DNA from: an uncultured Bifidobacteriaceae bacterium
GTDB taxonomy: Bacteria > Actinomycetota > Acidimicrobiia > IMCC26256 > PALSA-555
NCBI GenBank assembly: GCA_964532485.1
Contig: CAZHKE010000004.1
Location: forward strand, 15,501 to 79,500
Direction of reading: 5' to 3'
DNA length: 64,000 bases
Part shown: one piece after another, positions 1-64,000 of the stretch
Layout: each line of letters starts with the position of its first letter
Position numbering within the stretch: position 1 is the first letter of the stretch
Position numbers and translations under genes: made by a program
Notes under the pieces: model-generated
Database searches by the model: none
What the model was told of the DNA's origin: nothing
The model's input: only the letters and a program-made list of their open reading frames with translations

Positions 1-719
1 ACACGAGCGGTGAAGACGTTCGTGCCGCCCATCAGGAACGTCGCCAAGGTGAGCATCAGGGTTGCGACGTGGAACATCGGCCCGCAGTTCAGGTACGTGT
101 ACTCCCACGTGACGTCCGACAGCGTCGCCATCACGTACCCCTCGAGCAGGCACGACGTGTGTGACAGCAGCGCGGCATTCGGACGGCCGCCGAACGCGGC
201 CGTGTACACCATCAGGGCGGGGGAGGACGCATCGACCAGGGCTCCCGGGTCTCGGTCGTCGCCGTCGCCCAGGAACGACTCGTACCCGTCGGGATCACGC
301 TCGGGTGCGTCGTGACGCAGCCAGCGCGCCGACGGAGTGGCCCGCGCACGGGCCGCGAGGACGGATTCGCCGACCTCGGACTCCTGCCACACGACGATGC
401 GCGGGTCGACGTCGTCGATCACGAACGCCAGCTCCTCGGGCGCCTGGCGCCAGTTCGCCGGGCAGCACACGCCGCCGAGCTCGCCCGCCGCGAGCAGGCA
501 TTCGAGGAGTCGCGAGGAGTTCTGCCCGACCCACAGGATCCGGTCACCGGGGCCGAAGCCGCTGCCCTGCAACGCGTCGGCGAGCTTGCGGACCCGCGTC
601 GCGAGCTGCGGGTACGTGCGCCTGACGTCCCCGTCGACGATCGCGACGGCGTGGGGCCGGCTGCGAGCGTGCTCCTGGAGGACGTCGGCGAGCGTCGGGT
701 GGCGAGCCGGGTCCATCAT
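1..719 (-). CDS. Class I adenylate-forming enzyme (acyl-CoA synthetase / FadD-like). N-terminal ~239 codons only; the gene continues past the left window edge.
   Basis: Absent from the ORF track because it runs off the edge. My reverse-strand translation from ATG at 719 reads MMDPARHPTLADVLQEHARSRPHAVAIVDGDVRRTYPQLATRVRKLADALQGSGFGPGDRILWVGQNS...RDPDGYESFLGDGDDRDPGA...ALMVYTAAFGGRPNAALLSHTS...LMLTLATFLMGGTNVFTAR, open down to base 3. The layout is typical of an AMP-binding family N-terminus. The P-loop-like motif is degenerate (YTAAFGGRPNA). Confidence 0.75.
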   Translation of the reverse strand, partial: MMDPARHPTLADVLQEHARSRPHAVAIVDGDVRRTYPQLATRVRKLADALQGSGFGPGDRILWVGQNSSRLLECLLAAGELGGVCCPANWRQAPEELAFVIDDVDPRIVVWQESEVGESVLAARARATPSARWLRHDAPERDPDGYESFLGDGDDRDPGALVDASSPALMVYTAAFGGRPNAALLSHTSCLLEGYVMATLSDVTWEYTYLNCGPMFHVATLMLTLATFLMGGTNVFTAR

Positions 720-1686
720 GAGAAACAGTTACACGATTCCGGCAGCTCCCGACAAGCACCGGCGCCACGACGTCGTCGTCGTCGGCAGCCTGAACATGGA
801 CCTCGTCGCGCGCGCCCGACGCCTTCCGGTGCCCGGTGAGACCGTCCTCGGCGACGACTTCGCCATGGTGCCGGGCGGCAAGGGCGCCAACCAGGCGGTG
901 GCGGCGGCCCGACTCGGGGCCCGCACCGCGATGATCGGCTGTGTCGGCTGCGATGCGATGGGCGACCGGCTCATGGATGCTCTCGACGCTGCCGGTGTGG
1001 ACGCTGCCGGTGTCGTGCGGATCGACGACCAGCCGAGCGGGGTGGCGCTGATCGGGGTCGACGACGCGGGTGAGAACGCGATCATCGTCGTGCCCGGCGC
1101 GAACGGCGCGCTCGACGCCGACCACGTCCTGCACCACGAGCCGCTCCTGCGCGGTGCGAGCGTCGTGATCGCCCAGCTCGAGGTGCCGCTCCCGGCGATC
1201 AGCACCGCGTTCGAGATCGCGAGCGCGCATGGCGCGACGACGATCCTCGACCCGGCCCCGCCCCGCCCGCTCGACGACGCACTGCTTCGGAGTGTCGACC
1301 TCATGACGCCGAACGAGTCGGAAGCGGCCGCGCTCACCGGGGTCGACGTCGCCGACGAGGAGGGCATCCGCGCCGCAGCCCACGAGCTGCTCGACCGGGG
1401 GCTCGGCGCGGTGGTGATCACTCTCGGGCGTCGAGGCGCGCTCTATGCGGACGTGTCACACCAGCGCCGCATCGAGGCGTTCGCGATCGCCACGGTCGAT
1501 GCGACGGCGGCGGGCGACGCGTTCACGGGCGCGCTCGGCGCGGCGCTGGCTCGCAATGCCCCGGTGACGCTCGCGTTGCGGGAGGCCGTCGCGGCGGGCG
1601 CGCTCGCCGCGACTCGGCCGGGCGCGTCGTCGTCGCTGCCGACGACGGCCGACGTGCGCGAGCTCCTGGCCGCGGCCGCGCCGTAG
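718..1686 (+). CDS. rbsK: Ribokinase (PfkB family)
   Basis: This is the C-terminal 322 codons of track ORF 337..1686, starting at the in-frame ATG at 718. Motifs: VVVVGSLNMDLV, PGGKGANQAVAAARLG (ribokinase signature), and VDATAAGDAFTGAL (PfkB anion hole). The upstream 127 codons are antisense to the FadD-like gene and were rejected. Confidence 0.85.
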   Translation: MRNSYTIPAAPDKHRRHDVVVVGSLNMDLVARARRLPVPGETVLGDDFAMVPGGKGANQAVAAARLGARTAMIGCVGCDAMGDRLMDALDAAGVDAAGVVRIDDQPSGVALIGVDDAGENAIIVVPGANGALDADHVLHHEPLLRGASVVIAQLEVPLPAISTAFEIASAHGATTILDPAPPRPLDDALLRSVDLMTPNESEAAALTGVDVADEEGIRAAAHELLDRGLGAVVITLGRRGALYADVSHQRRIEAFAIATVDATAAGDAFTGALGAALARNAPVTLALREAVAAGALAATRPGASSSLPTTADVRELLAAAAP

Positions 1687-1754
1687 GCGCGACCGTTCGA
1701 CGAGATGGAGCTGACGCCTCCCCGCCGAAGGCGTCGAGCCTGGAAAGGGTGATG

Positions 1755-2948
1755 TCAGCCGACGGCACCGGCGGCGCGCAACGCGTCGATCTCCGAGCTC
1801 GAGAGGCCCGACTCGTCGAGCACCTCGAGGGTGTGCTCGCCGATCTCGGGCACGCGGTCGCCCGTCGGCGCGCGCGCACCGACCTCGCGGATGGGCCACG
1901 CCGGGACGCGCACCTCGCCCCCTGGTACCAGCACGGTTCGGATCGCTCGACGGGCTCGGTGCTGGGCGACATCCGGCAGCTCGCTCGGCTCGTAGGCGGG
2001 CCCGACGGCGACGTCCGCCGCGAGGCACACCGCGACCCACTCGTCGAGCGTGCGGGTGGCGAACAGTGCCTCGAGCTCGGCGCGCAGGGCGGTGTCGTGG
2101 GTCGCGAAGTCGAACTCGATGTCTGCGCCAGCGTGCGCGGCGTCGGCCTCGGCCAGGTCGGGTCGCCCGGCCTCGCGACAGAACGCCTCGAAGAAGCGGG
2201 GCTCGATCGCGCAGAAGATCATGCGCCGGTGGTCGGAGGTCTCGTACACCGAGTACTTGGCGCGGGGCGGACCGTGCAGTGGCTCCGCATCGGTCACGTC
2301 GGCGTTCCACTCCGGCGCGCCGAGGAACTGCTGCCACACGAGGCCGGCCTCCGAGCACGACACGTCGAGCTCGGCGCCGCGGCCGGTGCGCTCGCGCCGG
2401 TACAGCGCCGCGCACACGGCCTGCACGGCGAACATCGGGCCCGCGAGCACCGAGACCGGCATCCAGCCGGGCGCGACCGCCCCCTCCGGGGTCGAGAACG
2501 CGAGCCCGGCCACGCCGTCCAGGTTCAGGCCGTGACCGGGCAAGCCGGCGAGCGGCCCGTCCCGCCCGAAGGCCGAGAGGTGCAGCACCACCTTGCCGGC
2601 GAGCGCCAGCGCGGCGCCATCGAGGCCCCACCGCTCCATCACGCCCGGTCGGCTCGACTCGAGGATCACGTCCGCGCGCGCGGCGATGCGGCCCAGCACC
2701 GGCCGAGCCGCCGCGTGCTCGAGGTCCAGGCCGACGCTGCGCTTGCCCGCGTCGAGGGTGGCGCTCAGCATGCTCATGCCGTGCACGAGGGGTGGGACCC
2801 GCCGCAGGTACGTGCCTCGGGGGTGCTCGACCCGCACGACGTCGGCGCCGAGCGCGGCGAGCGCGCCGCCCGCCGCGGCACCCGGGATCAGCTTCGCGAG
2901 GTCGAGGACGCGCACCCCGTCGAGCAGGCCACCCCCGTCCTCGTTCAA
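1755..2948 (-). CDS. CoA-transferase family III (CaiB/BaiF-like)
   Basis: Track ORF 1755..3353 was trimmed to the in-frame TTG at 2948, giving LNEDGGGLLDGVRVLDLAKLIPGAAAGGALAALGADVVRVEHP, a typical family III N-terminus. The resulting length (~397 aa) fits the family. The upstream part is low-complexity P/R-rich. The exact start is uncertain. Confidence 0.8.
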   Translation of the reverse strand: MNEDGGGLLDGVRVLDLAKLIPGAAAGGALAALGADVVRVEHPRGTYLRRVPPLVHGMSMLSATLDAGKRSVGLDLEHAAARPVLGRIAARADVILESSRPGVMERWGLDGAALALAGKVVLHLSAFGRDGPLAGLPGHGLNLDGVAGLAFSTPEGAVAPGWMPVSVLAGPMFAVQAVCAALYRRERTGRGAELDVSCSEAGLVWQQFLGAPEWNADVTDAEPLHGPPRAKYSVYETSDHRRMIFCAIEPRFFEAFCREAGRPDLAEADAAHAGADIEFDFATHDTALRAELEALFATRTLDEWVAVCLAADVAVGPAYEPSELPDVAQHRARRAIRTVLVPGGEVRVPAWPIREVGARAPTGDRVPEIGEHTLEVLDESGLSSSEIDALRAAGAVG

Positions 2949-2979
2949 CTGACCCCGCCTCGGCAGCCCAAGTCGCCAG

Positions 2980-2996
2980 ATTATTAGACTGATTCG
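2980..2996 (+). promoter_or_regulatory. Recurrent 17-nt AT-rich promoter-proximal box, site E (ATTATTAGACTGATTCG), upstream of the NMO/PaaK/fusion/CbbQ operon
   Basis: 12/17 identical to site C. Shares ACTGATTCG exactly. Lies 78 nt before ATG 3075, oriented toward the gene. Confidence 0.5.
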
Positions 2997-3074
2997 CTCG
3001 GACGGCCCTTCCGCGAGCGCTCCGGGCGACCGGTAGGTGGAGGCCGAGCGAGGAGCCCGAGGAGGCGGAGGCGG

Positions 3075-4211
3075 ATGCGGACGCGGGTGTGCGAGCTGCT
3101 CGGGATCGAGTACCCGATCCTCGCGTTCAGCCACTGCCGGGACGTCGTCGCCGCGGTCACCAACTCGGGGGGCTTCGGCGTCCTCGGTGCCACCGCGCTC
3201 ACCCCGGAGCAGCTCGAGATCGACCTCGACTGGCTCGAGGCCGAGACGCGCGGCCGCCCGTTCGGCGTCGACGTGCTGTTTCCCGCGAGCTACGTGGGGC
3301 GTGACGACGCCCTCGACGCCGCCGCGCTCGAGGCACTGATCCCGCCGGAGCACCGGCGCTTCGTCGACGACCTGCTTCGCCGCTACGACGTGCCGGACTC
3401 ACCCGGCGGCGCAGACGGCGACGGCGACGCCGGGTCTGCGCTCGCGCTCGCGCCCGACCAGCTCGACCTGCTCGTCGAGGTCTCGCTGGCGCACCGAATC
3501 CGCCTCGTCGCCAACGCGTTGGGCCCGCCACCCCCCGATCTCGCCGCCCGCGCGCATGAACGAGACGTGCTCGTGGCCGCACTGGCGGGGTCGGTCGAGC
3601 ACGCCGAGCGCAACGTGGCCGCGGGCGCCGACCTGATCGTTGCCCAGGGGACCGAGGCCGGCGGGCACACCGGCGAGATCGCCACGATGGTGCTCGTCCC
3701 CGAGGTGGTCGACGCCGTCGCGCCGGTGCCCGTGCTGGCGGCAGGCGGCATCGCACGCGGGCGTCAGATCGCGGCCGCACTCGCGCTCGGGGCGGAAGGC
3801 GTGTGGACCGGTTCGGTGTGGCTGACCACGGACGAAGCCGAGACGCACCCGGTGGTCAAGCAGAAGATGTTGGCGGCCACGTCCCGCGACACCGTCCGGT
3901 CGCGCGCGGTCACCGGCAAGCCCGCGCGCCAGCTCCGCTCCGCCTGGACCGACGAGTGGGATGGTGCCGAGTCGCCCGGCTCGCTGCCGATGCCGCTACA
4001 GCCACTCCTGACCGACGACGCGCGGCGCCGCATCGAACGGGCGGCGTACCGTGACGGCTCGGGCGCGCAACAGCTCGTCAACTACTTCGTGGGCCAGGTC
4101 GTCGGGAGCATGCAGCAGGTGATGCCGGCCCGCCGCGTCGTGGCCGAGATGGTGGAGGAGCTCGCCGACACACTGCTCGCGCTCGACGGGTACCTGGAGC
4201 ACGCCGAGTGA
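3075..4211 (+). CDS. Nitronate monooxygenase / 2-nitropropane dioxygenase family FMN oxidoreductase (FabK-like)
   Basis: 378 aa. N-terminus reads MRTRVCELLGIEYPILAFSHCRDVVAAVTNSGGFGVLG; also GTEAGGHTGEIATMVL. The ATG at 3075 is preceded by GGAGGCGGAGG. Confidence 0.85.
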   Translation: MRTRVCELLGIEYPILAFSHCRDVVAAVTNSGGFGVLGATALTPEQLEIDLDWLEAETRGRPFGVDVLFPASYVGRDDALDAAALEALIPPEHRRFVDDLLRRYDVPDSPGGADGDGDAGSALALAPDQLDLLVEVSLAHRIRLVANALGPPPPDLAARAHERDVLVAALAGSVEHAERNVAAGADLIVAQGTEAGGHTGEIATMVLVPEVVDAVAPVPVLAAGGIARGRQIAAALALGAEGVWTGSVWLTTDEAETHPVVKQKMLAATSRDTVRSRAVTGKPARQLRSAWTDEWDGAESPGSLPMPLQPLLTDDARRRIERAAYRDGSGAQQLVNYFVGQVVGSMQQVMPARRVVAEMVEELADTLLALDGYLEHAE

Positions 4212-5485
4212 GCGGGGAGGACGAGCGCGAGCTGTGGGACCCGGCTGTCCAGGCTCTGGACCCGACCGAGGTCGAGGCCCGCGCGGCCGCCGGCCTTGCC
4301 GAGACGTGGGATCGCGTGTGGGCGCTGCCGTTCTACGCCGAGCGCTACCGCGCCGCCGGTCTGTCGCCGGGGCCGATGCCCGCCCTGTCCGACATCCCGC
4401 GCGTGACCAAGAGTGACCACCGCGCCGACGAGGCCGCACACCCCCCATTCGGCCGTCACCGCGCGGTCGCACTCGAGGACGCGATCCGTGTCGGGGTGTC
4501 GACCGGCACGACCGGCGCGCCGACGTTCATCTTCTACGGGAAACGGGATCTCGACGCGATGGTGCGGGTCGGCACACGCAACAACTGGCGACTCGGGCTG
4601 CGATCCGGCGACCGGTTCACCCACAGCTGGCCGCAGTACCTGTACCCGACCTCGGCGCACGGCGGGCGCCCCTACCTCGATCTCGGCGTCCTCGAGATCC
4701 CGGTGGGCCCACCGTTCTCCCCCGAGACCGCGGCCGAGCACCTTCGCGTCTGGGAGCGGCTCCGCCCCACCGGCTTCATGATGACGGCGTCGCAGTTCCA
4801 GACCTACGAGCGTGTCGGCGACGAGATCGGCATCGACTTCGCGGCGTGCATCGAGGGCAGCCTGCTCGTGTACCTGGATCTGGCCTGCCAGTTCGAGGCG
4901 CCACGGAAGCGGATCGAAGAGGCGTACGGCGTGCGCCTGCACAACCTGTCAGGCGCATCGGAGATCCCGGCCTTCAGCGTCAACGACAGCAGGTACCACC
5001 GGGGGTTCCAGGCCGCGGGCGATCACGTCCACATCGAGGTGTGCGACCCGATCACCGGCGCGGCGCTGCCCGACGGCGCCCGGGGCCATCTCGTGGTGTC
5101 GACCTTCGGTCTCGACGCTTGCTTCCTGCGCTACGACCTCGAGGACATCGTCGTTCGTGATACCGAACCCGACCCGACCGGCGAGACCGGCCCTCGCTAT
5201 GTCCTGATCGGCCGGGGCGCCGACGCGGTGACCGTCGACGGGCGAGATCCGATCTTCCCGCTCGACGTCCAGCTCGCGCTCGATGACCACGGCGCACCGG
5301 AGTTCCAGCTCGTGCCGGACGACGACACGTCGAGGCTTCACCTTCGAGTCGAGCACGATGGCGCGACCGGCGTGCTCGAGGGTCTGCTCGAGGAGCGCCT
5401 TGGTGTCGGCACGAGCGTCCAGGCAGTGGCGCCCGGGAGCCTGCCGCGAGCGGCCTTCAAGCCCCGGCGGATCGCGGCGGCATGA
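4208..5485 (+). CDS. PaaK / coenzyme F390 synthetase-type adenylate-forming enzyme (phenylacetate-CoA ligase-like), paralog 1
   Basis: 425 aa with the motif VSTGTTGAPTFIFYG, and PaaK-like length and layout. The GTG start overlaps the upstream stop (GTGA at 4208-4211). Confidence 0.8.
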   Translation: MSGEDERELWDPAVQALDPTEVEARAAAGLAETWDRVWALPFYAERYRAAGLSPGPMPALSDIPRVTKSDHRADEAAHPPFGRHRAVALEDAIRVGVSTGTTGAPTFIFYGKRDLDAMVRVGTRNNWRLGLRSGDRFTHSWPQYLYPTSAHGGRPYLDLGVLEIPVGPPFSPETAAEHLRVWERLRPTGFMMTASQFQTYERVGDEIGIDFAACIEGSLLVYLDLACQFEAPRKRIEEAYGVRLHNLSGASEIPAFSVNDSRYHRGFQAAGDHVHIEVCDPITGAALPDGARGHLVVSTFGLDACFLRYDLEDIVVRDTEPDPTGETGPRYVLIGRGADAVTVDGRDPIFPLDVQLALDDHGAPEFQLVPDDDTSRLHLRVEHDGATGVLEGLLEERLGVGTSVQAVAPGSLPRAAFKPRRIAAA

Positions 5486-8103
5486 CGCGTCGAGTGCTCG
5501 TGACGGGTGCGAGTGGAGTCTTCGGTCGTGACATCGCGACTCGACTGGCCCGGGCGGGTGCCGACGTCGTCGCGCTGGCGCGTCGCGAGGTCAGCATCCC
5601 GGGCGTCGAGTTCGTCGCCGGCGACATCCGCGACGCCGCCATCGTCGAGCAGGCGATGAAGGGCTGCGACGCGGTTGCGCACCTTGCGTGGGCCGTGTCG
5701 CCACTCAAGAGCAGGGACGACACGCACGACGTGAACGTGGGTGGCACGCAGAACGTGCTCGACGCAATGGACGCGACCGGATGTCGCCGCGTCGTGTTCT
5801 CGTCGTCGGTCACCGCATACGGTGCGTGGCCGGACAACCCGCCGCGCCTGCGCGAGACCGATCCGCTCCGCCCCGACCCGAGGATCTTGTACGCGTGGGA
5901 CAAGGCCCGCTGCGAGGAGCTGATCCTCGAGCGCGACCTCGACGCGGTGATCAGCCGGTCGTGCCTCGTCGTCGGTCGCCACATCGACAACTACGCGTTC
6001 CGGGTCTTCGCCGCTCCGATGCTCACGGCGCCGAAGGGCGAGATGCCGCTGTGGCAGTTCGTGCACCAGGAGGATGTCGGCCGCTTCCATGCCGACGCCG
6101 TGCTGGGTGACCGCACCGGCGTCGTGAACGTGGCCTGCGACGACGGCGTGCCGCTCGAGGAGATCGCCGAGGCGTTCGGCAAGCGGCTCGTGCACGTCGA
6201 CATCGACAAGATGGCGAAGGTCGTCGAGCTCGGGTGGAAGCACGACCTGATGGAGGTCGACCCCGACAGCCTCCAGGGCTTCCAGTACATGGCGGTCGCC
6301 GACACGACGAGACTGCGCGAGGAGTGGGGGTTCGAGCCCGCGTGGAGTGGGCGTGAGGCGATGCTCGACCTCGCGCGTTCGCTGACCCGAGTCGTGTACC
6401 TGGGCTACAAGGAGGTCCGCAAGCCGTGGCGACTCCGGTACGCGCGTACCGACATCCCGCCCGCGTATCCGCCGCTCGACGGCGTCGAGCTGGTCCAGGC
6501 ATCGGCGACGGGGGTCGGCGGCGAGTTCGACAGCGTGATCGATCCCCGCTTTCCGACGTTCTTCGCCACGAACCTCTCGGAGGCGTTCCCGGGTCCGATG
6601 ACGCCGCTGTCGCTCACCGTGAGCCTCGACGTGATGCGCGCCTCGTCCGACGGGATGGCCGACTTCCTCGGGCTCGAAGGCGATGTGAAGCGCGAGCTCC
6701 AGGCGCGTGGCGCCGCGGCCTTCGGGCACCGGATGTACGCGGGAGTCTCGGTCGTCCGCACGATGGCCGAGGCGATGCCGGGCATGACGCCGGAGGACAT
6801 CGATCACCAGTTCCTCGGTCTGGCGCGGACCGAGAGCACAACGAAGCGGCGGCCCTCTGTTCGCGAGGTGGCGCAAGGCGGCCGGTTGCTGGCGCACGTC
6901 GCGCCCCAGATCGCCGGGTTCGCACGCGAGATCGAGCGGGTCCAGGCCGAGGCACGTGTCCTCTTCCCCTCACCTGACGAGCTGGTCGGCATGACCGACC
7001 CGCAGCTGCTCGCGCACGTCGGGCTGGTGCACGACGAGCTCGGCCAGGCATGGAACGTCGCGTGCATCGGCAACATGATCGCCGGCGGCGCACTCGCCGC
7101 GGCCGAGCGGGCCGGTGCCGCCAACGCGGTCAGCGCCGCTGGTGGCGACTCCCCGTTGGTCAGCGCTGGGGCGTTGCTCGCCGTCGACGAGCTCGCGCGC
7201 TTGGCTCGTGAGCAGGCGAGGATCTCGGACGTCCTCGAGCGGGGCGTCCACGAGCAGACGCTCGACGCGCTACGGGAGGTCGCACCTTGGTGGGCCGCTC
7301 GCTTCGACGATCTGCTGCGCGACTTCGGGCACCGGGGACCGGGTGAGACCGAGCTCGAGAACCCGATGTTCTCCGACCGGCCTGATCTGCTCCTCGGGAC
7401 GATCGCGAAGGCGTTGCACGCGCCCGAGCGTCCCATGAGGCCGGAGCCCCCGTCCGGCGCGCTCGGGCGGCTCGCGGCGAGTGCGGTGAGTCGCGCGATG
7501 CGCACGCGCGAGCGGGCGCGTGATGCAGTTGTGCGTCTCACGCACGCCTTGCGGCTCGCGGCGCGCGAGCGCGCGCGACGGCTTGCGGAGGCGGGGGTCA
7601 TCGCCGATCCGGCCGACGTCTTCTACCTGAGCTACGCCGAGCTGCTCCACCCGCCGGCGGGCGTGGCGACCGCAGTGCCACGCCGCCGCGACGAACGGGA
7701 GCGTCTCAGGGCACTGCGGCTCCCGACCATGTTCACGCGCACGTGGGAGCCCGAGGCGAGCGACGCAGCGCTGGTCGCTCGGGGTGACCGCCTCAGCGGG
7801 ATCGCCGCCGCTCCGGGTGTCGCACGGGGTCGTGTGCGGATCCTGCGCGAGACGGGCGACGTGATCGAGCCCGGCGATGTGCTCGTCGCAGCCATCACCG
7901 ACACCGGCTGGACGCCGTTGTTCGCGTTCGCGTCCGCGGTGGTGACGGACATCGGTGGGCTGCTCTCACACCCCACGGTGGTCGCGCGGGAGTACGGGAT
8001 CCCGTGCGTCGTCGGGGTCGGAGACGCCACGCTGCGCTTGCGAGACGAGATGCTGGTCGAGGTCGACGGCGGGGGCGGCACCGTGCGCGTGCTCGAGACA
8101 TGA
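5482..8103 (+). CDS. Fusion protein: N-terminal NAD-dependent epimerase/dehydratase (extended SDR) domain, a central RPH/PpsA-like substrate-domain-like region, and a C-terminal PEP-utilizer phosphohistidine swivel domain
   Basis: 873 aa, one uninterrupted ORF. N-terminal domain: [18 protein letters not shown] (GxxGxxG) and YAWDK (YxxxK). Middle region: [19 protein letters not shown]-terminal domain: [54 protein letters not shown] overlap with the upstream gene at 5482-5485. Confidence 0.85.
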
Positions 8104-8912
8104 GCTCAGGCGACGCGGCGGTCCGGGCGGGCGACCGGCCCTTCTACGTCTCGGTCGGTGACGAGGAGACGATCTTCAAGGCCGCGCACCGACGCGGCCT
8201 GGCGGTGCTGCTCAAGGGACCCACCGGTACGGGCAAGACGCGCTTCGTCGAGGCCATGGCGCACGATCTCGGTCGGCCGTTGATCACCGTCGCATGCCAC
8301 GAGGACCTGACCGCGGCTGATCTCGTCGGCCGGTTCCTGTTGGAGGGGGGCGACACGGTCTGGGTCGACGGGCCGCTCACGCGCGCGGTGCGAGAGGGTG
8401 GGATCTGCTACCTCGACGAGGTGGTCGAGGCCCGCCAGGACACCACGGTCGTGCTGCACCCGCTGGCCGACCACCGCCGCGTGCTCGTGCTCGAGCGCCT
8501 CGGCGAGACGCTGGTCGCGCCGGATGGGTTCGGGCTGGTCGTGTCGTACAACCCGGGGTACCAGAGCGTGCTCAAGGACCTGAAGGACTCGACGCGCCAA
8601 CGGATGGTCGCGATCGAGCTCGGCTTCCCGCCCTCCGACGTGGAGGAGAAGGTGGTCGCGCACGAGGCAGGCGTGGACTCCGTGGTGGCGGCCGACCTCG
8701 TGCGGCTGGCGCAGGCCATCCGGCGCCTCGATCACTCGGGCCTGCGCGAGGTCGCGTCGACGCGGGTGCTGATCTCCGCCGGTCAGCTCGTCGTGGACGG
8801 GATCCCCGCACGTGCGGCGGCGCGCGCGGCGATCGCTGCACCGCTCACCGACGATCCCGGGCTCGCCGCCGGCCTGGCAGAGCTGGTGGACGCGTACCTC
8901 TCACCGGGGTGA
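8100..8912 (+). CDS. CbbQ/NirQ/NorQ/GpvN-family MoxR-class AAA+ ATPase
   Basis: Track ORF 8004..8912 was trimmed to ATG 8100, which overlaps the upstream stop (ATGA). Sequence reads [54 protein letters not shown] (Walker A) and [12 protein letters not shown] (Walker B). Length ~270 aa. Confidence 0.85.
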
Positions 8913-8935
8913 CGACGCGCGGCCGGCCGTGGCGC

Positions 8936-9880
8936 TCACGGCGTCGCGGCGCTCTGGCCGTCGCGGGCGGGGAGGCCGAGGCGGGACCGCACCTCGGCGG
9001 CGGTCGCGGGCTCGAGGCCGTGCGCCGACACGAGGTCGGCGGCACGCCGCGTGAGCTCGCCGTTCGTCGCCTCCGGGAAGGCATCGGGGCAGTCGCCGAT
9101 GCCGACACGCAGCCCCTGGCCCCGGTCGAGCGCCGCCCGCCACAACGTCTCGCACACCCCGGCGTCGTAGATCGCGTACGGGACCACGACGCCCTCGTAG
9201 TCGACGTCGTCGGGAACCTGGGCGACGTACGCGTCGAGCCCCGCGACGGTCGGGAACGGCCCGCTGGCCCAGCGCTCGGAGAGGAACCACTTCATGAGCA
9301 GCGGTGGCTCGAGGATGCCGGCCCAGAGCGCGTGCACCGAGTAGCGCAGGTAGGTGACGTCGAAGATGCCGAGCGTGGGGTGCAAGCCCCGAGCGCGCGC
9401 CTGAGCGAGCACCCACTCGAGCTCGTCGGGCGCGTTGATCGCGACCTGGTGATCTGCGGGCAGGAGGTCGAGCGGGGCGAATGTGCGGCGGTCACGATCC
9501 CAGAGCGTGACGTTGCGTGAGCCGATGTCGAGCGGCGCCAGCTCGAGCGGGGCACTCGACGGAGCGTCCGCGAGCGACCACACGTGGCGGTAGCGCTCTT
9601 CGCGCCGCACCCGAGGCGGATAGGTCGGGTAGCACAACAGGTCGCACTCCGCCGCGATGAGCTGCATGGCGGCTCGATAGACACCGTCATCGAGCCACAC
9701 CTGCGCGCCGTCGGGGTCTCTCGCGTGGAAATGCACGATCGACGCGCCGGCATGCGCGGCCTCGACCGCGGCCGCCGCGACCTCGTCCGGCCCGTACGGC
9801 ACGTGCGGGTTCTGGCCCTTCGACGCCGTCTCGTTGAGTCCGACCTCGATGATCGCCCTGCCGCGCTCGGCGAGTCGCAC
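8936..9880 (-). CDS. Beta-keto acid cleavage enzyme (BKACE / DUF849, 3-keto-5-aminohexanoate cleavage enzyme family), paralog 1
   Basis: Only the C-terminal 314 codons of track ORF 8936..10783 are kept, from the in-frame GTG at 9880. Sequence: RAIIEVGLNETASKGQNPHVPYGPDEVAAAAVEAAHAGASIVHFHARDPDG. The upstream part of the track ORF is an out-of-frame read through livF. Confidence 0.85.
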   Translation of the reverse strand: MRLAERGRAIIEVGLNETASKGQNPHVPYGPDEVAAAAVEAAHAGASIVHFHARDPDGAQVWLDDGVYRAAMQLIAAECDLLCYPTYPPRVRREERYRHVWSLADAPSSAPLELAPLDIGSRNVTLWDRDRRTFAPLDLLPADHQVAINAPDELEWVLAQARARGLHPTLGIFDVTYLRYSVHALWAGILEPPLLMKWFLSERWASGPFPTVAGLDAYVAQVPDDVDYEGVVVPYAIYDAGVCETLWRAALDRGQGLRVGIGDCPDAFPEATNGELTRRAADLVSAHGLEPATAAEVRSRLGLPARDGQSAATP

Positions 9881-9888
9881 GGGTCGCG

Positions 9889-10590
9889 CTATCCGCCGTC
9901 GGCGACGGGACCGGCGAGGTACGTTCGCTCGATGTCGTCGAGCCGGGCGAGCAGGTCGGACGCCTGGCCCTCGAGCTCGACCTTGCCGCGGCGCAGCACG
10001 TAGGCGCGGTCGGCGAGCTTCAGCGCCTCGCGGGCATGCTGCTCCACGAGGAGCACGCCGACGCCACGATCGGCGGCCTGGCGCACCGCGCGCAGGAGTC
10101 GCTGGACGATGATCGGCGCGAGCCCGAGCGACAGCTCGTCGGCGAGCAGCACCTTCGGCTCCGCTGCGAGCGCGCGCGCGAGCGTCAGGATCTGTTGCTC
10201 GCCGCCCGACAGCTGGCCGACCTTGCGGTGCAGCAGCGGCTCGAGCTCGGGGAAGAGCGCGATCGCGCGGCCGGGATCGCCCTGGCCGAGCCGCAGGTTC
10301 GCGATCGTGGTGAGGCCCATGAAGACGGACCGCTCCTCGGTGACGATCGACAGTCCGAGCTTGGCCCGGCGATGCAGCGGTGCCCTCGTCGGGCGGCCGT
10401 TGAGGGAGACCGTGCCCTTGATCGGCTTGAGCGCCCCCGCCAGCGTGAGCAGCGTGGTGGTCTTGCCGGCTCCGTTCGGGCCCAGCAGCGCGACGATCTC
10501 GCCCGGCGCGACCGAGAGGTCGAGGCCGCGCACGGCAGGTACGCCGTCGTAGCCGGCGTCGAGACCTCTCGCCTCCACGAGCGTGGTCAT
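9889..10590 (-). CDS. livF: Branched-chain amino acid (HAAT family) ABC transporter ATP-binding protein, LivF-like
   Basis: 233 aa. Walker A GPNGAGKTTTLLTLAG, signature LSGGEQQILTLARAL, Walker B VLLADELSLGL. ATGA overlap with the upstream fusion gene. Confidence 0.9.
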   Translation of the reverse strand: MTTLVEARGLDAGYDGVPAVRGLDLSVAPGEIVALLGPNGAGKTTTLLTLAGALKPIKGTVSLNGRPTRAPLHRRAKLGLSIVTEERSVFMGLTTIANLRLGQGDPGRAIALFPELEPLLHRKVGQLSGGEQQILTLARALAAEPKVLLADELSLGLAPIIVQRLLRAVRQAADRGVGVLLVEQHAREALKLADRAYVLRRGKVELEGQASDLLARLDDIERTYLAGPVADGG

Positions 10591-13388
10591 GACCTCGGCC
10601 CGGGAGTCGTGGCGACGCTCGCACCGTCGCCGCCGGGAGGACGATCCTCGTCAACCGGTTCGCCGAGGTAGGCGGAGATGACCGCGGGGTCGTCGCGGAT
10701 CTCGTCGGGTGTGCCGACGGCGATCGTGCGGCCGAAGTCGAGCGCCATGATTCGGTCGCAGATCGACAGGACGAGGCCCACATCGTGCTCGACGAGCAGG
10801 ATCGCGATGCCCCAGTCGTCGGCGAGTCGTCGGATCAGCTCGCCGAGCTCGGCGGTCTCGTCGTCGTCGAGACCGGCGGCGGGCTCGTCGAGCAACAGCA
10901 CCGACGCGTGCGTAGCAACCGCGCGCGCGATCCCGACGAGGCGCCGGCGCCCGAACGAAAGCTCGCCCGGACGGCGGTCGAGCTCCGACTCGAGATCGAA
11001 CTCGTCGACCGCAGCGATGGCGCTGGGCGAGAGGAGAGGGTCGCCGGGCCGGACCAGGTCGGTGAGATAGGCGAGCGGGTCGCGCGGATCCGACGCGGTG
11101 CGCAGGTTGTCGCGCACCGACATGTCATCGAACAGCTCGAGTGACTGGAACGACCGGGTGAGGCCGAGCCGCGCACGACGACGAGCGTTCAGCTCGGTGA
11201 TCGGCTCGTCGTCGAGCAGCACGTGGCCGTACCGGTGGCGCACGAAGCCGGTCGCGGCGTCGATGAGCGTCGTCTTCCCCGCGCCGTTGGGCCCGATCAG
11301 GCCGACGACCTCGCCCGGGTGCACGATGATGCTGGCGTCCTGAAGGGCGACCACCCCTCCGAAGTTCACCGTGAGCTCGCGCACCTCGAACGTCTTCGGC
11401 GTGACGCGCTCGCGGTCCACCTTGGGAAGGGCGGCGGGTGCGTCCGGCGCCTCACGGCGGTCGAGGCGGAGCCGGCGCGCGGCTGCGCGCAGCTGGCGGG
11501 CGTTCTGGGACGCGAGACCGTTGGGGTCCTGGAGCAGGATCACGATCAGGCCGAACCCGCCCACGATCTGGAACAGGTTCGCGACATCCTCACCGAGCAC
11601 GTTCTCGAGGATCTTGGGGCCCAGCGTGCCGATCGCCAGCATCGACCCGAACAATGGGCCGATCACGAACCCGACGCCGCCGATGACCGCGTAGACGACC
11701 GCGTTGATCGACTGCTCGACGCCGTAGCTCTCGCTGTAGACGATGGTGGTCGTGGTGAACGCGAGCAGCACCCCGGCGAGCGCGGCGATCGCGGCGCCGA
11801 ACGCGAACCCGTAGAGCTTGGCCCCGAAGACGCTGATGCCGAGCGAGGCTGCGGCACGCTCGTTGGTCCGCACGGCGACCATGCGCCGGCCGGCGCGTCC
11901 CCGGCGCAGGTTCGCGACCAGCATCATCACCAGCGCGAGGAGGACGACGCAGACCGTCGCGTAGCGCTCGACGTGGTTCACGCGGTCGATCGGCCAGCCG
12001 AACAGCGTCGGCGGGTCGACGATCAGCCCGGCGTCGAGCCCGCCCTCGGTCGTGAGCTCGACGTTGCGAAGGATGAGGTACTCGATCGCGACCGCCATCC
12101 CCATCGTGGCGACCGCGAGGTTCACCCCGCGGGTTCGCAGCGCCGGCAGGGCGACGATCAAGCCGACCGGGATGGTGCAGAGCACCCCGAGCACCAGCGC
12201 GAGCTCGAACGACATGCCGAGCTCGTGCGCGGCCTGACCCGCGAACCAGGCGCCCATCCCGGCGAGCGCGAACTGGGCGATCGACAGCTGTCCGGTGTAC
12301 CCGGTGACGACGACGAGCGACAGGGCGACGAGCGCGACGACCACCGTCGTGATCAGCGCGTCGGTCCACGAGTCGTCGAAGACGACCCAGATGAGCCCGA
12401 GGGCCGCCGCCACCGTGGCCGCGACGGGCAACGGACGGATCCGCCCGGAGCCGAGCTCGGGGAGCTTGGCCGATGCTTCGCCGCGCACGGGCAAGGCGCG
12501 CCCGCGGGCGACCAGCGTCAGGACGATCACGAGGAACGGCACCGCCCGCGCGAGCCCGGTGGTGCGGATGACGGCGGGCAGAGCGTCGGGCTCACCCGCG
12601 AGGTAGCTCATCTCCGCGGACAGGACGCCGATCAGGAGCGCGCCGAAGAAGGTGAGCGGGAACGACGTGAAGTTGCCGATGAGAGCGGCCGCCAGCGCCG
12701 GGATCACGAGCAGCGACAGGTCGAGCACGAGCAGCCCCGGGCCACCGGCGATGGGCGCCAGGAGGATCGCGGCGAGGCCGGCGAGCAGACCGCCGAGGAA
12801 CCAGTTGACCGCGGCGACGATGTTGGGGGAGCGGCCGAGCGCGGCTGTGGCGCGCTCGTTCTCGGCGACTGCGGAGGTGGCGAGGCCGAACGTCGAGTAG
12901 CGGTAGACGACGGTGAGCACCACGGTGAGGGCGGCGGCGATCCCGAGCAGGAGGAACCGGTCGACGCCGATGCCGTTGCCCTGCTCGAACAGGCCGAACA
13001 CGTTCTCCGAGGTCTGGGGCAGGAGCGAGACCGCGAGCCGGAACTCGGAGCCGAAGAGCTCCAGCCCCACGCCGATGAGCCCCGCGAAGAGGCCGAGGGT
13101 GGCGATGATCTTGGCGAGCCCGGTGGCTTGGCGCAGGCCTCGCATCACGAGCTGCATCCCGAGACCGATCAACGCGGGGACACCGAGCCCGACGATCAGC
13201 GCGAGCTTGTAGTCGACGCCGTCCTGGTCCTTGAGCTGGTAGAAGAGCTCGGCGCCCATCATCCCCATGGCGCCGCTCGCGAAGTTCAGGACGCCCGAGC
13301 CGCGGTAGACGAGCACAATGCCCTGTGCCGCCATCGCGTAGATCGCGCCGGCTCCGAGGCCGATGAGCGCGAACTGGAGGACCTTCAT
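10587..13388 (-). CDS. Single-polypeptide fusion of LivH-like permease, LivM-like permease and LivG-like ABC ATPase
   Basis: 933 aa. N-terminus MKVLQFALIGLGAGAIYAMAAQGIVLVYRGSGVLNFASGA (LivH-like). The centre holds many TM segments including GYTGQLSIAQFALAGMGAWFAG (LivM-like). The C-terminus has FEVRELTVNFGGVVALQDASIIVHPGEVVGLIGPNGAGKTTLID, LSFGRRRLVGIARA and VLLLDEPAAGL. Confidence 0.9.
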   Translation of the reverse strand: MKVLQFALIGLGAGAIYAMAAQGIVLVYRGSGVLNFASGAMGMMGAELFYQLKDQDGVDYKLALIVGLGVPALIGLGMQLVMRGLRQATGLAKIIATLGLFAGLIGVGLELFGSEFRLAVSLLPQTSENVFGLFEQGNGIGVDRFLLLGIAAALTVVLTVVYRYSTFGLATSAVAENERATAALGRSPNIVAAVNWFLGGLLAGLAAILLAPIAGGPGLLVLDLSLLVIPALAAALIGNFTSFPLTFFGALLIGVLSAEMSYLAGEPDALPAVIRTTGLARAVPFLVIVLTLVARGRALPVRGEASAKLPELGSGRIRPLPVAATVAAALGLIWVVFDDSWTDALITTVVVALVALSLVVVTGYTGQLSIAQFALAGMGAWFAGQAAHELGMSFELALVLGVLCTIPVGLIVALPALRTRGVNLAVATMGMAVAIEYLILRNVELTTEGGLDAGLIVDPPTLFGWPIDRVNHVERYATVCVVLLALVMMLVANLRRGRAGRRMVAVRTNERAAASLGISVFGAKLYGFAFGAAIAALAGVLLAFTTTTIVYSESYGVEQSINAVVYAVIGGVGFVIGPLFGSMLAIGTLGPKILENVLGEDVANLFQIVGGFGLIVILLQDPNGLASQNARQLRAAARRLRLDRREAPDAPAALPKVDRERVTPKTFEVRELTVNFGGVVALQDASIIVHPGEVVGLIGPNGAGKTTLIDAATGFVRHRYGHVLLDDEPITELNARRRARLGLTRSFQSLELFDDMSVRDNLRTASDPRDPLAYLTDLVRPGDPLLSPSAIAAVDEFDLESELDRRPGELSFGRRRLVGIARAVATHASVLLLDEPAAGLDDDETAELGELIRRLADDWGIAILLVEHDVGLVLSICDRIMALDFGRTIAVGTPDEIRDDPAVISAYLGEPVDEDRPPGGDGASVATTPGPRS

Positions 13389-13433
13389 CGGCGTGATTCC
13401 CTCTGCACCTGCATCGTGCCGGGCCGAGCAGCG

Positions 13434-13463
13434 GCGCGGGCCGGTGGGGTGGCCGGCCCGCGC
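13434..13463 (-). terminator. Intercistronic GC-rich hairpin between the binding-protein gene and the permease fusion (attenuator / mRNA-stabilising stem-loop)
   Basis: A perfect 11-bp stem, GCGCGGGCCGG (13434..13444) paired with CCGGCCCGCGC (13453..13463), and an 8-nt loop. There is no U-tract. Confidence 0.6.
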
Positions 13464-13472
13464 GTCGTCTGC

Positions 13473-14684
13473 CTACGCCTCGAGGAAGTTGTGGGCCTTG
13501 CTCCCGATCGCCTGGATCTTCCCGTTCTTGACCTTCGCGTAGTACACGTCGGTGGTGAAGGCCCGGCTGAGCGCCGCGATCAGCCCTCCGGCGGCGGTGA
13601 TCTCGGGCGGCTGCTGGCTGAAGTTGACCGGCGGGCCGACCCTCGTGTCCCACACCTTGTCCTGGTTGAGCTGAGCCACGAGCGTGGCGGCGTCCGTCGC
13701 GGGCTGCCCCTCGAGCGCGTCCGCGACCAAGTGCACGCCGGCCCACGACTCGATCGACGGGTCGACCAGGCGAATGTCCTTGTCGTAGGCGTTGATCTCC
13801 TTGAGCATCGCCTTGACGCCGGCGTCGTTCTTCAGCGACGCGGGCTTGAAGTTCGTCGAGACGAGCAGACCCTCGGCGAGGTCACCGAGCGTGTCGACGT
13901 TCGAAGGGTTGACGGTGCTGCCGGGTGCGGCGATCTTCGCCTTGCCGCCCGACTGGCGGTACGCCACCAGCCACTTCGAGAACTCCGGGTCGGTGAGCGC
14001 GAGCGCGATTCCCTCCGGGTCGTTGTCGCTGGTCTGCTGGACGCTCGGCTGGAGGTCGGCTCCGCCGACGGGCACCGGGGTCTGGGACGCGTCGGGTGCG
14101 CCCCTCGACTCGAGCCCGTAGTTCGCGAAGTCGGCGGCGAGCTTGCCGACCCCGCCGGGGAGATCGAGGTACGCGACGTCCACCTTGTCGGCGCCCTGGT
14201 CGGCGAGGATCGCACCCATGCCGCCGGTGCCGCCGATCGCCGTCGCGCCGATCGGGAAGGAGAGCGGGTTCGTGAGCTCGTCGTTCGAGATCCCGTAGTC
14301 GGCGACGCTCGGGATGCCGGCTTCGGTGAGCGGCTCGAAGTAGTCGTCGGTCACGAACGCCCCGACGATGGCGACGACGCCCTCGTCGACGGCCTCGCGT
14401 GCGCACTCGAGCGGCTTGTTCGGGTCGATGCCGGTGTTGCAGACGATGATCTTCACCGGTTGCCCGTTGATCCCGTCCTTCTTGTTGAGAGCCGCGGCCG
14501 CGGCCTTCGCCGCGTCGGGGATGTCGTTGAAGTCGAGCCCTGAACCCTCGAAGCTCCCCATCACCATGAGCTTGACGGGATCGCCGCTGGGCTTGTGGTC
14601 GACCCGAGCCTGCGCGCCCGAGGCGCCGACTCCCACCAGACCGGCGACCAGAGCGCCGATCACCAGTACACGAGCGTGTCGCAC
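13473..14684 (-). CDS. ABC transporter substrate-binding protein (Leu/Ile/Val-binding, type I periplasmic binding fold)
   Basis: Track ORF 13473..15161 was trimmed to the in-frame GTG at 14684, which is preceded by a G-rich Shine-Dalgarno (GGGGGGAGG, 4 nt upstream). The signal/anchor-like N-terminus is VRHARVLVIGALVAGLVGVGASGAQA, followed by KLMVMGSFEGSGLDF...GINGQPVKIIVCNTG. Confidence 0.85.
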   Translation of the reverse strand: MRHARVLVIGALVAGLVGVGASGAQARVDHKPSGDPVKLMVMGSFEGSGLDFNDIPDAAKAAAAALNKKDGINGQPVKIIVCNTGIDPNKPLECAREAVDEGVVAIVGAFVTDDYFEPLTEAGIPSVADYGISNDELTNPLSFPIGATAIGGTGGMGAILADQGADKVDVAYLDLPGGVGKLAADFANYGLESRGAPDASQTPVPVGGADLQPSVQQTSDNDPEGIALALTDPEFSKWLVAYRQSGGKAKIAAPGSTVNPSNVDTLGDLAEGLLVSTNFKPASLKNDAGVKAMLKEINAYDKDIRLVDPSIESWAGVHLVADALEGQPATDAATLVAQLNQDKVWDTRVGPPVNFSQQPPEITAAGGLIAALSRAFTTDVYYAKVKNGKIQAIGSKAHNFLEA

Positions 14685-14757
14685 GGTGCCTCCCCCCCGG
14701 CGGTCGCCCGACCGGCATGCTGGCCGGCGCATCGCAACGACGAGCTTGCCTGCCGGA

Positions 14758-14801
14758 CGAATCAGTTGACGGATCTTACCGATGGGGAGATGGGGCGGCA
14801 A
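14758..14801 (-). promoter_or_regulatory. Putative promoter of the ABC importer operon (TTGCCG-17nt-TAAGAT), immediately followed by box site C (ATCCGTCAACTGATTCG)
   Basis: Read on the minus strand: -35 TTGCCG at 14801..14796, a 17-nt spacer, -10 TAAGAT at 14778..14773, and the box at 14774..14758. The GTG of the binding-protein gene is at 14684. Confidence 0.5.
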
Positions 14802-14805
14802 CGGC

Positions 14806-14831
14806 GCCCCGGCTCTTCGCCCCGGCTCTTC
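14806..14831. repeat. 13-bp tandem repeat GCCCCGGCTCTTC x2 (plus a partial third GCCCCGGC at 14838)
   Basis: Read directly from the sequence. It lies between the stop of the AveC-like gene (14866) and the putative importer promoter. Confidence 0.8.
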
Positions 14832-14865
14832 ACCGGCGCCCCGGCGCTCACCCCCTTCACGTCCG

Positions 14866-15942
14866 TCACCGGGGTGCCCCGCCTCCGGGCGGCACGGCCT
14901 GGGAGTGGGGGAGCGGGATCGGGATCTCGGGGCCGTTGCACGCGTACCTCGTTCCCGGCCCGCACATCTCGTTCTGGAGGTAGCTCGGGAACCCGGCCGG
15001 CTGCTTGTCGTTGTGGAGCACGAACGCCTGGAACGCGATGTTGTACGTGAGCATCGCGACATTCGCGAAGCCGATGATCGCGAGGACGCGCAGCGGGGTG
15101 CGCCACCGCACGGCTCGTACGCGGTCGACACCCCGCTCCACGACGGAACGACCCTTGTCATCCCGGAAGTACTTCAGCGCGCCCATCGCGGTCCACATCA
15201 TCGGCCAGAGCACGGCTTCGTAGATCGGGAACTGGTATCGCTGCCCGCCCCAGATCGAGAGGCCGTGGACGGTTCCCGAGTAGGCGTACAGCTCCGTGCG
15301 CACCCAGATCAGCTCCGCGAGCAGGTCGAGACCGACCATGACGACCCACGCGCTGGCGATCAACCCGACGTTGCCGAGCCCGGGCCAGCGACGCTTCGCG
15401 CGCCGCATCACCCAGAATGTGAGGAGGCTCGCGCCCGGACCGAGCCAGAAGTACAGCGAGCCCACGAACGCGATGGGCTCGGGCAGCAGTGTGCCGTTCG
15501 GCGACATCCAGCCCGGGATGTGCTCCGTCCAGGAGCCGACGTTGAGGAAGTGCGAGTTGTAGTAGAAGCCCGTCCGGACGTAGTTGATGATCGGGTCTTG
15601 CCAGTACACGGCCACCCACGCGATGACGAGCATCGCGTCGAAGCTCAGCCGTCGCTCCCGCAATGACTGGCGGACGACGATCGCGACGATGAGCACCGCA
15701 GCCGCGACCGAGAGGATCTGGAACCCGTTGAGCCAGATCTCGGTTGCCCCGGTCAGCGGGTCGACCCCGGGCAGCGTGCGTGTCGCGTCGCCGCTCGCGA
15801 TCCACGACGTGTAGATGTAGACCTGCAGCGCGACGAAGCCGGCGCCGATCACGGCCCACCACAGCACCGGTCGGGCCTTGCGTCCCTCGAGCGAGATCGC
15901 GCCCGGTGCCGCCGCCTGACGCGTCACGGTGTCGGTCGTCAT
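14866..15942 (-). CDS. Polytopic membrane protein, possibly AveC (spirocyclase)/DUF5135-like. The function call is tentative.
   Basis: Only the last 358 codons of track ORF 14866..17766 are kept, from ATG 15942. There are several hydrophobic segments (PVLWWAVIGAGFVALQVYIYTSW, ILSVAAAVLIVAIVV, MLVIAWVAVYWQDPIINY). The remaining 608 upstream codons are antisense to real plus-strand genes. Confidence 0.7.
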   Translation of the reverse strand: MTTDTVTRQAAAPGAISLEGRKARPVLWWAVIGAGFVALQVYIYTSWIASGDATRTLPGVDPLTGATEIWLNGFQILSVAAAVLIVAIVVRQSLRERRLSFDAMLVIAWVAVYWQDPIINYVRTGFYYNSHFLNVGSWTEHIPGWMSPNGTLLPEPIAFVGSLYFWLGPGASLLTFWVMRRAKRRWPGLGNVGLIASAWVVMVGLDLLAELIWVRTELYAYSGTVHGLSIWGGQRYQFPIYEAVLWPMMWTAMGALKYFRDDKGRSVVERGVDRVRAVRWRTPLRVLAIIGFANVAMLTYNIAFQAFVLHNDKQPAGFPSYLQNEMCGPGTRYACNGPEIPIPLPHSQAVPPGGGAPR

Positions 15943-15989
15943 CGGTGCCCCCCAGGATCGAGCGCGCTGCGTCCGGCGGCATGGTATGA

Positions 15990-16006
15990 CTTCGCTACCT
16001 GATTCG
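15990..16006 (+). promoter_or_regulatory. Recurrent box, site F (CTTCGCTACCTGATTCG), upstream of SDR 16096
   Basis: 12/17 identical to site C. Its 5' part, CTTCGCTACCTG, matches 11/12 of the direct-repeat unit at 40292..40303. Confidence 0.45.
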
Positions 16007-16095
16007 AAAGCGCGAGCGAAGGAACGGCTGCGAGTGGGGTGACGGGGCCCGCAGCGACCGACCCAAGGTGAGGAGCGGGACCGCTGGATCTCGGT

Positions 16096-16878
16096 GTGGC
16101 GGGAAGAGTGGTGCTCGTGACGGGCGCGAGCACGGGGATGGGACGGGCCACCGCCCTCGTCCTCGCGGACGAGGGCGCCCGCCTCGCGCTGGCGTCGCAG
16201 ACCGCGGCACGCCTCGAGCGGACCGCCGCCGAGTGCACCGACCGCGGCGCCGAGGTCGCCTGGTGGGCCGACGATCTCGCAGCTCCGAACGCGCCGCCTC
16301 GCGTCGTCGAGGCCGTGATCGAGCGCTTCGGACGCGTGGACGCGCTGGTGAACACCGTCGGCCCGCTCGTGCGGACGAGCGGCATCCTCGACCAAGACGA
16401 CGACTGCTGGCAGCGTCACTTCGACAGCGTGCTGATGTCGGCGGTCCGCTTCTGCCGCGAGGTCGTGCCGTTGATGCAGGCGAACGGGGGCGGAGCGATC
16501 GTGAACATCTCGGCGATGTCGGTCCGCCACTACCACCCGCAGCTCGCGTACTACTCGGCGCAAAAGGCGGCACTGGCCCACTTCACCAAGAACCTCGCAC
16601 GAGAGTTCGCGCACGACGGGATCCGAGCCAACGCGGTGATGCCGGGGATGATCGCGTCGGAGGGTGTGCAGGAACGCCGACGGATCGCGGCCCGCGAGCG
16701 CCAGATGACCGAGCAGGAATACTTCGTCGACGCGAACGCGCGCTATGGCGGCGTGACCTGGGCCGACCGGCTCGGGACGCCGGAGGAGATCGCCGACGTC
16801 GTCGCGTTCTTGATATCTGACCGGGCGACCTACGTGAATGGGGCGTGGGTGAACGTCGACGGCGGGTCGAGCTTCTAG
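16096..16878 (+). CDS. Short-chain dehydrogenase/reductase (SDR), paralog of 46727..47527
   Basis: 260 aa with a GTG start. Motifs: VVLVTGASTGMGRATAL, NISAMSVRHYHPQLAYYSAQKAAL (YxxxK), and a C-terminal NVDGGSSF. Confidence 0.9.
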   Translation: MAGRVVLVTGASTGMGRATALVLADEGARLALASQTAARLERTAAECTDRGAEVAWWADDLAAPNAPPRVVEAVIERFGRVDALVNTVGPLVRTSGILDQDDDCWQRHFDSVLMSAVRFCREVVPLMQANGGGAIVNISAMSVRHYHPQLAYYSAQKAALAHFTKNLAREFAHDGIRANAVMPGMIASEGVQERRRIAARERQMTEQEYFVDANARYGGVTWADRLGTPEEIADVVAFLISDRATYVNGAWVNVDGGSSF

Positions 16879-16911
16879 CCGAGTGCCGACGCAAACCGGA
16901 ACGGAGGCGAC

Positions 16912-18219
16912 ATGGCCAAGGTCGTGGTAGTGGGAGCGGGGATTGCCGGGCTCGGTGCCGCGTATGCGCTGCAGAAGCAGGGTGTCGACGTCGCGGTGCT
17001 CGAGTCGACACCCCACGTCGGCGGACGCATGCGGTCGATGGAGTGGAACGGCGCATGGATCGACCTCGGTGCCGAGTTCATCGCGACGCCGGGCTTCGAG
17101 GACACGATCTTCGACGAGCTCGGGATCGCCGGCGACCGCCTGACGTACCCGGGCGGCGACGTGAGCTTCAGCGTGTGGCGGGACGGCACGGCACACGAGT
17201 TCAACTACACGGACCCCAAGGGGATCCTGCGCTTCACCGGGATGAGCGTGTGGGACCGGTTGCGGATGGCCAAGATGCTTCCGGCGTTCCTGCGCCAGCG
17301 CCGCGAGTCCGACGGTCGTTGGGACGAGCCCTGGCGCGGTGCATGGGCCGACGACCAGTCGGTCGAGACGTGGCTCTCGCGCCTCAACCCGAGCTTCCTC
17401 GAGTACGTCGTCGAGCCGATGTTCGAGCTCTACTGCGGCTGGGAGCCGCACAACTTCTCGAAGGGCGCGTTCCTGAGCACGTCGCTGCTCCCGCGCCAGC
17501 CGCAGATCTGGACGTTCCGGCAGGGTCTCGGCACGGTCACGGGCGCGCTCGCCGCACGGCTCGACGTCACGACCAACGCACGCGTGACCGACGTCGACCT
17601 CGGGCGCGACCCGGTCGCGATCAGCTGGGAAGAGGGTGGAGCGTCGAAGTCGACGACCGCCGACGCGGTGTTGATCGCAGTGCCGGGCAGCCGCGTGCTC
17701 GACTTCACCCGTGGTCTGACCCGCGAGCGAGTGCAGTTCTTCGAGCGTGTCCAGTACGTCCCCCACGAGCTACCGTTCTTCACCGTCACCGAGCCTCCCG
17801 AGGGTGTGCCGTCGGGCGTCTTCTTCCCCCGCAAGGAGGACCAGCAGATCGCGGCGCTCGGGTACGACGTCTCGAGCACGAACCCCGACGTGCGGTTCCT
17901 GCGGATCTCGATGAAGACGAACCACATCGTGCGCCAGCTCGACAAGACCGACGACGAGGACCTCGACGCCATCGTGGACGTCGCGTCTCAGCGCTACCCG
18001 TCGATCCGAACGGTGATCAAGGACCGGTTCGTGAGTCGATGGCGTGAGGCACTCCCCGCGTTCGGCGTCGGCTCCATGCGCCGGTTGGGCGAGTTCGTCG
18101 CGCTGCCGCCGCAGCGTGGTGTCGCGTTCGCCGGCGACTACCTGCTGACCGGCGCGACCAGCGCCGCGTACCTCACCGGCACGAAGGCGGCGGCAGCCCT
18201 GCTGCCCCACCTCGGCTGA
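16912..18219 (+). CDS. FAD-dependent oxidoreductase (amine oxidase / protoporphyrinogen oxidase / phytoene desaturase superfamily)
   Basis: 435 aa. N-terminal dinucleotide fold MAKVVVVGAGIAGLGAAYALQKQGVDVAVLESTPHVGGRM. Paralogous to the partial gene at 63042. Confidence 0.85.
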   Translation: MAKVVVVGAGIAGLGAAYALQKQGVDVAVLESTPHVGGRMRSMEWNGAWIDLGAEFIATPGFEDTIFDELGIAGDRLTYPGGDVSFSVWRDGTAHEFNYTDPKGILRFTGMSVWDRLRMAKMLPAFLRQRRESDGRWDEPWRGAWADDQSVETWLSRLNPSFLEYVVEPMFELYCGWEPHNFSKGAFLSTSLLPRQPQIWTFRQGLGTVTGALAARLDVTTNARVTDVDLGRDPVAISWEEGGASKSTTADAVLIAVPGSRVLDFTRGLTRERVQFFERVQYVPHELPFFTVTEPPEGVPSGVFFPRKEDQQIAALGYDVSSTNPDVRFLRISMKTNHIVRQLDKTDDEDLDAIVDVASQRYPSIRTVIKDRFVSRWREALPAFGVGSMRRLGEFVALPPQRGVAFAGDYLLTGATSAAYLTGTKAAAALLPHLG

Positions 18220-18229
18220 GGGTCGGGGG

Positions 18230-19384
18230 ATGGAGGGCGGCGAGGCACTCGACCGGGCGGTCGAGGAGGCGATCGCAGGCGGCGGCCTGCCCGGCGAGGG
18301 CGAGATGTTCGACGTGGAGGCCGCGCCGCTCGGCCCGGTGATCGCTCTCGACGTGCTGTCGCGGCGGGTCCCGAAGGCGGAGCTGCACCTGCACCTCGAG
18401 GGCGCGATCCCGGCATCGACGCTGCGCCGCCTCGCGGCCGAGCACGACGTCGAGCTGCCCGGTTCCCCCGCACCCGGGTCGGCCTTCGACTACCGGGGCT
18501 TCGCCAAGTTCGCCGCCGACCTCGCCCGTGCCGGCGAGGTCCTCCGCGAGCCGTCCGACGTCACCGACGCCACGCTCGACGTGCTGGCGCGCGAAGTCGA
18601 CGCGGGGTGTCGCCACGTGGAGGTCATGGTGACCCTCGGCTTCCACGTGGAGCGCGGCTGGGACCCGTTCGACTTCCTGCGCGCGCTGGACGTGGCGTTC
18701 GAGTCCGCGCGTGACCGCTGGGATCTCAGCGGCGGCGTGATCGTCGAGTTCGACCGTGCCGCCGGGGGCGAGGTCGCCGCTCGCATCGCCGAGATCGCCG
18801 GCGACGCGGCCGACCGCGGCCTGCCGGTGGTGGGTGTCGGCAACAGCGGCGACCCGCTGTCGGTGCCGTTCGCCGCGCTCGCGCCGGGCTATGAGGCCGC
18901 ACGCGCCCGCGGCTTGCGCCTCTGCGGGCATGTCGACATGCCCGACGACGTCGAGCCGGCGCTCGACTTCGGCCTCGACCGGATCGACCACGGCTACAGC
19001 GCCTTGTTCGATCACGACCTGCTCGCCCGCGTCGTCGAGCAGCAGATCCCACTCACGTTGTGCCTCACGAGCAACGTCATGCAGATGCCCGGGATCTTTC
19101 CCGATTTCGATGCACACCCCGTCGTGGGGTTGGCGGCAGCAGGTGCTCGCTGCACGTTCCACACCGACGACCCGCCCTACTTCTTCACCGACATCGCCCA
19201 GGAATACCGAGTGGCCGCGCGCACCCTGGGTTGGGGCCCGGAGGATCTCGTCGCCGCGGCGCGCGCTTCACTCGAGGCTGCGTGGCTCCCGACCGACGTG
19301 CGCCCCGAACGCCTGCGAAGCTTCGACGCCGAGCTCGTCGCCTTGCTCGCCGACCCGCGATGGAGCGCCGGCGGACCGGGTTAG
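18230..19384 (+). CDS. Adenosine/AMP-deaminase-family metallohydrolase (divergent)
   Basis: 384 aa. KAELHLHLEGAI (metal-binding HxH), DRIDHG and FHTDDPPYF are present. The canonical HAGE segment is replaced by CGHVDMPDD. Confidence 0.75.
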   Translation: MEGGEALDRAVEEAIAGGGLPGEGEMFDVEAAPLGPVIALDVLSRRVPKAELHLHLEGAIPASTLRRLAAEHDVELPGSPAPGSAFDYRGFAKFAADLARAGEVLREPSDVTDATLDVLAREVDAGCRHVEVMVTLGFHVERGWDPFDFLRALDVAFESARDRWDLSGGVIVEFDRAAGGEVAARIAEIAGDAADRGLPVVGVGNSGDPLSVPFAALAPGYEAARARGLRLCGHVDMPDDVEPALDFGLDRIDHGYSALFDHDLLARVVEQQIPLTLCLTSNVMQMPGIFPDFDAHPVVGLAAAGARCTFHTDDPPYFFTDIAQEYRVAARTLGWGPEDLVAAARASLEAAWLPTDVRPERLRSFDAELVALLADPRWSAGGPG

Positions 19385-19442
19385 CCGCGCGACGGGCCGC
19401 CCGCCTCGACCGCGCGGACGACCCAGTCCAGCAGATCGTCCC

Positions 19443-20585
19443 TCACGCTGTCGGAGTGAAGCGCACCGGGAGCTCCTTGCAGCCTCGCATCATCAACGGT
19501 CCGCGCGGCTCGAACTCGTAGCCGTCGGCGAGTCGCAGGTCTGGGAGCCGACGCGCCACCGTCTGCAGCGCGACCCTGGCCTCGAGCCGCGCGAGAGGCG
19601 CGCCGATGCAGAAGTGCTTGCCGTACCCGAACGTGAGGTGGGGAGCCTCCCGAACGCGGTCGAGGTCGAACGTCTCTGGGTGGGCGAAGACGGCCGGGTC
19701 GTGGTTCGCGTGCCCGACGCACGTCGCGACGACCGTCCCCCCGGCGATGCGCTCGCCGGCGACCTCGGCGTCGGTGCTCGCGATCCGGGGCACCCAGTTC
19801 AGCGGAGGGTCGATGCGGAGCGCCTCCTCGACCGCGGCCGGCACGAGCCCGTCGTTCGAGCAGACGCGGGCCCACAGCTCGGGCTGCGCGAGCAGGCGGT
19901 GGAAGAGGGTGCTCATCGCGTTCGTCGTCGTCTCGGTGCCGGCGACGATCAGGATGCGCACCATGGCGACGGCCTCGGCGTCGCTGAGGTGGTCACGCTC
20001 GTCCTCCGCGTGCACGAGCCGGCTCACGAAGTCGTCGCGGGGATGCTCTCGCCGTGCGCGAACCTGGTCGAGCACGTACGCGCGGAACTCGGCGTCGGTG
20101 GGGGACGGTTCGCTCGTGTGCGAGGTGGCGATCGCATCGTCGGCCCACGAGAGAAACTGCTCGCGATCATCGGCCGCGATGCCGAGCAGACCGAGGAACA
20201 CGATCGCAGGCATCGGCGCGCTGAGCTCTCGCACCAGGTCGGCGTGGCCGCGCCTGACGAAACGGTCGACGAGGTCGTTGGCGACCGCTTCGATGCGCGG
20301 CGCGGAGTCGGCAACCGCGCGTTCGGTGAAGGCCTTGTTGACGATCTTGCGCACGCGTGTGTGCTCGTCACCGTCCAGATGGACGATGTGCTGCACCTCA
20401 CCGCGTGGCAGCGGGCGCGGTGAGCGGCTGCTGAAAGTCTCGGCATCTCGCAGCACGGACGACACGGTCTCGTAGCCCGTCACGAGGTCGAGGCCGGGAA
20501 AGTGGTGAACCGGGCAGTCGGCGTGCAGTGCCGCCAGCGGACTGAACGGATCGGCCGTGGCGACGGCCGGGTGGTACTCGGTCAC
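19443..20585 (-). CDS. Cytochrome P450
   Basis: 380 aa. Heme-thiolate loop FGYGKHFCIGAPLARLE and I-helix VAGTETTT. The GTG start at 20585 is preceded by GGGAGGAG. Confidence 0.9.
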   Translation of the reverse strand: MTEYHPAVATADPFSPLAALHADCPVHHFPGLDLVTGYETVSSVLRDAETFSSRSPRPLPRGEVQHIVHLDGDEHTRVRKIVNKAFTERAVADSAPRIEAVANDLVDRFVRRGHADLVRELSAPMPAIVFLGLLGIAADDREQFLSWADDAIATSHTSEPSPTDAEFRAYVLDQVRARREHPRDDFVSRLVHAEDERDHLSDAEAVAMVRILIVAGTETTTNAMSTLFHRLLAQPELWARVCSNDGLVPAAVEEALRIDPPLNWVPRIASTDAEVAGERIAGGTVVATCVGHANHDPAVFAHPETFDLDRVREAPHLTFGYGKHFCIGAPLARLEARVALQTVARRLPDLRLADGYEFEPRGPLMMRGCKELPVRFTPTA

Positions 20586-20624
20586 TCGGCTGCTCCTCCC
20601 GGGACCACGGGTCGCGGCATACCG

Positions 20625-20645
20625 TAAACTTCGTTTAATGATTTG
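20625..20645 (+). promoter_or_regulatory. Palindrome TAAACTTCGTTTA overlapping box site A (CTTCGTTTAATGATTTG), between the divergent P450 and hotdog-hydratase genes
   Basis: 5-bp arms TAAAC/GTTTA around TTC. The core AACTTCGTT recurs as its reverse complement at 25385..25393. The box is 13/17 identical to site B. It lies 17 nt before ATG 20663. Confidence 0.5.
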
Positions 20646-20662
20646 TCACGGGGCGGGAGTCC

Positions 20663-21883
20663 ATGGACGATGACGCGGAGGGTGATGCCGACGACGCGCG
20701 CGTCGGCGCCCTGATCACCCCGGAGCAGATCGAGAAGGAACGCGCCCGCATCGGGTACACGGTCGGGTACACGTACCAGTGGAACGTCGAAGCCACGCTC
20801 GACGCGATCCGCCACTTCGCCCACGGCTGCGGCGACGACAACCCGCTCTGGTGCGACCCCAGGTATGCGGCTTCGACAAGCTGGGGAACGGTGGTCGCCT
20901 CACCGCTCTTCTACATGACGATGGGCGACGACCACTCGCCGAAGATGCCGCCAGACGTGAAGGAGAAGTCTCGTGGCGCGCTGTCGGGCGTGCATCTCTT
21001 CCACGCCGGCACCGAGATCGAGTGGGCAGAGCACATCCGACCCGGCGACGAGCTCGGCTTCGTCGGTGTCGTGTCCGACGTGGACGTGAAGGAATCGGAG
21101 TTCGGGGGAACTTCGGTGATCACCCACCACGATCTCCAGTGGACGAACCAACACGAGCAGCCCGTCGTGTGGCAGCACGAGTGGTACGTACGCACCGAGC
21201 GACGGGCCGCCGCGAAGCGCGGGAAGTACGAGGGCTACTCGAGCGCGAGCTACACCGACGAAGACCTGGCGCGCATCGACGAGGCCTACTCACGAGAGAG
21301 TCCCCGGGGCGCCGAGACCCGCTTCGTCGAGGACGTGGAGATCGGCGAACCGATCGGCGGCCTGGTGAAGGGCCCCCTCACCGTCACCGACATCATCGCG
21401 ATGCACATGGGGTGGGGGTGGGGCGGCTACGGGTTCGGCCCGTTCCGTCTCGCGCACCGGCATCGCCAGAAGATGCCGCGCTTTTGGACCAAGGACGCCC
21501 GGGGCGCATGGGATGTCGTCCAGCGGTTGCACTGGGAGGAGGACTGGGCCAAGGAGGTCGGTGCTCCGTTTCGCTACGACTACGGCTTCATGCGCACGGC
21601 GTGGATGATCCAGGCGATCACCGATTGGATGGGCGACGACGCGTTCCTGTGGCGCTTCTGGAACCGGCTCGACCGGTTCAACTTCATCGGCGACACGACG
21701 TGGGTGCAGGGCGAGGTGACGGACGTCCGCACCGACGACGGGCACTGCGTCGCCGACGTCACATTGCGTTGCATCGATCAGCGCGGCGAGCAGACAGCGC
21801 ACGGCGACGCGACGGTGATCCTGCCGTCGCGCGAGCGCGGGTCGGTGGAGCTGCCCTCGCTCACGCGACGGAGGCGCGAGTGA
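20663..21883 (+). CDS. Double hotdog-fold (MaoC/FAS1-type) acyl dehydratase / enoyl-CoA hydratase
   Basis: 406 aa. The two-halves architecture (N-terminal IRHFAHGCGDDNPLWCD, a second half with FIGDTTWVQGEVTDV) is typical of fused MaoC-like hydratases. Confidence 0.7.
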   Translation: MDDDAEGDADDARVGALITPEQIEKERARIGYTVGYTYQWNVEATLDAIRHFAHGCGDDNPLWCDPRYAASTSWGTVVASPLFYMTMGDDHSPKMPPDVKEKSRGALSGVHLFHAGTEIEWAEHIRPGDELGFVGVVSDVDVKESEFGGTSVITHHDLQWTNQHEQPVVWQHEWYVRTERRAAAKRGKYEGYSSASYTDEDLARIDEAYSRESPRGAETRFVEDVEIGEPIGGLVKGPLTVTDIIAMHMGWGWGGYGFGPFRLAHRHRQKMPRFWTKDARGAWDVVQRLHWEEDWAKEVGAPFRYDYGFMRTAWMIQAITDWMGDDAFLWRFWNRLDRFNFIGDTTWVQGEVTDVRTDDGHCVADVTLRCIDQRGEQTAHGDATVILPSRERGSVELPSLTRRRRE

Positions 21884-21958
21884 CGCAGCGGTGCAGGTCG
21901 CGAGCCCGCGAACCGGCTGAGCTCATGATCGCCAGCTCGCGTACATCGACGGGAGGGG

Positions 21959-22020
21959 CGGTCGGGCGCTCCTGACCGGGCGGATGGGTACACTGACCGC
22001 CCGGTCAGCACGGTCGGGCG
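21959..22020. repeat. 12-bp perfect inverted repeat (13-nt loop), flanked by 10-bp direct repeats
   Basis: Arms: CTGACCGGGCGG 21972..21983 and CCGCCCGGTCAG 21997..22008. CGGTCGGGCG occurs at 21959..21968 and 22011..22020. The structure lies between the hydratase stop (21883) and the P450 start (22072). Confidence 0.8.
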
Positions 22021-22071
22021 CGACGGCGAAGGCGAGCCGGCGGGAGGTCAGGTGGGGGAGCAACGGCGGCC

Positions 22072-23226
22072 GTGGTGAGGTTCGACCCCTACGACCCCGC
22101 CGTGCAGGACGACCCGTTCCCCCGCTACGAGATCCTGCGACGCGACGCCCCCTGCTATCGCGATCCCGACGGCCGGTTCTTCGCGATCTCCCGATACGAC
22201 GACGTACGCGCGGCGCTCAACGACCACGAGACCTACTCGAACACCGGCGGCATCATCCTCGGGACCGACGTCGAGCACGCGCCGCCCAGCATGGTGCTGA
22301 TGGACCCGCCCCAGCACACGCGCCTTCGCAATCTCGTCAGCCGCGCGTTCACGCCGCGCCGAATCGCCACATTCGAGGACGCGCTACGCGAGAGCGTCGA
22401 CGAGTTCATCGACGCGTTTCTCGGGCGGGACGAGGTCGATCTCGTCCCCGAGTTCGCCGACCTCGTGCCGGTGCGCGCGATCTCCGACATCGTGGGCGTC
22501 CCGCGCGAGGACCGGGCCCGGTTCCGTGAGTGGGCGGACAAGATGATCGGTGAGCCCGACACCGAAGCCGGCATGAACGCGATGTTCGAGTGCTTCGCTT
22601 ACTTCGGTGCTGCCCTCGAGGATCGCACGTCGATCCCGCGTGACGACATGCTCACCGCCATGACGGAGGCGGAGGTGGAAGGGGAGCGCCTCAGCCTCGA
22701 GGAGCAGATCGGCATGGTGCTGCTCTTGTTCTTCGCCGGTATCGAGACGACGGTCTTCCACATGACCAACATCGCCTACGAGCTCGGCGCGCACCCCGAC
22801 ATCCAGCGAGCGCTTCGGTCCGACCCGTCGCTCATTCCTCCCGCGATGGAGGAGATCCTCCGCTACGACGCGCCCGTGCAGGGTGACATCCGCACGCTGC
22901 GCCGCGACGAGCGCCTCCACGGCGAGCACATGCGAGCGGGCGACGTCGTCCTGGTGCTCATGGGGTCTGCGAACCACGACCCGACCGTGTTCGTCGAACC
23001 GCAGACGCTCGACATCGCCCGCACGCCCAACCCGCACCTCACGTTCGCGCAAGGTGTGCACTTCTGCCTCGGAGCCCCCCTGGTGCGCCTCGAGCAGCGG
23101 GTCGCGGTCGAGCGTCTCCTCGAACGCGTACCGCCGTTCCGTCTGCGCGACGACGGTGTGCGCCGGCGCCACCTCCACGGCCCGTTCATGCGCGGGCTCG
23201 AGGCGGTACCGGTCGTGTTCGAGTAG
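22072..23226 (+). CDS. Cytochrome P450
   Basis: 384 aa. FAQGVHFCLGAPLVRLE heme loop, FAGIETTV I-helix, EEILRYDAPV (ExxR). Confidence 0.9.
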   Translation: MVRFDPYDPAVQDDPFPRYEILRRDAPCYRDPDGRFFAISRYDDVRAALNDHETYSNTGGIILGTDVEHAPPSMVLMDPPQHTRLRNLVSRAFTPRRIATFEDALRESVDEFIDAFLGRDEVDLVPEFADLVPVRAISDIVGVPREDRARFREWADKMIGEPDTEAGMNAMFECFAYFGAALEDRTSIPRDDMLTAMTEAEVEGERLSLEEQIGMVLLLFFAGIETTVFHMTNIAYELGAHPDIQRALRSDPSLIPPAMEEILRYDAPVQGDIRTLRRDERLHGEHMRAGDVVLVLMGSANHDPTVFVEPQTLDIARTPNPHLTFAQGVHFCLGAPLVRLEQRVAVERLLERVPPFRLRDDGVRRRHLHGPFMRGLEAVPVVFE

Positions 23227-23235
23227 GGGCACGAC

Positions 23236-23682
23236 GTGGAGACCGTGGGCGAGCTGGTGTCGGTGTTCGCCCTCGCGGTCGTCGACCCCCTGCTCGCGAT
23301 CCCGCTCGGGATCGCGTTCGACATCAATCCCATTGCGGTCGGGCTCATCGCCGCGGGGGCAGGGGCTCTCGGCGTTGCGCTGTTCGTCGTCCTCGGCGAA
23401 GCCGTGCGCGAACGGGTGCGTCTCTGGCGCACGGCGCGCGGGCGTGCGCCGCGGGATCCAGGTCGGCGTAGTGCGCGACTGAGGCGCCACTACGATCGTT
23501 ACGGCGTACCGGGCGTGGGACTGATGGCTCCGCCGCTCACCACTGCACCAGGGGGCGTGCTGCTCGGACTCGCTCTCGGCGCGCCGCGAGGCCGGTTGCT
23601 CACGTGGGGCGTCGCCGGGGTCGTGGTGTGGAGCGCGGTGGGAACCGCGCTCGCCGCAGCCGGGGCGGAGCTCGTCCGCTGA
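23236..23682 (+). CDS. Small integral membrane protein, small multidrug export protein family-like (COG2426)
   Basis: 148 aa with a GTG start 10 nt after the P450 stop. AIPLGIAFDINPIAVGLIAAGAGALGVALFVVL and YGVPGVGLMAPPLTTAPGGVLLGLALG resemble the two conserved halves of that family as I remember them. Confidence 0.6.
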   Translation: METVGELVSVFALAVVDPLLAIPLGIAFDINPIAVGLIAAGAGALGVALFVVLGEAVRERVRLWRTARGRAPRDPGRRSARLRRHYDRYGVPGVGLMAPPLTTAPGGVLLGLALGAPRGRLLTWGVAGVVVWSAVGTALAAAGAELVR

Positions 23683-23701
23683 AGGGTCGGAGGGTCCGTG
23701 G

Positions 23702-24142
23702 TCACTCCACCGAGCCCGGCGACGTCGCCTCGAAGCGCAGGAGCTCGAAAGCGAGGCCGCCGACGCGCGCGACGGAACCGCTGAGGTCGAGGCCGTCACC
23801 CTTGGTGCGGATCGGGTCCGTCACCTCGATGCCGCGTCCGCGGCATTGATCGACGCGCGCCTCGAGATCGGGGGTGGCGAAGCTGATCAGCGCGAACGTC
23901 GGCTGCACGCGGCCTCGGAGCTCCTCGGGTATGCGGATCACCTCGACGAGACCGCCCGACCCGGTGCCCAGCATCCAGCCTTCGGCGCCGTCGTTCTCGG
24001 GCCAGCCGAGGATCGTGCTCGTGGCGTCACCGGGCGCCCGCAGGCGGCCGGTGAGCTCGAGCCCGAGCACGTCGGTCAGGAACTCGACGACCGCCTCGGG
24101 CTCATCCGTCACGCACGCGACGTGATGGCTGCGGTTGGGCAC
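23702..24142 (-). CDS. VOC (glyoxalase / bleomycin resistance / extradiol dioxygenase fold) family protein
   Basis: Track ORF 23702..24223 was trimmed to GTG 24142, preceded by AAGGAG at 6-nt spacing. Sequence: VPNRSHHVACVTDEPEAVVEFLTDVLGLELTG. Confidence 0.7.
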   Translation of the reverse strand: MPNRSHHVACVTDEPEAVVEFLTDVLGLELTGRLRAPGDATSTILGWPENDGAEGWMLGTGSGGLVEVIRIPEELRGRVQPTFALISFATPDLEARVDQCRGRGIEVTDPIRTKGDGLDLSGSVARVGGLAFELLRFEATSPGSVE

Positions 24143-24170
24143 AGAAGGCTCCTTGGGGTCGCGGGCATGC

Positions 24171-25295
24171 TCAGGGACCGGGCAGGTCGCCGGCAGTGAA
24201 CCCGTAGAACGAGACCGACGCATCGACGAGCATCTCGCGCTTCTGCTCGCTGGTCAGGTCCATACGTTCGGTCAGCTCGTCGACCGGCTTCCAGCTCGCT
24301 TCGTAGTGCGGGAAGTCGCTGGCCCAGAGGCACCGGTCGGCACCGACGAGCGCCGCGACGTCGGCGAGCTCTTTCTCGCCGGTCTCGCCCGACACCCAGC
24401 ACCGCTCGCGGAACTGCTCGAGCGGGGTCTGCTCCGGCATCGGGAACATCGATCCGAAATTCTCGTACGACTCCTCCATCTTGCGGATGAGCCATGGGAG
24501 CCATCCGATGTTCCCTTCCAGGAACCCGAGACGCAGGTTCGGGTGCCGGTCGAGCATGCCATTGCCGAACCCTTGCACCATGGCGAGCATGATCTCGAAC
24601 GGGCCTGATACGACATCCCACATCCAGCGCGTCGGCATCAAGCGCCCGAAGTCGTGTGTCGACGTCGAGGTGTCGGACACGTGGATGCCGAACGCGAGGT
24701 CGTGATCGGTGGCCGCGGCGTAGATCGCGTCTTCGGCGGGGTCTCCGACGAGTCGCGCGTCGGGCGCGGGCGCTGCGCTGACGAAGAGACCGGACGCGCC
24801 GCGGTCGGCCGCGCGGCCGACCGCGGCGACCGCCTCCTCGACGCTGTTGCGCGGTACGAACGCGACCCACTTCAAGCGTTTCGGGTCGGTCGCGCAGAAG
24901 TCGACCATCCAGCGTTCGTAGGCGTCGACGATCCCCTCGCGCAGCCCATCGGGGAGGTTCTGCGCGGTGAGCACGAACGTCGGGTACAGCACCGACACGT
25001 CGATGCCCATCTCGTCCATCAGCGCCAGCCGTGGTCCGGGCTCGGACGCCGCGGCGTGGATGTCGTTCCAGCCGCGCCCCTCCGCGTTCTCGGCGCGCAG
25101 ACCTCCGGGCGTCGCGAAGTCACCGGGTGACACGTCCATGTCGATCAAGAAGTCGCCCATCGCGAGCCTCTCCTCACCGTCGACGTCAACGGTCCGGTAC
25201 GCGAAGTCGCGCAATCCCGGGTCGAGGTAGGTCTGCCAGACCGTGAACGGCTCCATCACGTGGCCGTCGCCGTCGATGACAAGATGATCTGGCAT
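24171..25295 (-). CDS. Amidohydrolase_2 family metal-dependent hydrolase/decarboxylase (ACMSD-like)
   Basis: 374 aa. N-terminal LVIDGDGHVMEP, and a C-terminal WASDFPHYE motif typical of the family. Confidence 0.85.
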   Translation of the reverse strand: MPDHLVIDGDGHVMEPFTVWQTYLDPGLRDFAYRTVDVDGEERLAMGDFLIDMDVSPGDFATPGGLRAENAEGRGWNDIHAAASEPGPRLALMDEMGIDVSVLYPTFVLTAQNLPDGLREGIVDAYERWMVDFCATDPKRLKWVAFVPRNSVEEAVAAVGRAADRGASGLFVSAAPAPDARLVGDPAEDAIYAAATDHDLAFGIHVSDTSTSTHDFGRLMPTRWMWDVVSGPFEIMLAMVQGFGNGMLDRHPNLRLGFLEGNIGWLPWLIRKMEESYENFGSMFPMPEQTPLEQFRERCWVSGETGEKELADVAALVGADRCLWASDFPHYEASWKPVDELTERMDLTSEQKREMLVDASVSFYGFTAGDLPGP

Positions 25296-25384
25296 CGCCT
25301 GCTCCCGTTGCCTGGCGCGCTCGTCGCGGCTCGGGATGCCCGACCCGCGTCCGCTCGGCTGCTCTATCGCTCCTGCAATTGTCG

Positions 25385-25393
25385 AACGAAGTT
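25385..25393. promoter_or_regulatory. AACGAAGTT core (reverse complement of AACTTCGTT at 20627..20635), in the 195-bp divergent region between two amidohydrolase genes
   Basis: An exact 9-mer shared by two AT-rich intergenic patches. AAC-N3-GTT is reminiscent of TetR/KstR-type operators (AAC-N2-GTT). Confidence 0.4.
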
Positions 25394-25490
25394 ACCTATA
25401 GTCCGTCGGCAGCGCACGGGAGCCGGAGCACCGCCGAGGGGACCGATGGACGAGCAGGATCTTGCTCGCGAGCACGTGAGCCGGTAGCCC

Positions 25491-26342
25491 GTGAGCCCCG
25501 AATCGACGCGCGACTACGGCGTCATCGACGCGTGGATCCAGCCGTGGACGGTCGAGGTCGCGGGGATCCAGCCAGAGCGCAACTGGGCCCTGGTCGACCG
25601 GTACGGCGGCGATTCGCGGCTGCGCGCCGGAATTCCGATCGACGCGATGGTGGACGAGATGGACGCGGCGGGCATCGCCGTCGGCCTGTGCTCGGCCGGC
25701 CCGCTCGTACCGGTAGCGGTCGTGGAGGAGGCGGTCGCCCGCCATCCCGATCGGCTCCTCGGAGTGGGATACGCCGATCCGTTCACCACCGACGGCGTCA
25801 TGGCGGCGGTGCTCGAGCTGGGGCGCCAGGTCCGCGAGCTCGGATTCGTCGGCCTCAAGCTCGAGCCGTTCATCGGCGACCGACCGCTCACACTCCCGCA
25901 GTGGTACCCGCTGTACGCCGCCTGCTGCGATCTCGGGATCACGCTCCAGGTGCAAGTGGGCAACACCGGACCGCCGAGCTACCCGTCGGAGACGGGCCGC
26001 CCGCTCTACGTCGACCGCGTGGCCGTCGACTTCCCCGAGCTGCGCATCGTCGCGGGCCACATCGGGTGGCCCTGGACCGAGGAGATGATCGCGGTCGCTC
26101 AGAAGCACCCCAACGTCTGGATCGACACCAGCGCGCATCTGCCGAAGCACTACCCGGAGCGGTTCGTCAACTTCCTGCGAAGGTTCGGTCGCGCCAAGTG
26201 CATCTGGGCGAGCGACTGGCCGATCCTCGACTTCGAGCGTCCGCTGCAGGGCGTGGCTGACCTCGCGCTCCCGGCCGAGGTCGAGCGGGCGTTCCTGCGG
26301 GACAATGCTGTCGCCGCGTTCGCGATCCAGGGTCGCGTGTGA
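25491..26342 (+). CDS. Amidohydrolase_2 family protein
   Basis: 283 aa with a GTG start. Motifs: VIDAWIQPW, IVAGHIGWPWTEEM, WASDWP. Confidence 0.85.
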   Translation: MSPESTRDYGVIDAWIQPWTVEVAGIQPERNWALVDRYGGDSRLRAGIPIDAMVDEMDAAGIAVGLCSAGPLVPVAVVEEAVARHPDRLLGVGYADPFTTDGVMAAVLELGRQVRELGFVGLKLEPFIGDRPLTLPQWYPLYAACCDLGITLQVQVGNTGPPSYPSETGRPLYVDRVAVDFPELRIVAGHIGWPWTEEMIAVAQKHPNVWIDTSAHLPKHYPERFVNFLRRFGRAKCIWASDWPILDFERPLQGVADLALPAEVERAFLRDNAVAAFAIQGRV

Positions 26343-27505
26343 ACTTCGGGCTCGACGAGCGAGAACGTGCGTGGCGTGACGAGATCCGCGCGTTCGTCGA
26401 GGAGATCTCGGGTGGCGACGCGCTCGGCTTCCGGCGCGAGATGGCGGATCTCGAGGTCGAGCGGCACGCGCCCACCTTCTATCGAATGCTTGCCGAGCGC
26501 GGCTGGATCGGTCTGGGATGGCCCGAGCCGTACGGGCGACCGGTCACGGAGACCGAGCGGTTCGTGCTCCACGAGGAGATCGACTGCGCCGGCTTGCCCA
26601 TGTACGGCGTGGAGATCAACGAGGCCATCGGATGGATGCTGGTGCGTCACGGTTCCGACGCGTTGCGCGCCGAGCACCTGCCGCGCATCGCCCGAGGTGA
26701 CACCTGGTACGCCGGCGGGTACAGCGAGCCCGAGGCGGGGAGCGATCTTCTCGCGCTGAAGACGCGTGCGGTGCGCGACGGCAACGCGCTGCGAGTCAGC
26801 GGCTCGAAGCTCTGGACGTCGAGCGCTCACCTCGCCGACTTCGTGTTCGCGATCGTACGGACCGATCTCGACGCGCAGCGGCACCACGGCCTGTCGATCG
26901 TCCTCATCGACACGAGCCTCCCGGGCGTCGAGATCACGCCGGTCCCCGTGATGGGCGGGTGGCGGGTCAACTTGTGCTTCTTCGACGACGTGGTGGTCCC
27001 GGTCGCCAACGTCGTGGGCGAGGTCGACGAGGGCTGGTCGGTGCTGGCCGAGGCCCTCGACGTCGAGCGGGCGATGAGCTTCGGCGGCCGGGAAGGGCGC
27101 CTCTGGCTGGCACGCTTCCTGCACCGGTACGAGGGACGCGCCGACGAGCTGGGTGAGGCCCGTCTGGAGGAGCTCGGCCGGCTCGTCGCCGACCTGGAGG
27201 TCGAGCGTCTGCTGGGCCTGCGCCTGGCCGCCATCGGCGAGCGCGGTGCGATCGCGAACGCCGAGGCGTCGATGGCGAAGGTTGCGGGGTCAGAGCTCGC
27301 GCAGCGTGAGGCGCAGTGGCTGACCGACCTGCTCGCCCCCGAGACGCTGTACCAGGAGGAACGTGGCGCTGCTGCCCGCGACCAGCTCGCAGCGGACATG
27401 GAGGAGATGCTGCGCGTGGCAACGGTCTACACGGTCATCGGCGGTACCAGCGAGGTGCAGCGCAACACGATCGCGTCGCGCGGCCTCGGGCTGCCGAGGG
27501 GCTAG
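26339..27505 (+). CDS. Acyl-CoA dehydrogenase (first of an adjacent pair)
   Basis: 388 aa. GYSEPEAGSDLLALKTRA, a C-terminal GGTSEVQRNTIASRGLGLP. 4-nt overlap with the upstream gene. Confidence 0.9.
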   Translation: MNFGLDERERAWRDEIRAFVEEISGGDALGFRREMADLEVERHAPTFYRMLAERGWIGLGWPEPYGRPVTETERFVLHEEIDCAGLPMYGVEINEAIGWMLVRHGSDALRAEHLPRIARGDTWYAGGYSEPEAGSDLLALKTRAVRDGNALRVSGSKLWTSSAHLADFVFAIVRTDLDAQRHHGLSIVLIDTSLPGVEITPVPVMGGWRVNLCFFDDVVVPVANVVGEVDEGWSVLAEALDVERAMSFGGREGRLWLARFLHRYEGRADELGEARLEELGRLVADLEVERLLGLRLAAIGERGAIANAEASMAKVAGSELAQREAQWLTDLLAPETLYQEERGAAARDQLAADMEEMLRVATVYTVIGGTSEVQRNTIASRGLGLPRG

Positions 27506-27512
27506 CGGCGCG

Positions 27513-28505
27513 ATGCTCGACGAGCGTTGGGGTGAGGAAGAGGCCGAGCTCGTCGACGGCCTGCGCGCGCTGCTCACCAAGGAGTGCACGACGACGGACG
27601 TGCGAGCGGCAGAGCAGGCGGCCGACGGTCGCAGCGCTGCGCTCGAGGCGCGGCTCGAGGCGTTCGGGCTCGCGGAGCTCCCGCCGACGCCCGCGTTGCT
27701 CACGGCCGCGGCCTGGGAGCTCGGACGCGCCCTCGCGCCCGTTCCGTTCGTCGAGACTGCCGCGGTACGGGCGGTCCTCGCGATCGACGCGGCGTACGGG
27801 CTCGACGGGGTTGCACCAGCGAGCGCGGCGCACGCGGTGGTGGCCGATGCCGACGGTGTCGCGCTCGCGTCGGTCGAGGCAGCGGCGGCACGCCGCACGA
27901 CGGCGGGCGACCTCCTCGCGCCCGTGGGCAGGGCACTCGGCGAACGTCTCGGGGGGCCCGACGAGGCGGACCGCTTGCGTCGTCTTGTGCGCCTGCTCGC
28001 GTCCGCCCGCGTCGTCGGCGCCTCCGACGCGTTGCTCGCGCTCGGCGTCGAACACGTGAAGCACCGCGAGCAGTTCGGGCGTCCGGTGGGGGCGTTCCAG
28101 GCGGTCGCGCACAGGCTTGCCGATGCGGCCACGGCGGTCGACGGCACCGCGCTGCTGGTGCGCAAGACCGCGTGGGTCGCCGACGATGCGCAGCGCGGCG
28201 GGGGGGTGCCGCCACCGGTGTTCGCCACCATGGCGTGGGCCAAGGCCGTCGAGACCGGCCGGCACGTCGCGACTGCGGTGCACCAGTGCATGGGTGGCTA
28301 CGGCTTCGCGACCGAGTACGACTGCCAGCTGTTCACCCGCCGAATCCGTAGCTGGTCGATGCGGCTCGGCGATCCCGCCGCCGAGCTGGCAGAGCTCGCC
28401 CGGGTGCTGCTCGACCCGCCGCGGCGCGACGCGGTCATGCATCTCTGGCACCACGACCGGGGCGTGCCCGTCCCACGATGGTCGCGGGAGCTCGACTTGG
28501 CCTGA
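27513..28505 (+). CDS. Acyl-CoA dehydrogenase-like protein (second, shorter member of the pair; possible beta-type subunit)
   Basis: Track ORF 27363..28505 was trimmed to ATG 27513, 7 nt after the upstream stop. Motifs: REQFGRPVGAFQAVAHRLAD, HQCMGGYGFATEYDCQLFTRR. Confidence 0.8.
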   Translation: MLDERWGEEEAELVDGLRALLTKECTTTDVRAAEQAADGRSAALEARLEAFGLAELPPTPALLTAAAWELGRALAPVPFVETAAVRAVLAIDAAYGLDGVAPASAAHAVVADADGVALASVEAAAARRTTAGDLLAPVGRALGERLGGPDEADRLRRLVRLLASARVVGASDALLALGVEHVKHREQFGRPVGAFQAVAHRLADAATAVDGTALLVRKTAWVADDAQRGGGVPPPVFATMAWAKAVETGRHVATAVHQCMGGYGFATEYDCQLFTRRIRSWSMRLGDPAAELAELARVLLDPPRRDAVMHLWHHDRGVPVPRWSRELDLA

Positions 28506-28570
28506 CGGCATCCTCTTCGTCACCCTCAGCCGCGGGATCGCCGCGAGCTGTCCGCCACGCTGGCGCGGCG

Positions 28571-29824
28571 TCACGCGCTCGACGCACGTTGCCAGTCGGC
28601 CGCGGCCGCGCGCTGGTCGGGCGTGAGCTCGTCGATCTCCACGCCGAGCGTCGCGAGCTTCTCGCGGGCCACCGCGTCGTCGATCTCGGTCGGGAGCGGA
28701 TGCAGCCCCGGGCCCATCTCCGCGCCGTGGAGTGCAAGATGGCGAGCCGCCAGCACCTGGATCGAGAAGGTCAGGTCCATGATCTCGATCGGGTGCCCCT
28801 CGCCGGCCGACAGGTTCACGCACCGGCCGTCACCGACGAGCAGCACGGCGGGACCGTCCGTGAGCGCGTACTCGACCACGTGGGGCCGAACCTCCCGGAT
28901 CACGGTCGCGCCGGCGCGGAGGCCATCCACGTCGATCTCGTCGGACGGGCCGCCGGCGTTCGCGAGGACCACGCCCGGCTTGCAACGGCCGATCGCCCGC
29001 ATCGGAAGCGCCCGCCGGCAGCCCGTTGCCGTGATCACCCAGTCGGCGCGCTCGCAGGCATCGGAGACGGTCGCGATCTCGTGACCGTCATGATGGGCTT
29101 CGAGCGCTGCGACCGGGTCGACCTCGGCGACGGTGACGCGTGCGCCGAGGCCGCGAGCGACCCGTGCGAGACCGCGCCCGACCCAGCCGTAGCCCACGAT
29201 CAGCACGGCGGTGCCCGCGATCAGCAGGTTGGTCGTGTCCATGAGGGCGCTCAGCACCGACTGGCCGCTCCCGTACTTGTTGTCGAAGAGGTGCTTGCAA
29301 CGAGCGTCGTTTGCCGCGATGCACGGGACGCGAAGCGCGCCGTCGGACGCCATCGTGCGGAGCAGGCTGACCCCCGACGTCGTCTCCTCCGTCGCACCCC
29401 GTAGGTCGGCAAGTGCGTGTGAGTGCTCGAGGTGGGCGAGCCGGATGAGCTCGGCCATGTCGTCGATCACGACTTCCGGATGCCGCGCGAGCACCTCGGC
29501 GTAGTACTGCTGCTCGTCGTCCGGGGACGCGTCGCTACGAGCGAACACGGTCACGCCTCGCTCATCGAGCGCGGCCGCGACGTCATCGTTCGTCATTGCC
29601 GCGTTGCACGTGAGCACGACGTCGGCGCCGGCATCGGCGAGGACGCACGCGAGGAACGCGGTCTTGGGCTCGAGCGCGAGGACGACACCGACGAGCCGCC
29701 CGCGCAAGCTCGCGTCGTCGACGATTCGCTCGCGCACTCGTCGCAGCACCGGCGCATGTTCGGCTGCCCACTCGATGCGACGAGCACCGGGTCCGGCGAG
29801 GGTCGGATCACGGATGTCGCTCAT
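28571..29824 (-). CDS. S-adenosyl-L-homocysteine hydrolase-like protein, short (archaeal-type) form, with degenerate catalytic motifs
   Basis: 417 aa. The NAD fold GYGWVGRG and NDARCKHLFDNKYGSGQS are conserved. Other motifs have diverged: ALEPKTA (vs HLEAKTA), CNAAMTND (vs SNPGSTQD), GGPSDEID (vs GHDDREID). ATGA overlap with the upstream paralog at 29821-29824. Confidence 0.8.
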   Translation of the reverse strand: MSDIRDPTLAGPGARRIEWAAEHAPVLRRVRERIVDDASLRGRLVGVVLALEPKTAFLACVLADAGADVVLTCNAAMTNDDVAAALDERGVTVFARSDASPDDEQQYYAEVLARHPEVVIDDMAELIRLAHLEHSHALADLRGATEETTSGVSLLRTMASDGALRVPCIAANDARCKHLFDNKYGSGQSVLSALMDTTNLLIAGTAVLIVGYGWVGRGLARVARGLGARVTVAEVDPVAALEAHHDGHEIATVSDACERADWVITATGCRRALPMRAIGRCKPGVVLANAGGPSDEIDVDGLRAGATVIREVRPHVVEYALTDGPAVLLVGDGRCVNLSAGEGHPIEIMDLTFSIQVLAARHLALHGAEMGPGLHPLPTEIDDAVAREKLATLGVEIDELTPDQRAAAADWQRASSA

Positions 29825-31077
29825 CGGGTATCGACGGTCTCGTGGTCGTCGAGCTCGATGCCCAGGGTCGCAAGCTTCGTTCGCGCGATCGCGCGATCGA
29901 GATGGTCGGGCAGCGGTTGCACGCCGGCAGACAGGTCGTCGGCACCGGCGAGGTGGTGCACGGCCAGCGCCTGGACCGAGAACGACAGGTCCATGATCTC
30001 GACCGGGTGGCCGTCGGCGCCCGCGATGTTGACGAGCTGGCCCTCGCTCAGCACGTGGACGCGCCGCCCGTCGCGAAGGGTCAGCGTGGTCACCCCGGGC
30101 CGAGGCTCAGCCGATGACGTGGCTCCACGTCGGAGGGCTTCGACATCGATCTCGCGGTCGTCGTGGCCCGCATTCGCCAGCAGGACGCCGTCGGCGAGGA
30201 ACGGGAAGGCTGACGCGGGCAGCGCGTCGACGTCGCCGGTCGCGGTGATCACGAGGTCGGCGTCGGGGAGAGCATTGCGCAGACGGGCGACTCGGTGGCC
30301 CTCCATGTGGGCGACGAGCGCGCGTACCGGGTCGAGCTCGACCACAGTGACGCGCGCACCGAGCCCCTCGGCGTACTCGGCGAGGCCGCGACCGACCCAG
30401 CCGTAGCCGACCACGCACACCTCCTTGCCCCACGCGCTGGTGTTCGTGAGCCGAAGCACGGCCGCGAGCGCGGATTGGCCCGTCCCGAAGCGATTGTCGA
30501 AGAGGTGCTTGCACGAGGCGTCGTTCCCCGCGATCGCGGGGAACGGGAGACGACCGGCGGCTTCGAGGGCGCGCAGGCGGGCGACTCCGGTCGTCGTCTG
30601 CTCGGTCACGCCGCGTAGGCGTGTGACGAGGTCGGGCCGATGCTCGATCATCCGTGTCGTCAGCTCGGCACCGTCGTCGACGACGAGCTCGGGACGGGCA
30701 TCGGCCACCGCGAGCAGGTCGAGCTCGAACTCCTCCGGCGTAGCGCCGTGGATCGCGTGCACCTCGACCCCGCGGCGGACGAGGGCGGCGCACACCGAGT
30801 CCTGGGTCGATCCCGGATTGCTCCCGGCGGCGACGACGCGGGCGCCGGCCTCGGCGAGCAGAAGCGCGAGGTACGCGGTCTTTGCTTCGAGGTGCACGAC
30901 GACCGCGATGGTGCGCCCGCGCAGGGCGCCGTCGGCAAGGCGCTCGAGAGCGAGACGGTTGAGGACCGGGGAGTGGTCGGCGACCCAGTCGATGAGCTGC
31001 TCACCGCGGTCGGCGAGCGACGCGTCGGCGATTCGCGACCGATCTGTCGCGTCGTTCGCCGCGAAGCGCCCACTCAC
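29821..31077 (-). CDS. ahcY: S-adenosyl-L-homocysteine hydrolase family enzyme, short archaeal-type form (SAH or S-inosylhomocysteine hydrolase-like), motifs intact
   Basis: Track ORF 29821..31140 was trimmed to GTG 31077, which overlaps the upstream stop (GTGA). Motifs: VVHLEAKTAYL, GSNPGSTQD, EQTTTGV, NDASCKHLFDNRFGTGQS, GYGWVGRG, GHDDREID. Confidence 0.8.
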   Translation of the reverse strand: MSGRFAANDATDRSRIADASLADRGEQLIDWVADHSPVLNRLALERLADGALRGRTIAVVVHLEAKTAYLALLLAEAGARVVAAGSNPGSTQDSVCAALVRRGVEVHAIHGATPEEFELDLLAVADARPELVVDDGAELTTRMIEHRPDLVTRLRGVTEQTTTGVARLRALEAAGRLPFPAIAGNDASCKHLFDNRFGTGQSALAAVLRLTNTSAWGKEVCVVGYGWVGRGLAEYAEGLGARVTVVELDPVRALVAHMEGHRVARLRNALPDADLVITATGDVDALPASAFPFLADGVLLANAGHDDREIDVEALRRGATSSAEPRPGVTTLTLRDGRRVHVLSEGQLVNIAGADGHPVEIMDLSFSVQALAVHHLAGADDLSAGVQPLPDHLDRAIARTKLATLGIELDDHETVDTR

Positions 31078-32006
31078 GGGGACGCGGTCAAGCGGGCGAT
31101 GAGCGTCTCCACGAAGTGATCGTGGTCGAAGCCGGTGCACAGGTCGATATCGGCGGGTGCTCCGGTGGTGCCCCAGTGGTCGATCACGAGGGCGCCGCGG
31201 GTCAGCTCACCGAGGCACTCCACGTCGGCCGCGACGCGACGCCAGCTGGCATGGTCAGGTCGGAGCGCTGCAGCCATGGCCACCGGATCGGGGAGGTCCA
31301 TGGCGCCAGGGAGATGGTTCGACGACACGAACTCGAAGTAGCGGCGGGTCACGTCGGCGGCGAACTTCGCGACCGGGTCAGATGACGCGCGCAGACGATC
31401 GACATCGGCAGCGGTGACAACGGCATCGCGTCGCGAGACGTCCCAGCCGACGACGCGCAGCGGGAGTCCCGAGCGGAGCACGATCCGAGCCGCTTCCGCG
31501 TCGCACCAGAAGTTGTACTCCGCGGCGGGCGTGACGTTTCCGACTCCGTCGCCGGCGCCGCCCATGACCACGACCTGCCCGACGCGTCGGCAGGTGTCCG
31601 CGTCGACATCGATCGCGTGTGCGAGGTTGGTCAGCGGGCCGAGGGCGACGTAGGTCAGCGTCGATCCGTGTTCGCGAAAGAGCGCGAGCGTCGCGTCGAG
31701 CGCGGCATCGGGATGCTCGGCGCCGACGGGATCGAAGTCGTGGCCACCGAGGCCGTCGTGCCCGTGGACGCTCTCGGCGCGTTCGAAGCCCTCCGCAGCG
31801 AGGCTCTCGGATGCTCCGCGGTGCACCGGCACGTCGAGCCGGCCCGCGACGCTGAGCGTCTTCAGCGCGTTGCGTGTCGCCTGGTCGACGTCGACGTTGC
31901 CCGCGACGGTCGTGAGTGCGACAACTTCGGTTCCCGGGGTGCGCAGGGCCAGGAGGATCGCGACCGCGTCGTCGGCGCCCGGGTCGGTATCGACGAGCAG
32001 CTTCAC
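31074..32006 (-). CDS. Nucleoside hydrolase (inosine-uridine preferring, IUNH family), copy 1
   Basis: 310 aa. N-terminal Ca/ribose-binding motif KLLVDTDPGADDAVAILLAL, and GPLTNLA. GTG start at 32006. Confidence 0.9.
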   Translation of the reverse strand: MKLLVDTDPGADDAVAILLALRTPGTEVVALTTVAGNVDVDQATRNALKTLSVAGRLDVPVHRGASESLAAEGFERAESVHGHDGLGGHDFDPVGAEHPDAALDATLALFREHGSTLTYVALGPLTNLAHAIDVDADTCRRVGQVVVMGGAGDGVGNVTPAAEYNFWCDAEAARIVLRSGLPLRVVGWDVSRRDAVVTAADVDRLRASSDPVAKFAADVTRRYFEFVSSNHLPGAMDLPDPVAMAAALRPDHASWRRVAADVECLGELTRGALVIDHWGTTGAPADIDLCTGFDHDHFVETLIARLTASP

Positions 32007-32152
32007 GTGAGCATGCCGCCTGCCGCCTTGACCGATTGGGCCGTGATCGCGCCCGCCGCGCCGTGCGCCCCGAGCTCGAGTGCGATCGCGCGCCCCAGTC
32101 CCTGGCTCGCGCCAGTGACCGCGGCGACGAAGCCGTCGAGGTCGTGCTGCAC
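32003..32152 (-). pseudogene. 49-codon stub that looks like the N-terminal Rossmann segment of an SDR. Either a gene remnant or a tiny leader ORF.
   Basis: In-frame GTG at 32152 gives VQHDLDGFVAAVTGASQGLGRAIALELGAHGAAGAITAQSVKAAGGMLT, then stop. TGASxGxGxAxA is the SDR cofactor motif, but the ORF ends about 200 aa early. Its stop overlaps the GTG of the nucleoside hydrolase (GTGA at 32003-32006). Confidence 0.35.
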
Positions 32153-32185
32153 TGCCGGGATGCTACGGACTTGACCCCAATCATG

Positions 32186-32202
32186 CGACTCAGTAAGAGG
32201 AT
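32186..32202 (-). promoter_or_regulatory. Recurrent box, site G (ATCCTCTTACTGAGTCG on the minus strand), upstream of the nucleoside hydrolase / SAHH-like operon
   Basis: 12/17 identical to site C. Shares the ATCC prefix and the ACTGA-TCG core. It lies 33 nt before the GTG of the 49-codon stub. Confidence 0.4.
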
Positions 32203-32282
32203 TGATGCACGGGCTCCTCGTGCACTCGCGGCAGGGAGGTTGTCGACGTGGTGCTACCACCGCCGACGACCGGAGGTGATCG

Positions 32283-32801
32283 ATGAGCGATCCAGCCGGA
32301 TGGGCCGAGGCCTGGGAGGAAGCGCGGGCGAGCCTGGGCGAGGGCGGTGTGCCGATCGGTGCCGCGCTGGTCCGCACGAGCGACGGCGCGGTCCTCGCGC
32401 GCGGACGCAATCGGCGATGCCAGGCGGGCGGGCTCGCGTACCACGCCGAGATCGTCTGCCTCCACGACGCGGGGCTGTTGAAGCTCGCCGAGCTGCGCGA
32501 GACGACCCTGGTGAGCACCGCCGTCCCGTGCTGGATGTGCGCGGGCGCGGTGCTCCAGCACGGGATCCCGCGAGTCGTGGTGGGGATGGCTGCCGTCGAG
32601 GGGGAGCGACTCGGCAGCCATGAGCTCCTCGTCTCCCACGGGATCGAGGTGGTCGACCTCCAGCGGCCCGAGGTCCTCGAGGTGATGATGGAGCACTTCT
32701 CCGAGCACCCGGTCGACGGGCTCGAGGATCTCGGGACCGCGGCCGCGGGGGTCGACGTCGAAGCCATGATCGCCGAGCGCGGCGCGGAGCCGCAGCGTTG
32801 A
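32283..32801 (+). CDS. CMP/dCMP-type zinc deaminase (Fcy1 cytosine deaminase / guanine deaminase-like)
   Basis: 172 aa. GGVPIGAALV, zinc/catalytic motifs YHAEI and PCWMCAGA, HGIPRVVVG. Confidence 0.8.
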   Translation: MSDPAGWAEAWEEARASLGEGGVPIGAALVRTSDGAVLARGRNRRCQAGGLAYHAEIVCLHDAGLLKLAELRETTLVSTAVPCWMCAGAVLQHGIPRVVVGMAAVEGERLGSHELLVSHGIEVVDLQRPEVLEVMMEHFSEHPVDGLEDLGTAAAGVDVEAMIAERGAEPQR

Positions 32802-32832
32802 CCGACCTGTTCGAGGAGCTTCGCCGCTGCGA

Positions 32833-33840
32833 TCAGGGTCCCGTCGCCGCGGCGACTGCCGCAGCGACGATGCGGTCCACCGACGGGAGCGCCTGGAGCT
32901 CGGCCGCACCCTCGGGCAACGGCACCTGCGCGCACGCGACCCGCCGGGGCGGCGTGCGCAGGGTGCCCGGCTCGACCCCCTCGAGGACCCGCATGCAGAT
33001 CTCGCCCGCGGCGCCACAGCTCACGTGGTCCTCGTCGAGCACGACCAGCGCGCCGGTCTTGGCGACGGAGGCGAGGACCGCGTCGAGATCGAAGGGCTCG
33101 AGCGTGCGCGGATCGATGATCTCGGCCGACACGCCGTTGGCTGCGACCTGCTCAGCCGCCGTGACCGCGAGATCGTTCATGTGGCCGATCGCCACGATCG
33201 TGACATCGCCACCCTCGCGCCGGACCACCGCCTTGCCGAACGGGACCGGGCTGTGGTCGACCGAACCCGTCGAGAACATGAAGAGCTTGTGCGCGAGGAA
33301 CACCACGACGTCGTCGTCGCGGATCGCGGTGCGCATCAACCCGTACGCGTCCGACGCTGTCGACGGAAACGCGATCTTCAGCCCCGGGGTGTGCATCCAG
33401 TAGCCGGTCGGCACCTGGGAGTGGTTCGCGCCCACTCCCAGGTAGCCGCCGACGAGCATCTTCACGACCATCGGCACGCGGACATCGCCGGCTCCGCCGT
33501 GCATGTGGCGCCACCGCGGGGCACGCACGATCTCCTCCATCGCGACGTACGAGAAGTCTGCGATCTGGATGTCGGCGATCGGGCGCATGCCCGCCATCGC
33601 CGCGCCGAGCGCGGCGCCGACGATCGCGGTCTCGGCGAGCGGCGAGTCCCGCACGCGGCCGGGGAACTCGGTCGAGAGCCCGGCATACTGCTGGAGCAGC
33701 CCGCCGTAGGGGTCCTCCACGTTCTCGCCCCACAGCACGACGTCCTGGTCGGCGGCCATCTCGTCGCGAATGGCCGCACGGATCGCGTCGAAGAAGCCCA
33801 CCTCGGCCACGGTCACCGCGTTCTTGTCGCGTACAGCCAT
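32833..33840 (-). CDS. 2-oxoacid (pyruvate/acetoin/branched-chain) dehydrogenase E1 component, beta subunit
   Basis: 335 aa. FGRVRDSPLAETAIVGAALGAAMAGMRPIADIQIADF; transketolase-like pyrimidine-binding and C-terminal domains. Confidence 0.9.
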   Translation of the reverse strand: MAVRDKNAVTVAEVGFFDAIRAAIRDEMAADQDVVLWGENVEDPYGGLLQQYAGLSTEFPGRVRDSPLAETAIVGAALGAAMAGMRPIADIQIADFSYVAMEEIVRAPRWRHMHGGAGDVRVPMVVKMLVGGYLGVGANHSQVPTGYWMHTPGLKIAFPSTASDAYGLMRTAIRDDDVVVFLAHKLFMFSTGSVDHSPVPFGKAVVRREGGDVTIVAIGHMNDLAVTAAEQVAANGVSAEIIDPRTLEPFDLDAVLASVAKTGALVVLDEDHVSCGAAGEICMRVLEGVEPGTLRTPPRRVACAQVPLPEGAAELQALPSVDRIVAAAVAAATGP

Positions 33841-34757
33841 TGGCCGGCGTCTTCGTCGGGAGCATGCCCGGGCTCCGCGAGCACCTGCTGGAGCGCCGAC
33901 GCGACGGCGGTGGTTGCCTCCGACTCGATCCGGTCGAGCTGCGCATCGTCGAGCCCGTCCTCATCGACGAGTCGCCTTCGAGCAACCACGAGTGGGTCAC
34001 GCGCGCGCCACGCGTCGATCTCTTGCTGGTCTTGGTAGGTCGCGGCCTCGATCTCGGTGTGTGGCCTGACGCGGTAGGTCTTCGCCTCGAGCATCACCGG
34101 CCGGCTCGTTCGACGCACCTCGTCGACGAGCCGATCTGTCGCGTCGCGCACCGCGAACACGTCATTGCCGTCGACGATCTCTGCCGACATGTGGTACCCG
34201 GAGGCGAGGTCCGCGACCTCACCGGGGAAGATCGCATCCGCTCGCGTCGAGATCATGTAGCCGTTGTTCTCGCACACCCACACCACGGGGAGCTCCCACG
34301 CGGAAGCCATGAGGAACGCCTCATGGAGCGTGCCCCGCTGCGCGGAGCCGTCGCCGAAGATCGCGCACGCGATCGCTCCGCGCCCCGCGTGCTTCGCCGC
34401 GACACCGAGGCCTGCCCCGCGCCCGAACTCGCTGCCCGACGTGCCCTGATGGCCGAACATCCCGAGGTCGGTCGCGACCGGGTGCCACGTGCGGCCGCGT
34501 GCGGGCGAGGTCGACTTCAGCAGGAACGAGCGGAGGAGGTCGGGGGCGGCCATGCCCTTGGCGAGCGGCGCACCGATGCCGCGGTAGTGCGTGACGAGGA
34601 AGTCATCGGGGCGCAGCGCCGACGCGGTGCCGACGCCGACGGCTTCCATCCCGAAACCCGAGTGATAGAACGCGGCGTTCGCCTGGATCGCCTCCTCGAG
34701 CGCGCGCGCCTCGGCGAGTGTGGCGAACAGAACGGTTCGGTCGCTCACCGAGTGCAA
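33813..34757 (-). CDS. 2-oxoacid dehydrogenase E1 component, alpha subunit (TPP-binding)
   Basis: 314 aa. HYRGIGAPLAKG, and TPP motif GDGSAQRGTLHEAFLMASAWELPVVWVCENNGY. 28-nt overlap with the beta gene. Confidence 0.9.
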   Translation of the reverse strand: MHSVSDRTVLFATLAEARALEEAIQANAAFYHSGFGMEAVGVGTASALRPDDFLVTHYRGIGAPLAKGMAAPDLLRSFLLKSTSPARGRTWHPVATDLGMFGHQGTSGSEFGRGAGLGVAAKHAGRGAIACAIFGDGSAQRGTLHEAFLMASAWELPVVWVCENNGYMISTRADAIFPGEVADLASGYHMSAEIVDGNDVFAVRDATDRLVDEVRRTSRPVMLEAKTYRVRPHTEIEAATYQDQQEIDAWRARDPLVVARRRLVDEDGLDDAQLDRIESEATTAVASALQQVLAEPGHAPDEDAGQWLYATRTR

Positions 34758-34781
34758 CCCTCCGTGCTTCGACGCTCGACT

Positions 34782-34852
34782 ACCGATGGGTTAGCCTGGC
34801 TGACCGATAGGTAAGCACAGTCGACCGATCGAGTCGATTGGCTCGTCGACCG
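34782..34852. promoter_or_regulatory. Candidate TetR operator region between the E1-alpha gene and tetR
   Basis: ACCGAT hexamers occur at 34782, 34803 and 34824, exactly 21 bp apart. There is an imperfect palindrome CCGATCGA-G-TCGATTGG at 34825..34841 (7/8 arm match), and GTCGACCG is repeated at 34820 and 34845. Confidence 0.5.
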
Positions 34853-34871
34853 CAGTGGTGGTGGCACCGCC

Positions 34872-35489
34872 GTGAAGAAGGCGATCCTGGAGGCACGTCA
34901 GGAGGTCTCCAAGCAGGAGATCCTGAACGTCGCGAAGCGGCTGTTCGCCGAGCGGGGCGTGCGCGCCACGTCGCTGGCCCGGATCGCCGAGGCCGTCGGC
35001 GTCACCAAGGCCGCGCTCTACCACTACTTCTCGTCGAAGCACGAGATCGTCCTCGAGGCGGTGCGGGCCAACATCCGTGACTTCGACGAGGACGTCCTCG
35101 AGCCGAGCGAGGGGCTGTCGGCGAGCGAGCTGCTCGTCGAGCGGCTCGAGCGCAAGGTCGCGCGCGCCGAGCGCGACGGCCCGCTCGACCTTCGCTTCTT
35201 CTACACAGTGCTGCTTGAGGAGATCGGCGAGCCCGACATCGAAACGGTCATCCGCGAGTTCTGGGCGGCGGGGCGGCGTGAGCTCGCGGAGTTCGTACGC
35301 GGCGGCCAGCGCTCGGGTGAGTTCCGCGACGACGTCGACCTCGACAGCGTCCTCGACGTCCTGTCGGGGGCGATCATGGGCATCGACATACTGTGGCTGA
35401 ACGACGCCGAACAGGTTGACCTGCGCAGGGCGTACGGCATGGCGCTCGAGCAGACGCTCGCGATCCTCGCTCCCGGCGCACGGAGGTGA
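34872..35489 (+). CDS. TetR/AcrR family transcriptional regulator
   Basis: 205 aa with a GTG start. HTH region ILNVAKRLFAERGVRATSLARIAEAVGVTKAALYHYFSSK. Confidence 0.9.
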   Translation: MKKAILEARQEVSKQEILNVAKRLFAERGVRATSLARIAEAVGVTKAALYHYFSSKHEIVLEAVRANIRDFDEDVLEPSEGLSASELLVERLERKVARAERDGPLDLRFFYTVLLEEIGEPDIETVIREFWAAGRRELAEFVRGGQRSGEFRDDVDLDSVLDVLSGAIMGIDILWLNDAEQVDLRRAYGMALEQTLAILAPGARR

Positions 35490-35491
35490 CG

Positions 35492-36292
35492 ATGGGTCGT
35501 CTCGAGGGGACCGTCGCGCTGATCACGGGCGGCGGTTCCGGCATCGGCGAGGCGACGGCGCTTCGCTTCGCATCCGAGGGTGCCGCGGTCGCGATCGCCG
35601 ACATCGATGGTGACGCGGCGACCGCCGTCGCCGCCGCGGTGGAGTCTGGTGGCGGGCGCGCCCACGGCATGACCGTCGACGTCACGAAGGCGGCCGACAA
35701 CGAAGCGATGGTGCGCGACACCGTCGGCACGCTGGGCGGGCTCGACGTGTTCCTCGCCAACGCGGGGATCGAGCGCAACGGCACCGTCGTCTCGCAGTCC
35801 GAAGAGGACTGGGACGCGGTCTTCGACGTCATCGTGAAGGGGAGCTTCCTCGGAGCGAAGCACGCGATCCCGGCGATCCGTGAGTGCGGGGGCGGCTCGG
35901 TGCTGTTCACCGCCTCGGTCGGCGGCTTGTGGGGCTGCACGAACGCCGCCGCGTACAGCGCGGCCAAGGCCGCGGTCGTCAACATGACGTACACGCTTGC
36001 CCTCGACCACGCACACCACGGAGTGCGAGTCAACTGCGTGTGCCCCGGCGGCACTCGCACCGCGCTGGCGGAGCGGCTCGTCGCGGAGCTCCCCGAGCAG
36101 CTCCGGTCGATGATGGAACTGAAGCTGACGCAGCTCGTGCCACTGGGCGGGCGTCTCGCGGAGCCCGACGAGATCGCCCGCGCTTTCCTGTACCTCGCGT
36201 CGGATGAGGCGAGCTTCGTGACCGGCCACGCGCTCGTCGTCGACGGCGGCCAGCGTGCTGGTCTGTTCATGCCGGAGCAGCTCACGCCCTGA
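35492..36292 (+). CDS. Short-chain dehydrogenase/reductase
   Basis: MGRLEGTVALITGGGSGIGEATAL, and SVGGLWGCTNAAAYSAAKAAV (YxxxK). ATG 35492 lies 5 nt after GGAGG. The track start GTG 35486 (GTGA overlap with tetR) is an alternative. Confidence 0.9.
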   Translation: MGRLEGTVALITGGGSGIGEATALRFASEGAAVAIADIDGDAATAVAAAVESGGGRAHGMTVDVTKAADNEAMVRDTVGTLGGLDVFLANAGIERNGTVVSQSEEDWDAVFDVIVKGSFLGAKHAIPAIRECGGGSVLFTASVGGLWGCTNAAAYSAAKAAVVNMTYTLALDHAHHGVRVNCVCPGGTRTALAERLVAELPEQLRSMMELKLTQLVPLGGRLAEPDEIARAFLYLASDEASFVTGHALVVDGGQRAGLFMPEQLTP

Positions 36293-36305
36293 GCTCCTCT
36301 TGACC

Positions 36306-37139
36306 ATGGATCTGGCGGTGCGGGTGGCGGAGCGGGATGGCAGCCTCGCGTACGGCGTGGCGGGAGACGGACCACCGGTCGTCTTGCTGCACGGCTGGCC
36401 CGAGACCCGGCGGGCGTGGCGCCACGTGTGGCCGCGGGTCGTCGGCGCCGGCCGCCGCGTGATCGTGCCCGACCTTCGTGGGGTCGGGGAATCGGATCGG
36501 TCCGCTGACGCCGACTACTCCTGGAAGGCGTATGCCGCCGACCTCGACGCCGTGCTCGCGGCCGAGGGCATCGACCGGTGTGCTCTCGTCGGTCACGACA
36601 TGGGAGGCGTCGTGATGTTCGAGTGGGCGCTTCGGAATCCTGATCGCGTCGAGCGACTGGCCGCCATCTCCACGAGCTTCAACCGCTACGAGCTGGCGAA
36701 GTCGTACTACCTCGTGCTGCTCGCGACCCCGGGCCTCGGAGCGGCGTTCATGAGGCTGGCGCTGGGGAGCCGGCGCGCGTTCGAGAAGGCGCTTCGCCGC
36801 AGCTGTGTGCACCCCGACGCGTTCACGGCCGCCGACATCGAGGCGTATTGGGACGCCGCAGGCTCACGCGACTCGCGCCGCGCGGTGCTCGCCGGCTACC
36901 AGGCGTTCTTTCGCAACCGACGTACGCGATCGCGCGAGGTGGGCGACGTGCAGCTCATGTGTCCGGCACTGATCGTGTGGGGCACGAGGGAGTGGGCGCT
37001 CGGTGCCGACGGCTGGAAGCGGATCGAGGCCGACCTCCCGCAGGCGCGAGTCGAGATCCTGGACGCCGGCCACTTCGTGATGGAGGAGCAGCCCGACGCG
37101 CTTTCCGACCTCCTCGTGGGGTTCCTCGGCCGCGGCTGA
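36306..37139 (+). CDS. Alpha/beta hydrolase, epoxide hydrolase / haloalkane dehalogenase-like (Asp nucleophile)
   Basis: Track ORF 36255..37139 was trimmed to ATG 36306. VVLLHGWPETRRAWRH, and nucleophile elbow VGHDMGGVV. Confidence 0.85.
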   Translation: MDLAVRVAERDGSLAYGVAGDGPPVVLLHGWPETRRAWRHVWPRVVGAGRRVIVPDLRGVGESDRSADADYSWKAYAADLDAVLAAEGIDRCALVGHDMGGVVMFEWALRNPDRVERLAAISTSFNRYELAKSYYLVLLATPGLGAAFMRLALGSRRAFEKALRRSCVHPDAFTAADIEAYWDAAGSRDSRRAVLAGYQAFFRNRRTRSREVGDVQLMCPALIVWGTREWALGADGWKRIEADLPQARVEILDAGHFVMEEQPDALSDLLVGFLGRG

Positions 37140-37234
37140 TCGGGACGAGTCAAGGCGAGCGCCGGCGTCCAACGGTTCGGCGATCCTGGCGCGCAACGCT
37201 TCGAGCACGGGGCTCCGGCGGTCGCGAAAGACGG

Positions 37235-38422
37235 CTACGCCGTGCCGAAGAGGGGCTCGTCGCTGGAGCTCAGGCCGGCGGTCGGCAGGCCGTCGGGGAA
37301 CTCTCGGCGTACGCGTTGCAGCACCTCGGTGGCGACCTCGAGATGCCAGTGGCGCGTCGTCTCGTAGAACTCGCGGGCATCGTCGCTGAGCTTGGGCTGA
37401 CCGTGCAACGGCTTGTCGCTGATGGACAGCAGCGTGGCACTCGGGATGCGGTAGCGGAAGCCGTTTGCCGCGATCGTCGCCGACTCCATGTCGATCGCGA
37501 TGCTGCGCGAGACCTGGATCTCGTCGGCGATCCGCGTGGGGTTCAGCTCCCAGTTCCGGTCGCCGGTCGTGTACACCGTGCCCATCCGGTACCGCAGCTG
37601 GCGTGCATCGAGCGCCGCGATGATCAGCTCGTTCAAGAAGTGGTTCGCCGTGAGCGGCACACTCGTCGGGAGCACGTCGTCGAGCACGCGGTCGCCACGC
37701 ATGTACGCGGTCGCGAGCACGAGATCACCGACGTCCTGGTGGTTGCGAAGACCCGCACAGTGACCGACCATCACCATGGCGTCCGGGCGGAGCACCGCGA
37801 GGTGGTCGGTCATGGTCTTGGCGTTCGAGGGCCCGACGCCGATGTTCACGAGCGTGATGCCCGCGTGCCCGTCGATGCAGTGGTGGTACGCGGGCATCTG
37901 GATGCCGGGGCGTGCCGGGCGCTGCGCGTCGGGATAGAGCTCGAGGAACGCCTCGACGTGCATCTCGTAGTTGGTGAACAGCACGTAGCGCTGGAAGTGC
38001 TCGGCTGCAGTGCCCGTGTAGTGCTCGAGGCGGTCGATCGACAGCGCGGCGCGCTCGGCGCGGAACAGGAACAGCTTCTTGCGGCGTAGGTCCCAGGCGG
38101 TCTCGTCGAGGACCTCGAGCAGGCGCGCGTCATCGAGTGCCGTGACCGGTCGCGACGCCCGCGCCGTGATCCGGGCCTTCGACAGCGCGAGCTTGCGCAG
38201 CTCGCGCTCGAGGTACCAGCGGATCGCTGCGGGGCGTGCGAACTCGCCGGTGAGCACCGGGTTGTGCTGCGACCAGGGCCGGTCGACCTCGAGCTCCGCG
38301 TAGCTCCCGGCCGCGTAGATCTGCTCGAGCTGATCGCAGAGTCGCTCGACGCCCATCGCGATTGCCTCGTCACCGACTTCGGCGGCGAAGTCGATCGCGA
38401 GCGACTCGCTCCGTCTAGCCAA
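37235..38422 (-). CDS. amn: AMP nucleosidase
   Basis: The catalytic region reads HYTGTAAEHFQRYVLFTNYEMHVEAF, GVGPSNAKTMTDHLAVLRPDAMVMVGHCAGL, and SIAIDMESATIAANG (PNP/UDP-type fold). The start is uncertain. The in-frame TTG at 38422 would overlap the upstream stop by 8 nt. The N-terminal domain is shorter than I remember for E. coli Amn. Confidence 0.75.
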   Translation of the reverse strand: MARRSESLAIDFAAEVGDEAIAMGVERLCDQLEQIYAAGSYAELEVDRPWSQHNPVLTGEFARPAAIRWYLERELRKLALSKARITARASRPVTALDDARLLEVLDETAWDLRRKKLFLFRAERAALSIDRLEHYTGTAAEHFQRYVLFTNYEMHVEAFLELYPDAQRPARPGIQMPAYHHCIDGHAGITLVNIGVGPSNAKTMTDHLAVLRPDAMVMVGHCAGLRNHQDVGDLVLATAYMRGDRVLDDVLPTSVPLTANHFLNELIIAALDARQLRYRMGTVYTTGDRNWELNPTRIADEIQVSRSIAIDMESATIAANGFRYRIPSATLLSISDKPLHGQPKLSDDAREFYETTRHWHLEVATEVLQRVRREFPDGLPTAGLSSSDEPLFGTA

Positions 38423-40280
38423 CGCGCTCGAGAGAGAGGTTGTGGCGCGCCGAGCTCCGCAGCTTCGTGGACGTCCGGCCCGTCGTGTCGGCGTCGAGCT
38501 GGCGTGGCTCGCCGGCCCCGGTGAGCCGATAGCGCGCCAGGGGCCGCAGCCGGGCGAAACCCACATCCACTTCGCCGTTGGCGGCCGGGCCCGGCACGAT
38601 CGTCGCCTGCAGGCCGTCGCCGGTGGCGCGCGCCGACGTGACGATCACCTCTGGGTACGACGCGCGCTCGAGCTCCGGGGTCTCGTCGCGGGCGGGTACG
38701 TGCCGGTGGGCCGCGAGGAGACCCTGCTGGGTGTTCTGGAGTGCCATGAAGGTGAACGCCATCGAGAGGATCGAGCCCGGGCCCGGTCGGTCGCCGTCCG
38801 GTGTGAGCATCTGCTCGAGCGTGCGACGCAGGCCGGCGGCCGACTCGTCGTCACCGAGCTCCGTCGCGTAGAGCAGCGCAAGCGAGTAGGGCTGCGCCGG
38901 GTTCCAGCCGTAGCTGGTGTCGAACGTGTCGATCTTCGACAGTGCGAGTGTGATGCGACCGTCGACGTCGGGCTCGCTCATCCGCGACTTCACCTGCCGC
39001 TCGTAGCTGGCCTCGACGTGGCCGCGGCCGAAGGGCGACATCATCACTCCGGTTCCGGCCTGACCGCTCACGCCGACGATGAGCGAGTCGGTCGGGTGCA
39101 CGAACCCGGCGATGTTGCGGCACGTGTCGATATGGCCGTCCGGGGACACGAAGTATCGAGCGAATGACTCCGAGAAGCGCTCGATCGCCCAGCTGTGGTC
39201 GGTGCCGTGGACGAGATCGCCGAGCTGGATCGAGCGCAACGAGAACGTCTGGCATGGCGGCCACAGCCATCCGGGAATGCAGCTGATCGCCCCGTGCACG
39301 CTCGCCGCGTGCTGCGCAGCGAGGTTGTCGACGATCTCCGCGTGGCTCCACGAGTAGGTACGCGTCTTGTCGCTGACCGAGTAGCCGCCCGGCTGGTCGT
39401 AGCGCTCGTCACCGCTCATCGCCTCGTACATCGAGGTCACGTCGGCCGCGTAGCCCGAGTACATGACGTTCTCGTGGCGGAAGGGGTCGCCGTCGATCCG
39501 AAACGAGCTGACGTTCTGGAACCGTGTGTAGCGCCAGACCCTGTAGTCGCGGCAGCGCTCGGCGAGGTTCCCGAGGGCGGTCGTCGCTGCCTCGCGGTAC
39601 GCGGGCATCGAGAGGTGCTGCACCAGGTACATCGCCCACGCGGACAGCACGATCTGGTAGCGCAGCGCCGAGTCGACGTGCTTGGGGTCGTCGAAGACGC
39701 CCCAGTCAGTCGGGTCGGCGTGGCCGAAGCGGAGGAAGTACCGCAGGTAGGCCTCGGCGTACGGGTCGATCGGCGCGACGGCGCCGTGCTCGACCGGCGC
39801 GTAGGCGGGCGTGGCCCCGTGCGCCGGCGCCTCGGCGACCGCGGCCTTGACCGCGGCGAGGCGTCGCTGCTTCGCCCGGAAGTTGAGCTGCTCGACGAGG
39901 ACGCCGGCGGCCAGGCCCGCGATGCCGCCGACGGGGATGCTCCACCACGCTCCGCCGGTCGCGGCGTTCAGCGCGGCCGCGGGCGCGAGGAACGCGAGGG
40001 GGAGAAACCCGAGGCGCAGGATGCGGTTGAACAACGCGAACAGATCGACCAGCACGAAGAGGAACACGGCGAAGATCGCGATGCCGAGCGCGACGTCGCC
40101 CGCGACGATCTGGCCGAGTCCCGGAACGATCAGGGAGAGCAAGCCGGTCCACGCGGAGTCGGAGCCGTCGAGGCTCACGCCGACGATGCCCGCGATCAGA
40201 CAGGCCGCGGCGGCGAGGCCGAGGGCGCGGCCGACCCCGCGCCGGCCGGTCAGCGGTATCACATGGGCCGGATCGGGCAC
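38415..40280 (-). CDS. Membrane-anchored protein with a large C-terminal domain resembling linalool dehydratase/isomerase (LDI) family
   Basis: Track ORF 38415..40922 was trimmed to GTG 40280 (GAGGGG 4 nt upstream). N-terminal TM helices include LGLAAAACLIAGIVGVSL and IAIFAVFLFVLVDLFALF. The following segments match my memory of Castellaniella LDI: YRVWRYT, HENVMYSGYAADVTSMYEAMSGDERYD, AISCIPGWLWPPCQTF (two Cys 9 residues apart, CxP...C), and LVHGTDH. Confidence 0.7.
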   Translation of the reverse strand: MPDPAHVIPLTGRRGVGRALGLAAAACLIAGIVGVSLDGSDSAWTGLLSLIVPGLGQIVAGDVALGIAIFAVFLFVLVDLFALFNRILRLGFLPLAFLAPAAALNAATGGAWWSIPVGGIAGLAAGVLVEQLNFRAKQRRLAAVKAAVAEAPAHGATPAYAPVEHGAVAPIDPYAEAYLRYFLRFGHADPTDWGVFDDPKHVDSALRYQIVLSAWAMYLVQHLSMPAYREAATTALGNLAERCRDYRVWRYTRFQNVSSFRIDGDPFRHENVMYSGYAADVTSMYEAMSGDERYDQPGGYSVSDKTRTYSWSHAEIVDNLAAQHAASVHGAISCIPGWLWPPCQTFSLRSIQLGDLVHGTDHSWAIERFSESFARYFVSPDGHIDTCRNIAGFVHPTDSLIVGVSGQAGTGVMMSPFGRGHVEASYERQVKSRMSEPDVDGRITLALSKIDTFDTSYGWNPAQPYSLALLYATELGDDESAAGLRRTLEQMLTPDGDRPGPGSILSMAFTFMALQNTQQGLLAAHRHVPARDETPELERASYPEVIVTSARATGDGLQATIVPGPAANGEVDVGFARLRPLARYRLTGAGEPRQLDADTTGRTSTKLRSSARHNLSLERVG

Positions 40281-40290
40281 GTTCCCCTCA

Positions 40291-40326
40291 CCTTCGATAC
40301 CTGCGCGTCCCTTCGATACCTGCGCG
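40291..40326. repeat. Perfect 17-bp tandem direct repeat CCTTCGATACCTGCGCG (x2, 19-bp period) in the divergent promoter region
   Basis: Copies lie at 40291..40307 and 40310..40326. They sit between GTG 40280 (LDI-like/amn operon, minus strand) and ATG 40377 (hypothetical/cytosine deaminase/upp operon, plus strand). Confidence 0.85.
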
Positions 40327-40376
40327 AAGCCGCAAGCCTTGCGCGCCGCCGCAACGATACGGCATCCTGCGGCACC

Positions 40377-40985
40377 ATGTCCGTTCCTTCGAGCCCCCCC
40401 TCGGGACTGCCCGAAGACGCCTGGGTGCTGCTGCACGAGCTGCGTCTGCGCGGGTTGATGCCCGAGTTCGACGACGGGCTCGCCGACACCCTGTGCTCGG
40501 GTGGCCTGGCCCAGCGCAAGGGCGCGTTCTTGGCGCTCACTCCCGAGGGGCGCGCCGCGCACGCGACGTGGGCGCGTCTCGAGCCTGGGACCGAGGGTGA
40601 GGTGGCTGCGCAGCGGGCGTACGCCCAGTTCCTGCCGCTCAACCGCGCGCTGCTCCAGGTCAGCACCGACTGGCAGGTACGGCCCGGCAACGTCCCGAAC
40701 GATCACCGCGACGCGCCGTACGACTGGGAGGTGATCGACCGGTTCGTCGCACTCGACGAGCGAGCCGGTCCGGTCGTGCGGCGCCTCGGCACGGCTGTCG
40801 ATCGCTTCGGCGGCTACCGGCCGCGGCTGCGCGAAGCCGTGCGAAAGGTCCAGGACGGCCAGCACGAGTGGCTCCTGTCGCCGCGCTGCGACTCGTACCA
40901 CACGGTCTGGATGCAGATGCACGAGGATCTCTTGCTCGCGCTCGGCCTCGACCGTGCGACCGAGGAACAGGCGCAGAGCTCATAG
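40377..40985 (+). CDS. Hypothetical protein (202 aa). Possibly a regulator; function unknown.
   Basis: Only the last 202 codons of track ORF 39195..40985 are kept, from ATG 40377. The rest is antisense to the LDI-like gene. Sequence: MSVPSSPPSGLPEDAWVLLHELRLRGLMPEF...WEVIDRFVALDERAGPVVRRLG. Codon usage looks genuine. I recognised no family. Confidence 0.6.
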   Translation: MSVPSSPPSGLPEDAWVLLHELRLRGLMPEFDDGLADTLCSGGLAQRKGAFLALTPEGRAAHATWARLEPGTEGEVAAQRAYAQFLPLNRALLQVSTDWQVRPGNVPNDHRDAPYDWEVIDRFVALDERAGPVVRRLGTAVDRFGGYRPRLREAVRKVQDGQHEWLLSPRCDSYHTVWMQMHEDLLLALGLDRATEEQAQSS

Positions 40986-41507
40986 GTGCGTGCCACGATG
41001 CGGGATGTGAGTACCGGCCCCGCCGACGAGCACTCGGACGACCTGCGCTTCATGGCCGCGGCGATCGACCAGGCCCGCATCGGACGCGATGAGGGCGGGG
41101 TGCCGATCGGCGCGGTGCTCGTCGCCGACGGGAAGATCCTCGGCGCGGGCCGCAACCGGAGGATGCAGCTCGGCAGCGCAACTCGCCATGGCGAGACCGA
41201 CGCGCTCGAGAACGCGGGTCGACTGCCCGCCACCGTGTACCGGCGAGCGACGATGTACACGACGCTGTCGCCCTGCTACATGTGCAGCGGTGCCATCTTG
41301 CTGTTCGGCATCCCGCGCGTCGTCGTCGGTGAGAACGATACGTTCATGGGAGCCGAGGGCATACTGCGCGAGCACGGCGTCGAGGTCGTCGTCCGCCGGT
41401 CACAAGCGTGCGTCGACCTGATGGCCGCGTTCATCGCTTCGCATCCCCACGTCTGGCACGAGGACATCGGCGAACCGTATGAGGCGACGTCGACGGACCT
41501 CCGATGA
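40986..41507 (+). CDS. Cytosine deaminase, yeast Fcy1-type (CMP/dCMP deaminase fold)
   Basis: 173 aa. Near-colinear with my memory of S. cerevisiae Fcy1: EGGVPIGAVLV, GSATRHGETDALENAGRL, TMYTTLSPCYMCSGAILLFGIPRVVVGEN, WHEDIGE. The GTG start immediately follows the upstream TAG. ATG 40998 is an alternative. Confidence 0.85.
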   Translation: MRATMRDVSTGPADEHSDDLRFMAAAIDQARIGRDEGGVPIGAVLVADGKILGAGRNRRMQLGSATRHGETDALENAGRLPATVYRRATMYTTLSPCYMCSGAILLFGIPRVVVGENDTFMGAEGILREHGVEVVVRRSQACVDLMAAFIASHPHVWHEDIGEPYEATSTDLR

Positions 41508-41517
41508 GGTCCGTGAC

Positions 41518-42144
41518 GTGCCGCTGACGCTGGTCGATCACCCGCTCGTGCAACACAAGCTGTCGGTGCTGCGCGACCGCGAGACGGACACGTTGACCTT
41601 TCGTCAGCTCGTCGGCGAGCTCGCCGCGTTGCTGACCTATGAGGCGACCCGCGCGCTCGACCTCGAGCCGATCGAGGTCGAGACGCCCCTCGAGCGTGCC
41701 CAGCAGTGGAAGGTCAGTGGCAAGAAGCTTGCCGTCGTGCCGATCTTTCGCGCCGGCCTCGGGATGCTCGACGCAGTCCTCGATCTCATCCCGGTGGCGC
41801 GTGTGGGCTTCGTCGGGTTGTACCGCAACGAGGAGACCCTCGAGCCAGTCGAGTACTACGCCAAGTTCCCGACCGACCTCGCGGAGCGCGACGCGTTGGT
41901 CCTCGATCCGATGCTCGCGACGGGTGGGTCGGCCTCGGCGGCCTGCTCGCTGCTCACGAGGAAGGGTGTTCGGCGGATGACGGTCGTCTGCCTGGTCGCG
42001 GCACCCGAAGGCCTCGCTCGGTTCTCCGCGGACCATCCCAGCGTGCAGATCGTCGCCGCCGCGCGCGACCGTGAGCTGAACGAGCTCGGCTACATCCTGC
42101 CCGGGCTCGGCGACGCGGGTGACAGGTTGTTCGGCACCCGCTGA
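41518..42144 (+). CDS. upp: Uracil phosphoribosyltransferase
   Basis: VDHPLVQHKLSVLRD, PRPP motif LVLDPMLATGGSA, C-terminal YILPGLGDAGDRLFGT. GTG 41518 is preferred. The track start 41479 would overlap the deaminase gene by 29 nt. Confidence 0.9.
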   Translation: MPLTLVDHPLVQHKLSVLRDRETDTLTFRQLVGELAALLTYEATRALDLEPIEVETPLERAQQWKVSGKKLAVVPIFRAGLGMLDAVLDLIPVARVGFVGLYRNEETLEPVEYYAKFPTDLAERDALVLDPMLATGGSASAACSLLTRKGVRRMTVVCLVAAPEGLARFSADHPSVQIVAAARDRELNELGYILPGLGDAGDRLFGTR

Positions 42145-42175
42145 CCTGATCCGGTGCGGTCCCGCAGCTCGACCG

Positions 42176-43192
42176 TCACATCTCGCCGTAGAACCGGCGG
42201 AACTCGGCGCGCACCGCTGCGACGTCCGAACCGAGGGCGACGCGCCACACACCCTTGCCGTCGTAGAACTGCGCACGCGCGAGGTCGGCGAGCTCGGCCG
42301 GGATCAGGCCCTTCGTGATCCAGCGCGCGCGAAAGTCGAAGACGGTGGCGCCCCACGCCGCGCCGCCGGCGGTGTCGACCGACATCGGCAGCTCCTCGTA
42401 CGTGAGGAGCTCGGGGTTCGCGACCGCCATCATCGTGAGCGTGTCGTGCGACGCGCAGCCTTCCTCGGACTCGATCTCGCTCAGCGCGCGATACACCTCG
42501 AACGGTCCCGCCATGAACTCGGCCTGCGGCGTGCGCCGCTCGTTCAGGACGCTGAACTCCTCGTCGTGCATCGTGGCCGTCAGCGTCACGTCGAGCCCCA
42601 CCATCCGCGGAGGGTTGATCCATGGCGCAACTGCCATCTCGTTGGCGGCGACGGGATCGACCACGACGTTGAACTCGCCGTACGCGGTTGCGTTCCCCGG
42701 CGGCGATGCGACGCCGCCCATGATCACCAGCTCCTTCACGAGCTCGGGAAGCCGGGGCTCGACACGCAGCGCCAACGCCACGTTGGTGAACGGCCCGACC
42801 GCGACGAGGGTGATCTCGCCGGGCCGTTCGCGGCACAGCCGGACGATCAGCTCGGCACCCGACTCGCCGACCGGTTGGAGCGCGACGTCGGGCGGCGCAC
42901 GCCCTCCGAGCCCGTCCTCGCCGTGCATCAGCGTCGCAGGCGGCACCTCGGGGGCGGGCCCGAGCTGGTCCTCGGCTCCGACTGCGAACGGCACGTCGGG
43001 TCGTCGCGCCGCGTCGAGCACCTTCGCGACGTTGCGTGCCGTGGCGCCCGCGGAGAGCACTCCCGCGACCGTCGTGACGGCGAGCAGGTCGAGCTCGGGC
43101 GCCACGAGGCCGTACCAGAGCGCCGAGTAGTCGTCGACGCCCCCGTCGGTGTCGAGGATCACCGGAACCCGCCTCGCTTCACGCTCGCTCAT
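42176..43192 (-). CDS. Nucleoside hydrolase (IUNH family), copy 2
   Basis: Track ORF 42176..43471 was trimmed to ATG 43192. Sequence: MSEREARRVPVILDTDGGVDDYSALWYGL, GPFTNVALAL. Confidence 0.85.
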   Translation of the reverse strand: MSEREARRVPVILDTDGGVDDYSALWYGLVAPELDLLAVTTVAGVLSAGATARNVAKVLDAARRPDVPFAVGAEDQLGPAPEVPPATLMHGEDGLGGRAPPDVALQPVGESGAELIVRLCRERPGEITLVAVGPFTNVALALRVEPRLPELVKELVIMGGVASPPGNATAYGEFNVVVDPVAANEMAVAPWINPPRMVGLDVTLTATMHDEEFSVLNERRTPQAEFMAGPFEVYRALSEIESEEGCASHDTLTMMAVANPELLTYEELPMSVDTAGGAAWGATVFDFRARWITKGLIPAELADLARAQFYDGKGVWRVALGSDVAAVRAEFRRFYGEM

Positions 43193-43233
43193 CGGACCTG
43201 CCGCGGTCGCCCCACTCGGTGCCTGCCCCGATG

Positions 43234-44322
43234 TCACTGGCCCAGGACGTGCGTAGCGACGCGCTCGAGGTGAGATTCCGGGTCGCCGAGGAGGAGCTCG
43301 TCGACCTTCACGCGCCGCAGATAGAGGTGGAGGTCGTGCTCCCAGGTGATTGCGATGCCACCGTGGATCTGCACCGCGTCGCCGACCACCGTGACCGCGT
43401 GCTCGGTCGCGGTCGCCTTCGCGGTCGCGGCCGCGACATCGGCGTGGGTCGTACCTGCTTCCACCTCCCACGCGCCGAAGTAGGTGGCGGACCGGGCGTT
43501 CTCGACTGCCACCAGCATCTCGGCCGCCTTGTGCTTCACGGCCTGGAACACTCCGATCGGCTGTCCGAACTGCTGGCGCACCTTGGCGTAGTCGGCACTG
43601 AGCTCGAGCGACCGTCCCGCGGCGCCTGTCGCGTCGGCGGCCAGGGCGACGTACGCGCGCCGCCGCGCGTCGTCGAGCGCGTCGTCGGCGCCCCCTACCG
43701 CGCCCAGCGGCTCACCCTCGGCGGCTTCGAGCACCACCTCTGCCGGACGCCGGGTGCGGTCGAGGGCAGGCAGGTCCTCGACAGAGGCGCCGGAGGTGGC
43801 GGTCCGCACCGCGTACACCGACTGCCCGTCACCCTCGACGACGGGTACGAGCACGAGGTCGGCGGCGGCGCCTTCGACGACGAGCGGCAGTCGGCCGGTG
43901 AGCCGCCCGTCGGCGCAGCGCACCTCACCCGGCGTGTTGCCCGTGCCCGGGCCGGTGAGCGCGACCGCGACGACGAGGGCACCGCTGGCGATGGCAGTGC
44001 CGATCTCGGCGGTTTGCTCGGCGGAGCCGAGCGCGCCGACGAGGAAGCCGCCCATCACCGTGGTCGCCAGGAACGGGACCGGTGCGACCGCGCGCCCGAG
44101 CTCCTCGGCCACCACGACCTGGTCGATCAGGCCGCCGCCGCTCCCGCCGTGAGCCTCGTCGATGCCGAGCCCGAGCGCGCCCGCGTCGGCCAGCATCGCC
44201 CAGAGCTCTCGGTCGACGGCGGGCCCGCCGTCGTAGGCCGCGCGCGGGTTCGCCCGTTCGACGAGCAGGCGACGCAGCGACGCCCGCAGCTCGTCCTGCT
44301 CGGAGGTGAACTGATACTCCAC
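43234..44322 (-). CDS. Acyl-CoA dehydrogenase
   Basis: Track ORF 43234..44628 was trimmed to GTG 44322. VEYQFTSEQDELRASLRRLL, YAKVRQQFGQPIGVFQAVKHKAAEM, QIHGGIAITWEHDLHLYLRR. Confidence 0.85.
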   Translation of the reverse strand: MEYQFTSEQDELRASLRRLLVERANPRAAYDGGPAVDRELWAMLADAGALGLGIDEAHGGSGGGLIDQVVVAEELGRAVAPVPFLATTVMGGFLVGALGSAEQTAEIGTAIASGALVVAVALTGPGTGNTPGEVRCADGRLTGRLPLVVEGAAADLVLVPVVEGDGQSVYAVRTATSGASVEDLPALDRTRRPAEVVLEAAEGEPLGAVGGADDALDDARRRAYVALAADATGAAGRSLELSADYAKVRQQFGQPIGVFQAVKHKAAEMLVAVENARSATYFGAWEVEAGTTHADVAAATAKATATEHAVTVVGDAVQIHGGIAITWEHDLHLYLRRVKVDELLLGDPESHLERVATHVLGQ

Positions 44323-44404
44323 GGCGCTAGCCTCGGCTTCGTTGCGGGATCGTGCAAGTCTTGCGCGCGAGCGACAGATCAGCCGAGCGGGAGCCCGACG
44401 GGAC

Positions 44405-45217
44405 GTGCCGGACCAGACATCATCGAGCTGGGAGACGATCCGGGTCGAACGTGATGGTGGCGTGACGCTCGTGACGATCGACCGGCCCGAACGGATGAAC
44501 GCGATCAACAGCGTGATGATGGACGAGCTCGAGCGCTTCTGGGAGGCCTTCGACCGCGATCCCGACCAACGGGTCGCGATCGTCACCGGCTCCGGCGACC
44601 GGGCGTTCTGTGTGGGTGCGGACGTCAAGGAGATCGCCGAGCTGGGCGCGCTCCCCGAGCGCCAACGTCACCCCGACGTGCGCATCGCATCTCGGATCAC
44701 GCCGCTGCAATCACGCGTCTCGAAGCCCACGATCTGCGCGGTCAACGGCATCTGCGCTGGCGGGGGCCTGCACTTCGTGGCCGACTGCGACGTGTCGATC
44801 GCCGCCGAGGAAGCGACGTTCGTCGACCCGCACGTCAGCGTCGGGCAGGTCAGCGCGCTCGAGCCGATCGTCCTCGCGCGGCGGGTCCCGCTCGGCGCGC
44901 TGCTGCGCATGGTGCTCGTCGGGAGCCACGAGACCCTCACCGCGCGGCGCGCGTACGAGCTCGGGATCGTCACCGAGGTCGTCCCGCGAGCCGAGCTGGG
45001 CGACCGCAGCCTCGACCTCGCGCGCAAGATCGCGTCGAACTCCCCGGCCGCGATCGCGGCCAGCCGAAGGGCCGTGTGGGACTCCCTGGAGATGTCGTTG
45101 GAGGCCGCGCGCCAGCACGGGTGGGACCTGCTGATGACCCACTGGGGCCACCCCGACTTCGACGAGGGTCCGCGCGCCTTCGCCGAGAAGCGCACACCGG
45201 ACTGGCACCGCCAGTAG
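44405..45217 (+). CDS. Enoyl-CoA hydratase/isomerase (crotonase) family
   Basis: Track ORF 44342..45217 was trimmed to GTG 44405 (start uncertain). VTLVTIDRPERMNAIN, AFCVGADVKE, ICAVNGICAGGGLHFV. Confidence 0.85.
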   Translation: MPDQTSSSWETIRVERDGGVTLVTIDRPERMNAINSVMMDELERFWEAFDRDPDQRVAIVTGSGDRAFCVGADVKEIAELGALPERQRHPDVRIASRITPLQSRVSKPTICAVNGICAGGGLHFVADCDVSIAAEEATFVDPHVSVGQVSALEPIVLARRVPLGALLRMVLVGSHETLTARRAYELGIVTEVVPRAELGDRSLDLARKIASNSPAAIAASRRAVWDSLEMSLEAARQHGWDLLMTHWGHPDFDEGPRAFAEKRTPDWHRQ

Positions 45218-45241
45218 CGCGACGAGGAGACGGAGGCGGCG

Positions 45242-45451
45242 ATGGCGATCGAGGTCCGCATCGACGAGGGCGCCTGCATGGGCTCGCACGAGTGCTCCTT
45301 CTGGGCACCAGGGGTCTTCGACAACCGTGAGGACGGCAAGGCGTTCGTCGTCGACACGTCGGCGCAGCCCCGCGACAAGATCGTCGATGCGGCGAAGCGG
45401 TGCCCGAACTTCGCGATCGCCGTCTTCGAGGACGGCACGCAGATCGCGTGA
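45242..45451 (+). CDS. Small ferredoxin, [3Fe-4S]-type as commonly paired with actinobacterial P450s
   Basis: 69 aa with the cluster motif CMGSHEC...CP (CxxHxxC...CP). Preceded by GGAGACGGAGG. Confidence 0.8.
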   Translation: MAIEVRIDEGACMGSHECSFWAPGVFDNREDGKAFVVDTSAQPRDKIVDAAKRCPNFAIAVFEDGTQIA

Positions 45452-45460
45452 CCGGCGGCG

Positions 45461-46648
45461 TCAGGCCGGCGTGAACACCACCGGCAGGTGCTTGGGGCCG
45501 CGGAAGGCAAAGAAGTTGACCTTCTCGTAGACGAAGTCGGGTGCAAGCCGAGGCTCGGCGACGTGGTCGAACAGCTCGTTCATCAGGATGCGGGTCTGCA
45601 GACGAGCCAACGGCGCGCCGACGCACAGGTGCGGCCCGAGGCCGAACGCCATGTGGTTGGTCACCAGGCCGCGGTCGAGGTCGAACTCCGCGGCATGGTC
45701 GTAGACCGATTCGTCGCGGTTGGCCGATCCCATGCTGACGATCACCCGCTCGCCCTGCTTGATCGGACACTCCGCGAGATCGGTGTCGCGTGTCGCGGTC
45801 CGGAACATGAGCTGGACCGGCGAGTCGTGGCGCAGCGACTCCTCGATGGCGGCAGGCAGGAGCTCGCGATCCGCGCGCACGCGCTGGTACCGCTCGGGGA
45901 CCCGGATCAGCTCGTGGCAGAGGTTCGCGATCAAGTTGGTCGTCGTCTCGTTCCCCGCCATGAGCATGAAGCGGACCTGCGTGACGACCTCGGTGTCGGT
46001 CAGGTGGCGGCCGTCGGTGAGCTCGTGCGAGATCATCCGCGTGATGATGTCGTCGGGTGGGTCGTCCTCGGCGCGACGCAGCCGCACCTGCTCGAGGATG
46101 TACGCGTTGAACTCGTGCTCCGTGTCCGTGCGGGTGCGCTGGCCGCCCGGTGACGATGCCTTGTCCTCGACCATGTCGGCCGTCCACGCGTGGAAGCGGT
46201 CGTGGTCCGACTCGGGCACGCCGAGCATGTTCGCGATGACCTTCGACGGCAGCGGCACCGCGAAATCGGTGACGAGGTCGGCTCGGCCGGTCGACGCGAA
46301 GCGTCCGACGACGTCCTCGGCGAGCGCGCGGATGTACGGCTCGGCATCGGCGATCGCGGCCGGGGACAGCGCGGTGAGGAGCAGCCGACGGATCGGCCCG
46401 TGGCGGGGTGGATCGATCTCGTTCAGGGTCTGCTCCTCGGCCGGCTTCTCGCCGCCGAGGCGCAGGCCGCCCGCGTTCGAGAAGATCTCCCAGTTGCGGA
46501 AGACGAACGCGGTGTCGGGGTGGCGAACCACGAAGTTCACGCCGGGGACGGGCTTGCTGACCGGGCTGCGGTCGCGGAGCTCGGCCAGCCGCTCGTACGG
46601 TTCGGCAGCATCGTCCGGGTCGAGGGGGTTGAACGCCTCGTCGGCCAC
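45461..46648 (-). CDS. Cytochrome P450
   Basis: Track ORF 45461..47266 was trimmed to GTG 46648. FGLGPHLCVGAPLARLQ, MAGNETTTN, EESLRHDSPV. A promoter-like TTGACA-17nt-CAAGAT ends 6 nt before the GTG. Confidence 0.9.
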   Translation of the reverse strand: MADEAFNPLDPDDAAEPYERLAELRDRSPVSKPVPGVNFVVRHPDTAFVFRNWEIFSNAGGLRLGGEKPAEEQTLNEIDPPRHGPIRRLLLTALSPAAIADAEPYIRALAEDVVGRFASTGRADLVTDFAVPLPSKVIANMLGVPESDHDRFHAWTADMVEDKASSPGGQRTRTDTEHEFNAYILEQVRLRRAEDDPPDDIITRMISHELTDGRHLTDTEVVTQVRFMLMAGNETTTNLIANLCHELIRVPERYQRVRADRELLPAAIEESLRHDSPVQLMFRTATRDTDLAECPIKQGERVIVSMGSANRDESVYDHAAEFDLDRGLVTNHMAFGLGPHLCVGAPLARLQTRILMNELFDHVAEPRLAPDFVYEKVNFFAFRGPKHLPVVFTPA

Positions 46649-46683
46649 GACGGCATCTTGCGGAGCACCGCAATCATTGTCAA
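46649..46683 (-). promoter_or_regulatory. Putative promoter giving a leaderless P450 transcript
   Basis: Read on the minus strand: TTGACA (46683..46678), 17 nt, CAAGAT (46660..46655), 6 nt, then GTG 46648. There is no Shine-Dalgarno. Confidence 0.45.
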
Positions 46684-46726
46684 GACGAGCAAGATACAGT
46701 CGGCCGTCCGAGCGGGAGGAGCACCG

Positions 46727-47527
46727 ATGGACCTGGGCCTGGAGGGCAAGGTGGCGCTGATCGCCGGGGCGAGTGAGGGGATGGGTCGGGGCACCGCGCT
46801 CGTCCTCGGCGCCGAGGGCGCGCAGCTCGCGCTGGTCGCGCGCACGGCGGCCACGCTCGAGAAGACCGCCGCAGAGGTCGCGGAGCGAACCGGCGCGGAG
46901 GTCGCGCCCTTCGCAGCCGACGTGATCGACACCGCTGAAGTCGAGCGGGTCGTCGCCGAGGTGAGAGACAGGTTCGGAACCGTCGACGTGCTGGTGAACA
47001 CGGTGGGTGCCTGCGAGACGGTGCCAGAGCTCGCCGACCGCACCGACGACGTGTGGCAGCGTGCATACGACTCGGTCCTCATGGCGGCGGTGAGGGCCTG
47101 CCGAGCGGTGGTCCCGATCATGCAGGAGCACGGTGGGGGAGCAATCGTCAACATCTCGGCGATGTCGGTGCGTCATTGGATCCCTCGCATCGAGCACTAC
47201 TCGGCGGCCAAGGCTGCGCTCGCGCACTTCACGAAGAACCTCGCGCGTGAGTTCGCACACGATCACATTCGTTCGAACGCGGTGATGCCGGGCTGGATCG
47301 GCTCGGAGAGCGTGCGCCGGAACCTCGAACCGCGTTGTCGTGACCTCGGCCTCGACACAGTGGACGACTACTTCCCGATCGGCAACGAGCGCATGGGTGG
47401 CGTCACCTGGGCGGACCGCATGGGCACGCCCGAGGAGATCGGCAACGTCGTCGCGTTCCTTGCGTCGGAGCGGGCGAGCTACGTCAACGGCGCGCTCGTC
47501 AACGTCGACGGCGGCTCGAGCTTCTGA
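46727..47527 (+). CDS. Short-chain dehydrogenase/reductase, paralog of 16096..16878
   Basis: Track ORF 46190..47527 was trimmed to ATG 46727, 5 nt after GGGAGGAG. KVALIAGASEGMGRGTAL, NISAMSVRHWIPRIEHYSAAKAAL, AHFTKNLAREFAHD, a C-terminal NVDGGSSF. Confidence 0.9.
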   Translation: MDLGLEGKVALIAGASEGMGRGTALVLGAEGAQLALVARTAATLEKTAAEVAERTGAEVAPFAADVIDTAEVERVVAEVRDRFGTVDVLVNTVGACETVPELADRTDDVWQRAYDSVLMAAVRACRAVVPIMQEHGGGAIVNISAMSVRHWIPRIEHYSAAKAALAHFTKNLAREFAHDHIRSNAVMPGWIGSESVRRNLEPRCRDLGLDTVDDYFPIGNERMGGVTWADRMGTPEEIGNVVAFLASERASYVNGALVNVDGGSSF

Positions 47528-47566
47528 CCGGCGCGCGGGGGCATCCGGGCGGCTCGTGGACCGGCA

Positions 47567-49288
47567 TCACGGGGGATCCGCTCCCGGCGTCGACGCGCCG
47601 TCAGCCATGAGCTCGACGTCGCCGCGCGTGCCGTCCACGGTGACCGTCTGACCGGTCGCGAGGCGCGTCGAGCAGTCCTTGACGTTGATGACACACGGGA
47701 TCCCGAGCTCGCGGGCGATCACCGCGCCGTGCGAGAGCGCGCCGCCGAGGTCGATCACCGCCGCGGCGGCGTCGAGGAAGAGCGGTGTCCACGCCGGGTC
47801 GGTGGTGCGCGCCACGAGGACCTCACCCGGCTGGAGGTCGGCGGCGAACGGATCGGTGACGACCCGCACCTTGGCGGTGGCCATGCCCGGCGACGCGCCG
47901 AGCCCGTGCAACACCGGGCTGTCTGTCACCCCGGACCCGCCGACCGGCGCGGACGGGAGCAGCCCGAGCTGGCGAATGCGCTCGTCGGGAACGACGTCGA
48001 CCGAGCCGGGCGCCGCGAGGAACAGCTCGGGGAGCTCGAGGACGCGCGCGCGCTCGTGCACGCCGCGACGCCGCGCGACGTCGTCACGGCGATCAGGCGG
48101 GTTGGCCCGCACCACGTCGGCGACCACCTCGTCGAACGTGAGGAACCATCCGTCCTCGGGACGGTCGATCGCGCCACGGTCGACGAGCCGTCGCGCGGCC
48201 TCGCGGGCAGCGAGCCGGAGCCGCGCCACGCCCAACACCTCGGGCACCTTCGTGTTCTCCCGCCAGCGCAGGTGATGCTCGAGGCTCCGGAGCAGCCCGG
48301 CGAGAACTGGCCGGCGCGGTCCGGCATCCGCGCGAAGCCGCGCGCGCGCCGCGGCGACATCGCGTTCGACCGCGCGGTTGCGCTCGTCGCCGCGCGACCT
48401 CGTCTGCTCGACGAGCATCTCGAGGTACCGGTCGTCCTCGCCCCACGGGCGTGACGCGAGCTCGTACTCGATCGGTCCGCGGAACCCGTACTCCGTACGC
48501 CACGCGTCGAGTGTCATCAAGCCGTCGCCGACGCGACCGAGTGCAGTCATCGCATCGCTCGTGTGGATCCCGCCGATGTTGGTCATCGCGCGAGCCGCCA
48601 GTGCCGGACCCTCGTCCCCGCTGGTGCGCGTCGCGAGCTTCACGAGCTGCTCGTAGACGCTCGCTGCGATCATGTTCGACACGAGGAGCGGGACGCGCCA
48701 ACGCTCTGCGTTGACTGCGTAGAACGCGAGCTCTGCGACGAGCTCGGAGTCGTCGACGGCCGCCCAGTCGAGGTCAAGCGCCTGCTCCCAACGGCGACGA
48801 TTCTCCGCCTCGTAGACGCGGGAGTCGCGGGGGTATCGCCGCATCGCGCGCAGGACCCGCGCGCCGACCGAGGCGATCTGGCGTGGGCTGCCGCCGCCCG
48901 CCGGCTCGGCCCAGTCCGGGTCGGGCGGCAGACCGAAGTACTGCTCGCCGACCGCCTGCGCCGACCAGCCCGGCACGGCATCGGCCATGCGGAGCGTCGG
49001 CTCGAGCCCGACGGCGACGAACCCGTAGAACACGCCGGCACAGTCGACGACCGGCGCGCGCTCGATCAGGCCGAGCACGTCGGTGTACGTGGTCGGCAAC
49101 GAGCGGATCTGGGGCACCGCGACCGCCGTCTGCGTGAGCGGCGTCACCGGGTTCGGCCACTGGTCGGCGCCGTTGGCCCGGGTGTAGAGCCGCGGCTCGG
49201 CGGGCCACGTGCAGAGCTCGTCGTCGAGGTTCGCGAGGTCGCGCACGAGGTCCTCGGGTGTGTGCGCCGCCCTGTTGGGTCGCGTCAT
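47567..49288 (-). CDS. PEP-utilizer swivel-histidine protein without a recognisable ATP-grasp domain (RPH/PpsA-like substrate region plus mobile His domain), paralog b
   Basis: Track ORF 47567..49369 was trimmed to ATG 49288 (AAGGAG upstream). N-terminal ANGADQWPNPVTPLTQ. C-terminal GASPGMATAKVRVV...QPGEVLVARTTDPAWTPLFLDAAAAVIDLGGALSHGAVIARELGIPCVINV. Length ~573 aa. Confidence 0.85.
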   Translation of the reverse strand: MTRPNRAAHTPEDLVRDLANLDDELCTWPAEPRLYTRANGADQWPNPVTPLTQTAVAVPQIRSLPTTYTDVLGLIERAPVVDCAGVFYGFVAVGLEPTLRMADAVPGWSAQAVGEQYFGLPPDPDWAEPAGGGSPRQIASVGARVLRAMRRYPRDSRVYEAENRRRWEQALDLDWAAVDDSELVAELAFYAVNAERWRVPLLVSNMIAASVYEQLVKLATRTSGDEGPALAARAMTNIGGIHTSDAMTALGRVGDGLMTLDAWRTEYGFRGPIEYELASRPWGEDDRYLEMLVEQTRSRGDERNRAVERDVAAARARLRADAGPRRPVLAGLLRSLEHHLRWRENTKVPEVLGVARLRLAAREAARRLVDRGAIDRPEDGWFLTFDEVVADVVRANPPDRRDDVARRRGVHERARVLELPELFLAAPGSVDVVPDERIRQLGLLPSAPVGGSGVTDSPVLHGLGASPGMATAKVRVVTDPFAADLQPGEVLVARTTDPAWTPLFLDAAAAVIDLGGALSHGAVIARELGIPCVINVKDCSTRLATGQTVTVDGTRGDVELMADGASTPGADPP

Positions 49289-49304
49289 GGGCTCTCGCAC
49301 TCCT

Positions 49305-50162
49305 TCACGAGAGCCGGCGCAGGATGCCGTGCTCGGCGACCGCGGTCCCGTGGCCAGCCGCACCCGCATCGAGTGCCATGCACTCCTCGTAGGCCGCGAA
49401 CGTCGGCCCGCGCCGTTCGACCCCCATCGGTGCCCAGAACCCGACGCTGCTGCCGGCGCGCAACGTCAACGGACCGGTGCCCTCGACGACGACATCGAGT
49501 GCCCCCAGCAGCCCGGAGGCGGTCCGTGTGATCTCGGCGCTCACCACGGGCGTGGCGCTCGTGCCGAGCCGGTAGCCGCCGACCCGTGTCCCGCCGTCGG
49601 GCTCGAGGAACTTCGTCACGGTCAGGTCCCAATCGTCGAAGCACGCTCCGAGTGCGAGGTACTCGACGAACATCAGCGACTCGTCACGGAAGCCCCACGT
49701 GCGGTCGCGGAACCCGCGTGCCTCGACGTCGACGCGCCGATCGGCGATGATCAAGGTTCCGGTGACGTCGGCACCTTGCTGGTAGTGGGTGAGGGCGGGG
49801 TGTCCGGGCAACGGCGGGATCAGGTCGAGCGCGGTGTAGTCGGCGGGCACGTGGCGCGGCGTGGCGATGAGGTCGAGCGACATCCCTTCCGCGCGGACGC
49901 GGACGGGACCGTCGACGCCGAAGTCGATCGAGTCGCCGGTGAAGGTCGACGGTCCGAGGGGTTCGACGACCTCGGCGAGCCGACCGTCGACGACCACGCT
50001 CGCGCGAGCGCGACCGCCGTGGCCGGGCGACGTCGACACGTGGACCGCGCCACAGACGCCTCGCTCCTGGTCGAAGAACGAGAGGAACGCGTTCTCCCGC
50101 CATGGTGCGGTCTCGTCGTCCCGGGCGTGGAAGGGCTCGGCGAGTGGACCCCAGGTCGTCAC
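49305..50162 (-). CDS. Hypothetical protein (285 aa), beta-rich. No family recognised.
   Basis: Track ORF 49305..50390 was trimmed to GTG 50162, which overlaps the upstream stop (GTGA). Sequence: VTTWGPLAEPFHARDDETAPWRENAFLSFFDQERGVCGAVHVSTS...RGFRDRTWGFRDE. Confidence 0.65.
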   Translation of the reverse strand: MTTWGPLAEPFHARDDETAPWRENAFLSFFDQERGVCGAVHVSTSPGHGGRARASVVVDGRLAEVVEPLGPSTFTGDSIDFGVDGPVRVRAEGMSLDLIATPRHVPADYTALDLIPPLPGHPALTHYQQGADVTGTLIIADRRVDVEARGFRDRTWGFRDESLMFVEYLALGACFDDWDLTVTKFLEPDGGTRVGGYRLGTSATPVVSAEITRTASGLLGALDVVVEGTGPLTLRAGSSVGFWAPMGVERRGPTFAAYEECMALDAGAAGHGTAVAEHGILRRLS

Positions 50163-51400
50163 TCGTCCACGACACGCTGCGCCTTGTAGGCCGACCGCGG
50201 CAGCGTCCCATCGGGCACGGCCTCGACGACCACCGGCACACCGATCGCAGCCGTGAGCCGGTCCGCGAGATCGCCGGCAGGGGTGCCCTCGATGCGGACC
50301 GTGAGCACGTCGGCGGGGGAGGCGGGGCGAACGAGCACGAACTCGGCGTCGGCGGGCACCTCCATCCACACGTCGATCGGGAGCACCCATCGGCCTTGCA
50401 CCTCGACGATGTCCTTGCCGCGGCCCTCCCAGAACGCACGCCGCGAGGTCTCGCCGCAGTCGCAGGGCTCGGACTCGAGCCGGATGACGTCCTCCATGTC
50501 GTAGCGGATCATCGAGTTGTCGCGACCGAGCGACGTGATCACGAAGTAGCCGCGCTGCCCGTCAGGCACGGGGGCTCCGGTGGCGGGGTCGAGCGCCTCG
50601 ACGATCGCGTAGTCCTCGGCCAGGTGCGAGCCGCGCCCGGGTGAGCACGCGCTGCCGAGGAAGCCCACGCACTCCTGGCCCGCGCTGATGCGGTCGTACT
50701 GGTACGTGGGGCCGATCTCCTCGGGCTCCGGGAGTGTCCCCTGGTAGCCGAGGCGGGCCGCGGCCTCACGGAACCGGTGGAGCGCGGCCGGGAACAGCCC
50801 CCAGTGGTCGATCGGGATGTGCTCGATCGCGCGCAGCGCCGTCTCGGCAGCGTCCACCGACTCGGGCGGACCCAATGAGATCGAGAGGCACCCCATCGAC
50901 TCGTAGAGCGCTGAGATGAACGCCTGACCGCCGTTGAGATAGCCGGGATGCGCGTTGGCCACGATCATCCCGGGCCGGATGCCGAGACGCCACTGCATGC
51001 GCGCGCCGAGCTCGCATTCGAGCGCGAGGTCGTGCCGCGTCCACAGCGAGAACGTCGGTCGGCCGGTCGTCCCCGTCGACATCGCGAGCCTGATCGCACC
51101 GCGCAGGCCCGAGACGCGGTAGTCGCCGACGGGCGGGTGCTCGGCCTCGTTCTCGCGCAACGCCTGTTTCTGGAAGCGGGGGATGCGCGGGAGGTCGTCG
51201 AGCGTCTTGACGTCGTCGGGTCGGATGCCGGCCGCGTCGAAGCGGCGCCGGAAGAATCCCGTGCCCTCGTAGGCGCGCCCGACGGCTTCGCGCAGCCGCT
51301 CCTCTTGCAGCGCACGCAGCGCGTCGCGCGGCATCGTCTGCGCCTCTTCGTTCCAATAGCGCCGGTCGGTCGCAGGGGTGATGTCTGTGCTCGAGGGCAA
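50159..51400 (-). CDS. PaaK / F390 synthetase-type adenylate-forming enzyme, paralog 2
   Basis: Track ORF 50159..51664 was trimmed to TTG 51400 (GAGGAGAG 5 nt upstream). The N-terminus aligns to paralog 1 (RYWNEEAQTMPRDALRALQEERL vs ELWDPAVQALDPTEVEARAAAGL). Motif MSTGTTGRPTFSLW. Confidence 0.8.
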   Translation of the reverse strand: MPSSTDITPATDRRYWNEEAQTMPRDALRALQEERLREAVGRAYEGTGFFRRRFDAAGIRPDDVKTLDDLPRIPRFQKQALRENEAEHPPVGDYRVSGLRGAIRLAMSTGTTGRPTFSLWTRHDLALECELGARMQWRLGIRPGMIVANAHPGYLNGGQAFISALYESMGCLSISLGPPESVDAAETALRAIEHIPIDHWGLFPAALHRFREAAARLGYQGTLPEPEEIGPTYQYDRISAGQECVGFLGSACSPGRGSHLAEDYAIVEALDPATGAPVPDGQRGYFVITSLGRDNSMIRYDMEDVIRLESEPCDCGETSRRAFWEGRGKDIVEVQGRWVLPIDVWMEVPADAEFVLVRPASPADVLTVRIEGTPAGDLADRLTAAIGVPVVVEAVPDGTLPRSAYKAQRVVDE

Positions 51401-51419
51401 GGGAGCTCTCCTCGGGTGA

Positions 51420-52325
51420 TCAAGCCAGTGTGAATCGGACGCGCACGTCGGCAGCGGTCGCGAGCGGCCGCCCCGCGTCGTCGGCCCAGCGCGCCGCGTC
51501 CTCGACGAGCGCTGCATTGGTCCTGGAAGGGTGGGCCGCCGGGTTGTCTCCCACGCCCACACGGATGTTGCCGCCGAGCTCCAGCGCCCGCCGACACACC
51601 CGCTCGACGGTCGCGGGGTCGTCGATCGTGTACGGCACCACCATCCACTCGACGTCGATGTCATCGGGGATCTGGTGCAGGTGGAACTCGAGCGCGGCCG
51701 TGTCCGGTGCCGGTCCGACCGCCCAGGAGCCCATCACGAATATCTTGAAGAACACGGGCTGGCGCAGCCGTCCGGCGCGCACGAGGTTGACCATCGTGCG
51801 CGTGAAGCCCACGTCGAAAGCCGCCACGCTCGGGTGGAGGCCGAGCTCGTCGAAGCGCGCGAGCGCGGTGAGCGTGAAGGCGAGCGAGTTCTGCACCACC
51901 GTCCGGCCTGCGAGCGTGTCGATCGCGCCGACGAAGTCACACGCGTCCTCGTCCCACGTGATCACGTTCACCGAGCCGATGTCGATCGGTGCGACCTGGA
52001 GCCCATGCCGCTCGCGCAGGATCCAACAATGGCCGAGCCGGTCCTCGATGGAGTCCGGGGGTTGTGTCGGGTACGTCGGATACGCGACCACGGAGCTGCG
52101 GGCGCGCATCTGCTCGAGCGCGGCGCCGTACAGCTCGGCGTCCGCGGCGCGTTGCTCGCCCGTCTCGGGGTCGCGTGCGTGCCAGTGCACGACCGACGCG
52201 CCGGCGGCTTCACAGTGCTGCGCGTCGACAGCGATGTCCTCGGGAGTGATGGGGACGTGGGGATGATCAGCGCGACTGATGCCCTCGTTGAGTCCCACCT
52301 CGACGATGACGGCGTCGCGCTCCAC
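51420..52325 (-). CDS. Beta-keto acid cleavage enzyme (BKACE / DUF849), paralog 2
   Basis: Track ORF 51420..53108 was trimmed to GTG 52325, 5 nt after the upstream stop. AVIVEVGLNEGISRADHPHVPITPEDIAVDAQHCEAAGASVVHWHARDPETG. Roughly half the residues match paralog 1 by eye. Confidence 0.85.
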   Translation of the reverse strand: MERDAVIVEVGLNEGISRADHPHVPITPEDIAVDAQHCEAAGASVVHWHARDPETGEQRAADAELYGAALEQMRARSSVVAYPTYPTQPPDSIEDRLGHCWILRERHGLQVAPIDIGSVNVITWDEDACDFVGAIDTLAGRTVVQNSLAFTLTALARFDELGLHPSVAAFDVGFTRTMVNLVRAGRLRQPVFFKIFVMGSWAVGPAPDTAALEFHLHQIPDDIDVEWMVVPYTIDDPATVERVCRRALELGGNIRVGVGDNPAAHPSRTNAALVEDAARWADDAGRPLATAADVRVRFTLA

Positions 52326-52330
52326 CGGCG

Positions 52331-53197
52331 TCAGGCCTTCGCCTCGGGACGCCAGCTCGGCGGGCGCTTCTCCTGGAAGCTGCGCATGCCCTCGACGGCC
52401 TCCGGCGACCGCATTGCGAGCAGGAAGTCGTCGAGGCGAATCGGCACCAATGCCTGGTTCACCATCCGCTTCGCGATCGCGCGCGCGCCGGGTGCGGTGC
52501 GCCGGACGAGCGCGGTCACCGATTCCATCTCTTCCTCGAGCCGTTCGTGTGCGACGACCTTGGCAACGAGACCGGCCCGTTCCGCGGCGTCGGCGTCGAG
52601 CTCCTCCGCCGTGTAGATCATCCACCGTGCCTTTGCCAGCCCGATGTGCATCGGGAGGCGAGGAGGGACGAACGGGTCGACGAGACCACGCAGCAGCTCC
52701 GGGACGCGGAAGCGCGCGTGCTCCGACGCGATCACGAGGTCGCTCATCAAGACGATGATCAAGCCGGCCGCCTGGCACAGGCCGTTGACCGCGGTGATCA
52801 CCACCTTCGAGCACCGTTCGAAGCTCTGGTAGGGGAAGGCGCCCTCGGCGGCCGCGAGCTTGCCGACGAGATCGGCTGCCCACTCGTCGGCGCCGATCGA
52901 GAGGTCGCCGCCGGGCACGAAGTACTGGTCGCCGGTCGCGCTGATCGTGATCACGTCGACCGAGTCGTCGAGCTCTGCGAGCAGCAGGGCGCGGCGGAGG
53001 CCCTCGTACATGGCCGGCGTGAGCGCGTTCGCCTTGTCGGGACGGTCGATGACGAGTCGGGCGACGCCGTCGCGAGCCTCGAAGTGCAACCCTTCGGTCT
53101 CGCGCCACTGCGCGCCCGTGTCGACCACCGCAGCATCTTGCGGACGGCCTCTCGAATTGTCAAACATGGTGAGACGATTCGACCCCAGGGTCTTCAT
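52331..53197 (-). CDS. Enoyl-CoA hydratase/isomerase family protein
   Basis: Track ORF 52331..53386 was trimmed to ATG 53197 (GGAGAAGAGGG upstream). ATG 53167 is an alternative. VARLVIDRPDKANAL, VITAVNGLCQAAGLIIV. Confidence 0.8.
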   Translation of the reverse strand: MKTLGSNRLTMFDNSRGRPQDAAVVDTGAQWRETEGLHFEARDGVARLVIDRPDKANALTPAMYEGLRRALLLAELDDSVDVITISATGDQYFVPGGDLSIGADEWAADLVGKLAAAEGAFPYQSFERCSKVVITAVNGLCQAAGLIIVLMSDLVIASEHARFRVPELLRGLVDPFVPPRLPMHIGLAKARWMIYTAEELDADAAERAGLVAKVVAHERLEEEMESVTALVRRTAPGARAIAKRMVNQALVPIRLDDFLLAMRSPEAVEGMRSFQEKRPPSWRPEAKA

Positions 53198-53258
53198 GCC
53201 CTCTTCTCCCGGCGCGTCGCGCGCGTCACGGTGTGAACGGCACCGGCCGGCTGACCAC

Positions 53259-54950
53259 ATGAGCGGTCGCCGCGCTCCCTGGCGCCTGCCGCGCGCGGAG
53301 ACCGCCGTGCCCGCCGACGTGCCCCCGCCCGACGGCACACCGCTCGTCGATGCGGGCCCACCCGGTGTCGCCGGCGAGCTCGACACGCGGATCGACCCCC
53401 GCTTTCCGCTCTACACCGCGTCGAACCTCTCCGAGGCGTTCCCCGGACCCATGACGCCGCTGTCGCTCGACCTCACGATGCACGCGATGCGCGGCTCCTC
53501 GCGCGTGTCGGCCACCCTCTACGGGCTCGAGGAGCCGCTCGCCACCGAGCTGCTGCGCTCGGTCGCGGTGTTCGGCCACCGCGTCTACGGCGGAGTCTCG
53601 ATCCTGCGTGAGCTCGCCGAGGTGATGCCCGGATGGTCCCCGGAGGAGATCGACCATCAGTACCTCGGGATCCCGCTGCCCGAGGAGCGCACTCGCACCC
53701 GTGTGTCGACGGGCGCCGTGATGCGCGGCCTGCGGGTCGGCACCACCGTCGCTCTCCTTGCCGCGGGCCTTCGTCGGGAGGTCGACGAGGTCGTTGCGAC
53801 GGCGGCGCGGCTCACGTCCGATCTTGATGCGCTGGCCGGGCTCGACGACACCGCGCTCGCCAGGCGGATCACCACGTTGCACGACGAGGTCGTGCAGGCG
53901 TGGGTCGTCTCGACCTTCTGCACGGTCCTGGCCGGCGGCGTCCTCTCGGCGATCGAGAAGGCCGGTGGTGTGCCGGTTCGCTCGGGTCCGGGCGCACGCC
54001 GCCTCGACAGCGTCGGCGCGCTCGCTGGCGTGGCGGCCATCGCCGACCGGGCTCGGAGTGAGCCCGCGGTTGCCGAGGTGCTGCGCACGAAGCCGCCCGC
54101 GGAAGCCCTGCGCGAGCTACGGGAACGAGCTCCGTGGCTCGCACGGTCGATCGACGACGTCATCCGCGACCACGGACACCGCGGACCCGGCGAGACCGAC
54201 CTCGCGAGCCCCATGTTCGCCGACGACCCTGCACTGCTCGTCGACGTCGTCAGGAAGACGCTCGATGCCCCCGCGCGGCCCGCGCCCGACGTGCCGGCGC
54301 TCTCACGGCACCAGCGTGTGCTCGCTCGCCTCGCGCACCGGACGATGCTCACGCGCGAGCGCTCTCGTGATGCGGTCGTACGGATGACCCATGCGCTGCG
54401 GCTCGCGGTGCGCGAGCGTGGAGTCCGACTCGCCGCGGCCAGAACGCTGGGGCGCCCCGACGATGTGCACTACCTCGTGTTCGCCGAGCTGCGCGACCCG
54501 CCGCGGGACGCGCGCGACGCCGTGGCCAGGCGGCGCGCCGAGCGTGCTCGCCTGGCGAGGGTTCGCATGCCTCCCCTCTTCGCCGGTCACTGGGAGCCCG
54601 AGGTCGACGCCGGTGCCCGGCTCGAGCCCGGAGAGGTGATCAGTGGGATCCCGGCGTCGCCCGGCACGGTCCGGGCGAGGGTGCGCGTGCTCGAGGCCGA
54701 CTCGCTCCACGACCTCGAGCCCGATGAGGTGCTCGTCGCCGCCACCACCGACACCGGGTGGACGCCGCTCTTCGCGTTCGCCGCCGCGGTGGTCACCGAC
54801 ATCGGAGCACAGATCTCGCATGCCGCGGTCGTCGCCCGGGAGTTCGGCGTCCCGGCCGTCGTCGGCACCCGAGAGGCGACGCGGCGCCTGCGCACCGGCC
54901 AGCTCGTCGACGTCGACGGCGCCGCGGGGACGGTGACGGCGGTCGACTGA
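53259..54950 (+). CDS. PEP-utilizer swivel-histidine protein without a recognisable ATP-grasp domain, paralog c
   Basis: Track ORF 52860..54950 was trimmed to ATG 53259. [19 protein letters not shown] near the N-terminus. C-terminal GIPASPGTVRARVRVL...[50 protein letters not shown]. Length ~563 aa. Confidence 0.85.
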   Translation: MSGRRAPWRLPRAETAVPADVPPPDGTPLVDAGPPGVAGELDTRIDPRFPLYTASNLSEAFPGPMTPLSLDLTMHAMRGSSRVSATLYGLEEPLATELLRSVAVFGHRVYGGVSILRELAEVMPGWSPEEIDHQYLGIPLPEERTRTRVSTGAVMRGLRVGTTVALLAAGLRREVDEVVATAARLTSDLDALAGLDDTALARRITTLHDEVVQAWVVSTFCTVLAGGVLSAIEKAGGVPVRSGPGARRLDSVGALAGVAAIADRARSEPAVAEVLRTKPPAEALRELRERAPWLARSIDDVIRDHGHRGPGETDLASPMFADDPALLVDVVRKTLDAPARPAPDVPALSRHQRVLARLAHRTMLTRERSRDAVVRMTHALRLAVRERGVRLAAARTLGRPDDVHYLVFAELRDPPRDARDAVARRRAERARLARVRMPPLFAGHWEPEVDAGARLEPGEVISGIPASPGTVRARVRVLEADSLHDLEPDEVLVAATTDTGWTPLFAFAAAVVTDIGAQISHAAVVAREFGVPAVVGTREATRRLRTGQLVDVDGAAGTVTAVD

Positions 54951-54975
54951 CCCGACCGTCGACAGGGTCCGTGCA

Positions 54976-55710
54976 TCACGTGGCTCGTCGCGCGCGTCGC
55001 TCGAACAGCTCCACCTGCACGTGCAGCTCGCTCGCCATCTCGCGCTCCACCTGCTCGTCGGTGAGCCCGTCGACCAGCGCCTTCGCGCGTGCGACAGCGA
55101 CCGGGTCTTGGTCGGCGAGCAGGGTGGCCAGCGCACCCGCGCGAGCATCGAGCTCGGCGTCTGCCGCAAGCTCGCTCACGAGTCCCCACGACACTGCCGC
55201 CTCGCCACTGATTGCATCGCCCGTGAGCACGAGATGCTTCGTCCGCTCGGGGCCGACGAGCCCGTCGAGGAGCGCGATCCCACCGAGGTCGGGCACGATG
55301 CCGAAGCGGATCTCCGGGAGCCCCATGCGGGCGTCGGGCGTCGCGACGCGCAGGTCTGCGTGGAGCGCGAGCTCGAGCGCACCGCCGAGCACCCAGCCGT
55401 GGAGCGCGGCGACGACGGGCTTGGTGATGCGCCGGAGCGCCAGCGCCGCCCGCTGGTCGCGCCCGATGAACTCTGCGTCGCTCTCGCCGTGCGGCCGCCG
55501 ACCGAGCTGCGTGATGTCGCGCCCCGAGGAGAAGGACGGGCCTTCACCCCGGAGGACGATCGCGCGGACACCGTCGTCGGCCGCGAGCTCGGCTAGGGCT
55601 GACCGCCACTCGGTGAGGAGCTCGTCGCTGAGCGCGTTGTGCTTGTCGGGCCGGTTGAAGGACAGGACGCCCACGCCGTCCGCGACGTGGGAGGTCGTCA
55701 GCCCGCTCAT
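54976..55710 (-). CDS. Enoyl-CoA hydratase/isomerase family protein
   Basis: 244 aa. VGVLSFNRPDKHNAL, SFSSGRDI, VAALHGWVLGGALELAL. Confidence 0.9.
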   Translation of the reverse strand: MSGLTTSHVADGVGVLSFNRPDKHNALSDELLTEWRSALAELAADDGVRAIVLRGEGPSFSSGRDITQLGRRPHGESDAEFIGRDQRAALALRRITKPVVAALHGWVLGGALELALHADLRVATPDARMGLPEIRFGIVPDLGGIALLDGLVGPERTKHLVLTGDAISGEAAVSWGLVSELAADAELDARAGALATLLADQDPVAVARAKALVDGLTDEQVEREMASELHVQVELFERRARRAT

Positions 55711-55728
55711 GCGCTAGAGAGTGTGCCG

Positions 55729-56919
55729 ATGGCAGCGCGCGCGATCCACCGCGTGGGCGAGTCGGCGCGCCGGGTCGGTGCTGTCGCGGGCTCGATCGGC
55801 CAGGTCCTGCTGGGTCTGGCGCCGTGGGTGCCGGCGCCGCGACCGCACACCGGAGCTGCGCTGCGCCCGGAGTGGCTCACGCGGCAGCTGGGTGCGCGGG
55901 TTCCGGGAGCGGTCATCGAGCGCATCGACACGATCGACGGCACGTCGGGAACGACCGACCGGCTGCGGCTGGGGCTGTCGTGGAACGAGGCCGGCCGCGC
56001 CGCCGCGCTGCCGGCAAGCGTGTTCGTCAAGAGCACTTCACCGTCGCCGAAGAACCGGACGATGGTCGGTGCGCTGTGGATGGCCGTCAACGAGGTGAAG
56101 TTCTACCGCACCGCTCGGGTCGATCTCGGCGACGTCGCGCCCGAGCCGTACGTCGCTCACGCGGGTGCCGGGGCGCGGTTCCTGCTCGTGCTCGAGGATC
56201 TCGTTGCTCGTGGCGCGCATCCCTTCGGGTTGGGTGACGACTGCGACCTCGCGCACGCGCAGGCGATGATGCGGACGCTGGCCGAGGTGCACGCGAGGTT
56301 CTGGGAGTCTCCGCGATTCGAGACCGACCTCGCGTGGGCCGCGCCGGTGACCCGCCGGTCCGGCATGAGCCTGCTCGCGTTCCAGTTCCGGCGAGTCCGC
56401 ACGAAGATGCTCGAGTCGCGAGATCGTTTCGAGCTCCCACCCGCGGTGGAGCGGATGGCGCGCTTCGTGAACGACCACGACGAAGCGCTGTACCGGTGCT
56501 GGGAGCGAGGCCCGTCGACGCTCCTCCACGGCGACTCGCACCTCGGCAACACGTACGCGCTTCCTGACGGCCGCGCGGGTCTGCTCGACTGGCAAGTGGT
56601 CTTCCGTGGTCCCGGGGTGCGCGAGGTCGCGTACTTCCTCGCGACGTCGGCACCGACAACCTTGCGTCGCGAGCACGAGCGCGGTCTTCTGCGCCTGTAT
56701 GTCGACACGCTGCGCGAGCGCGGCATCGATGCCCTCTCGTTTGACGCCGCGTGGGACGACTACCGGTTCTTCGTCTACGACGCCTGGGACTCGACCGCGA
56801 TCACCGTGCTCTGGCCCGGACTCCAACCATCGCAGACGGTCGCAGGGTCGTTTCGACGAGCGACGGCCGCAGTCGTCGACCTGCAGGTCGACGACGCGGT
56901 GGAGCATGCGCTGAGGTAG
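55729..56919 (+). CDS. Phosphotransferase (aminoglycoside phosphotransferase / ecdysteroid kinase-like, protein-kinase fold)
   Basis: Track ORF 55639..56919 was trimmed to ATG 55729. Catalytic loop LLHGDSHLGNTY, followed by LLDWQ. Confidence 0.8.
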   Translation: MAARAIHRVGESARRVGAVAGSIGQVLLGLAPWVPAPRPHTGAALRPEWLTRQLGARVPGAVIERIDTIDGTSGTTDRLRLGLSWNEAGRAAALPASVFVKSTSPSPKNRTMVGALWMAVNEVKFYRTARVDLGDVAPEPYVAHAGAGARFLLVLEDLVARGAHPFGLGDDCDLAHAQAMMRTLAEVHARFWESPRFETDLAWAAPVTRRSGMSLLAFQFRRVRTKMLESRDRFELPPAVERMARFVNDHDEALYRCWERGPSTLLHGDSHLGNTYALPDGRAGLLDWQVVFRGPGVREVAYFLATSAPTTLRREHERGLLRLYVDTLRERGIDALSFDAAWDDYRFFVYDAWDSTAITVLWPGLQPSQTVAGSFRRATAAVVDLQVDDAVEHALR

Positions 56920-56940
56920 TCCGAGCGCGACGATGTCGAC

Positions 56941-57387
56941 GTGAGCATCCGGCTGTCCGAGGATGAGGCCTGGGCGGTGGTCGAAGCCGCCCGTACCGGG
57001 ATGCTCACGACGCTGCGCGCCGATGGCCGTCCGGTCACCCTTCCCGTCTGGTTCGTCGCGCTCGAGCGTGCCGTCTACTGCCAGACGCCCACCAGAGCGA
57101 AGAAGCTGGCGCGGATCCGCCAGGATCCGCGAGCGAGCTTTCTCGTCGAGCGCGGCGACCGTTGGACCGAGCTCGTCGGCGTGCACCTCGAGGGGAGCGC
57201 CGAGATCGTGGACGACGACGAGGTCTGCCGTCAGGTCCGCCGCGCGCTCGACGAGAAGTACGAGGGCCTCGGCGTGCCCCGGTCAGCCCCGAGCGAGACC
57301 AAGGCGCGCTACGCCCAGAGTGCGGTGATCCGCTTCGTACCGGACGGCAAGATCCTCACGTGGGACAACGCTCGCCTCGACGTCTGA
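56941..57387 (+). CDS. Pyridoxamine 5'-phosphate oxidase-like (PPOX class, FMN/F420-binding split beta-barrel) protein
   Basis: 148 aa with a GTG start. GMLTTLRADGRPVTLPVWFVALERAVY. Size and pattern are typical of the family. Confidence 0.75.
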   Translation: MSIRLSEDEAWAVVEAARTGMLTTLRADGRPVTLPVWFVALERAVYCQTPTRAKKLARIRQDPRASFLVERGDRWTELVGVHLEGSAEIVDDDEVCRQVRRALDEKYEGLGVPRSAPSETKARYAQSAVIRFVPDGKILTWDNARLDV

Positions 57388-57398
57388 GGCGGCGTGCG

Positions 57399-58202
57399 TC
57401 AGCGGCCCTCGAAGCGGGGGTCGCGCTTCTCGACGAAGGCCTTGAGCCCCTCCTTGAAGTCGCCGCTGCGGATCGCGAGCTCCTCGACGACCGCCTCCTG
57501 CGCGAGCGCCTGGGTCAGCGACGATTCGAGCGAGTGGTGCATCAGCGACTTCGTGAGGCCGACCGCGACGGTCGACGCCTGAGCGAGGCGCCCCACCAGC
57601 TCGAGGGTCTCTGCGTCGAGGGCGTCGTCGTCCACCAGCCGTGTGACGAGTCCCCAGTCGTAGGCCTGCTCCGCGTCGATCGTTTCGCCCAGCAACAGCA
57701 TCTCCTTCGCGCGAGCAACGCCGATCAAGCGCGGCAGTATGAACGAGCCACCCGAGTCGGGGGTGAGGCCGCGCTGCACGAAGGGCTCCGCGAAGCGCGC
57801 CGTGCGCGACGCGACGACGAAGTCGGCCGCGAGCGCGAGGTTGCAGCCGACCCCGATCGCATGCCCTCGCACGGCAGCCACGACCGGGAGCTGGCTCTCC
57901 CACAGCCCGCGGATCAGCCGGTGGGCTCGGGCCGCGAGGCCACGCTGCACGTGACCGGTGCGCGGGCGCTGATCGCTGGGCGCGTTGACCGAGGGGAGAT
58001 CGATCCCGGCGCAGAAGCTCGAGCCGGTGCCCGCGACGACGATCACCCGTGTCGTGTCGTCGGACGCAGCGTCGATCACCGCGTCGGCCAGCAGCCCGAG
58101 CCCGGGGTCGGTGAGCGCGTTGTGGACGTCGGGCCGGTCGATGGTCAGGCGCAGCACCGGGCCGTCGTGCTCGATCAGGAGTCCTTCGTCTGCTGCGCTC
58201 AT
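57399..58202 (-). CDS. Enoyl-CoA hydratase/isomerase family protein
   Basis: 267 aa. VLRLTIDRPDVHNAL, SFCAGIDL, VAAVRGHAIGVGCNLAL, C-terminal FKEGLKAFVEKRDPRFEG. Confidence 0.9.
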   Translation of the reverse strand: MSAADEGLLIEHDGPVLRLTIDRPDVHNALTDPGLGLLADAVIDAASDDTTRVIVVAGTGSSFCAGIDLPSVNAPSDQRPRTGHVQRGLAARAHRLIRGLWESQLPVVAAVRGHAIGVGCNLALAADFVVASRTARFAEPFVQRGLTPDSGGSFILPRLIGVARAKEMLLLGETIDAEQAYDWGLVTRLVDDDALDAETLELVGRLAQASTVAVGLTKSLMHHSLESSLTQALAQEAVVEELAIRSGDFKEGLKAFVEKRDPRFEGR

Positions 58203-58254
58203 GCTTCCCGCTCTCGGCGTCTGCGGCGCCGGGCCGCGCTCGCTCGACGCGTGC

Positions 58255-59376
58255 TCATGCCGGCATCCGGTCGCGAGCGGCGTCGAGCAGCAGTCCGGCG
58301 AGGCGGCCGCGATGGATGGCGGTGTCGCCGAACAGCGCCGCGTCGAGCTGGGTGCGCTTCAGGTACAGGTGGCAGTCGTGCTCCCAGGTGAAGCCGATGC
58401 CGCCGTGTGCCTGTACCGCGTCACCGGCGACCCGCTCGGCCGCGTCCCGCGCGTACGAAGCTGCGATCGACGCAAGGCGAGGCGCGGCGTCGGGTTGCAG
58501 GTCGAGCGCGTGGGCCGCGCCTTCGACCGCGACCGACGCGGCCTCGGAGAGCACGTACATGTCGGCGAGCATGTGCTTGACCGCTTGGAACGAGCCGATC
58601 GGCCGGTTGAACTGCACGCGTTGCTTCGAGTACTCGACGGCGCGGGCGAGGATCTCACGCGCGGCGCCGGCGCCGTCGGCCGCGAGCACCGTCGCGGCGC
58701 GCTCGACCAGCTGGTCGAACACGGTGTCGTCGATCGCCGCGGTCGCGTCGACCACGACATCGTCGAACGTCAGCTGCGAGAGCCGCCGGGTGTGGTCGAT
58801 GGTCGGCGTCGGCCGCACGTCCACCCCTGGGATCGTCGTCTCCACGAGCGCCAGGCGACGCGCGCGACCATCGGTTGTGGCGACCACCACGAAGTCGGCC
58901 ACGTGGGCGTCGGGCACGAAGCCGGCGGCGCCGTCCAGGCGGAGCGCCGAGCCGTCGTCGCGGCACCGTACGCCGAGTGCGTCGTCACCGAGGCGACCGC
59001 TCGGCCCGGTCAGCGCGACCGTCCCGATCGCCTCGCCCGTGGCCAGCGGATCGAGCCAGCGAGCCCGCTGCTCGACGCTGCCGCCCAGCACGAGCGCTGA
59101 GATCGCGAGCACCGCGCTGGCCAGGAACGGGCCCGGCGTCAGACGGGCGCCGAGCTCCTCGGCGATCACGACGACCTCCCCGAACCCGGCGCCGGCACCG
59201 CCGTCGACCTCGGGCACGAGCAGAGCGAGCCATCCGAGCTCGGCCATGTCGCGCCACAGCGCCTGATCGAACCCCACGGGATGGTCGAGCAGCTCCCGCA
59301 CGCTCGCGGTCGGCGCCGACCGGTCGAGCATCGCTCGCGCCGACGCGCGCAGCGCGTCGCGCTCTTCCGCGTTCAC
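58255..59376 (-). CDS. Acyl-CoA dehydrogenase (downstream member of an adjacent pair)
   Basis: 373 aa. YSKQRVQFNRPIGSFQAVKHMLADM, QAHGGIGFTWEHDCHLYLKR. 4-nt overlap with the upstream ACAD. Confidence 0.9.
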   Translation of the reverse strand: MNAEERDALRASARAMLDRSAPTASVRELLDHPVGFDQALWRDMAELGWLALLVPEVDGGAGAGFGEVVVIAEELGARLTPGPFLASAVLAISALVLGGSVEQRARWLDPLATGEAIGTVALTGPSGRLGDDALGVRCRDDGSALRLDGAAGFVPDAHVADFVVVATTDGRARRLALVETTIPGVDVRPTPTIDHTRRLSQLTFDDVVVDATAAIDDTVFDQLVERAATVLAADGAGAAREILARAVEYSKQRVQFNRPIGSFQAVKHMLADMYVLSEAASVAVEGAAHALDLQPDAAPRLASIAASYARDAAERVAGDAVQAHGGIGFTWEHDCHLYLKRTQLDAALFGDTAIHRGRLAGLLLDAARDRMPA

Positions 59377-60593
59377 GTCGACGTGGGCTCGCGGGGGAGC
59401 CCGAGCACCCGCTCACCGATCACGTTGCGCTGGATCTCGCTGGTGCCGCCGGCGATCGTCCACGTCCACGAGCCGATGTGGTCCATGAGCCAGTCGCCGG
59501 AGGTCCAGCTCGACGCGAACCCGCGGCCCCGGTCGACATGGGCGGGCAGCCCGCGGACCCGGACCCCGAGCGCGGTGAGCGACTGGAGCAGCTCGCTGTA
59601 GAAGAGCTTCACGATCGAGGCTTCCGGACCGAGGTCTCCGTGCCCGATCAGGTTGCGGAACATCCGGGAGGCGAGGAGCCCGAGGATCTCCACCTCGGCG
59701 GCGCACCTGGCGAGCTCGTCGCGGAACCGCGCGTCGTCCGCGACCATGCGCCCGGAGCCGGCCGGCGTGACCATCGCCTCGTCGCACAACCGGTCGAGTG
59801 CCTCCACGAGCCGTTCCTGGAGCTCGATGATCGCGGAGCCGCGCTCGTTCGTGAGGGTCGTCTGCGCGATGTGCCAGCCCTCGCCCTCTTCGCCGAAGCG
59901 GTGGTCGGCGGGGATGCGCACGTCGGTGAGGAAGATCTCGCAGAACTCCGCGTCGCCGGTCGCCTGGCGGATCGGGCGGATGTCGATGCCCGGGCTCGAG
60001 AGGTCGAGCATGAAGTACGAGATCCCCTTGCGCTTCGGCGCCTCGGGATCGGTGCGCGCCAGCAGGAGGCACCACTGCGCGTGGTTCGCCATGCTCGACC
60101 AGATCTTCTGACCGTTCACGACGTAGTGGTCGCCGTCGCGCACCGCTCGAGTCTGCAAGGACGCGAGGTCCGACCCGGCGTTCGGCTCGGAGAAGCCCTG
60201 GCACCAGATCTCACCGTCGAGGATCCCGGGGAGCAGCTTGCGCTGCTCGGGTGTCCCGTGCTCCATGAGCGTGGCGCCCGCGTGGTTGAGCGAGATCATG
60301 TGGACGCGCAGCTCGGGCGCCTTGGCCCGCGCCATCTCCTGTTGGATCACGATCTGCTCGGCGACCGTGTTGCCGCCGCCGCCGTGCTCCACCGGCCAGT
60401 GCGGCACGAGATACCCGCCGTCGCGCAGCGTGCGCACCCACTCGCAATGGAACTCCACGTACTGCTCCGGGGTTGCTCCCGCGAGGCGCGGCTCCCAGTC
60501 GCGAGGCGCATGATCGTCGAGCCAGGCGCGGACCTCGGCGCGAAACGCCGCGAGCTCGGGTGTCTCGTGTGTCCCCAGGTTCCCGGCGCCCAT
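59373..60593 (-). CDS. Acyl-CoA dehydrogenase (upstream member of the pair)
   Basis: 406 aa. GFSEPNAGSDLASLQTRA, YVVNGQKIWSS, GGTSEIQRNVIGERVLGLP. Confidence 0.9.
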   Translation of the reverse strand: MGAGNLGTHETPELAAFRAEVRAWLDDHAPRDWEPRLAGATPEQYVEFHCEWVRTLRDGGYLVPHWPVEHGGGGNTVAEQIVIQQEMARAKAPELRVHMISLNHAGATLMEHGTPEQRKLLPGILDGEIWCQGFSEPNAGSDLASLQTRAVRDGDHYVVNGQKIWSSMANHAQWCLLLARTDPEAPKRKGISYFMLDLSSPGIDIRPIRQATGDAEFCEIFLTDVRIPADHRFGEEGEGWHIAQTTLTNERGSAIIELQERLVEALDRLCDEAMVTPAGSGRMVADDARFRDELARCAAEVEILGLLASRMFRNLIGHGDLGPEASIVKLFYSELLQSLTALGVRVRGLPAHVDRGRGFASSWTSGDWLMDHIGSWTWTIAGGTSEIQRNVIGERVLGLPREPTST

Positions 60594-60646
60594 CCAGCGC
60601 TGCTCCCGCGTGGTCGACGGCTTGCGTCGCCGACCGTATCCTATGT

Positions 60647-60663
60647 ATCCGTTAACTGATTTG
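60647..60663 (+). promoter_or_regulatory. Recurrent box, site B (ATCCGTTAACTGATTTG), upstream of the P450/amidohydrolase/FAD-oxidoreductase operon
   Basis: 15/17 identical to site C; both differences are T/C transitions. It lies 22 nt before ATG 60686. Confidence 0.55.
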
Positions 60664-60685
60664 AGGCAGCCGGGGAGCGTTGGCG

Positions 60686-61924
60686 ATGGACTCAGCGGCG
60701 ACCGACGCCGTGCGCTACGACCCGATGGAGCCGGCCCAGGCCGCAGACCCGTACCCGCGGTACGCCGCGCTGCGGCGCGAGTGCCCGGTCTCGGAGACGA
60801 TGTCGGTGTTCGCCTTCCTGGCGCGCCACGACGACTGCACCAGGGTGCTGCGCGATGCCTCGACGTTCTCCAGCGCGCTGGGGATGAGGATCCACGGCCA
60901 GGAGCTCGACGAGGCCGACCAGACGATCAACGAGATCGACGCGCCGCGCCACACCAAGATCCGCCGGCTGCTCGTGTCCGCATTCAGCCCCGCGTCGGTC
61001 GACGCGATCGAGCCGTCGGTCGTGGAGCTCGCGGGGCGACTGGTCGACGGCTTCGCCGCACTCGGCGGCGTCGACCTCGTGGAGGCGCTCACCGTGCCGT
61101 TGCCGATCACGGTGGTGGCGACGATGCTCGGGATCCCGCCCGAGGACCGTGGCGACTTCAAGCGCTGGAGCGACGACATCATGATCAACGGCGTCTACGG
61201 ACGCGACCGGATCGCGACGCTGCCCGAGTTCCACGCGTACCTCGACGAGCGGATCGCCGCGAGGATCGAAGCCGCAGACCCACCCGACGACCTCATCACC
61301 CGCCTCGTGCGCGCCGAGGTGGACGGTGCGCGGCTGTCGAGCCGAGAGATCCGGACCCAGGTGCGCTTCCTCGTGATGGCCGGCAACGAGACGACGACGA
61401 ACCTGATCGGAAACGCGGTGCACGAGGTGCTCCGCCGCCCGGGTCTCTGGCGGAGGCTGCGCGACGACCGCAGCCTCGTGCCCGCCGCGATCGAGGAGAC
61501 GCTGCGCTACAACGCTCCCGTCCAGTTCATACCGCGGACCTGCACCACCGCGACCGAGCTGTCGGGCACCGAGATCCCGCCCGGGCAACGAGTGCTCGTC
61601 GGGCTCGGGTCCGCCAATCGTGACGAGTCGGTGTTCGCCGACGCCGACGAGTTCTCGGTCGACCGCGGCACCGATCTGCCACACCTGACCTTCGGGCTGG
61701 GCCCGCACTTCTGTGTGGGTGCCGCGCTCGCGCGCATGGAGGCTCGCGTTGCGCTCGATCAGCTGCTCGACCGCTTCCCCGACCTCGACCTCGCGCCGGG
61801 CTTCGAGTACGAGAAGGCGCCGATGATCATGGTGCGGGGACCGAAGCGGCTCGACGTCCGCTTCACGCCCGACCCCGGACCCGACCGTGGACCCGGACCC
61901 GAGCATGGAGAGGAGCGAGCCTGA
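60686..61924 (+). CDS. Cytochrome P450
   Basis: The track start TTG 60680 was replaced by ATG 60686, 8 nt after GGGGAG. FGLGPHFCVGAALARME, MAGNETTTN, EETLRYNAPV. Pro/Gly-rich C-terminal tail. Confidence 0.9.
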   Translation: MDSAATDAVRYDPMEPAQAADPYPRYAALRRECPVSETMSVFAFLARHDDCTRVLRDASTFSSALGMRIHGQELDEADQTINEIDAPRHTKIRRLLVSAFSPASVDAIEPSVVELAGRLVDGFAALGGVDLVEALTVPLPITVVATMLGIPPEDRGDFKRWSDDIMINGVYGRDRIATLPEFHAYLDERIAARIEAADPPDDLITRLVRAEVDGARLSSREIRTQVRFLVMAGNETTTNLIGNAVHEVLRRPGLWRRLRDDRSLVPAAIEETLRYNAPVQFIPRTCTTATELSGTEIPPGQRVLVGLGSANRDESVFADADEFSVDRGTDLPHLTFGLGPHFCVGAALARMEARVALDQLLDRFPDLDLAPGFEYEKAPMIMVRGPKRLDVRFTPDPGPDRGPGPEHGEERA

Positions 61925-63045
61925 TGGCCCTCGACCTGATCTCTGTCGACGACCACATCATCGAGCACGCGCGGGTGTGGACCGACCGCCTGCCGGTCAA
62001 GTGGCGCGAGCTGTGCCCGCACGTCGTCGAGGAAGACGGCCGCGAGTTCTGGGTGTACGAGGGCAACCGCTCCGAGACGATGGGCCTGAACGCGGTGGCC
62101 GGGCGCGAGCGCGAGGACTACTCGACCGACCCGGTGCGCTTCGCCGACATGATCCCCGGCTGCTACGACCCGGCGGCCCGGGTCGCCGACATGGATCGTG
62201 ACGGTGTGCGCGCCAGCGTGGGCTTCCCGAGCTTTCCTCGCTTCTGCGGTCAGACGTTCCTGATGGCGGGCACCGACCGCGAGCTCGGACTGTTGTGCGT
62301 GCAGGCCTGGAACGACTTCGTGCTCGACGAATGGTGTGCCGCTGCGCCCGACCGGTTCATCCCGATGGTCATCGGCCCACTGTGGGACCCGGAGGGCATG
62401 GCCGACGAGGTGCGCCGCTGCGCGGCGCGGGGTGCACGCGCGCTGAGCTTCTGTGAGAACCCGGCCAAGATCGGGTTGCCGTCGCTCCACGACGACCATT
62501 GGGACCCGTTGTGGCGCGCCTGCGAGGAGACCGGCACGGTCGTCGCGTTGCACATCGGCACATCGGGCTCGATCCCGGTCACGTCGCCCGACGCGCCGGT
62601 GCCCGTCGGCATCGCGCTCGCGGGCACGCTCGCGCAGGCGGCGTGCACCGACATCATGATGAGCCGTATCCCGTACCACTTCCCGAACCTGCGCTTCGCG
62701 CTGTCGGAGGGTGGGATCGGCTGGGTGCCGTACGCGTTGGAGCGGGCCGACTACACCTGGGAGCGACACCGGTACTGGTCGGGCCTCGGCGACGACCGCA
62801 AGCCGTCCGATGTCTTCCGTGAGTGCATCTGGGTGTGCTTCATCGATGATGTCGCCGGCCTCGAGATGCGCGAGCACATCGGCGTCGACAAGATCATGTG
62901 GGAGTGCGACTACCCGCACTCCGACAGCACATGGCCGCACAGTCAGAAGCGTGCCGCGGAGGTGCTTGCCGGGCTCCCCGACGACGAGGTGGCGGCGATC
63001 ACACACGGGAACGCCGAGCGGCTCTTCCGGTGGGCGGCGACGTGA
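61924..63045 (+). CDS. Amidohydrolase_2 family metal-dependent hydrolase
   Basis: 373 aa. LISVDDHIIEH, MWECDYPHSDSTWP. The start overlaps the P450 stop by 1 nt (TGATG). Confidence 0.85.
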   Translation: MALDLISVDDHIIEHARVWTDRLPVKWRELCPHVVEEDGREFWVYEGNRSETMGLNAVAGREREDYSTDPVRFADMIPGCYDPAARVADMDRDGVRASVGFPSFPRFCGQTFLMAGTDRELGLLCVQAWNDFVLDEWCAAAPDRFIPMVIGPLWDPEGMADEVRRCAARGARALSFCENPAKIGLPSLHDDHWDPLWRACEETGTVVALHIGTSGSIPVTSPDAPVPVGIALAGTLAQAACTDIMMSRIPYHFPNLRFALSEGGIGWVPYALERADYTWERHRYWSGLGDDRKPSDVFRECIWVCFIDDVAGLEMREHIGVDKIMWECDYPHSDSTWPHSQKRAAEVLAGLPDDEVAAITHGNAERLFRWAAT

Positions 63046-64000
63046 GCACGGGCTCCGCCGACCACGACGTGATCGTGGTCGGAGGCGGGATCGCCGGGCT
63101 GGGTGCCGCGCACACCTTGGCACAGCGGGGCGTCGATGTGGTCGTGCTCGAACGCGAGGACGAGGCGGGCGGTCGCATGCGCTCGCGCCAGGCATGGGAC
63201 GACCTGTGGTTCGACCTCGGCGCCGAGCACCTCACGAGCAAGGACACTGCGTTCCTCGGCTACATGCGGCAATACGGGCTGGAGGACCAGAAGGTCACCT
63301 ACCTCGGTACCGACACGGGGATGTCGTTCCAGATCTATCGCGGCGGCCGGTCGTACGAGTTCGACATGGTGCGGCCGACGAAGATTCTTCGATTCGGCGC
63401 GATCTCTCCGCGTGGTCGCCTCCAGATCGTCAAGCTCCTGCCCGCGATGCTCGCCCAGATGCGGCGCAACCGTGGATCGACGTTCGAGCCCTGGCGCGCC
63501 GCGAAGGTCGACGACGAGTCGATGGAGGAATGGGTTGGCCGGCTGGCACCCGAGTTCCTCGAGTACGCGCTCGAGCCGATGTGGGACATCGTCTGCGGGT
63601 GGGACCCGGCCGACATCAGCCGCGGCTTCCTCCTCTACGTCATGACCGCGTACCACCAGAGCACCGGGTTCACGCTGCGCGAGGGCGCAGGCGCGATCAC
63701 GCGTGCGCTCGCGCGCGCGCTCGACGTCCGAACCGGTACCGCCGTCACCCGCGTCGACGTCCACGACCGCACGGTCGACCTCGAGCCGGCCGCGGGCGGG
63801 CCGAGCAGCCGGCTCCGCGCCAAGGCCGTCCTGGTCGCGACCCCCGGTCACGTCGTGCCCGAGCTGGTGAGCGGGCTCGACCCGGAGCGCACGGAGTTCT
63901 TCGCCGGCGTCCGGTACCAGGCCGGTGACAACTGCTTCTTCAAGCTGAGCGACAAGGCCGAGGAGCTCGACCTGCCCACCCGTGGCTTCTACCCACGCAA
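63042..64000 (+). CDS. FAD-dependent oxidoreductase (amine oxidase-like), paralog of 16912..18219. 3' end lies outside the window.
   Basis: Absent from the ORF track because it runs off the right edge. GTG 63042 overlaps the upstream stop (GTGA). My translation: VSTGSADHDVIVVGGGIAGLGAAHTLAQRGVDVVVLEREDEAGGRMRS...EFLEYALEPMWDIVCGWDP, colinear with the 16912 protein. Confidence 0.8.
   Translation, partial: MSTGSADHDVIVVGGGIAGLGAAHTLAQRGVDVVVLEREDEAGGRMRSRQAWDDLWFDLGAEHLTSKDTAFLGYMRQYGLEDQKVTYLGTDTGMSFQIYRGGRSYEFDMVRPTKILRFGAISPRGRLQIVKLLPAMLAQMRRNRGSTFEPWRAAKVDDESMEEWVGRLAPEFLEYALEPMWDIVCGWDPADISRGFLLYVMTAYHQSTGFTLREGAGAITRALARALDVRTGTAVTRVDVHDRTVDLEPAAGGPSSRLRAKAVLVATPGHVVPELVSGLDPERTEFFAGVRYQAGDNCFFKLSDKAEELDLPTRGFYPR

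Follow-up and report, generated by a model that had tools for sequence, protein, structure and literature searches.

The closest described relatives of the operon analysed here include rifampin phosphotransferase (RPH) and its homologues. RPH-Lm (PDB 5FBS/5FBT/5FBU, 5HV1) consists of an N-terminal ATP-grasp (residues ~1-314), a RIF-binding-type substrate domain and a C-terminal His swivel domain. In RPH, mutagenesis identified an Arg-Glu dyad as essential to the second phosphotransfer (PMC4844700). RPH also has homologues made of two components, HpeHI, CreHI and PpsAB (phenylphosphate synthase); in them the 'H' subunit represents the substrate-binding and swivel part (PMC12167813). In these systems, which act on phenols and have no SDR domain, ATP is handled by a second polypeptide encoded by an adjacent gene. 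HpeH is active only with its separate ATP-grasp protein, although by itself it is able to pass phosphate between product and substrate, and it shares the signature T/SxxGGxxxH with RPH and PEP synthase (PMC12167813). VadK (Rv1127c), an orphan protein with an ATP-grasp and a His domain, autophosphorylates (PMC13400623), but the role assigned to it is a different one, regulation of the methylcitrate cycle.

M. tuberculosis Rv2047c shares its operon with pks12, and the reduction and phosphorylation of mycoketide have been proposed as its role (PMC2443190, PMC7058343); it has been described as a two-domain protein of unknown function (PMC7058343). The AAA+ proteins of the MoxR class use ATP hydrolysis for remodelling, not for phosphoryl transfer, and the GRxLL/IxxxxT motif of the H2 insert grips the NorD finger (PMC13036017).

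RESULTS

Operon structure and genomic context

The four genes between positions 3075 and 8912 form one operon located in a soil actinobacterial (Acidimicrobiia) degradation island. We analysed it in a 64-kb stretch (64,000 nucleotides, hereafter the window), in which 57 genes were called. The main features are:

1755..2948, - strand: family III CoA-transferase, divergent, sharing the intergenic region with the operon (Pfam CoA_transf_3, 5.2e-73)
2970..2996, + strand: conserved box, putative promoter/operator, AAGTCGCCAGATTATTAGACTGATTCG, in the 126-nt divergent intergenic region
3075..4211, + strand: gene 1, FMN-dependent oxidoreductase of the NMO/FabK family, 378 aa (Pfam NMO, 1.6e-56)
4208..5485, + strand: gene 2, predicted PaaK-clade adenylate-forming acid-CoA ligase, 425 aa (PDB matches)
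5482..8103, + strand: gene 3, Rv2047c-family three-domain enzyme (the fusion), 873 aa (NF004520 match)
8100..8912, + strand: gene 4, NorQ/CbbQ-type MoxR AAA+ ATPase, 270 aa (NorQ/CbbQ matches)
8936..9880, - strand: BKACE (β-keto acid cleavage enzyme), convergent (Pfam BKACE, 5.3e-47)

GC3 frame analysis supported all four reading frames as coding on the + strand. The preliminary description had reported 4-nt start/stop overlaps at the three junctions and a single operon, and both statements held: the overlaps are GTGA (4208-4211), ATGA (5482-5485) and ATGA (8100-8103), and one conserved box lies upstream. A Logan contig of identical sequence (L099), for which genes had been called independently, gave products of 378, 425, 873 and 270 aa with identical overlaps. 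The NMO/PaaK-like and PaaK-like/fusion junctions of L016, a locus with 88-90% identity, are also 4-nt overlaps in the gene calls; the contig breaks off within the next gene, whose call begins 4 nt ahead of the fusion's end. Such overlaps support co-transcription, yet they occur in 8 of the 31 same-strand neighbouring pairs of the window and are thus unexceptional. The ATG of gene 1 is preceded by the RBS-like sequence GAGGAGG.

The 17-nt box at 2980-2996, which had been described as a shared promoter element, is part of a ~27-nt stretch (2970-2996) that is kept, with two variable positions, in the window and in the related loci L016, L001 and L002, while the intergenic flanks diverge. In L002 the box still adjoins the NMO gene despite a 1.5-kb insertion. 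The box is real and conserved between orthologous loci, but a search allowing up to three mismatches gave no second copy in the window, so sharing within the window is unsupported. TAGACT (2985-2990) matches the actinobacterial -10 pattern TANNNT. A sigma-70 consensus scan found nothing, and we therefore refer to the box as a putative promoter.

The island is large and catabolic, with P450s, acyl-CoA dehydrogenases, enoyl-CoA hydratases, CoA ligases/transferases and two BKACEs. The position of the CoA-transferase is kept in L001, L002, L016 and L011. The BKACE gene lies 23 nt from the stop codon of gene 4, and L001, L002 and L008, the last at 55% identity, have it in the same convergent position. 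A neighbourhood search found the NMO-fusion-CbbQ arrangement conserved down to 55% identity, with the PaaK-like gene facultative. We found no characterised pathway equal to the four-gene set, in agreement with the preliminary description; the motifs quoted there (STGTTGAPTF, GGLLSH...IPCVVG, GPTGTGKT, ICYLDEV) are all present in the respective proteins. The domain scan recovered NMO, Epimerase with PEP-utilizers, and AAA_5 with CbbQ_C.

The flavoenzyme and the ligase

The NMO match of gene 1, an NMO/FabK-family FMN oxidoreductase as proposed, spans the full length of the protein. Its best PDB matches are FabK enoyl-ACP reductases (3e-44), with which it has the FMN TIM-barrel in common. It scores below the equivalog cutoff of the FabK model TIGR03151 (182 versus 453 bits), and the NCBIfam and PDB matches fall in two stretches, the best starting from residue ~124-130.

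Gene 2 had no Pfam match in the domain scan. Its assignment as a PaaK-type adenylate-forming enzyme was borne out by PDB matches to 2-hydroxyisobutyryl-CoA synthetase (HCL, 6hdw; 9e-30, residues 9-422 on 33-470) and to PaaK (2y4o; 1.7e-21). Gene 2 encodes a short ANL-superfamily enzyme of this kind, which aligns end to end with HCL and has both a P-loop and a C-terminal catalytic Lys:

4499-4528, + strand: P-loop STGTTGAPTF, aa 98-107 (motif match)
5456-5470, + strand: C-terminal Lys in FKPRR (motif match)

In the P-loop an Ala takes the place of the Lys/Arg of PaaK and HCL, and the score against NCBIfam PaaK is far under the equivalog cutoff (89 versus 646 bits). The PaaK-like gene is missing from the otherwise conserved L008 operon; the homologue on that contig is ~57 kb distant from the operon, among P450, Ldi and acyl-CoA dehydrogenase genes. 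The closest paralogues of gene 2 are found in β-oxidation-type contexts without any swivel protein. The PaaK-like gene is thus a facultative member of the operon, and as L008 dispenses with it there, activation by the ligase may not be tied to the fusion.

Besides the fusion, the window encodes two further swivel proteins lacking an ATP-grasp. One of them (47567-49300) belongs to a second PaaK-like/BKACE module, in which it follows a PaaK-like gene (50159-51400) and a DUF7065 gene. The PaaK-like ligases of the two modules are 32% identical.

The fusion protein

Gene 3 encodes an RPH-like protein with a dehydrogenase in the place of the ATP-binding domain:

5482..6426, + strand: domain 1, extended GalE/3β-HSD-type SDR, residues 1-~315 (Pfam Epimerase 3.6e-27, 3Beta_HSD 2.8e-15)
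5506-5526, + strand: SDR motif GASGVFG
5800-5811, + strand: SDR Ser (S109) in SSSV
5890-5904, + strand: SDR motif YAWDK (Y137, K141)
6427..7791, + strand: domain 2, RPH-type helical substrate-binding domain, residues ~316-770 (RPH alignment)
7327-7353, + strand: substrate-domain motif GHRGPGETE
7507-7512, + strand: Arg676-Glu677 dyad
7792..8100, + strand: domain 3, phosphohistidine swivel domain (Pfam PEP-utilizers, 1.7e-21)
7945-7971, + strand: swivel motif T822-x-x-G-G-x-x-x-H830, which fits the T/SxxGGxxxH signature
7969-7971, + strand: codon of His830

In 49 homologues, down to 39% identity, S109, Y137, K141, E677 and H830 are invariant, R676 is at least 90% conserved, and GHRGPGETE is conserved as well. 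The profile-to-RPH alignment (1.4e-49) places GHRGPGETE on the GMRCAGEID of RPH, and R676-E677-x-x-R680 on R666-E667-x-x-K670, so that the fusion keeps the Arg-Glu-x-x-Lys/Arg catalytic motif together with the swivel His.

The AF2 model of the fusion (pLDDT 89.3, pTM 0.92) matched RPH-Lm (5fbu) in a Foldseek search at 2.6e-20 over 606 columns, and GalE-type SDRs over ~330 columns. A cryptic ATP-grasp/PPDK_N domain was considered and rejected, because the confident model and the Foldseek matches leave no room for it; the earlier reading as a swivel-His protein without an ATP-grasp was correct. The 120 homologues listed have Epimerase, PF27448 Rph_4th and PEP-utilizers domains, and PPDK_N was found in none of them. 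With an SDR at the position of the RPH-Lm ATP-grasp, the first half-reaction (ATP to His) is impossible in cis.

The architecture is not unprecedented. The fusion matches NF004520 (PRK05865, 'sugar epimerase family protein') over residues 4-872 at 2.3e-156, a model which we take to be built on Rv2047c, since the 854-aa length matches. It scores 522 bits against an equivalog cutoff of 1509 bits and is therefore not an Rv2047c orthologue. The Rv2047c-type family is widespread, and has never been characterised. The analogy with split PEP-synthase-like systems, drawn in the preliminary description, proved apt: HpeH and PpsA correspond to fusion residues ~315-873. Unlike HpeHI, CreHI and PpsAB, the fusion carries an SDR, and no ATP-grasp (PPDK_N) gene was found in the operon, among the 57 genes of the window or in ~10 related neighbourhoods.

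The AAA+ ATPase and its partner

Gene 4, previously assigned to the MoxR class, matches NorQ (9qhd; 5.8e-91, residues 10-266 on 10-266), CbbQ (6l1q; 3e-86) and the Pfam domains AAA_5 (6.9e-36) and CbbQ_C (5.6e-28). Translation from the ATG at 8100 gives a NorQ-like length. Over this length gene 4 shares with the NorQ/NorD and CbbQ/CbbO systems the CbbQ_C domain and the following motifs:

8217-8240, + strand: Walker A
8328-8357, + strand: H2-insert motif, which fits GRxLL/IxxxxT (GRxLLxxxxT)
8403-8423, + strand: Walker B

Judged by its sequence, gene 4 is a bona fide NorQ/CbbQ remodelling ATPase and not a phosphoryl donor. Also in common with those systems, the extended cluster of relatives, outside this window, encodes a NorD-like VWA protein (7e-35 to NorD, 9qhd_G). 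Unlike in them, no nitric-oxide reductase or Rubisco gene occurs in the window, and the two genes are split: CbbQ follows the fusion gene of this operon (fusionA), whereas the VWA gene precedes a paralogous fusion gene. This split suggests a new client. The window, L016, L001 and L008 (55-88% identity) share the order fusionA-CbbQ. The VWA gene runs into the 5' end of the paralogous fusion gene, with an overlap of 16 nt in L008 and of 4 nt in L003; in L015, the closest relative with data, it lies ~5 kb from that gene and is not adjacent.

DISCUSSION

We tentatively favour, with a probability of about 0.4, a catabolic redox/phosphotransfer enzyme that receives its phosphate in trans and is maintained by a MoxR-VWA chaperone. 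The four genes form one operon within the Acidimicrobiia catabolic island, with the conserved box as its putative promoter/operator. At its core stands the Rv2047c-family enzyme, with a GalE/3β-HSD-type SDR in the ATP-grasp place of an RPH-like dikinase. Gene structure, domain composition, the absence of an ATP-grasp, the conservation of catalytic residues and synteny are observed; the chemistry, substrate, phosphate donor and chaperone client that follow we infer. The PaaK-clade ligase would turn an organic acid into its CoA thioester. The NMO/FabK-like flavoenzyme and the SDR domain would then perform redox steps on the substrate (enoyl reduction; hydroxyl/keto interconversion). Phospho-His830, positioned by Arg676/Glu677, would donate its phosphoryl group to a hydroxyl or enol on this substrate, and the phosphate may serve as leaving group or handle. 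His830 would be charged by a factor encoded outside the operon, most likely an unlinked ATP-grasp protein of the HpeI/PpsB/VadK type; this donor we infer purely, because neither the window nor the neighbourhoods examined contain an ATP-grasp gene. NorQ/CbbQ with the NorD-like VWA protein would remodel the two fusion paralogues, as their chaperone or activase, and would not be a source of phosphate.

It is possible, though we think it unlikely, that this is an ordinary catabolic operon, that its four enzymes act separately on successive intermediates without being functionally coupled, and that the CbbQ/NorD-like pair matures some other enzyme. Overlapping junctions are frequent in the window, as noted above, and the separated VWA gene of L015 fits this reading. 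Alternative candidates for the client are the convergent Zn-dependent BKACE and a metalloenzyme encoded elsewhere. BKACE is a metalloenzyme, it is convergent to CbbQ in every CbbQ locus with enough downstream sequence (L001, L002 and L008), and the characterised systems NorQD and CoxD serve in metal insertion or in the maturation of metal centres. Yet BKACE lies on the opposite strand, and the NorQ- and NorD-like halves are each joined to a fusion gene by an overlap or a 1-nt gap in different genomes, CbbQ after fusionA in the window, L016 and L008, the VWA gene before the paralogous fusion in L008 and L003.

Rather improbable is an ATP-independent phosphotransferase or phosphomutase, in which the swivel His would shuttle phosphate between small molecules or positions. 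Phosphate would enter through a metabolite phosphorylated by conventional kinases of the island, two of which are in the window:

718-1686: PfkB kinase
55723-56919: EcKL-type kinase

APH-type kinases recur in related loci, whose neighbourhoods consistently lack ATP-grasp genes, and HpeH, when its ATP-grasp partner is left out, can still move the phosphate of 4-phosphoacetophenone onto acetovanillone (PMC12167813). The rate of that reaction is, however, very low (2.7 nmol/min/mg; PMC12167813), in neither L016 nor L008 is PfkB adjacent, the kinases lack tight linkage to the fusions, and there is no candidate phosphorylated substrate.

The preliminary description had regarded the four products as a single ATP-dependent machine with ATP handled by operon partners; that the PaaK-like enzyme or CbbQ supplies the ATP chemistry missing from the fusion now appears quite improbable. 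Twice in the window, in paralogous modules, a PaaK-like gene stands next to an ATP-grasp-less swivel protein, all close relatives have a FadD-type AMP-binding gene flanking the paralogous fusion gene, and no ATP-grasp gene is nearby. Against this, L008 keeps NMO-fusion-CbbQ without the PaaK-like gene, further close PaaK-like homologues have no swivel neighbour, and none of 80 metagenome RPH-like loci outside the clade has a PaaK-like gene. The ligase aligns end to end, C-terminal Lys included, with a true CoA ligase, and we know of no ANL enzyme whose chemistry includes phosphorylation of a swivel His. As for CbbQ, MoxR ATPases remodel and do not transfer phosphoryl groups (PMC13036017). An Rv2047c-like biosynthetic role, in which an acyl chain would be released reductively and the resulting alcohol phosphorylated to an alkyl-phosphate lipid, would agree with the common architecture and a weak NAD_binding_4 (thioester-reductase-type) match of the fusion (7.7e-4), but is very improbable given the score far below the Rv2047c cutoff, the lack of PKS, NRPS and glycosyltransferase genes in the 64-kb window, the several paralogues per genome and an overwhelmingly catabolic context, with NMO, PaaK-like ligase and CbbQ in the place of pks12.

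The link between CbbQ and the fusion, on which the proposed chaperone role draws, was seen in one clade only, comprising five Acidimicrobiia-type loci and, for the VWA gene, L003. Homologous fusions in Mycolicibacterium, Nocardia and others lie among acyl-CoA dehydrogenases, MaoC hydratases, thiolases, P450s and TetR regulators. Distant fusions are without CbbQ, and are paired instead with a ~330-aa AttH/CrtC-like β-barrel protein.

Organization of the operon

Third-position GC profiling backed four consecutive genes on the + strand (the G+C content of the window is ~70%):

3075-4211, +, gene 1, FMN enzyme of the nitronate monooxygenase (NMO) family, 378 aa
4208-5485, +, gene 2, PaaK-like ligase, 425 aa
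5482-8103, +, gene 3, fusion protein, 873 aa
8100-8912, +, gene 4, NorQ/CbbQ ATPase, 270 aa

The preliminary description had proposed a single operon with three start/stop overlaps. The junctions GTGA, ATGA and ATGA were found at the coordinates that it gave, and every motif that it quoted is present. The single operon is borne out by the three overlaps, which were reproduced by independent gene calls on the identical Logan contig L099 with the same 378-, 425-, 873- and 270-aa products. In L016, a relative with 88-90% identity, the first two junctions are 4-nt overlaps, and the gene following the fusion is called from 4 nt before the fusion end, the call being cut by the contig end. Such overlaps occur in 8 of the 31 same-strand neighbour pairs of the window, so they argue for an operon but are not remarkable in themselves.

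The 17-nt box upstream of the operon lies inside a ~27-nt stretch, AAGTCG[C/T]CA[G/T]ATTATTAGACTGATTC, which apart from the two variable positions is invariant in four orthologous loci, while the surrounding DNA diverges among them. TAGACT within the box fits the actinobacterial -10 pattern TANNNT. The box had been described as shared, a claim that the window does not support: it is unique there, with no second copy at ≤3 mismatches, and its 11-mer core gave only a single chance-level match. Scanning of 2700-9300 found no sigma-70 promoter, and one terminator-like site, within chance. No Rfam family matched in the whole window, hence the operon has no riboswitch in its 5′ UTR. In the related locus L002 a gene-sized insert of ~1.5 kb (5985-7500) separates the CoA-transferase gene from the conserved box; the box has stayed on the NMO side, a sign that the NMO operon is what it serves.

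Flavoenzyme, ligase and AAA+ ATPase

The gene 1 product matches Pfam NMO over its full length (1.6e-56), and its nearest structures are FabK enoyl-ACP reductases (3e-44), in line with the NMO/FabK family originally proposed; its TIGR03151 score of 182.5 bits is below the FabK equivalog cutoff of 453. Gene 2 has zero Pfam matches. Its product aligns end to end with 2-hydroxyisobutyryl-CoA synthetase (6hdw, 9e-30) and also with PaaK structures, which agrees with its PaaK-type assignment. The PaaK equivalog cutoffs were not reached (TIGR02155, 89 bits versus 646; NF041878, 79.5 versus 700), and by sequence the protein can be placed only in the wider PaaK/HCL/F390-synthetase clade.

The MoxR-class AAA+ assignment of gene 4 could be made more precise. 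The product aligns with NorQ in residue-for-residue register (5.8e-91) and with CbbQ (3e-86), has the Pfam domains AAA_5 and CbbQ_C, and carries Walker A and B. Its H2-insert fits the motif GRxLL/IxxxxT, which grips the NorD finger (PMC13036017). On these matches we annotate gene 4 as a bona fide NorQ/CbbQ.

Domain structure and catalytic residues of the fusion protein

The fusion consists of an Epimerase-type SDR (residues 5-203, Pfam), a substrate domain of the rifampin phosphotransferase (RPH) type and a PEP-utilizers swivel domain (residues 795-865, 1.7e-21, Pfam). Its C-terminal 190 residues are colinear with the Listeria enzyme. An AlphaFold2 model, made with 49 homologues, is a confident one (pLDDT 89.3, pTM 0.92); in a Foldseek search of the PDB the top match was RPH-Lm (5fbu/5fbt, 2.6e-20, ~606 aligned columns), followed by GalE-type extended SDRs (~330 columns, TM ~0.75 on the target). 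The newer Pfam family PF27448 "Rph_4th", precomputed on identical and related proteins, is found on most of the homologues listed. The ATP-grasp domain PPDK_N was detected neither in the fusion (Pfam and NCBIfam scans) nor among the 120 fusion homologues listed. The SDR, the RPH substrate domain and the swivel domain together cover all 873 residues and leave no space for an ATP-grasp domain. The domain scans, the model and the Foldseek matches rule out a cryptic one, and bear out the earlier view of a swivel-histidine protein without a recognisable ATP-grasp domain.

All 49 sequences compared, the most distant at 39% identity, retain the SDR residues S109, Y137 and K141, and the GHRGPGETE motif is conserved over the same range. 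Among these homologues E677 and H830 do not vary, and R676 is at least 90% conserved; H830 lies in the motif T-x-x-G-G-x-x-x-H (T822-D-I-G-G-L-L-S-H830). A profile-to-RPH alignment placed R676-E677-x-x-R680 on R666-E667-x-x-K670 of RPH, where the transfer from phospho-His to rifampin requires the Arg-Glu dyad (PMC4844700). With these residues intact and the dyad aligned, the fusion looks like a working dehydrogenase joined to a working second half of a dikinase.

RPH-like dikinases have three stations: the ATP-grasp domain, then the swivel histidine, then the substrate domain. In the single-chain RPH type an N-terminal PPDK_N domain charges the swivel histidine from ATP, whereas the fusion has no such domain. 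It shares with RPH the helical RIF-binding-type substrate domain with its Arg-Glu dyad and the C-terminal swivel domain with T/SxxGGxxxH. Judged from these features, the fusion family retains the last two stations, and an active-looking dehydrogenase replaces the first. The conserved residues back a predicted ATP-dependent phosphorylation of a small-molecule hydroxyl through phospho-His.

In HpeHI, CreHI and PpsAB, which are two-component RPH homologues, the H subunit comprises the substrate and swivel domains, and the I subunit is an ATP-grasp protein encoded by the adjoining gene (PMC12167813). The analogy with phenylphosphate synthase drawn in the preliminary description is sound for fusion residues ~315-873, which match the H-subunit layout. 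The difference lies in the partner gene: the three systems have it next door, but PPDK_N was found in none of the 57 genes called in the window, all of which were domain-scanned, and in none of the precomputed Pfam lists of related loci.

The architecture itself is already catalogued. Residues 4-872 align with positions 2-838 of the 854-position NCBIfam model NF004520 "sugar epimerase family protein" (2.3e-156), although the score of 522 bits does not reach the curated cutoff of 1509 for the equivalog, that is, for mycobacterial orthology. The named mycobacterial member, Rv2047c of M. tuberculosis, likewise combines an epimerase domain at the N-terminus with a PEP-utilising domain at the C-terminus. 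Members are widespread among Actinomycetota (267 matches at E ≤ 1e-10); genomes often have several paralogues, and four lie in or next to the window. All of the domains come from known families and the architecture has been modelled, so the system is not categorically new. What is new is that an RPH/HpeH-type phosphotransferase has an SDR where the ATP-grasp domain would be. The absence of ATP-grasp alongside intact phosphotransfer residues would surprise a specialist, as would the link to a chaperone.

Conservation of the gene neighbourhood

The genomes nearest to the window are uncultured Acidimicrobiia. Scanning genome contigs with the single fusion protein yielded only four full-length relatives; when metagenomes were scanned with the alignment, most matches were other RPH-like proteins, and about ten were full-length fusions. 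With so few relatives, the co-occurrence statistics rest on ~20 loci.

The full arrangement comprises a divergent CoA-transferase III gene, the NMO, PaaK-like, fusion and CbbQ genes, a convergent gene for a β-keto acid cleavage enzyme (BKACE) and a LIV-type ABC transporter. This synteny recurs in the relatives L001/L015, L002/L004 and L016 at 74-93% identity, and is partly kept at 55% in L008. There the order NMO-fusion-CbbQ and the convergent BKACE gene are preserved and the PaaK-like gene is missing. Its homologue is found ~57 kb away on the same contig, surrounded by genes for an SDR, a P450, an amidohydrolase, two Ldi (linalool dehydratase/isomerase) family proteins, an APH kinase and acyl-CoA dehydrogenases. 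In Amycolatopsis the ligase homologue lies in a β-oxidation-type cluster.

All CbbQ-type relatives described have a second fusion gene, fusionB (~50% identical to the fusion of the operon, fusionA), 6-8 kb upstream. In the source organism fusionB (872 aa, L011/L099 1842-4460) is ~0.9-3.5 kb to the left of window position 1; it is followed by a convergent FadD-type AMP-binding gene, the 5′ part of which occupies window 3-716 (-).

Tblastn detected no NorD-like VWA partner of CbbQ in the window; the corresponding region of the source genome lies beyond the window and beyond the 15.8-kb contig L099. Extended clusters of the relatives L008, L003 and L015 encode one, a 575-590-aa protein which matches NorD of the NorQD complex (7e-35) and, below the gathering scores, VWA_2 and VWA_CoxE. 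In L008 its gene overlaps the fusionB start, in L003 it overlaps the start of a fusion gene assigned to the fusionB group from its identity (~47%), and in L015 it lies ~5 kb upstream of fusionB. With CbbQ next to fusionA and the NorD-like protein next to fusionB, each half of the NorQ/NorD pair is physically tied to one fusion paralogue. We judge this split to be the most informative new observation; in the literature we found no catabolic system in which such a fusion is linked to a split NorQ/NorD-type chaperone. Known MoxR-VWA clients are cNOR and Rubisco (PMC13036017), CO dehydrogenase (PMC12657314) and fumarate reductase (PMC10585395). None of the scanned genes of the window has a NorB/NorC or RbcL/CbbL-type domain, and the pairing would extend the client range beyond this handful.

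Fusions of ≤47% identity (Mycolicibacterium, Nocardia, Sporichthya, soil metagenomes) occur without CbbQ, NMO and ligase. Their contexts contain acyl-CoA dehydrogenases, MaoC hydratases, thiolase/DUF35 pairs, P450s, Ldi-family proteins and TetR regulators, and are those of lipid- or terpenoid-type catabolism. In seven such loci a ~330-aa protein adjoins the fusion or is encoded within a few kb:

L010, 6977-7981
L012, 6932-7915 and 831-1859
L013, 12153-13148
L014, 10670-11680
L019, ~12645-13649
L020, ~12697-13653

This family gave no Pfam match and no PDB sequence match, and has no homologue in the window. Its AlphaFold model (pLDDT 86) shows a double β-barrel of the AttH/CrtC kind, with structural matches to a putative AttH, the Diels-Alderases Fsa2/Phm7 and kievitone hydratase. 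The fold rules it out as the missing ATP-grasp subunit.

Further swivel proteins in the window

Two further RPH-like proteins without ATP-grasp are encoded at 53307-54950 and 47567-49300. The former (+, 547 aa, standalone) is an SDR-less version of the fusion, 50% identical to its residues 325-868; an EcKL/APH-type small-molecule kinase gene (55723-56919) lies nearby. The latter ends a second, paralogous module on the minus strand (47567-53128):

52331-53128, -, enoyl-CoA hydratase (ECH)
51420-52325, -, BKACE2, 42% identical to BKACE (8936-9880)
50159-51400, -, PaaK-like ligase 2, 32% identical to gene 2, P-loop STGTTGRPTF
49305-50162, -, DUF7065 protein
47567-49300, -, RPH-like substrate-plus-swivel protein, 577 aa, with neither SDR nor ATP-grasp

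The DUF7065-then-swivel adjacency was seen again in the metagenome locus L035. Kinship between the DUF7065 protein and the ~330-aa family was undetectable by hhalign.

Proposed function and alternatives

A literature search found no characterised pathway for this gene combination, as had been stated before. We propose, with a probability of about 0.4, a catabolic-island operon whose key enzyme would link phosphoryl transfer with an NAD(P)-dependent interconversion of hydroxyl and keto groups. His830, charged in trans, would pass the phosphoryl group onto a hydroxyl or enol of the substrate, and a NorQ/NorD-like pair would service both fusion paralogues. The individual domains are all of known kinds, and their anatomy, the conserved residues and the gene order are observed. 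The functional reading is a prediction: we infer which substrate is used, which way the reaction runs, what donates the phosphoryl group and which client the chaperone has.

Alternatively, the four enzymes may act independently, and CbbQ may serve BKACE or some other protein. The BKACE gene stays convergent to CbbQ even in L008; the division of the NorQ/NorD halves between the fusion paralogues points to the fusions as clients, and we consider independence rather unlikely. It is unlikely, too, that two things hold together: a NorQ/NorD-type machine recruited to a soluble swivel enzyme, and fusions charged non-canonically, by an adenylate-forming ligase, a phosphorylated metabolite or a shared VadK-type orphan ATP-grasp protein. 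If true, soluble phosphohistidine swivel enzymes would be a new client class for the NorQ/NorD-type MoxR-VWA machine, and redox chemistry would be coupled in a new way to phosphoryl activation of a hydroxyl in lipid or terpenoid catabolism.

Phosphotransfer could also be independent of ATP. HpeH without its partner slowly moves phosphate from product to substrate (PMC12167813), and no ATP-grasp gene is linked to the fusion in the window and related loci. We regard ATP independence as quite improbable. An unlinked ATP-grasp partner may serve instead. VadK (Rv1127c), which consists of an ATP-grasp domain and a His domain only, autophosphorylates (PMC13400623), and in TnSeq it was more strongly required at high mycobactin, like pks12 and Rv2047c (PMC7058343). 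VadK-type proteins are thus a lead to a candidate class of trans donor in Actinobacteria. VadK has since been assigned a regulatory role (PMC13400623), which weakens PpdK/Rv1127c as the partner of Rv2047c and leaves it only a lead.

The preliminary description had suggested that the four products could form one ATP-dependent machine that activates a small molecule, with ATP handling supplied in trans; in such a machine the ligase or CbbQ would do the charging. The best evidence that the ligase works together with the swivel protein is the second set of PaaK-like ligase, swivel protein and BKACE in the window, but this is outweighed by the absence of the ligase from the L008 operon and all other RPH-like loci examined; the machine is unsupported, and we give it little credence. 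A biosynthetic role like that formerly proposed for Rv2047c, to reduce and phosphorylate mycoketide (PMC2443190), is highly improbable for an operon in a catabolic island. Working out the fusion would give the route by which the histidine is charged, a function for Rv2047c and perhaps a new way of activating substrates when lipids or terpenoids are degraded.

Other genes of the window

Nucleoside-type enzyme families are unusually concentrated at 18230-43162, inside the lipid/CoA catabolic island; PfkB was counted with them:

718-1686, PfkB
18230-19384, adenosine-deaminase-like protein
28571-29737 and 29821-31077, two AdoHcy-hydrolase paralogues
31074-32006 and 42176-43162, two IU-nucleoside hydrolases
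32349-32801 and 40998-41507, two cytidine-deaminase-like proteins
37235-38422, PNP_UDP_1 phosphorylase-like protein
41518-42144, UPRTase

Genes for IU_nuc_hydro, Ldi and adenine deaminase also flank fusions or ligase homologues in the related loci L012 and L017. Ldi-family genes near fusions and PaaK-like homologues were located in the window (38415-40262, -), in L012 (12669-14576) and in L017 (10547-14397). Together with the AttH/CrtC-like partner of the distant fusions, the recurring Ldi proteins hint at terpenoid alkene/alcohol chemistry.

An AveC-like "spirocyclase" family protein (1.6e-56) is encoded at 14866-15867 (-), flanked by the LIV-type ABC transporter and an SDR; it is kept in L001 and L002 and is out of place in a catabolic context. 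The PfkB start is most likely the ATG at 718 (322 aa, as in independent gene calls), not the longest-ORF starts at 337/397, and lies almost head to head with the ATG (716-714) of the minus-strand AMP-binding gene.

What the first reader, a model, noticed from the sequence alone, without database searches (positions are those of the whole stretch)
5482..8103. Domain fusion: an NAD-epimerase/SDR domain sits where the ATP-grasp domain of a PpsA/rifampin-phosphotransferase-like protein would be
The ORF is uninterrupted at 873 codons.
- Residues ~1-320 carry GxxGxxG (VTGASGVFG) and YxxxK (YAWDK) of extended SDRs.
- From ~residue 350 the protein is colinear with the two shorter paralogs in this window. 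Compare [15 protein letters not shown] with [16 protein letters not shown] in paralog c and WPNPVTPLTQ in paralog b.
- It ends in the conserved swivel-His domain.

In PEP synthase, PPDK and rifampin phosphotransferase, the N-terminal position is occupied by the ATP-binding domain. A redox domain in that position is not an architecture I know. It suggests that oxidation/epimerisation and phosphoryl transfer are coupled on one substrate.
Basis: partly seen in the sequence, partly recalled or inferred. Interest (0 to 1): 0.75.

Follow-up and report, generated by a model that had tools for sequence, protein, structure and literature searches.

The report
Rv2047c-type reductase–phosphotransferase fusion protein
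The 873-residue gene really does join an NAD(P)-dependent reductase domain to the drug-binding and phosphate-carrying domains of a rifampin-phosphotransferase-like enzyme. This design is already catalogued across actinobacteria (Mycobacterium tuberculosis Rv2047c is the known example), although nobody has yet shown what it does.

Summary
Window 5482-8103 (+) is one uninterrupted 873-codon gene with three parts: an extended SDR (residues 1-~313), an RPH-type substrate-binding domain (351-~765) and a phosphohistidine swivel domain (~766-873). The SDR occupies the N-terminal position that the ATP-grasp domain holds in RPH-like enzymes.

The fusion is not an assembly artefact. More than 100 independent full-length homologs are colinear across the linker, and AlphaFold2 gives pLDDT 90 and pTM 0.92.

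The architecture is not new:
- A curated NCBIfam model (NF004520) matches end to end.
- M. tuberculosis Rv2047c has been described with these two domains.
- Reduction coupled to phosphorylation was proposed for Rv2047c in 2008.

The window protein is a paralogous Acidimicrobiia subfamily member, not an Rv2047c ortholog. It sits in a conserved, translationally coupled operon: FabK-like NMO, PaaK-like ligase, fusion, CbbQ-type AAA+.

Both active sites are conserved: the Ser-Tyr-Lys triad and swivel His830.

No ATP-grasp gene lies in the 64 kb window, so His830 is most likely charged in trans. This step is inferred, not shown.

Verdict: a new member of a known but biochemically uncharacterised kind, of moderate interest.

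The parts
3075..4211 (+). FabK-like nitronate monooxygenase / enoyl reductase (NMO), first gene of the operon
   Evidence: Pfam NMO 1.6e-56 and TIGR03151 FabK 1.1e-53. Its stop overlaps the start of the next gene. It is conserved upstream of the fusion in L081, L083 and L084.
4208..5485 (+). PaaK-like adenylate-forming acyl-CoA ligase, translationally coupled to the fusion (ATGA overlap at 5482-5485)
   Evidence: TIGR02155 PaaK 1.9e-25. The best solved relative is 2-hydroxyisobutyryl-CoA synthetase 6hdw, 9.3e-30. The sequence reads gcATGAcg at 5482. A 423-426 aa gene with no Pfam hit sits in the same slot in L083 and L084, and the homolog in L001 is 71-80% identical.
5482..6420 (+). Fusion protein, residues 1-313: extended SDR (Rossmann fold plus substrate subdomain)
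   Evidence: Pfam Epimerase 3.6e-27. TGxxGxxG (residues 8-15), Ser108/109, Tyr137 and Lys141 are invariant or at least 90% conserved. Foldseek TM 0.7-0.77 to GDP-4-keto-6-deoxymannose reductase and GalE. Arg34 is invariant and Arg35 at least 90% conserved directly after strand beta-2, from which NADP(H) preference is inferred using established SDR rules.
6421..6531 (+). Fusion protein, residues 314-350: conserved linker (PWRL...GEFD)
   Evidence: P315, R317, G347, E348 and D350 are conserved. pLDDT is 86-94. SDR-less paralog c keeps the same motif.
6532..7776 (+). Fusion protein, residues 351-765: RPH-type (rifampin-binding-domain-like) helical substrate-binding domain
   Evidence: hhalign against RPH-like profiles gives probability 100, E 1.8e-75. 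The top Foldseek hits are RPH-Lm 5fbu/5hv1/5fbt at E 1e-19 to 1e-20 over ~590 columns. Close homologs carry the precomputed Pfam PF27448 'Rph_4th'. N364, E367, A368 and G616-H-R-G-P-x-E-x-E624 are invariant.
7777..8103 (+). Fusion protein, residues 766-873 plus stop: phosphohistidine swivel domain. The His830 codon is at 7969-7971.
   Evidence: Pfam PEP-utilizers 1.7e-21. T806, D807, G809, T811, G825, S829 and H830 are invariant in 70 sequences. The region aligns to the RPH-Lm swivel domain, PDB 5fbs, at 1.5e-22.
8100..8912 (+). CbbQ/NorQ-type MoxR AAA+ ATPase, translationally coupled (ATGA overlap with the fusion's stop)
   Evidence: Pfam AAA_5 9e-36 and CbbQ_C 6.9e-28. The sequence reads acATGAgc at 8098-8105. 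It occupies the same position in L081, L084 and L001.
53259..54950 (+). Paralog c: SDR-less form (linker + RPH-type domain + swivel), 563 aa
   Evidence: 50% identical to fusion residues 313-872. It keeps the PWRLP linker, GHRGPGE and SH motifs. It nests inside the fusion clade in a neighbour-joining tree.
47567..49369 (-). Paralog b: distant RPH-type domain + swivel protein, 600 aa, in an operon with a second PaaK-like ligase, a DUF7065 protein and a P450
   Evidence: 29% identical. PEP-utilizers 1.4e-23. Neighbours are identified. The two PaaK-like paralogs are 32% identical.

Best explanation
This is a genuine three-domain enzyme of the Rv2047c family. It has an NADP(H)-type extended SDR, an RPH-type hydrophobic-substrate-binding domain and a phosphohistidine swivel domain.

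**Most likely mechanism.**
1. An acyl-derived, lipid-like substrate is activated by the co-translated PaaK-like ligase. This parallels acyl-ACP coming from Pks12 in the mycobacterial clade.
2. The SDR domain reduces a carbonyl or thioester to a hydroxyl.
3. The RPH-type domain binds the hydroxyl compound.
4. Phospho-His830 swings in and transfers its phosphate, giving a phosphate ester.

**Phosphoryl source.** The protein has no ATP-grasp domain, and none is encoded within 64 kb. His830 would therefore be charged in trans by a separately encoded ATP-grasp protein. Candidates are a short PpdK-type protein or a HpeI/PpsB-type protein, as in two-component dikinases.

**Shown here:** the domain identities, colinearity with RPH, conservation of both active sites, operon conservation and absence of a local ATP-grasp gene.

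**Inferred:** the substrate class, the order of the two reactions, the NADPH preference and the trans phosphoryl donor.
For: **Domains and fold.**

**Active sites.** Ser-Tyr-Lys and Ser829-His830 are invariant or nearly so in 70-115 homologs.

**Operon.** NMO, PaaK-like ligase, fusion and CbbQ are linked by ATGA overlaps. The arrangement is conserved in five other Acidimicrobiia assemblies at 55-88% identity; L081 lacks the PaaK-like gene.

**A source of activated acyl groups recurs nearby.**
- An adenylate-forming ligase is near the fusion in 7 of 26 sources (25 loci plus the window).
- A fully reducing Pks12-like PKS lies directly upstream in 6 Mycobacterium loci.

**A phosphatase recurs downstream.** A Y_phosphatase3 gene follows the fusion in 10 loci, which suggests a phosphate-ester product.

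**Precedent for a trans ATP-grasp.** In HpeHI, CreHI and PpsAB the substrate-binding + swivel protein is charged by a separate ATP-grasp subunit (PMC12167813).

**The phosphotransfer module can stand without the SDR.** SDR-less forms (paralog c, P0153, P0157) nest inside the fusion clade.

**One ATP-grasp can accompany two modules.** L024 and L026 each encode one ATP-grasp followed by two substrate-binding + swivel modules in a single ORF.

**Short PpdK link.**
- A short PpdK (ATP-grasp + swivel, NF004531 863 bits, above its cutoff) lies about 7 kb from the fusion in L003. A partial one lies about 8.5 kb away in L021.
- In M. tuberculosis TnSeq, ppdK, pks12 and rv2047c are all more strongly required at high mycobactin (PMC7058343).

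**Published hypothesis.** The same reduce-then-phosphorylate role was proposed for Rv2047c in PMC2443190.
Against: - No biochemistry exists for any family member in the literature searched.
- The SDR looks like a generic extended SDR. Epimerase scores 96 bits. The thioester-reductase model NAD_binding_4 scores 19.1 bits, below its 20.1 cutoff. A thioester-reducing role is therefore not specifically supported.
- No ATP-grasp gene is adjacent in 23 of 25 fusion loci, or in the four extra look-ups. In known two-component dikinases the two genes are neighbours.
- The short PpdK has its own swivel domain, so how it would charge a second one is unclear.
- Gene context differs strongly between clades (PKS, KstD-like flavoprotein, acyl-CoA dehydrogenases, P450s). 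Substrates probably differ too, and extrapolation from Rv2047c is weak. The window protein scores only 522 bits against NF004520, versus 994-1298 for PKS-linked members.
Confidence: 0.5

Rival explanations
1. Activation then reduction. The RPH-type module phosphorylates a carboxylate or enolisable carbonyl oxygen first, making an acyl or enol phosphate. The SDR then reduces the activated carbon. This would be a carboxylic-acid-reductase-like logic, with phosphate in place of AMP or thioester.
For: - RPH-family relatives PigC and RedH appear among the NCBIfam hits at 1e-33 to 1e-39. From my own knowledge, not checked here, they use the same phosphotransfer chemistry to activate a carbonyl for condensation.
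- Arg34 and Arg35 suggest NADPH and a reductive direction.
- The domain order places the SDR next to the substrate-binding domain, with a confident inter-domain model (pTM 0.92).
Against: - The co-translated PaaK-like ligase already provides carboxylate activation, which would make a second activation redundant.
- The known end product of the mycobacterial pks12/Rv2047c locus is a stable alkyl phosphate ester, which fits reduction first (PMC2443190).
- Known acyl-phosphate reductases are not SDRs (established knowledge).
Confidence: 0.15
2. The phosphotransfer module is not catalytic here. The RPH-type and swivel domains serve only as a large lid or substrate-binding (or regulatory) appendage of an ordinary SDR.
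For: - No phosphoryl donor domain or gene is present locally.
- Databases name the family simply as an epimerase/dehydratase family protein.
Against: - His830, Ser829, the TDxGWT motif and the GHRGPGE motif are invariant over 39-88% identity to the query. This is hard to explain without catalysis.
- SDR-less members persist as separate genes in the same clade.
Confidence: 0.1
3. The SDR functionally replaces the ATP-grasp domain. The bound dinucleotide (NADP(H) or NAD) is itself the phosphoryl or nucleotidyl donor to the swivel histidine, or a redox sensor gating it. The enzyme would then be self-contained.
For: - The SDR sits exactly at the ATP-grasp position, and residue numbering is almost the same as in RPH (query 683-871 aligns with RPH 673-866).
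- The high pTM implies a fixed SDR/substrate-domain arrangement.
- ATP-grasp genes are absent nearby.
Against: - The full hydride-transfer triad Ser-Tyr-Lys is conserved, which argues for ordinary SDR chemistry.
- There is no precedent for a swivel histidine attacking a pyridine dinucleotide.
- SDR-less paralogs in the same clade must obtain phosphate some other way.
Confidence: 0.05
4. Assembly or frameshift artefact: two adjacent genes (an SDR and a substrate-binding + swivel protein) wrongly joined.
For: In one related nanopore MAG (L001) the gene is broken into several frames. Databases therefore hold split products P0015 (621 aa) and possibly P0017 (533 aa, from a different contig).
Against: - More than 100 full-length homologs from independent JGI, ENA, NCBI and Logan assemblies and from isolate genomes are colinear over the linker.
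- The codon-position GC signature is continuous.
- The linker is conserved and confidently modelled.
- The L001 breaks fall inside the SDR domain, not at the linker, and affect neighbouring genes too. They are sequencing errors.
Confidence: 0.01

Closest known systems
Mycobacterium tuberculosis Rv2047c and NCBIfam NF004520 (PRK05865, 'sugar epimerase family protein')
   Same: - It has the same three-part architecture, and the model matches end to end (residues 4-872 against model positions 2-838 of 854, E 2e-156).
- The SDR triad and the swivel histidine are conserved.
[quoted passage not shown]
- Reduction plus phosphorylation has been hypothesised for it (PMC2443190).
   Different: - The window protein scores 522 bits, against the 1509 equivalog cutoff and 994-1298 bits for Pks12-linked mycobacterial members.
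- No PKS is nearby. It sits in an NMO, PaaK-like ligase, fusion, CbbQ operon in an Acidimicrobiia-like genome.
- It falls in a separate clade in the neighbour-joining tree.
- That NF004520 was built on Rv2047c itself is my recollection. It is supported only indirectly, by the high scores of pks12-linked loci.
Rifampin phosphotransferase (RPH; PDB 5FBS/5FBT/5FBU/5HV1)
   Same: The substrate-binding (RIF-binding-type) domain and the C-terminal swivel His domain are homologous and colinear. Evidence: Foldseek E 1e-19 to 1e-20 over ~590 columns, phmmer 1.5e-22 and family-level hhalign E 1.8e-75.
   Different: - The N-terminal ATP-grasp (PPDK_N) domain is replaced by an extended SDR.
- NF041857 scores 121 bits against a 999 cutoff.
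- Sequence identity to RPH is about 17-18%.
Two-component small-molecule dikinases HpeHI, CreHI and phenylphosphate synthase PpsAB
   Same: - The substrate-binding + swivel polypeptide lacks an ATP-grasp domain and is charged by a separate ATP-grasp protein.
- The catalytic histidine sits in a T/SxxGGxxxH motif (PMC12167813).
- Paralogs b and c in this window have this HpeH-like layout.
   Different: - In those systems the ATP-grasp subunit gene is adjacent and the substrates are phenols.
- Here no ATP-grasp gene lies within 64 kb.
- An SDR is fused on the N-terminus.
Prodigiosin ligases PigC, RedH and HapC
   Same: They are RPH-family enzymes using a swivel histidine. The C-terminal ~200 residues match at 1e-33 to 1e-39.
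   Different: The window protein lacks the ATP-grasp domain those enzymes keep and scores far below their cutoffs (133 and 115 bits against 1350 and 1300). That they catalyse condensation rather than making a stable phosphate ester is my own knowledge, not checked here.
Carboxylic acid reductases and NRPS/PKS terminal reductase (R) domains
   Same: The logic is similar: an adenylate-forming or carrier-bound activated acyl group is handed to an SDR-fold NADPH reductase. Here the adenylating enzyme is a separate, translationally coupled PaaK-like protein.
   Different: - No carrier-protein domain is present.
- The SDR matches the R-domain model NAD_binding_4 only below its threshold (19.1 bits against 20.1).
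- CAR and R domains have no phosphotransfer module.

Membership tests
Rv2047c-type SDR + RPH-domain + swivel fusion family (NF004520 architecture) | N-terminal extended SDR with TGxxGxxG and a Ser-Tyr-Lys triad | tested here: met
   PF01370 scores 95.8 bits against a cutoff of 20.9. The motifs are conserved.
Rv2047c-type SDR + RPH-domain + swivel fusion family (NF004520 architecture) | Central RPH-type substrate-binding domain (Pfam PF27448 Rph_4th) | tested here: met
   hhalign E 1.8e-75 and Foldseek hits to RPH. PF27448 is precomputed on the ~100%-identical P0001 and on all full-length homologs. PF27448 is absent from the local Pfam copy.
Rv2047c-type SDR + RPH-domain + swivel fusion family (NF004520 architecture) | C-terminal PEP-utilizers swivel domain with the catalytic histidine | tested here: met
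   PF00391 scores 76 bits against a cutoff of 23.1. S829 and H830 are invariant.
Rv2047c-type SDR + RPH-domain + swivel fusion family (NF004520 architecture) | End-to-end match to the family model | tested here: met
   NF004520 aligns residues 4-872 with model positions 2-838 of 854, E 2.3e-156.
Rv2047c equivalog (ortholog of the pks12-linked gene) | Score at or above the NF004520 equivalog cutoff (1509 bits) | tested here: not met
   522 bits. PKS-linked mycobacterial loci L010 and L018 reach 1298 and 994 bits.
Rv2047c equivalog (ortholog of the pks12-linked gene) | Located directly downstream of a Pks12-like fully reducing PKS | tested here: not met
   The upstream genes are NMO and a PaaK-like ligase. 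The PKS linkage is seen only in L008, L010, L011, L018, L019 and L022.
Rifampin phosphotransferase (RPH) | N-terminal ATP-grasp (PPDK_N, PF01326) domain | tested here: not met
   No PPDK_N hit in the protein. A PPDK_N profile finds nothing significant in any frame of the window.
Rifampin phosphotransferase (RPH) | RIF-binding-type domain plus swivel histidine domain | tested here: met
Rifampin phosphotransferase (RPH) | Score above the NF041857 cutoff (999 bits), or rifampin phosphorylation activity | tested here: not met
   121 bits. Enzyme activity is not testable with these tools.
Two-component small-molecule dikinase (HpeHI/CreHI/PpsAB) | Adjacent gene for a stand-alone ATP-grasp subunit | tested here: not met
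   None in the 64 kb window. None within +-10 kb in 23 of 25 fusion loci or in L081 and L083-L085.
Two-component small-molecule dikinase (HpeHI/CreHI/PpsAB) | Swivel histidine phosphorylated from ATP via a partner protein | not testable with these tools
   This requires a 32P-labelling or activity assay.
PEP synthase / pyruvate phosphate dikinase | C-terminal PEP/pyruvate-binding TIM-barrel domain (PEP-utilizers_C) | tested here: not met
   No such Pfam hit. Matches to the PEP synthase and PPDK models cover only the swivel region.
Extended SDR (NAD-dependent epimerase/dehydratase family) | Pfam gathering threshold, Rossmann motif and catalytic triad | tested here: met
   Foldseek TM 0.7-0.77 to solved extended SDRs.

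The most novel reading that the evidence does not exclude
The whole family, including Rv2047c, could be the missing reduce-and-phosphorylate enzyme. It would convert activated acyl chains (from a PKS or a PaaK/FadD-type ligase) into lipid phosphate esters. Its swivel histidine would be charged in trans by a shared, genome-wide ATP-grasp donor such as the orphan short PpdK. That would be a PTS-like arrangement in which one general phosphoryl donor serves many substrate-specific modules. In this window that would include the fusion and paralogs b and c.
Probability: 0.3. Interest if true: 0.65.

Novelty: new member of a known kind. Interest (0 to 1): 0.35.

Why it matters
The family is a known unknown with medical relevance. 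M. tuberculosis lacking rv2047c is poisoned by its own siderophore mycobactin (PMC7058343). The gene sits beside pks12, the source of the CD1c-presented mannosyl phosphomycoketide antigens. The steps that reduce and phosphorylate that lipid have never been assigned.

The window adds three things:
- The architecture extends to uncultured Acidimicrobiia, in a different but conserved operon.
- SDR-less derivatives coexist in the same genome.
- No ATP-grasp donor is encoded nearby.

This sharpens one testable question for the whole family: where does the phosphate on the swivel histidine come from? The window does not reveal a new kind of system.

Tried and rejected
- **Frameshift or assembly artefact: rejected.** The split proteins P0015 and P0017 appear to trace to frameshifted nanopore MAGs such as L001.
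- **ATP-grasp partner in the window: none found.** I built a PPDK_N profile from RPH-like N-termini and verified one of those N-termini as PF01326. It found no hit at E<1 among the six-frame ORFs of the window. The unannotated upstream 425-aa gene is a PaaK-like ligase, not an ATP-grasp protein.
- **PaaK-like ligase as a general partner of these modules: not general.** The two PaaK-like genes of the window have tblastn hits only in L001 among the 82 loci held at that point. Close Acidimicrobiia relatives do keep a gene in that slot. Other clades have AMP-binding ligases or a PKS instead.
- **Conserved unknown 335-aa neighbour 'c12': unresolved.** It has no Pfam or PDB match and is absent from the window.
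- **One 'Rv2047c' literature hit is spurious.** The mention in PMC6851703 lists it in a succinate dehydrogenase gene range, apparently a typo.
- **The 2026 Pks12 preprint does not mention Rv2047c**.
- **No paper pairs 'phosphohistidine swiveling domain' with 'epimerase'**.
- **P0075 (Nocardioides) context look-up failed.** The protein is not on record.

Full report
**1. Observation**

The window has about 70% G+C. ORF 5482-8103 (+) is listed as 873 aa and translates without a stop.

- VTGASGVFG at residue 7
- YAWDK at residue 137
- [15 protein letters not shown] at residue 364
- [16 protein letters not shown] in paralog c
- WPNPVTPLTQ in paralog b

Pfam finds two domains:
- An NAD-dependent epimerase/dehydratase (extended SDR) domain at residues 5-203 (3.6e-27)
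- A PEP-utilizers mobile (swivel) domain at residues 795-865 (1.7e-21)

A tblastn search of the protein against the window recovers both paralogs:
- c: 50% identity to residues 313-872
- b: 29% identity to residues 354-871

**2. Is the fusion real?**

Yes. Four lines of evidence agree:
- Third-position G+C stays at 0.83-0.94 in every 300-nt block of the ORF, including the linker.
- The big protein collection holds 267 hits at E<=1e-10. Of the best 120, 115 are full length (820-920 aa) at 39-100% identity. They come from independent JGI, ENA, NCBI and Logan assemblies.
- 110 of those 115 have at most 3 indels across residues 295-365.
- AlphaFold2 with a 70-sequence alignment gives mean pLDDT 90 and pTM 0.92. 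No segment falls below 50, and the linker scores 86-94.

The only 'split' versions among close relatives trace to two causes. Some come from contig ends. Others come from nanopore MAGs such as L001, which carries frameshifts inside the SDR region and in neighbouring genes.

**3. Does the SDR sit where the ATP-grasp would be?**

Yes, in linear order.
- A profile of 70 fusion proteins aligns to a profile of 11 full-length RPH-like proteins over fusion residues 351-873 and RPH-like residues 297-858 (probability 100, E 1.8e-75).
- The N-terminal ~300 residues of those RPH-like proteins are PPDK_N ATP-grasp domains (PF01326, 7e-81). They align with nothing in the fusion.
- Foldseek puts rifampin phosphotransferase structures first (5fbu, 5hv1, 5fbt; E 1e-19 to 1e-20; ~590 columns). 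It then matches the N-domain to extended SDRs such as GDP-4-keto-6-deoxymannose reductase and GalE (TM 0.7-0.77).
- Residue numbering is almost the same as in RPH: query 683-871 aligns with RPH 673-866.

Whether the SDR occupies the same 3-D docking surface could not be tested.

**4. Is the architecture unknown?**

No.
- NCBIfam NF004520 (PRK05865, 'sugar epimerase family protein', 854 positions) matches end to end, although below its equivalog cutoff (522 against 1509 bits).
- Source names include 'NAD-dependent epimerase/dehydratase family protein' and JGI's 'nucleoside-diphosphate-sugar epimerase/phosphohistidine swiveling domain-containing protein'.
- A newer Pfam family, PF27448 'Rph_4th', is precomputed on the middle region.
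- A species-level genome scan found about 23 full-length loci. They are in Acidimicrobiia and other Actinomycetota MAGs, Mycobacterium, Mycolicibacterium and Nocardia.
- An exhaustive search with the junction segment (residues 151-520) against 1.84 billion representatives gave 44 hits at E<=1e-30. By my count of the listed hits, roughly 35-40 clusters at 50% identity span the SDR-to-RPH-domain junction.
[quoted passage not shown] Its deletion makes the bacterium sensitive to mycobactin (PMC7058343).
- Chopra et al. (2008) proposed that it reductively releases the mycoketide chain and that its swivel domain phosphorylates it (PMC2443190).

No biochemical test of this was found.

**5. Where the window protein sits in the family**

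- Six Mycobacterium loci have the fusion directly downstream of a giant ORF. In L010 this ORF is a fully reducing bimodular PKS with DH-ER-KR-ACP-KS-AT-DH-ER-KR domains. It is followed by a LipT-like carboxylesterase, or by an acyl-CoA dehydrogenase and a Y_phosphatase3 gene.
- The two PKS-linked members tested score 994 and 1298 bits on NF004520. The window protein and other non-PKS members score 382-529 bits.
- The closest species-level genome is an Acidimicrobiia MAG (L001, 74% identity), and it is syntenic with the window.
- A rough neighbour-joining tree of the RPH-type and swivel region, without bootstrap, puts the window protein with Acidimicrobiia sequences. The PKS-linked clade is separate.

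The window protein is therefore a paralogous subfamily member, not an Rv2047c ortholog.

**6. Local context**

The gene is the third of four translationally coupled genes:
- FabK-like NMO, 3075-4211
- PaaK-like adenylate-forming ligase, 4208-5485. Its best solved relative is 2-hydroxyisobutyryl-CoA synthetase (9.3e-30).
- The fusion, 5482-8103
- CbbQ/NorQ-type AAA+ ATPase, 8100-912

ATGA overlaps link the last three genes.

A family III CoA-transferase lies upstream on the other strand. A BKACE gene and a branched-chain-type ABC transporter lie downstream.

The block is conserved in independent Acidimicrobiia assemblies at 88%, 75%, 74% and 55% identity; L081 lacks the PaaK-like gene. Those at 88%, 75% and 55% also carry a second fusion paralog 3-8 kb away, and a VWA protein lies nearby in the 75% and 55% loci.

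The rest of the annotated part of the window is rich in lipid- and xenobiotic-type catabolic genes:
- P450s
- Acyl-CoA dehydrogenases
- Enoyl-CoA hydratases
- SDRs
- Amidohydrolases
- An EcKL kinase

**7. Active sites**

Conserved in 70-115 homologs:
- SDR: T8-G9-x-x-G12-x-x-G15, Ser108/Ser109, Tyr137 and Lys141 are invariant or at least 90% conserved.
- Cofactor: Arg34 is invariant and Arg35 at least 90% conserved immediately after strand beta-2. By the established SDR cofactor rule this predicts NADP(H) rather than NAD. This is an inference.
- Phosphotransfer module: N364, E367-A368, G616-H-R-G-P-x-E-x-E624, T806-D807-x-G809-x-T811, and G825...S829-H830 are invariant.

Both halves therefore look catalytically competent.

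**8. The phosphoryl donor problem**

RPH and its relatives load the swivel histidine from ATP bound in the ATP-grasp domain. The fusion has no such domain.

A PPDK_N profile finds none in any frame of the 64 kb window. That window holds three ATP-grasp-less modules: the fusion, b and c.

A precedent exists for a separate ATP-grasp subunit. In HpeHI, CreHI and PpsAB, a substrate-binding + swivel protein is charged by a stand-alone ATP-grasp protein (PMC12167813). In those systems, however, the genes are adjacent.

Among the 25 fusion loci, a short PpdK (ATP-grasp + swivel, without a PEP domain) lies within 10 kb in only two:
- L003, where it scores 863 bits on NF004531, above its cutoff
- L021, where it is partial

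In M. tuberculosis TnSeq, ppdK, pks12 and rv2047c are all more strongly required at high mycobactin.

Two further observations bear on this:
- In L024 and L026 a single ORF encodes one ATP-grasp followed by two substrate-binding + swivel modules. One ATP-grasp can therefore accompany more than one module.
- SDR-less forms that begin exactly at the conserved linker (paralog c, P0153, P0157) nest inside the fusion clade. The phosphotransfer module evidently works without the SDR.

Charging in trans is the most economical reading, but it is inferred.

**9. Proposed mechanism and rivals**

Best reading (confidence about 0.5 overall; the domain-level part is near certain): an NADPH-dependent reduction and a histidine-mediated phosphorylation act on one acyl-derived hydrophobic substrate.
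- The substrate is supplied here by the PaaK-like ligase and, in mycobacteria, by Pks12.
- His830 is charged in trans.

Supporting context:
- Adenylate-forming ligases or a PKS recur next to the fusion.
- A Y_phosphatase3 gene lies immediately downstream in 10 loci, which hints at a phosphate-ester product.

Weaknesses:
- The SDR is a generic extended SDR, and the thioester-reductase model scores below its threshold.
- Context differs between clades.
- The donor is unidentified.

Rivals:
- Activation by phosphorylation followed by reduction (0.15)
- A non-catalytic phosphotransfer remnant (0.1)
- The dinucleotide bound in the SDR acting as donor or sensor in place of ATP (0.05)
- Assembly artefact (0.01)

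**10. Verdict**

The structural interpretation (SDR in the ATP-grasp position, coupled chemistry plausible) holds. The novelty claim does not.

This is a new, environmentally derived member of the known but uncharacterised Rv2047c-type family. Interest is moderate (0.35). It rests mainly on the unresolved phosphoryl donor and the link to mycobacterial lipid antigen biosynthesis.

Noticed in passing
window 45461-51664 (- strand): Paralog b sits in its own operon: a second PaaK-like ligase (50159-~51367, 32% identical to the one beside the fusion), a DUF7065 protein (49305-50390), paralog b (47567-49369) and a cytochrome P450 (45461-47266). So two of the three ATP-grasp-less RPH-type modules in the window are paired with a PaaK-like adenylating enzyme.
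   Followed up: partly
L002:5155-6159 and 11748-12815; L004:6613-7620; L005:12655-13614 and 19507-20487; L023:12655-13614; L082:6959-7978; L003:15553-16440: An unknown ~335-aa protein family ('c12') has no Pfam hit and no solved relative. In five of these six loci a copy lies next to the fusion gene; in L003 it is about 3 kb away. It is absent from the window. It may be a dedicated partner in non-PKS clades.
   Followed up: partly
L013-L016, L018-L022 (immediately downstream of the fusion) and L004: A Y_phosphatase3 gene with a signal-peptide-like N-terminus follows the fusion in Nocardia loci and in PKS-linked Mycobacterium loci (10 loci in all). A phosphatase next to a putative phosphotransferase suggests a phosphorylated intermediate or product.
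   Followed up: partly
L024:2355-7004 and L026:387-4904: Single stop-free ORFs of ~1500 aa in two Actinobacteria MAGs encode one PPDK_N ATP-grasp domain followed by two tandem substrate-binding + swivel modules. Each ORF has two GGPLSH histidine motifs. This is an unusual duplicated RPH-like architecture.
   Followed up: partly
L003:1026-2711 (-); L021:10570-12069 (-): A short PpdK (ATP-grasp + swivel without a PEP/pyruvate domain) lies 7-9 kb from the fusion in an Actinomycetota MAG and in Nocardia aobensis. It scores 863 bits on NF004531 in L003. It is a candidate trans phosphoryl donor.
   Followed up: partly
L001:10001-12615 and neighbouring genes: The closest species-level genome (an Acidimicrobiia nanopore MAG) has frameshifts that break the fusion and its neighbours into several frames. 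This generates spurious split proteins in public protein collections (for example P0015, 621 aa, with only Rph_4th + PEP-utilizers).
   Followed up: yes
L081:2598-5240; L083:2070-4685; L085:10001-12616: Acidimicrobiia relatives carry a second fusion paralog (about 50% identical) 3-8 kb upstream of the syntenic copy. In L083 and L085 it sits in a TetR, SDR, fusion unit, followed by a P450 in L085. The window appears to begin just downstream of where that copy would lie: its first partial gene, 3-728 (-), clusters with the AMP-binding ligases of those loci.
   Followed up: partly
window 8100-8912; L081:856-2613; L085:3411-5138: A CbbQ/NorQ-type MoxR AAA+ ATPase is translationally coupled to the fusion. 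In relatives a VWA-domain protein lies nearby. Such pairs usually remodel or mature a partner enzyme. Its role here is unexplained.
   Followed up: no
window 18149-19381 and 28574-32798: A nucleoside-salvage or catabolism cluster: adenosine deaminase, two tandem S-adenosylhomocysteine-hydrolase-like genes (28574-30106 and 29824-31206, as stop-free frames), an inosine-uridine nucleoside hydrolase and a cytidine deaminase.
   Followed up: no
window 55639-56916: An ecdysteroid-kinase-like (EcKL, PF02958) small-molecule kinase gene lies next to paralog c, among four enoyl-CoA hydratase genes. This is another sign that the region processes hydroxylated lipophilic compounds by phosphorylation.
   Followed up: no
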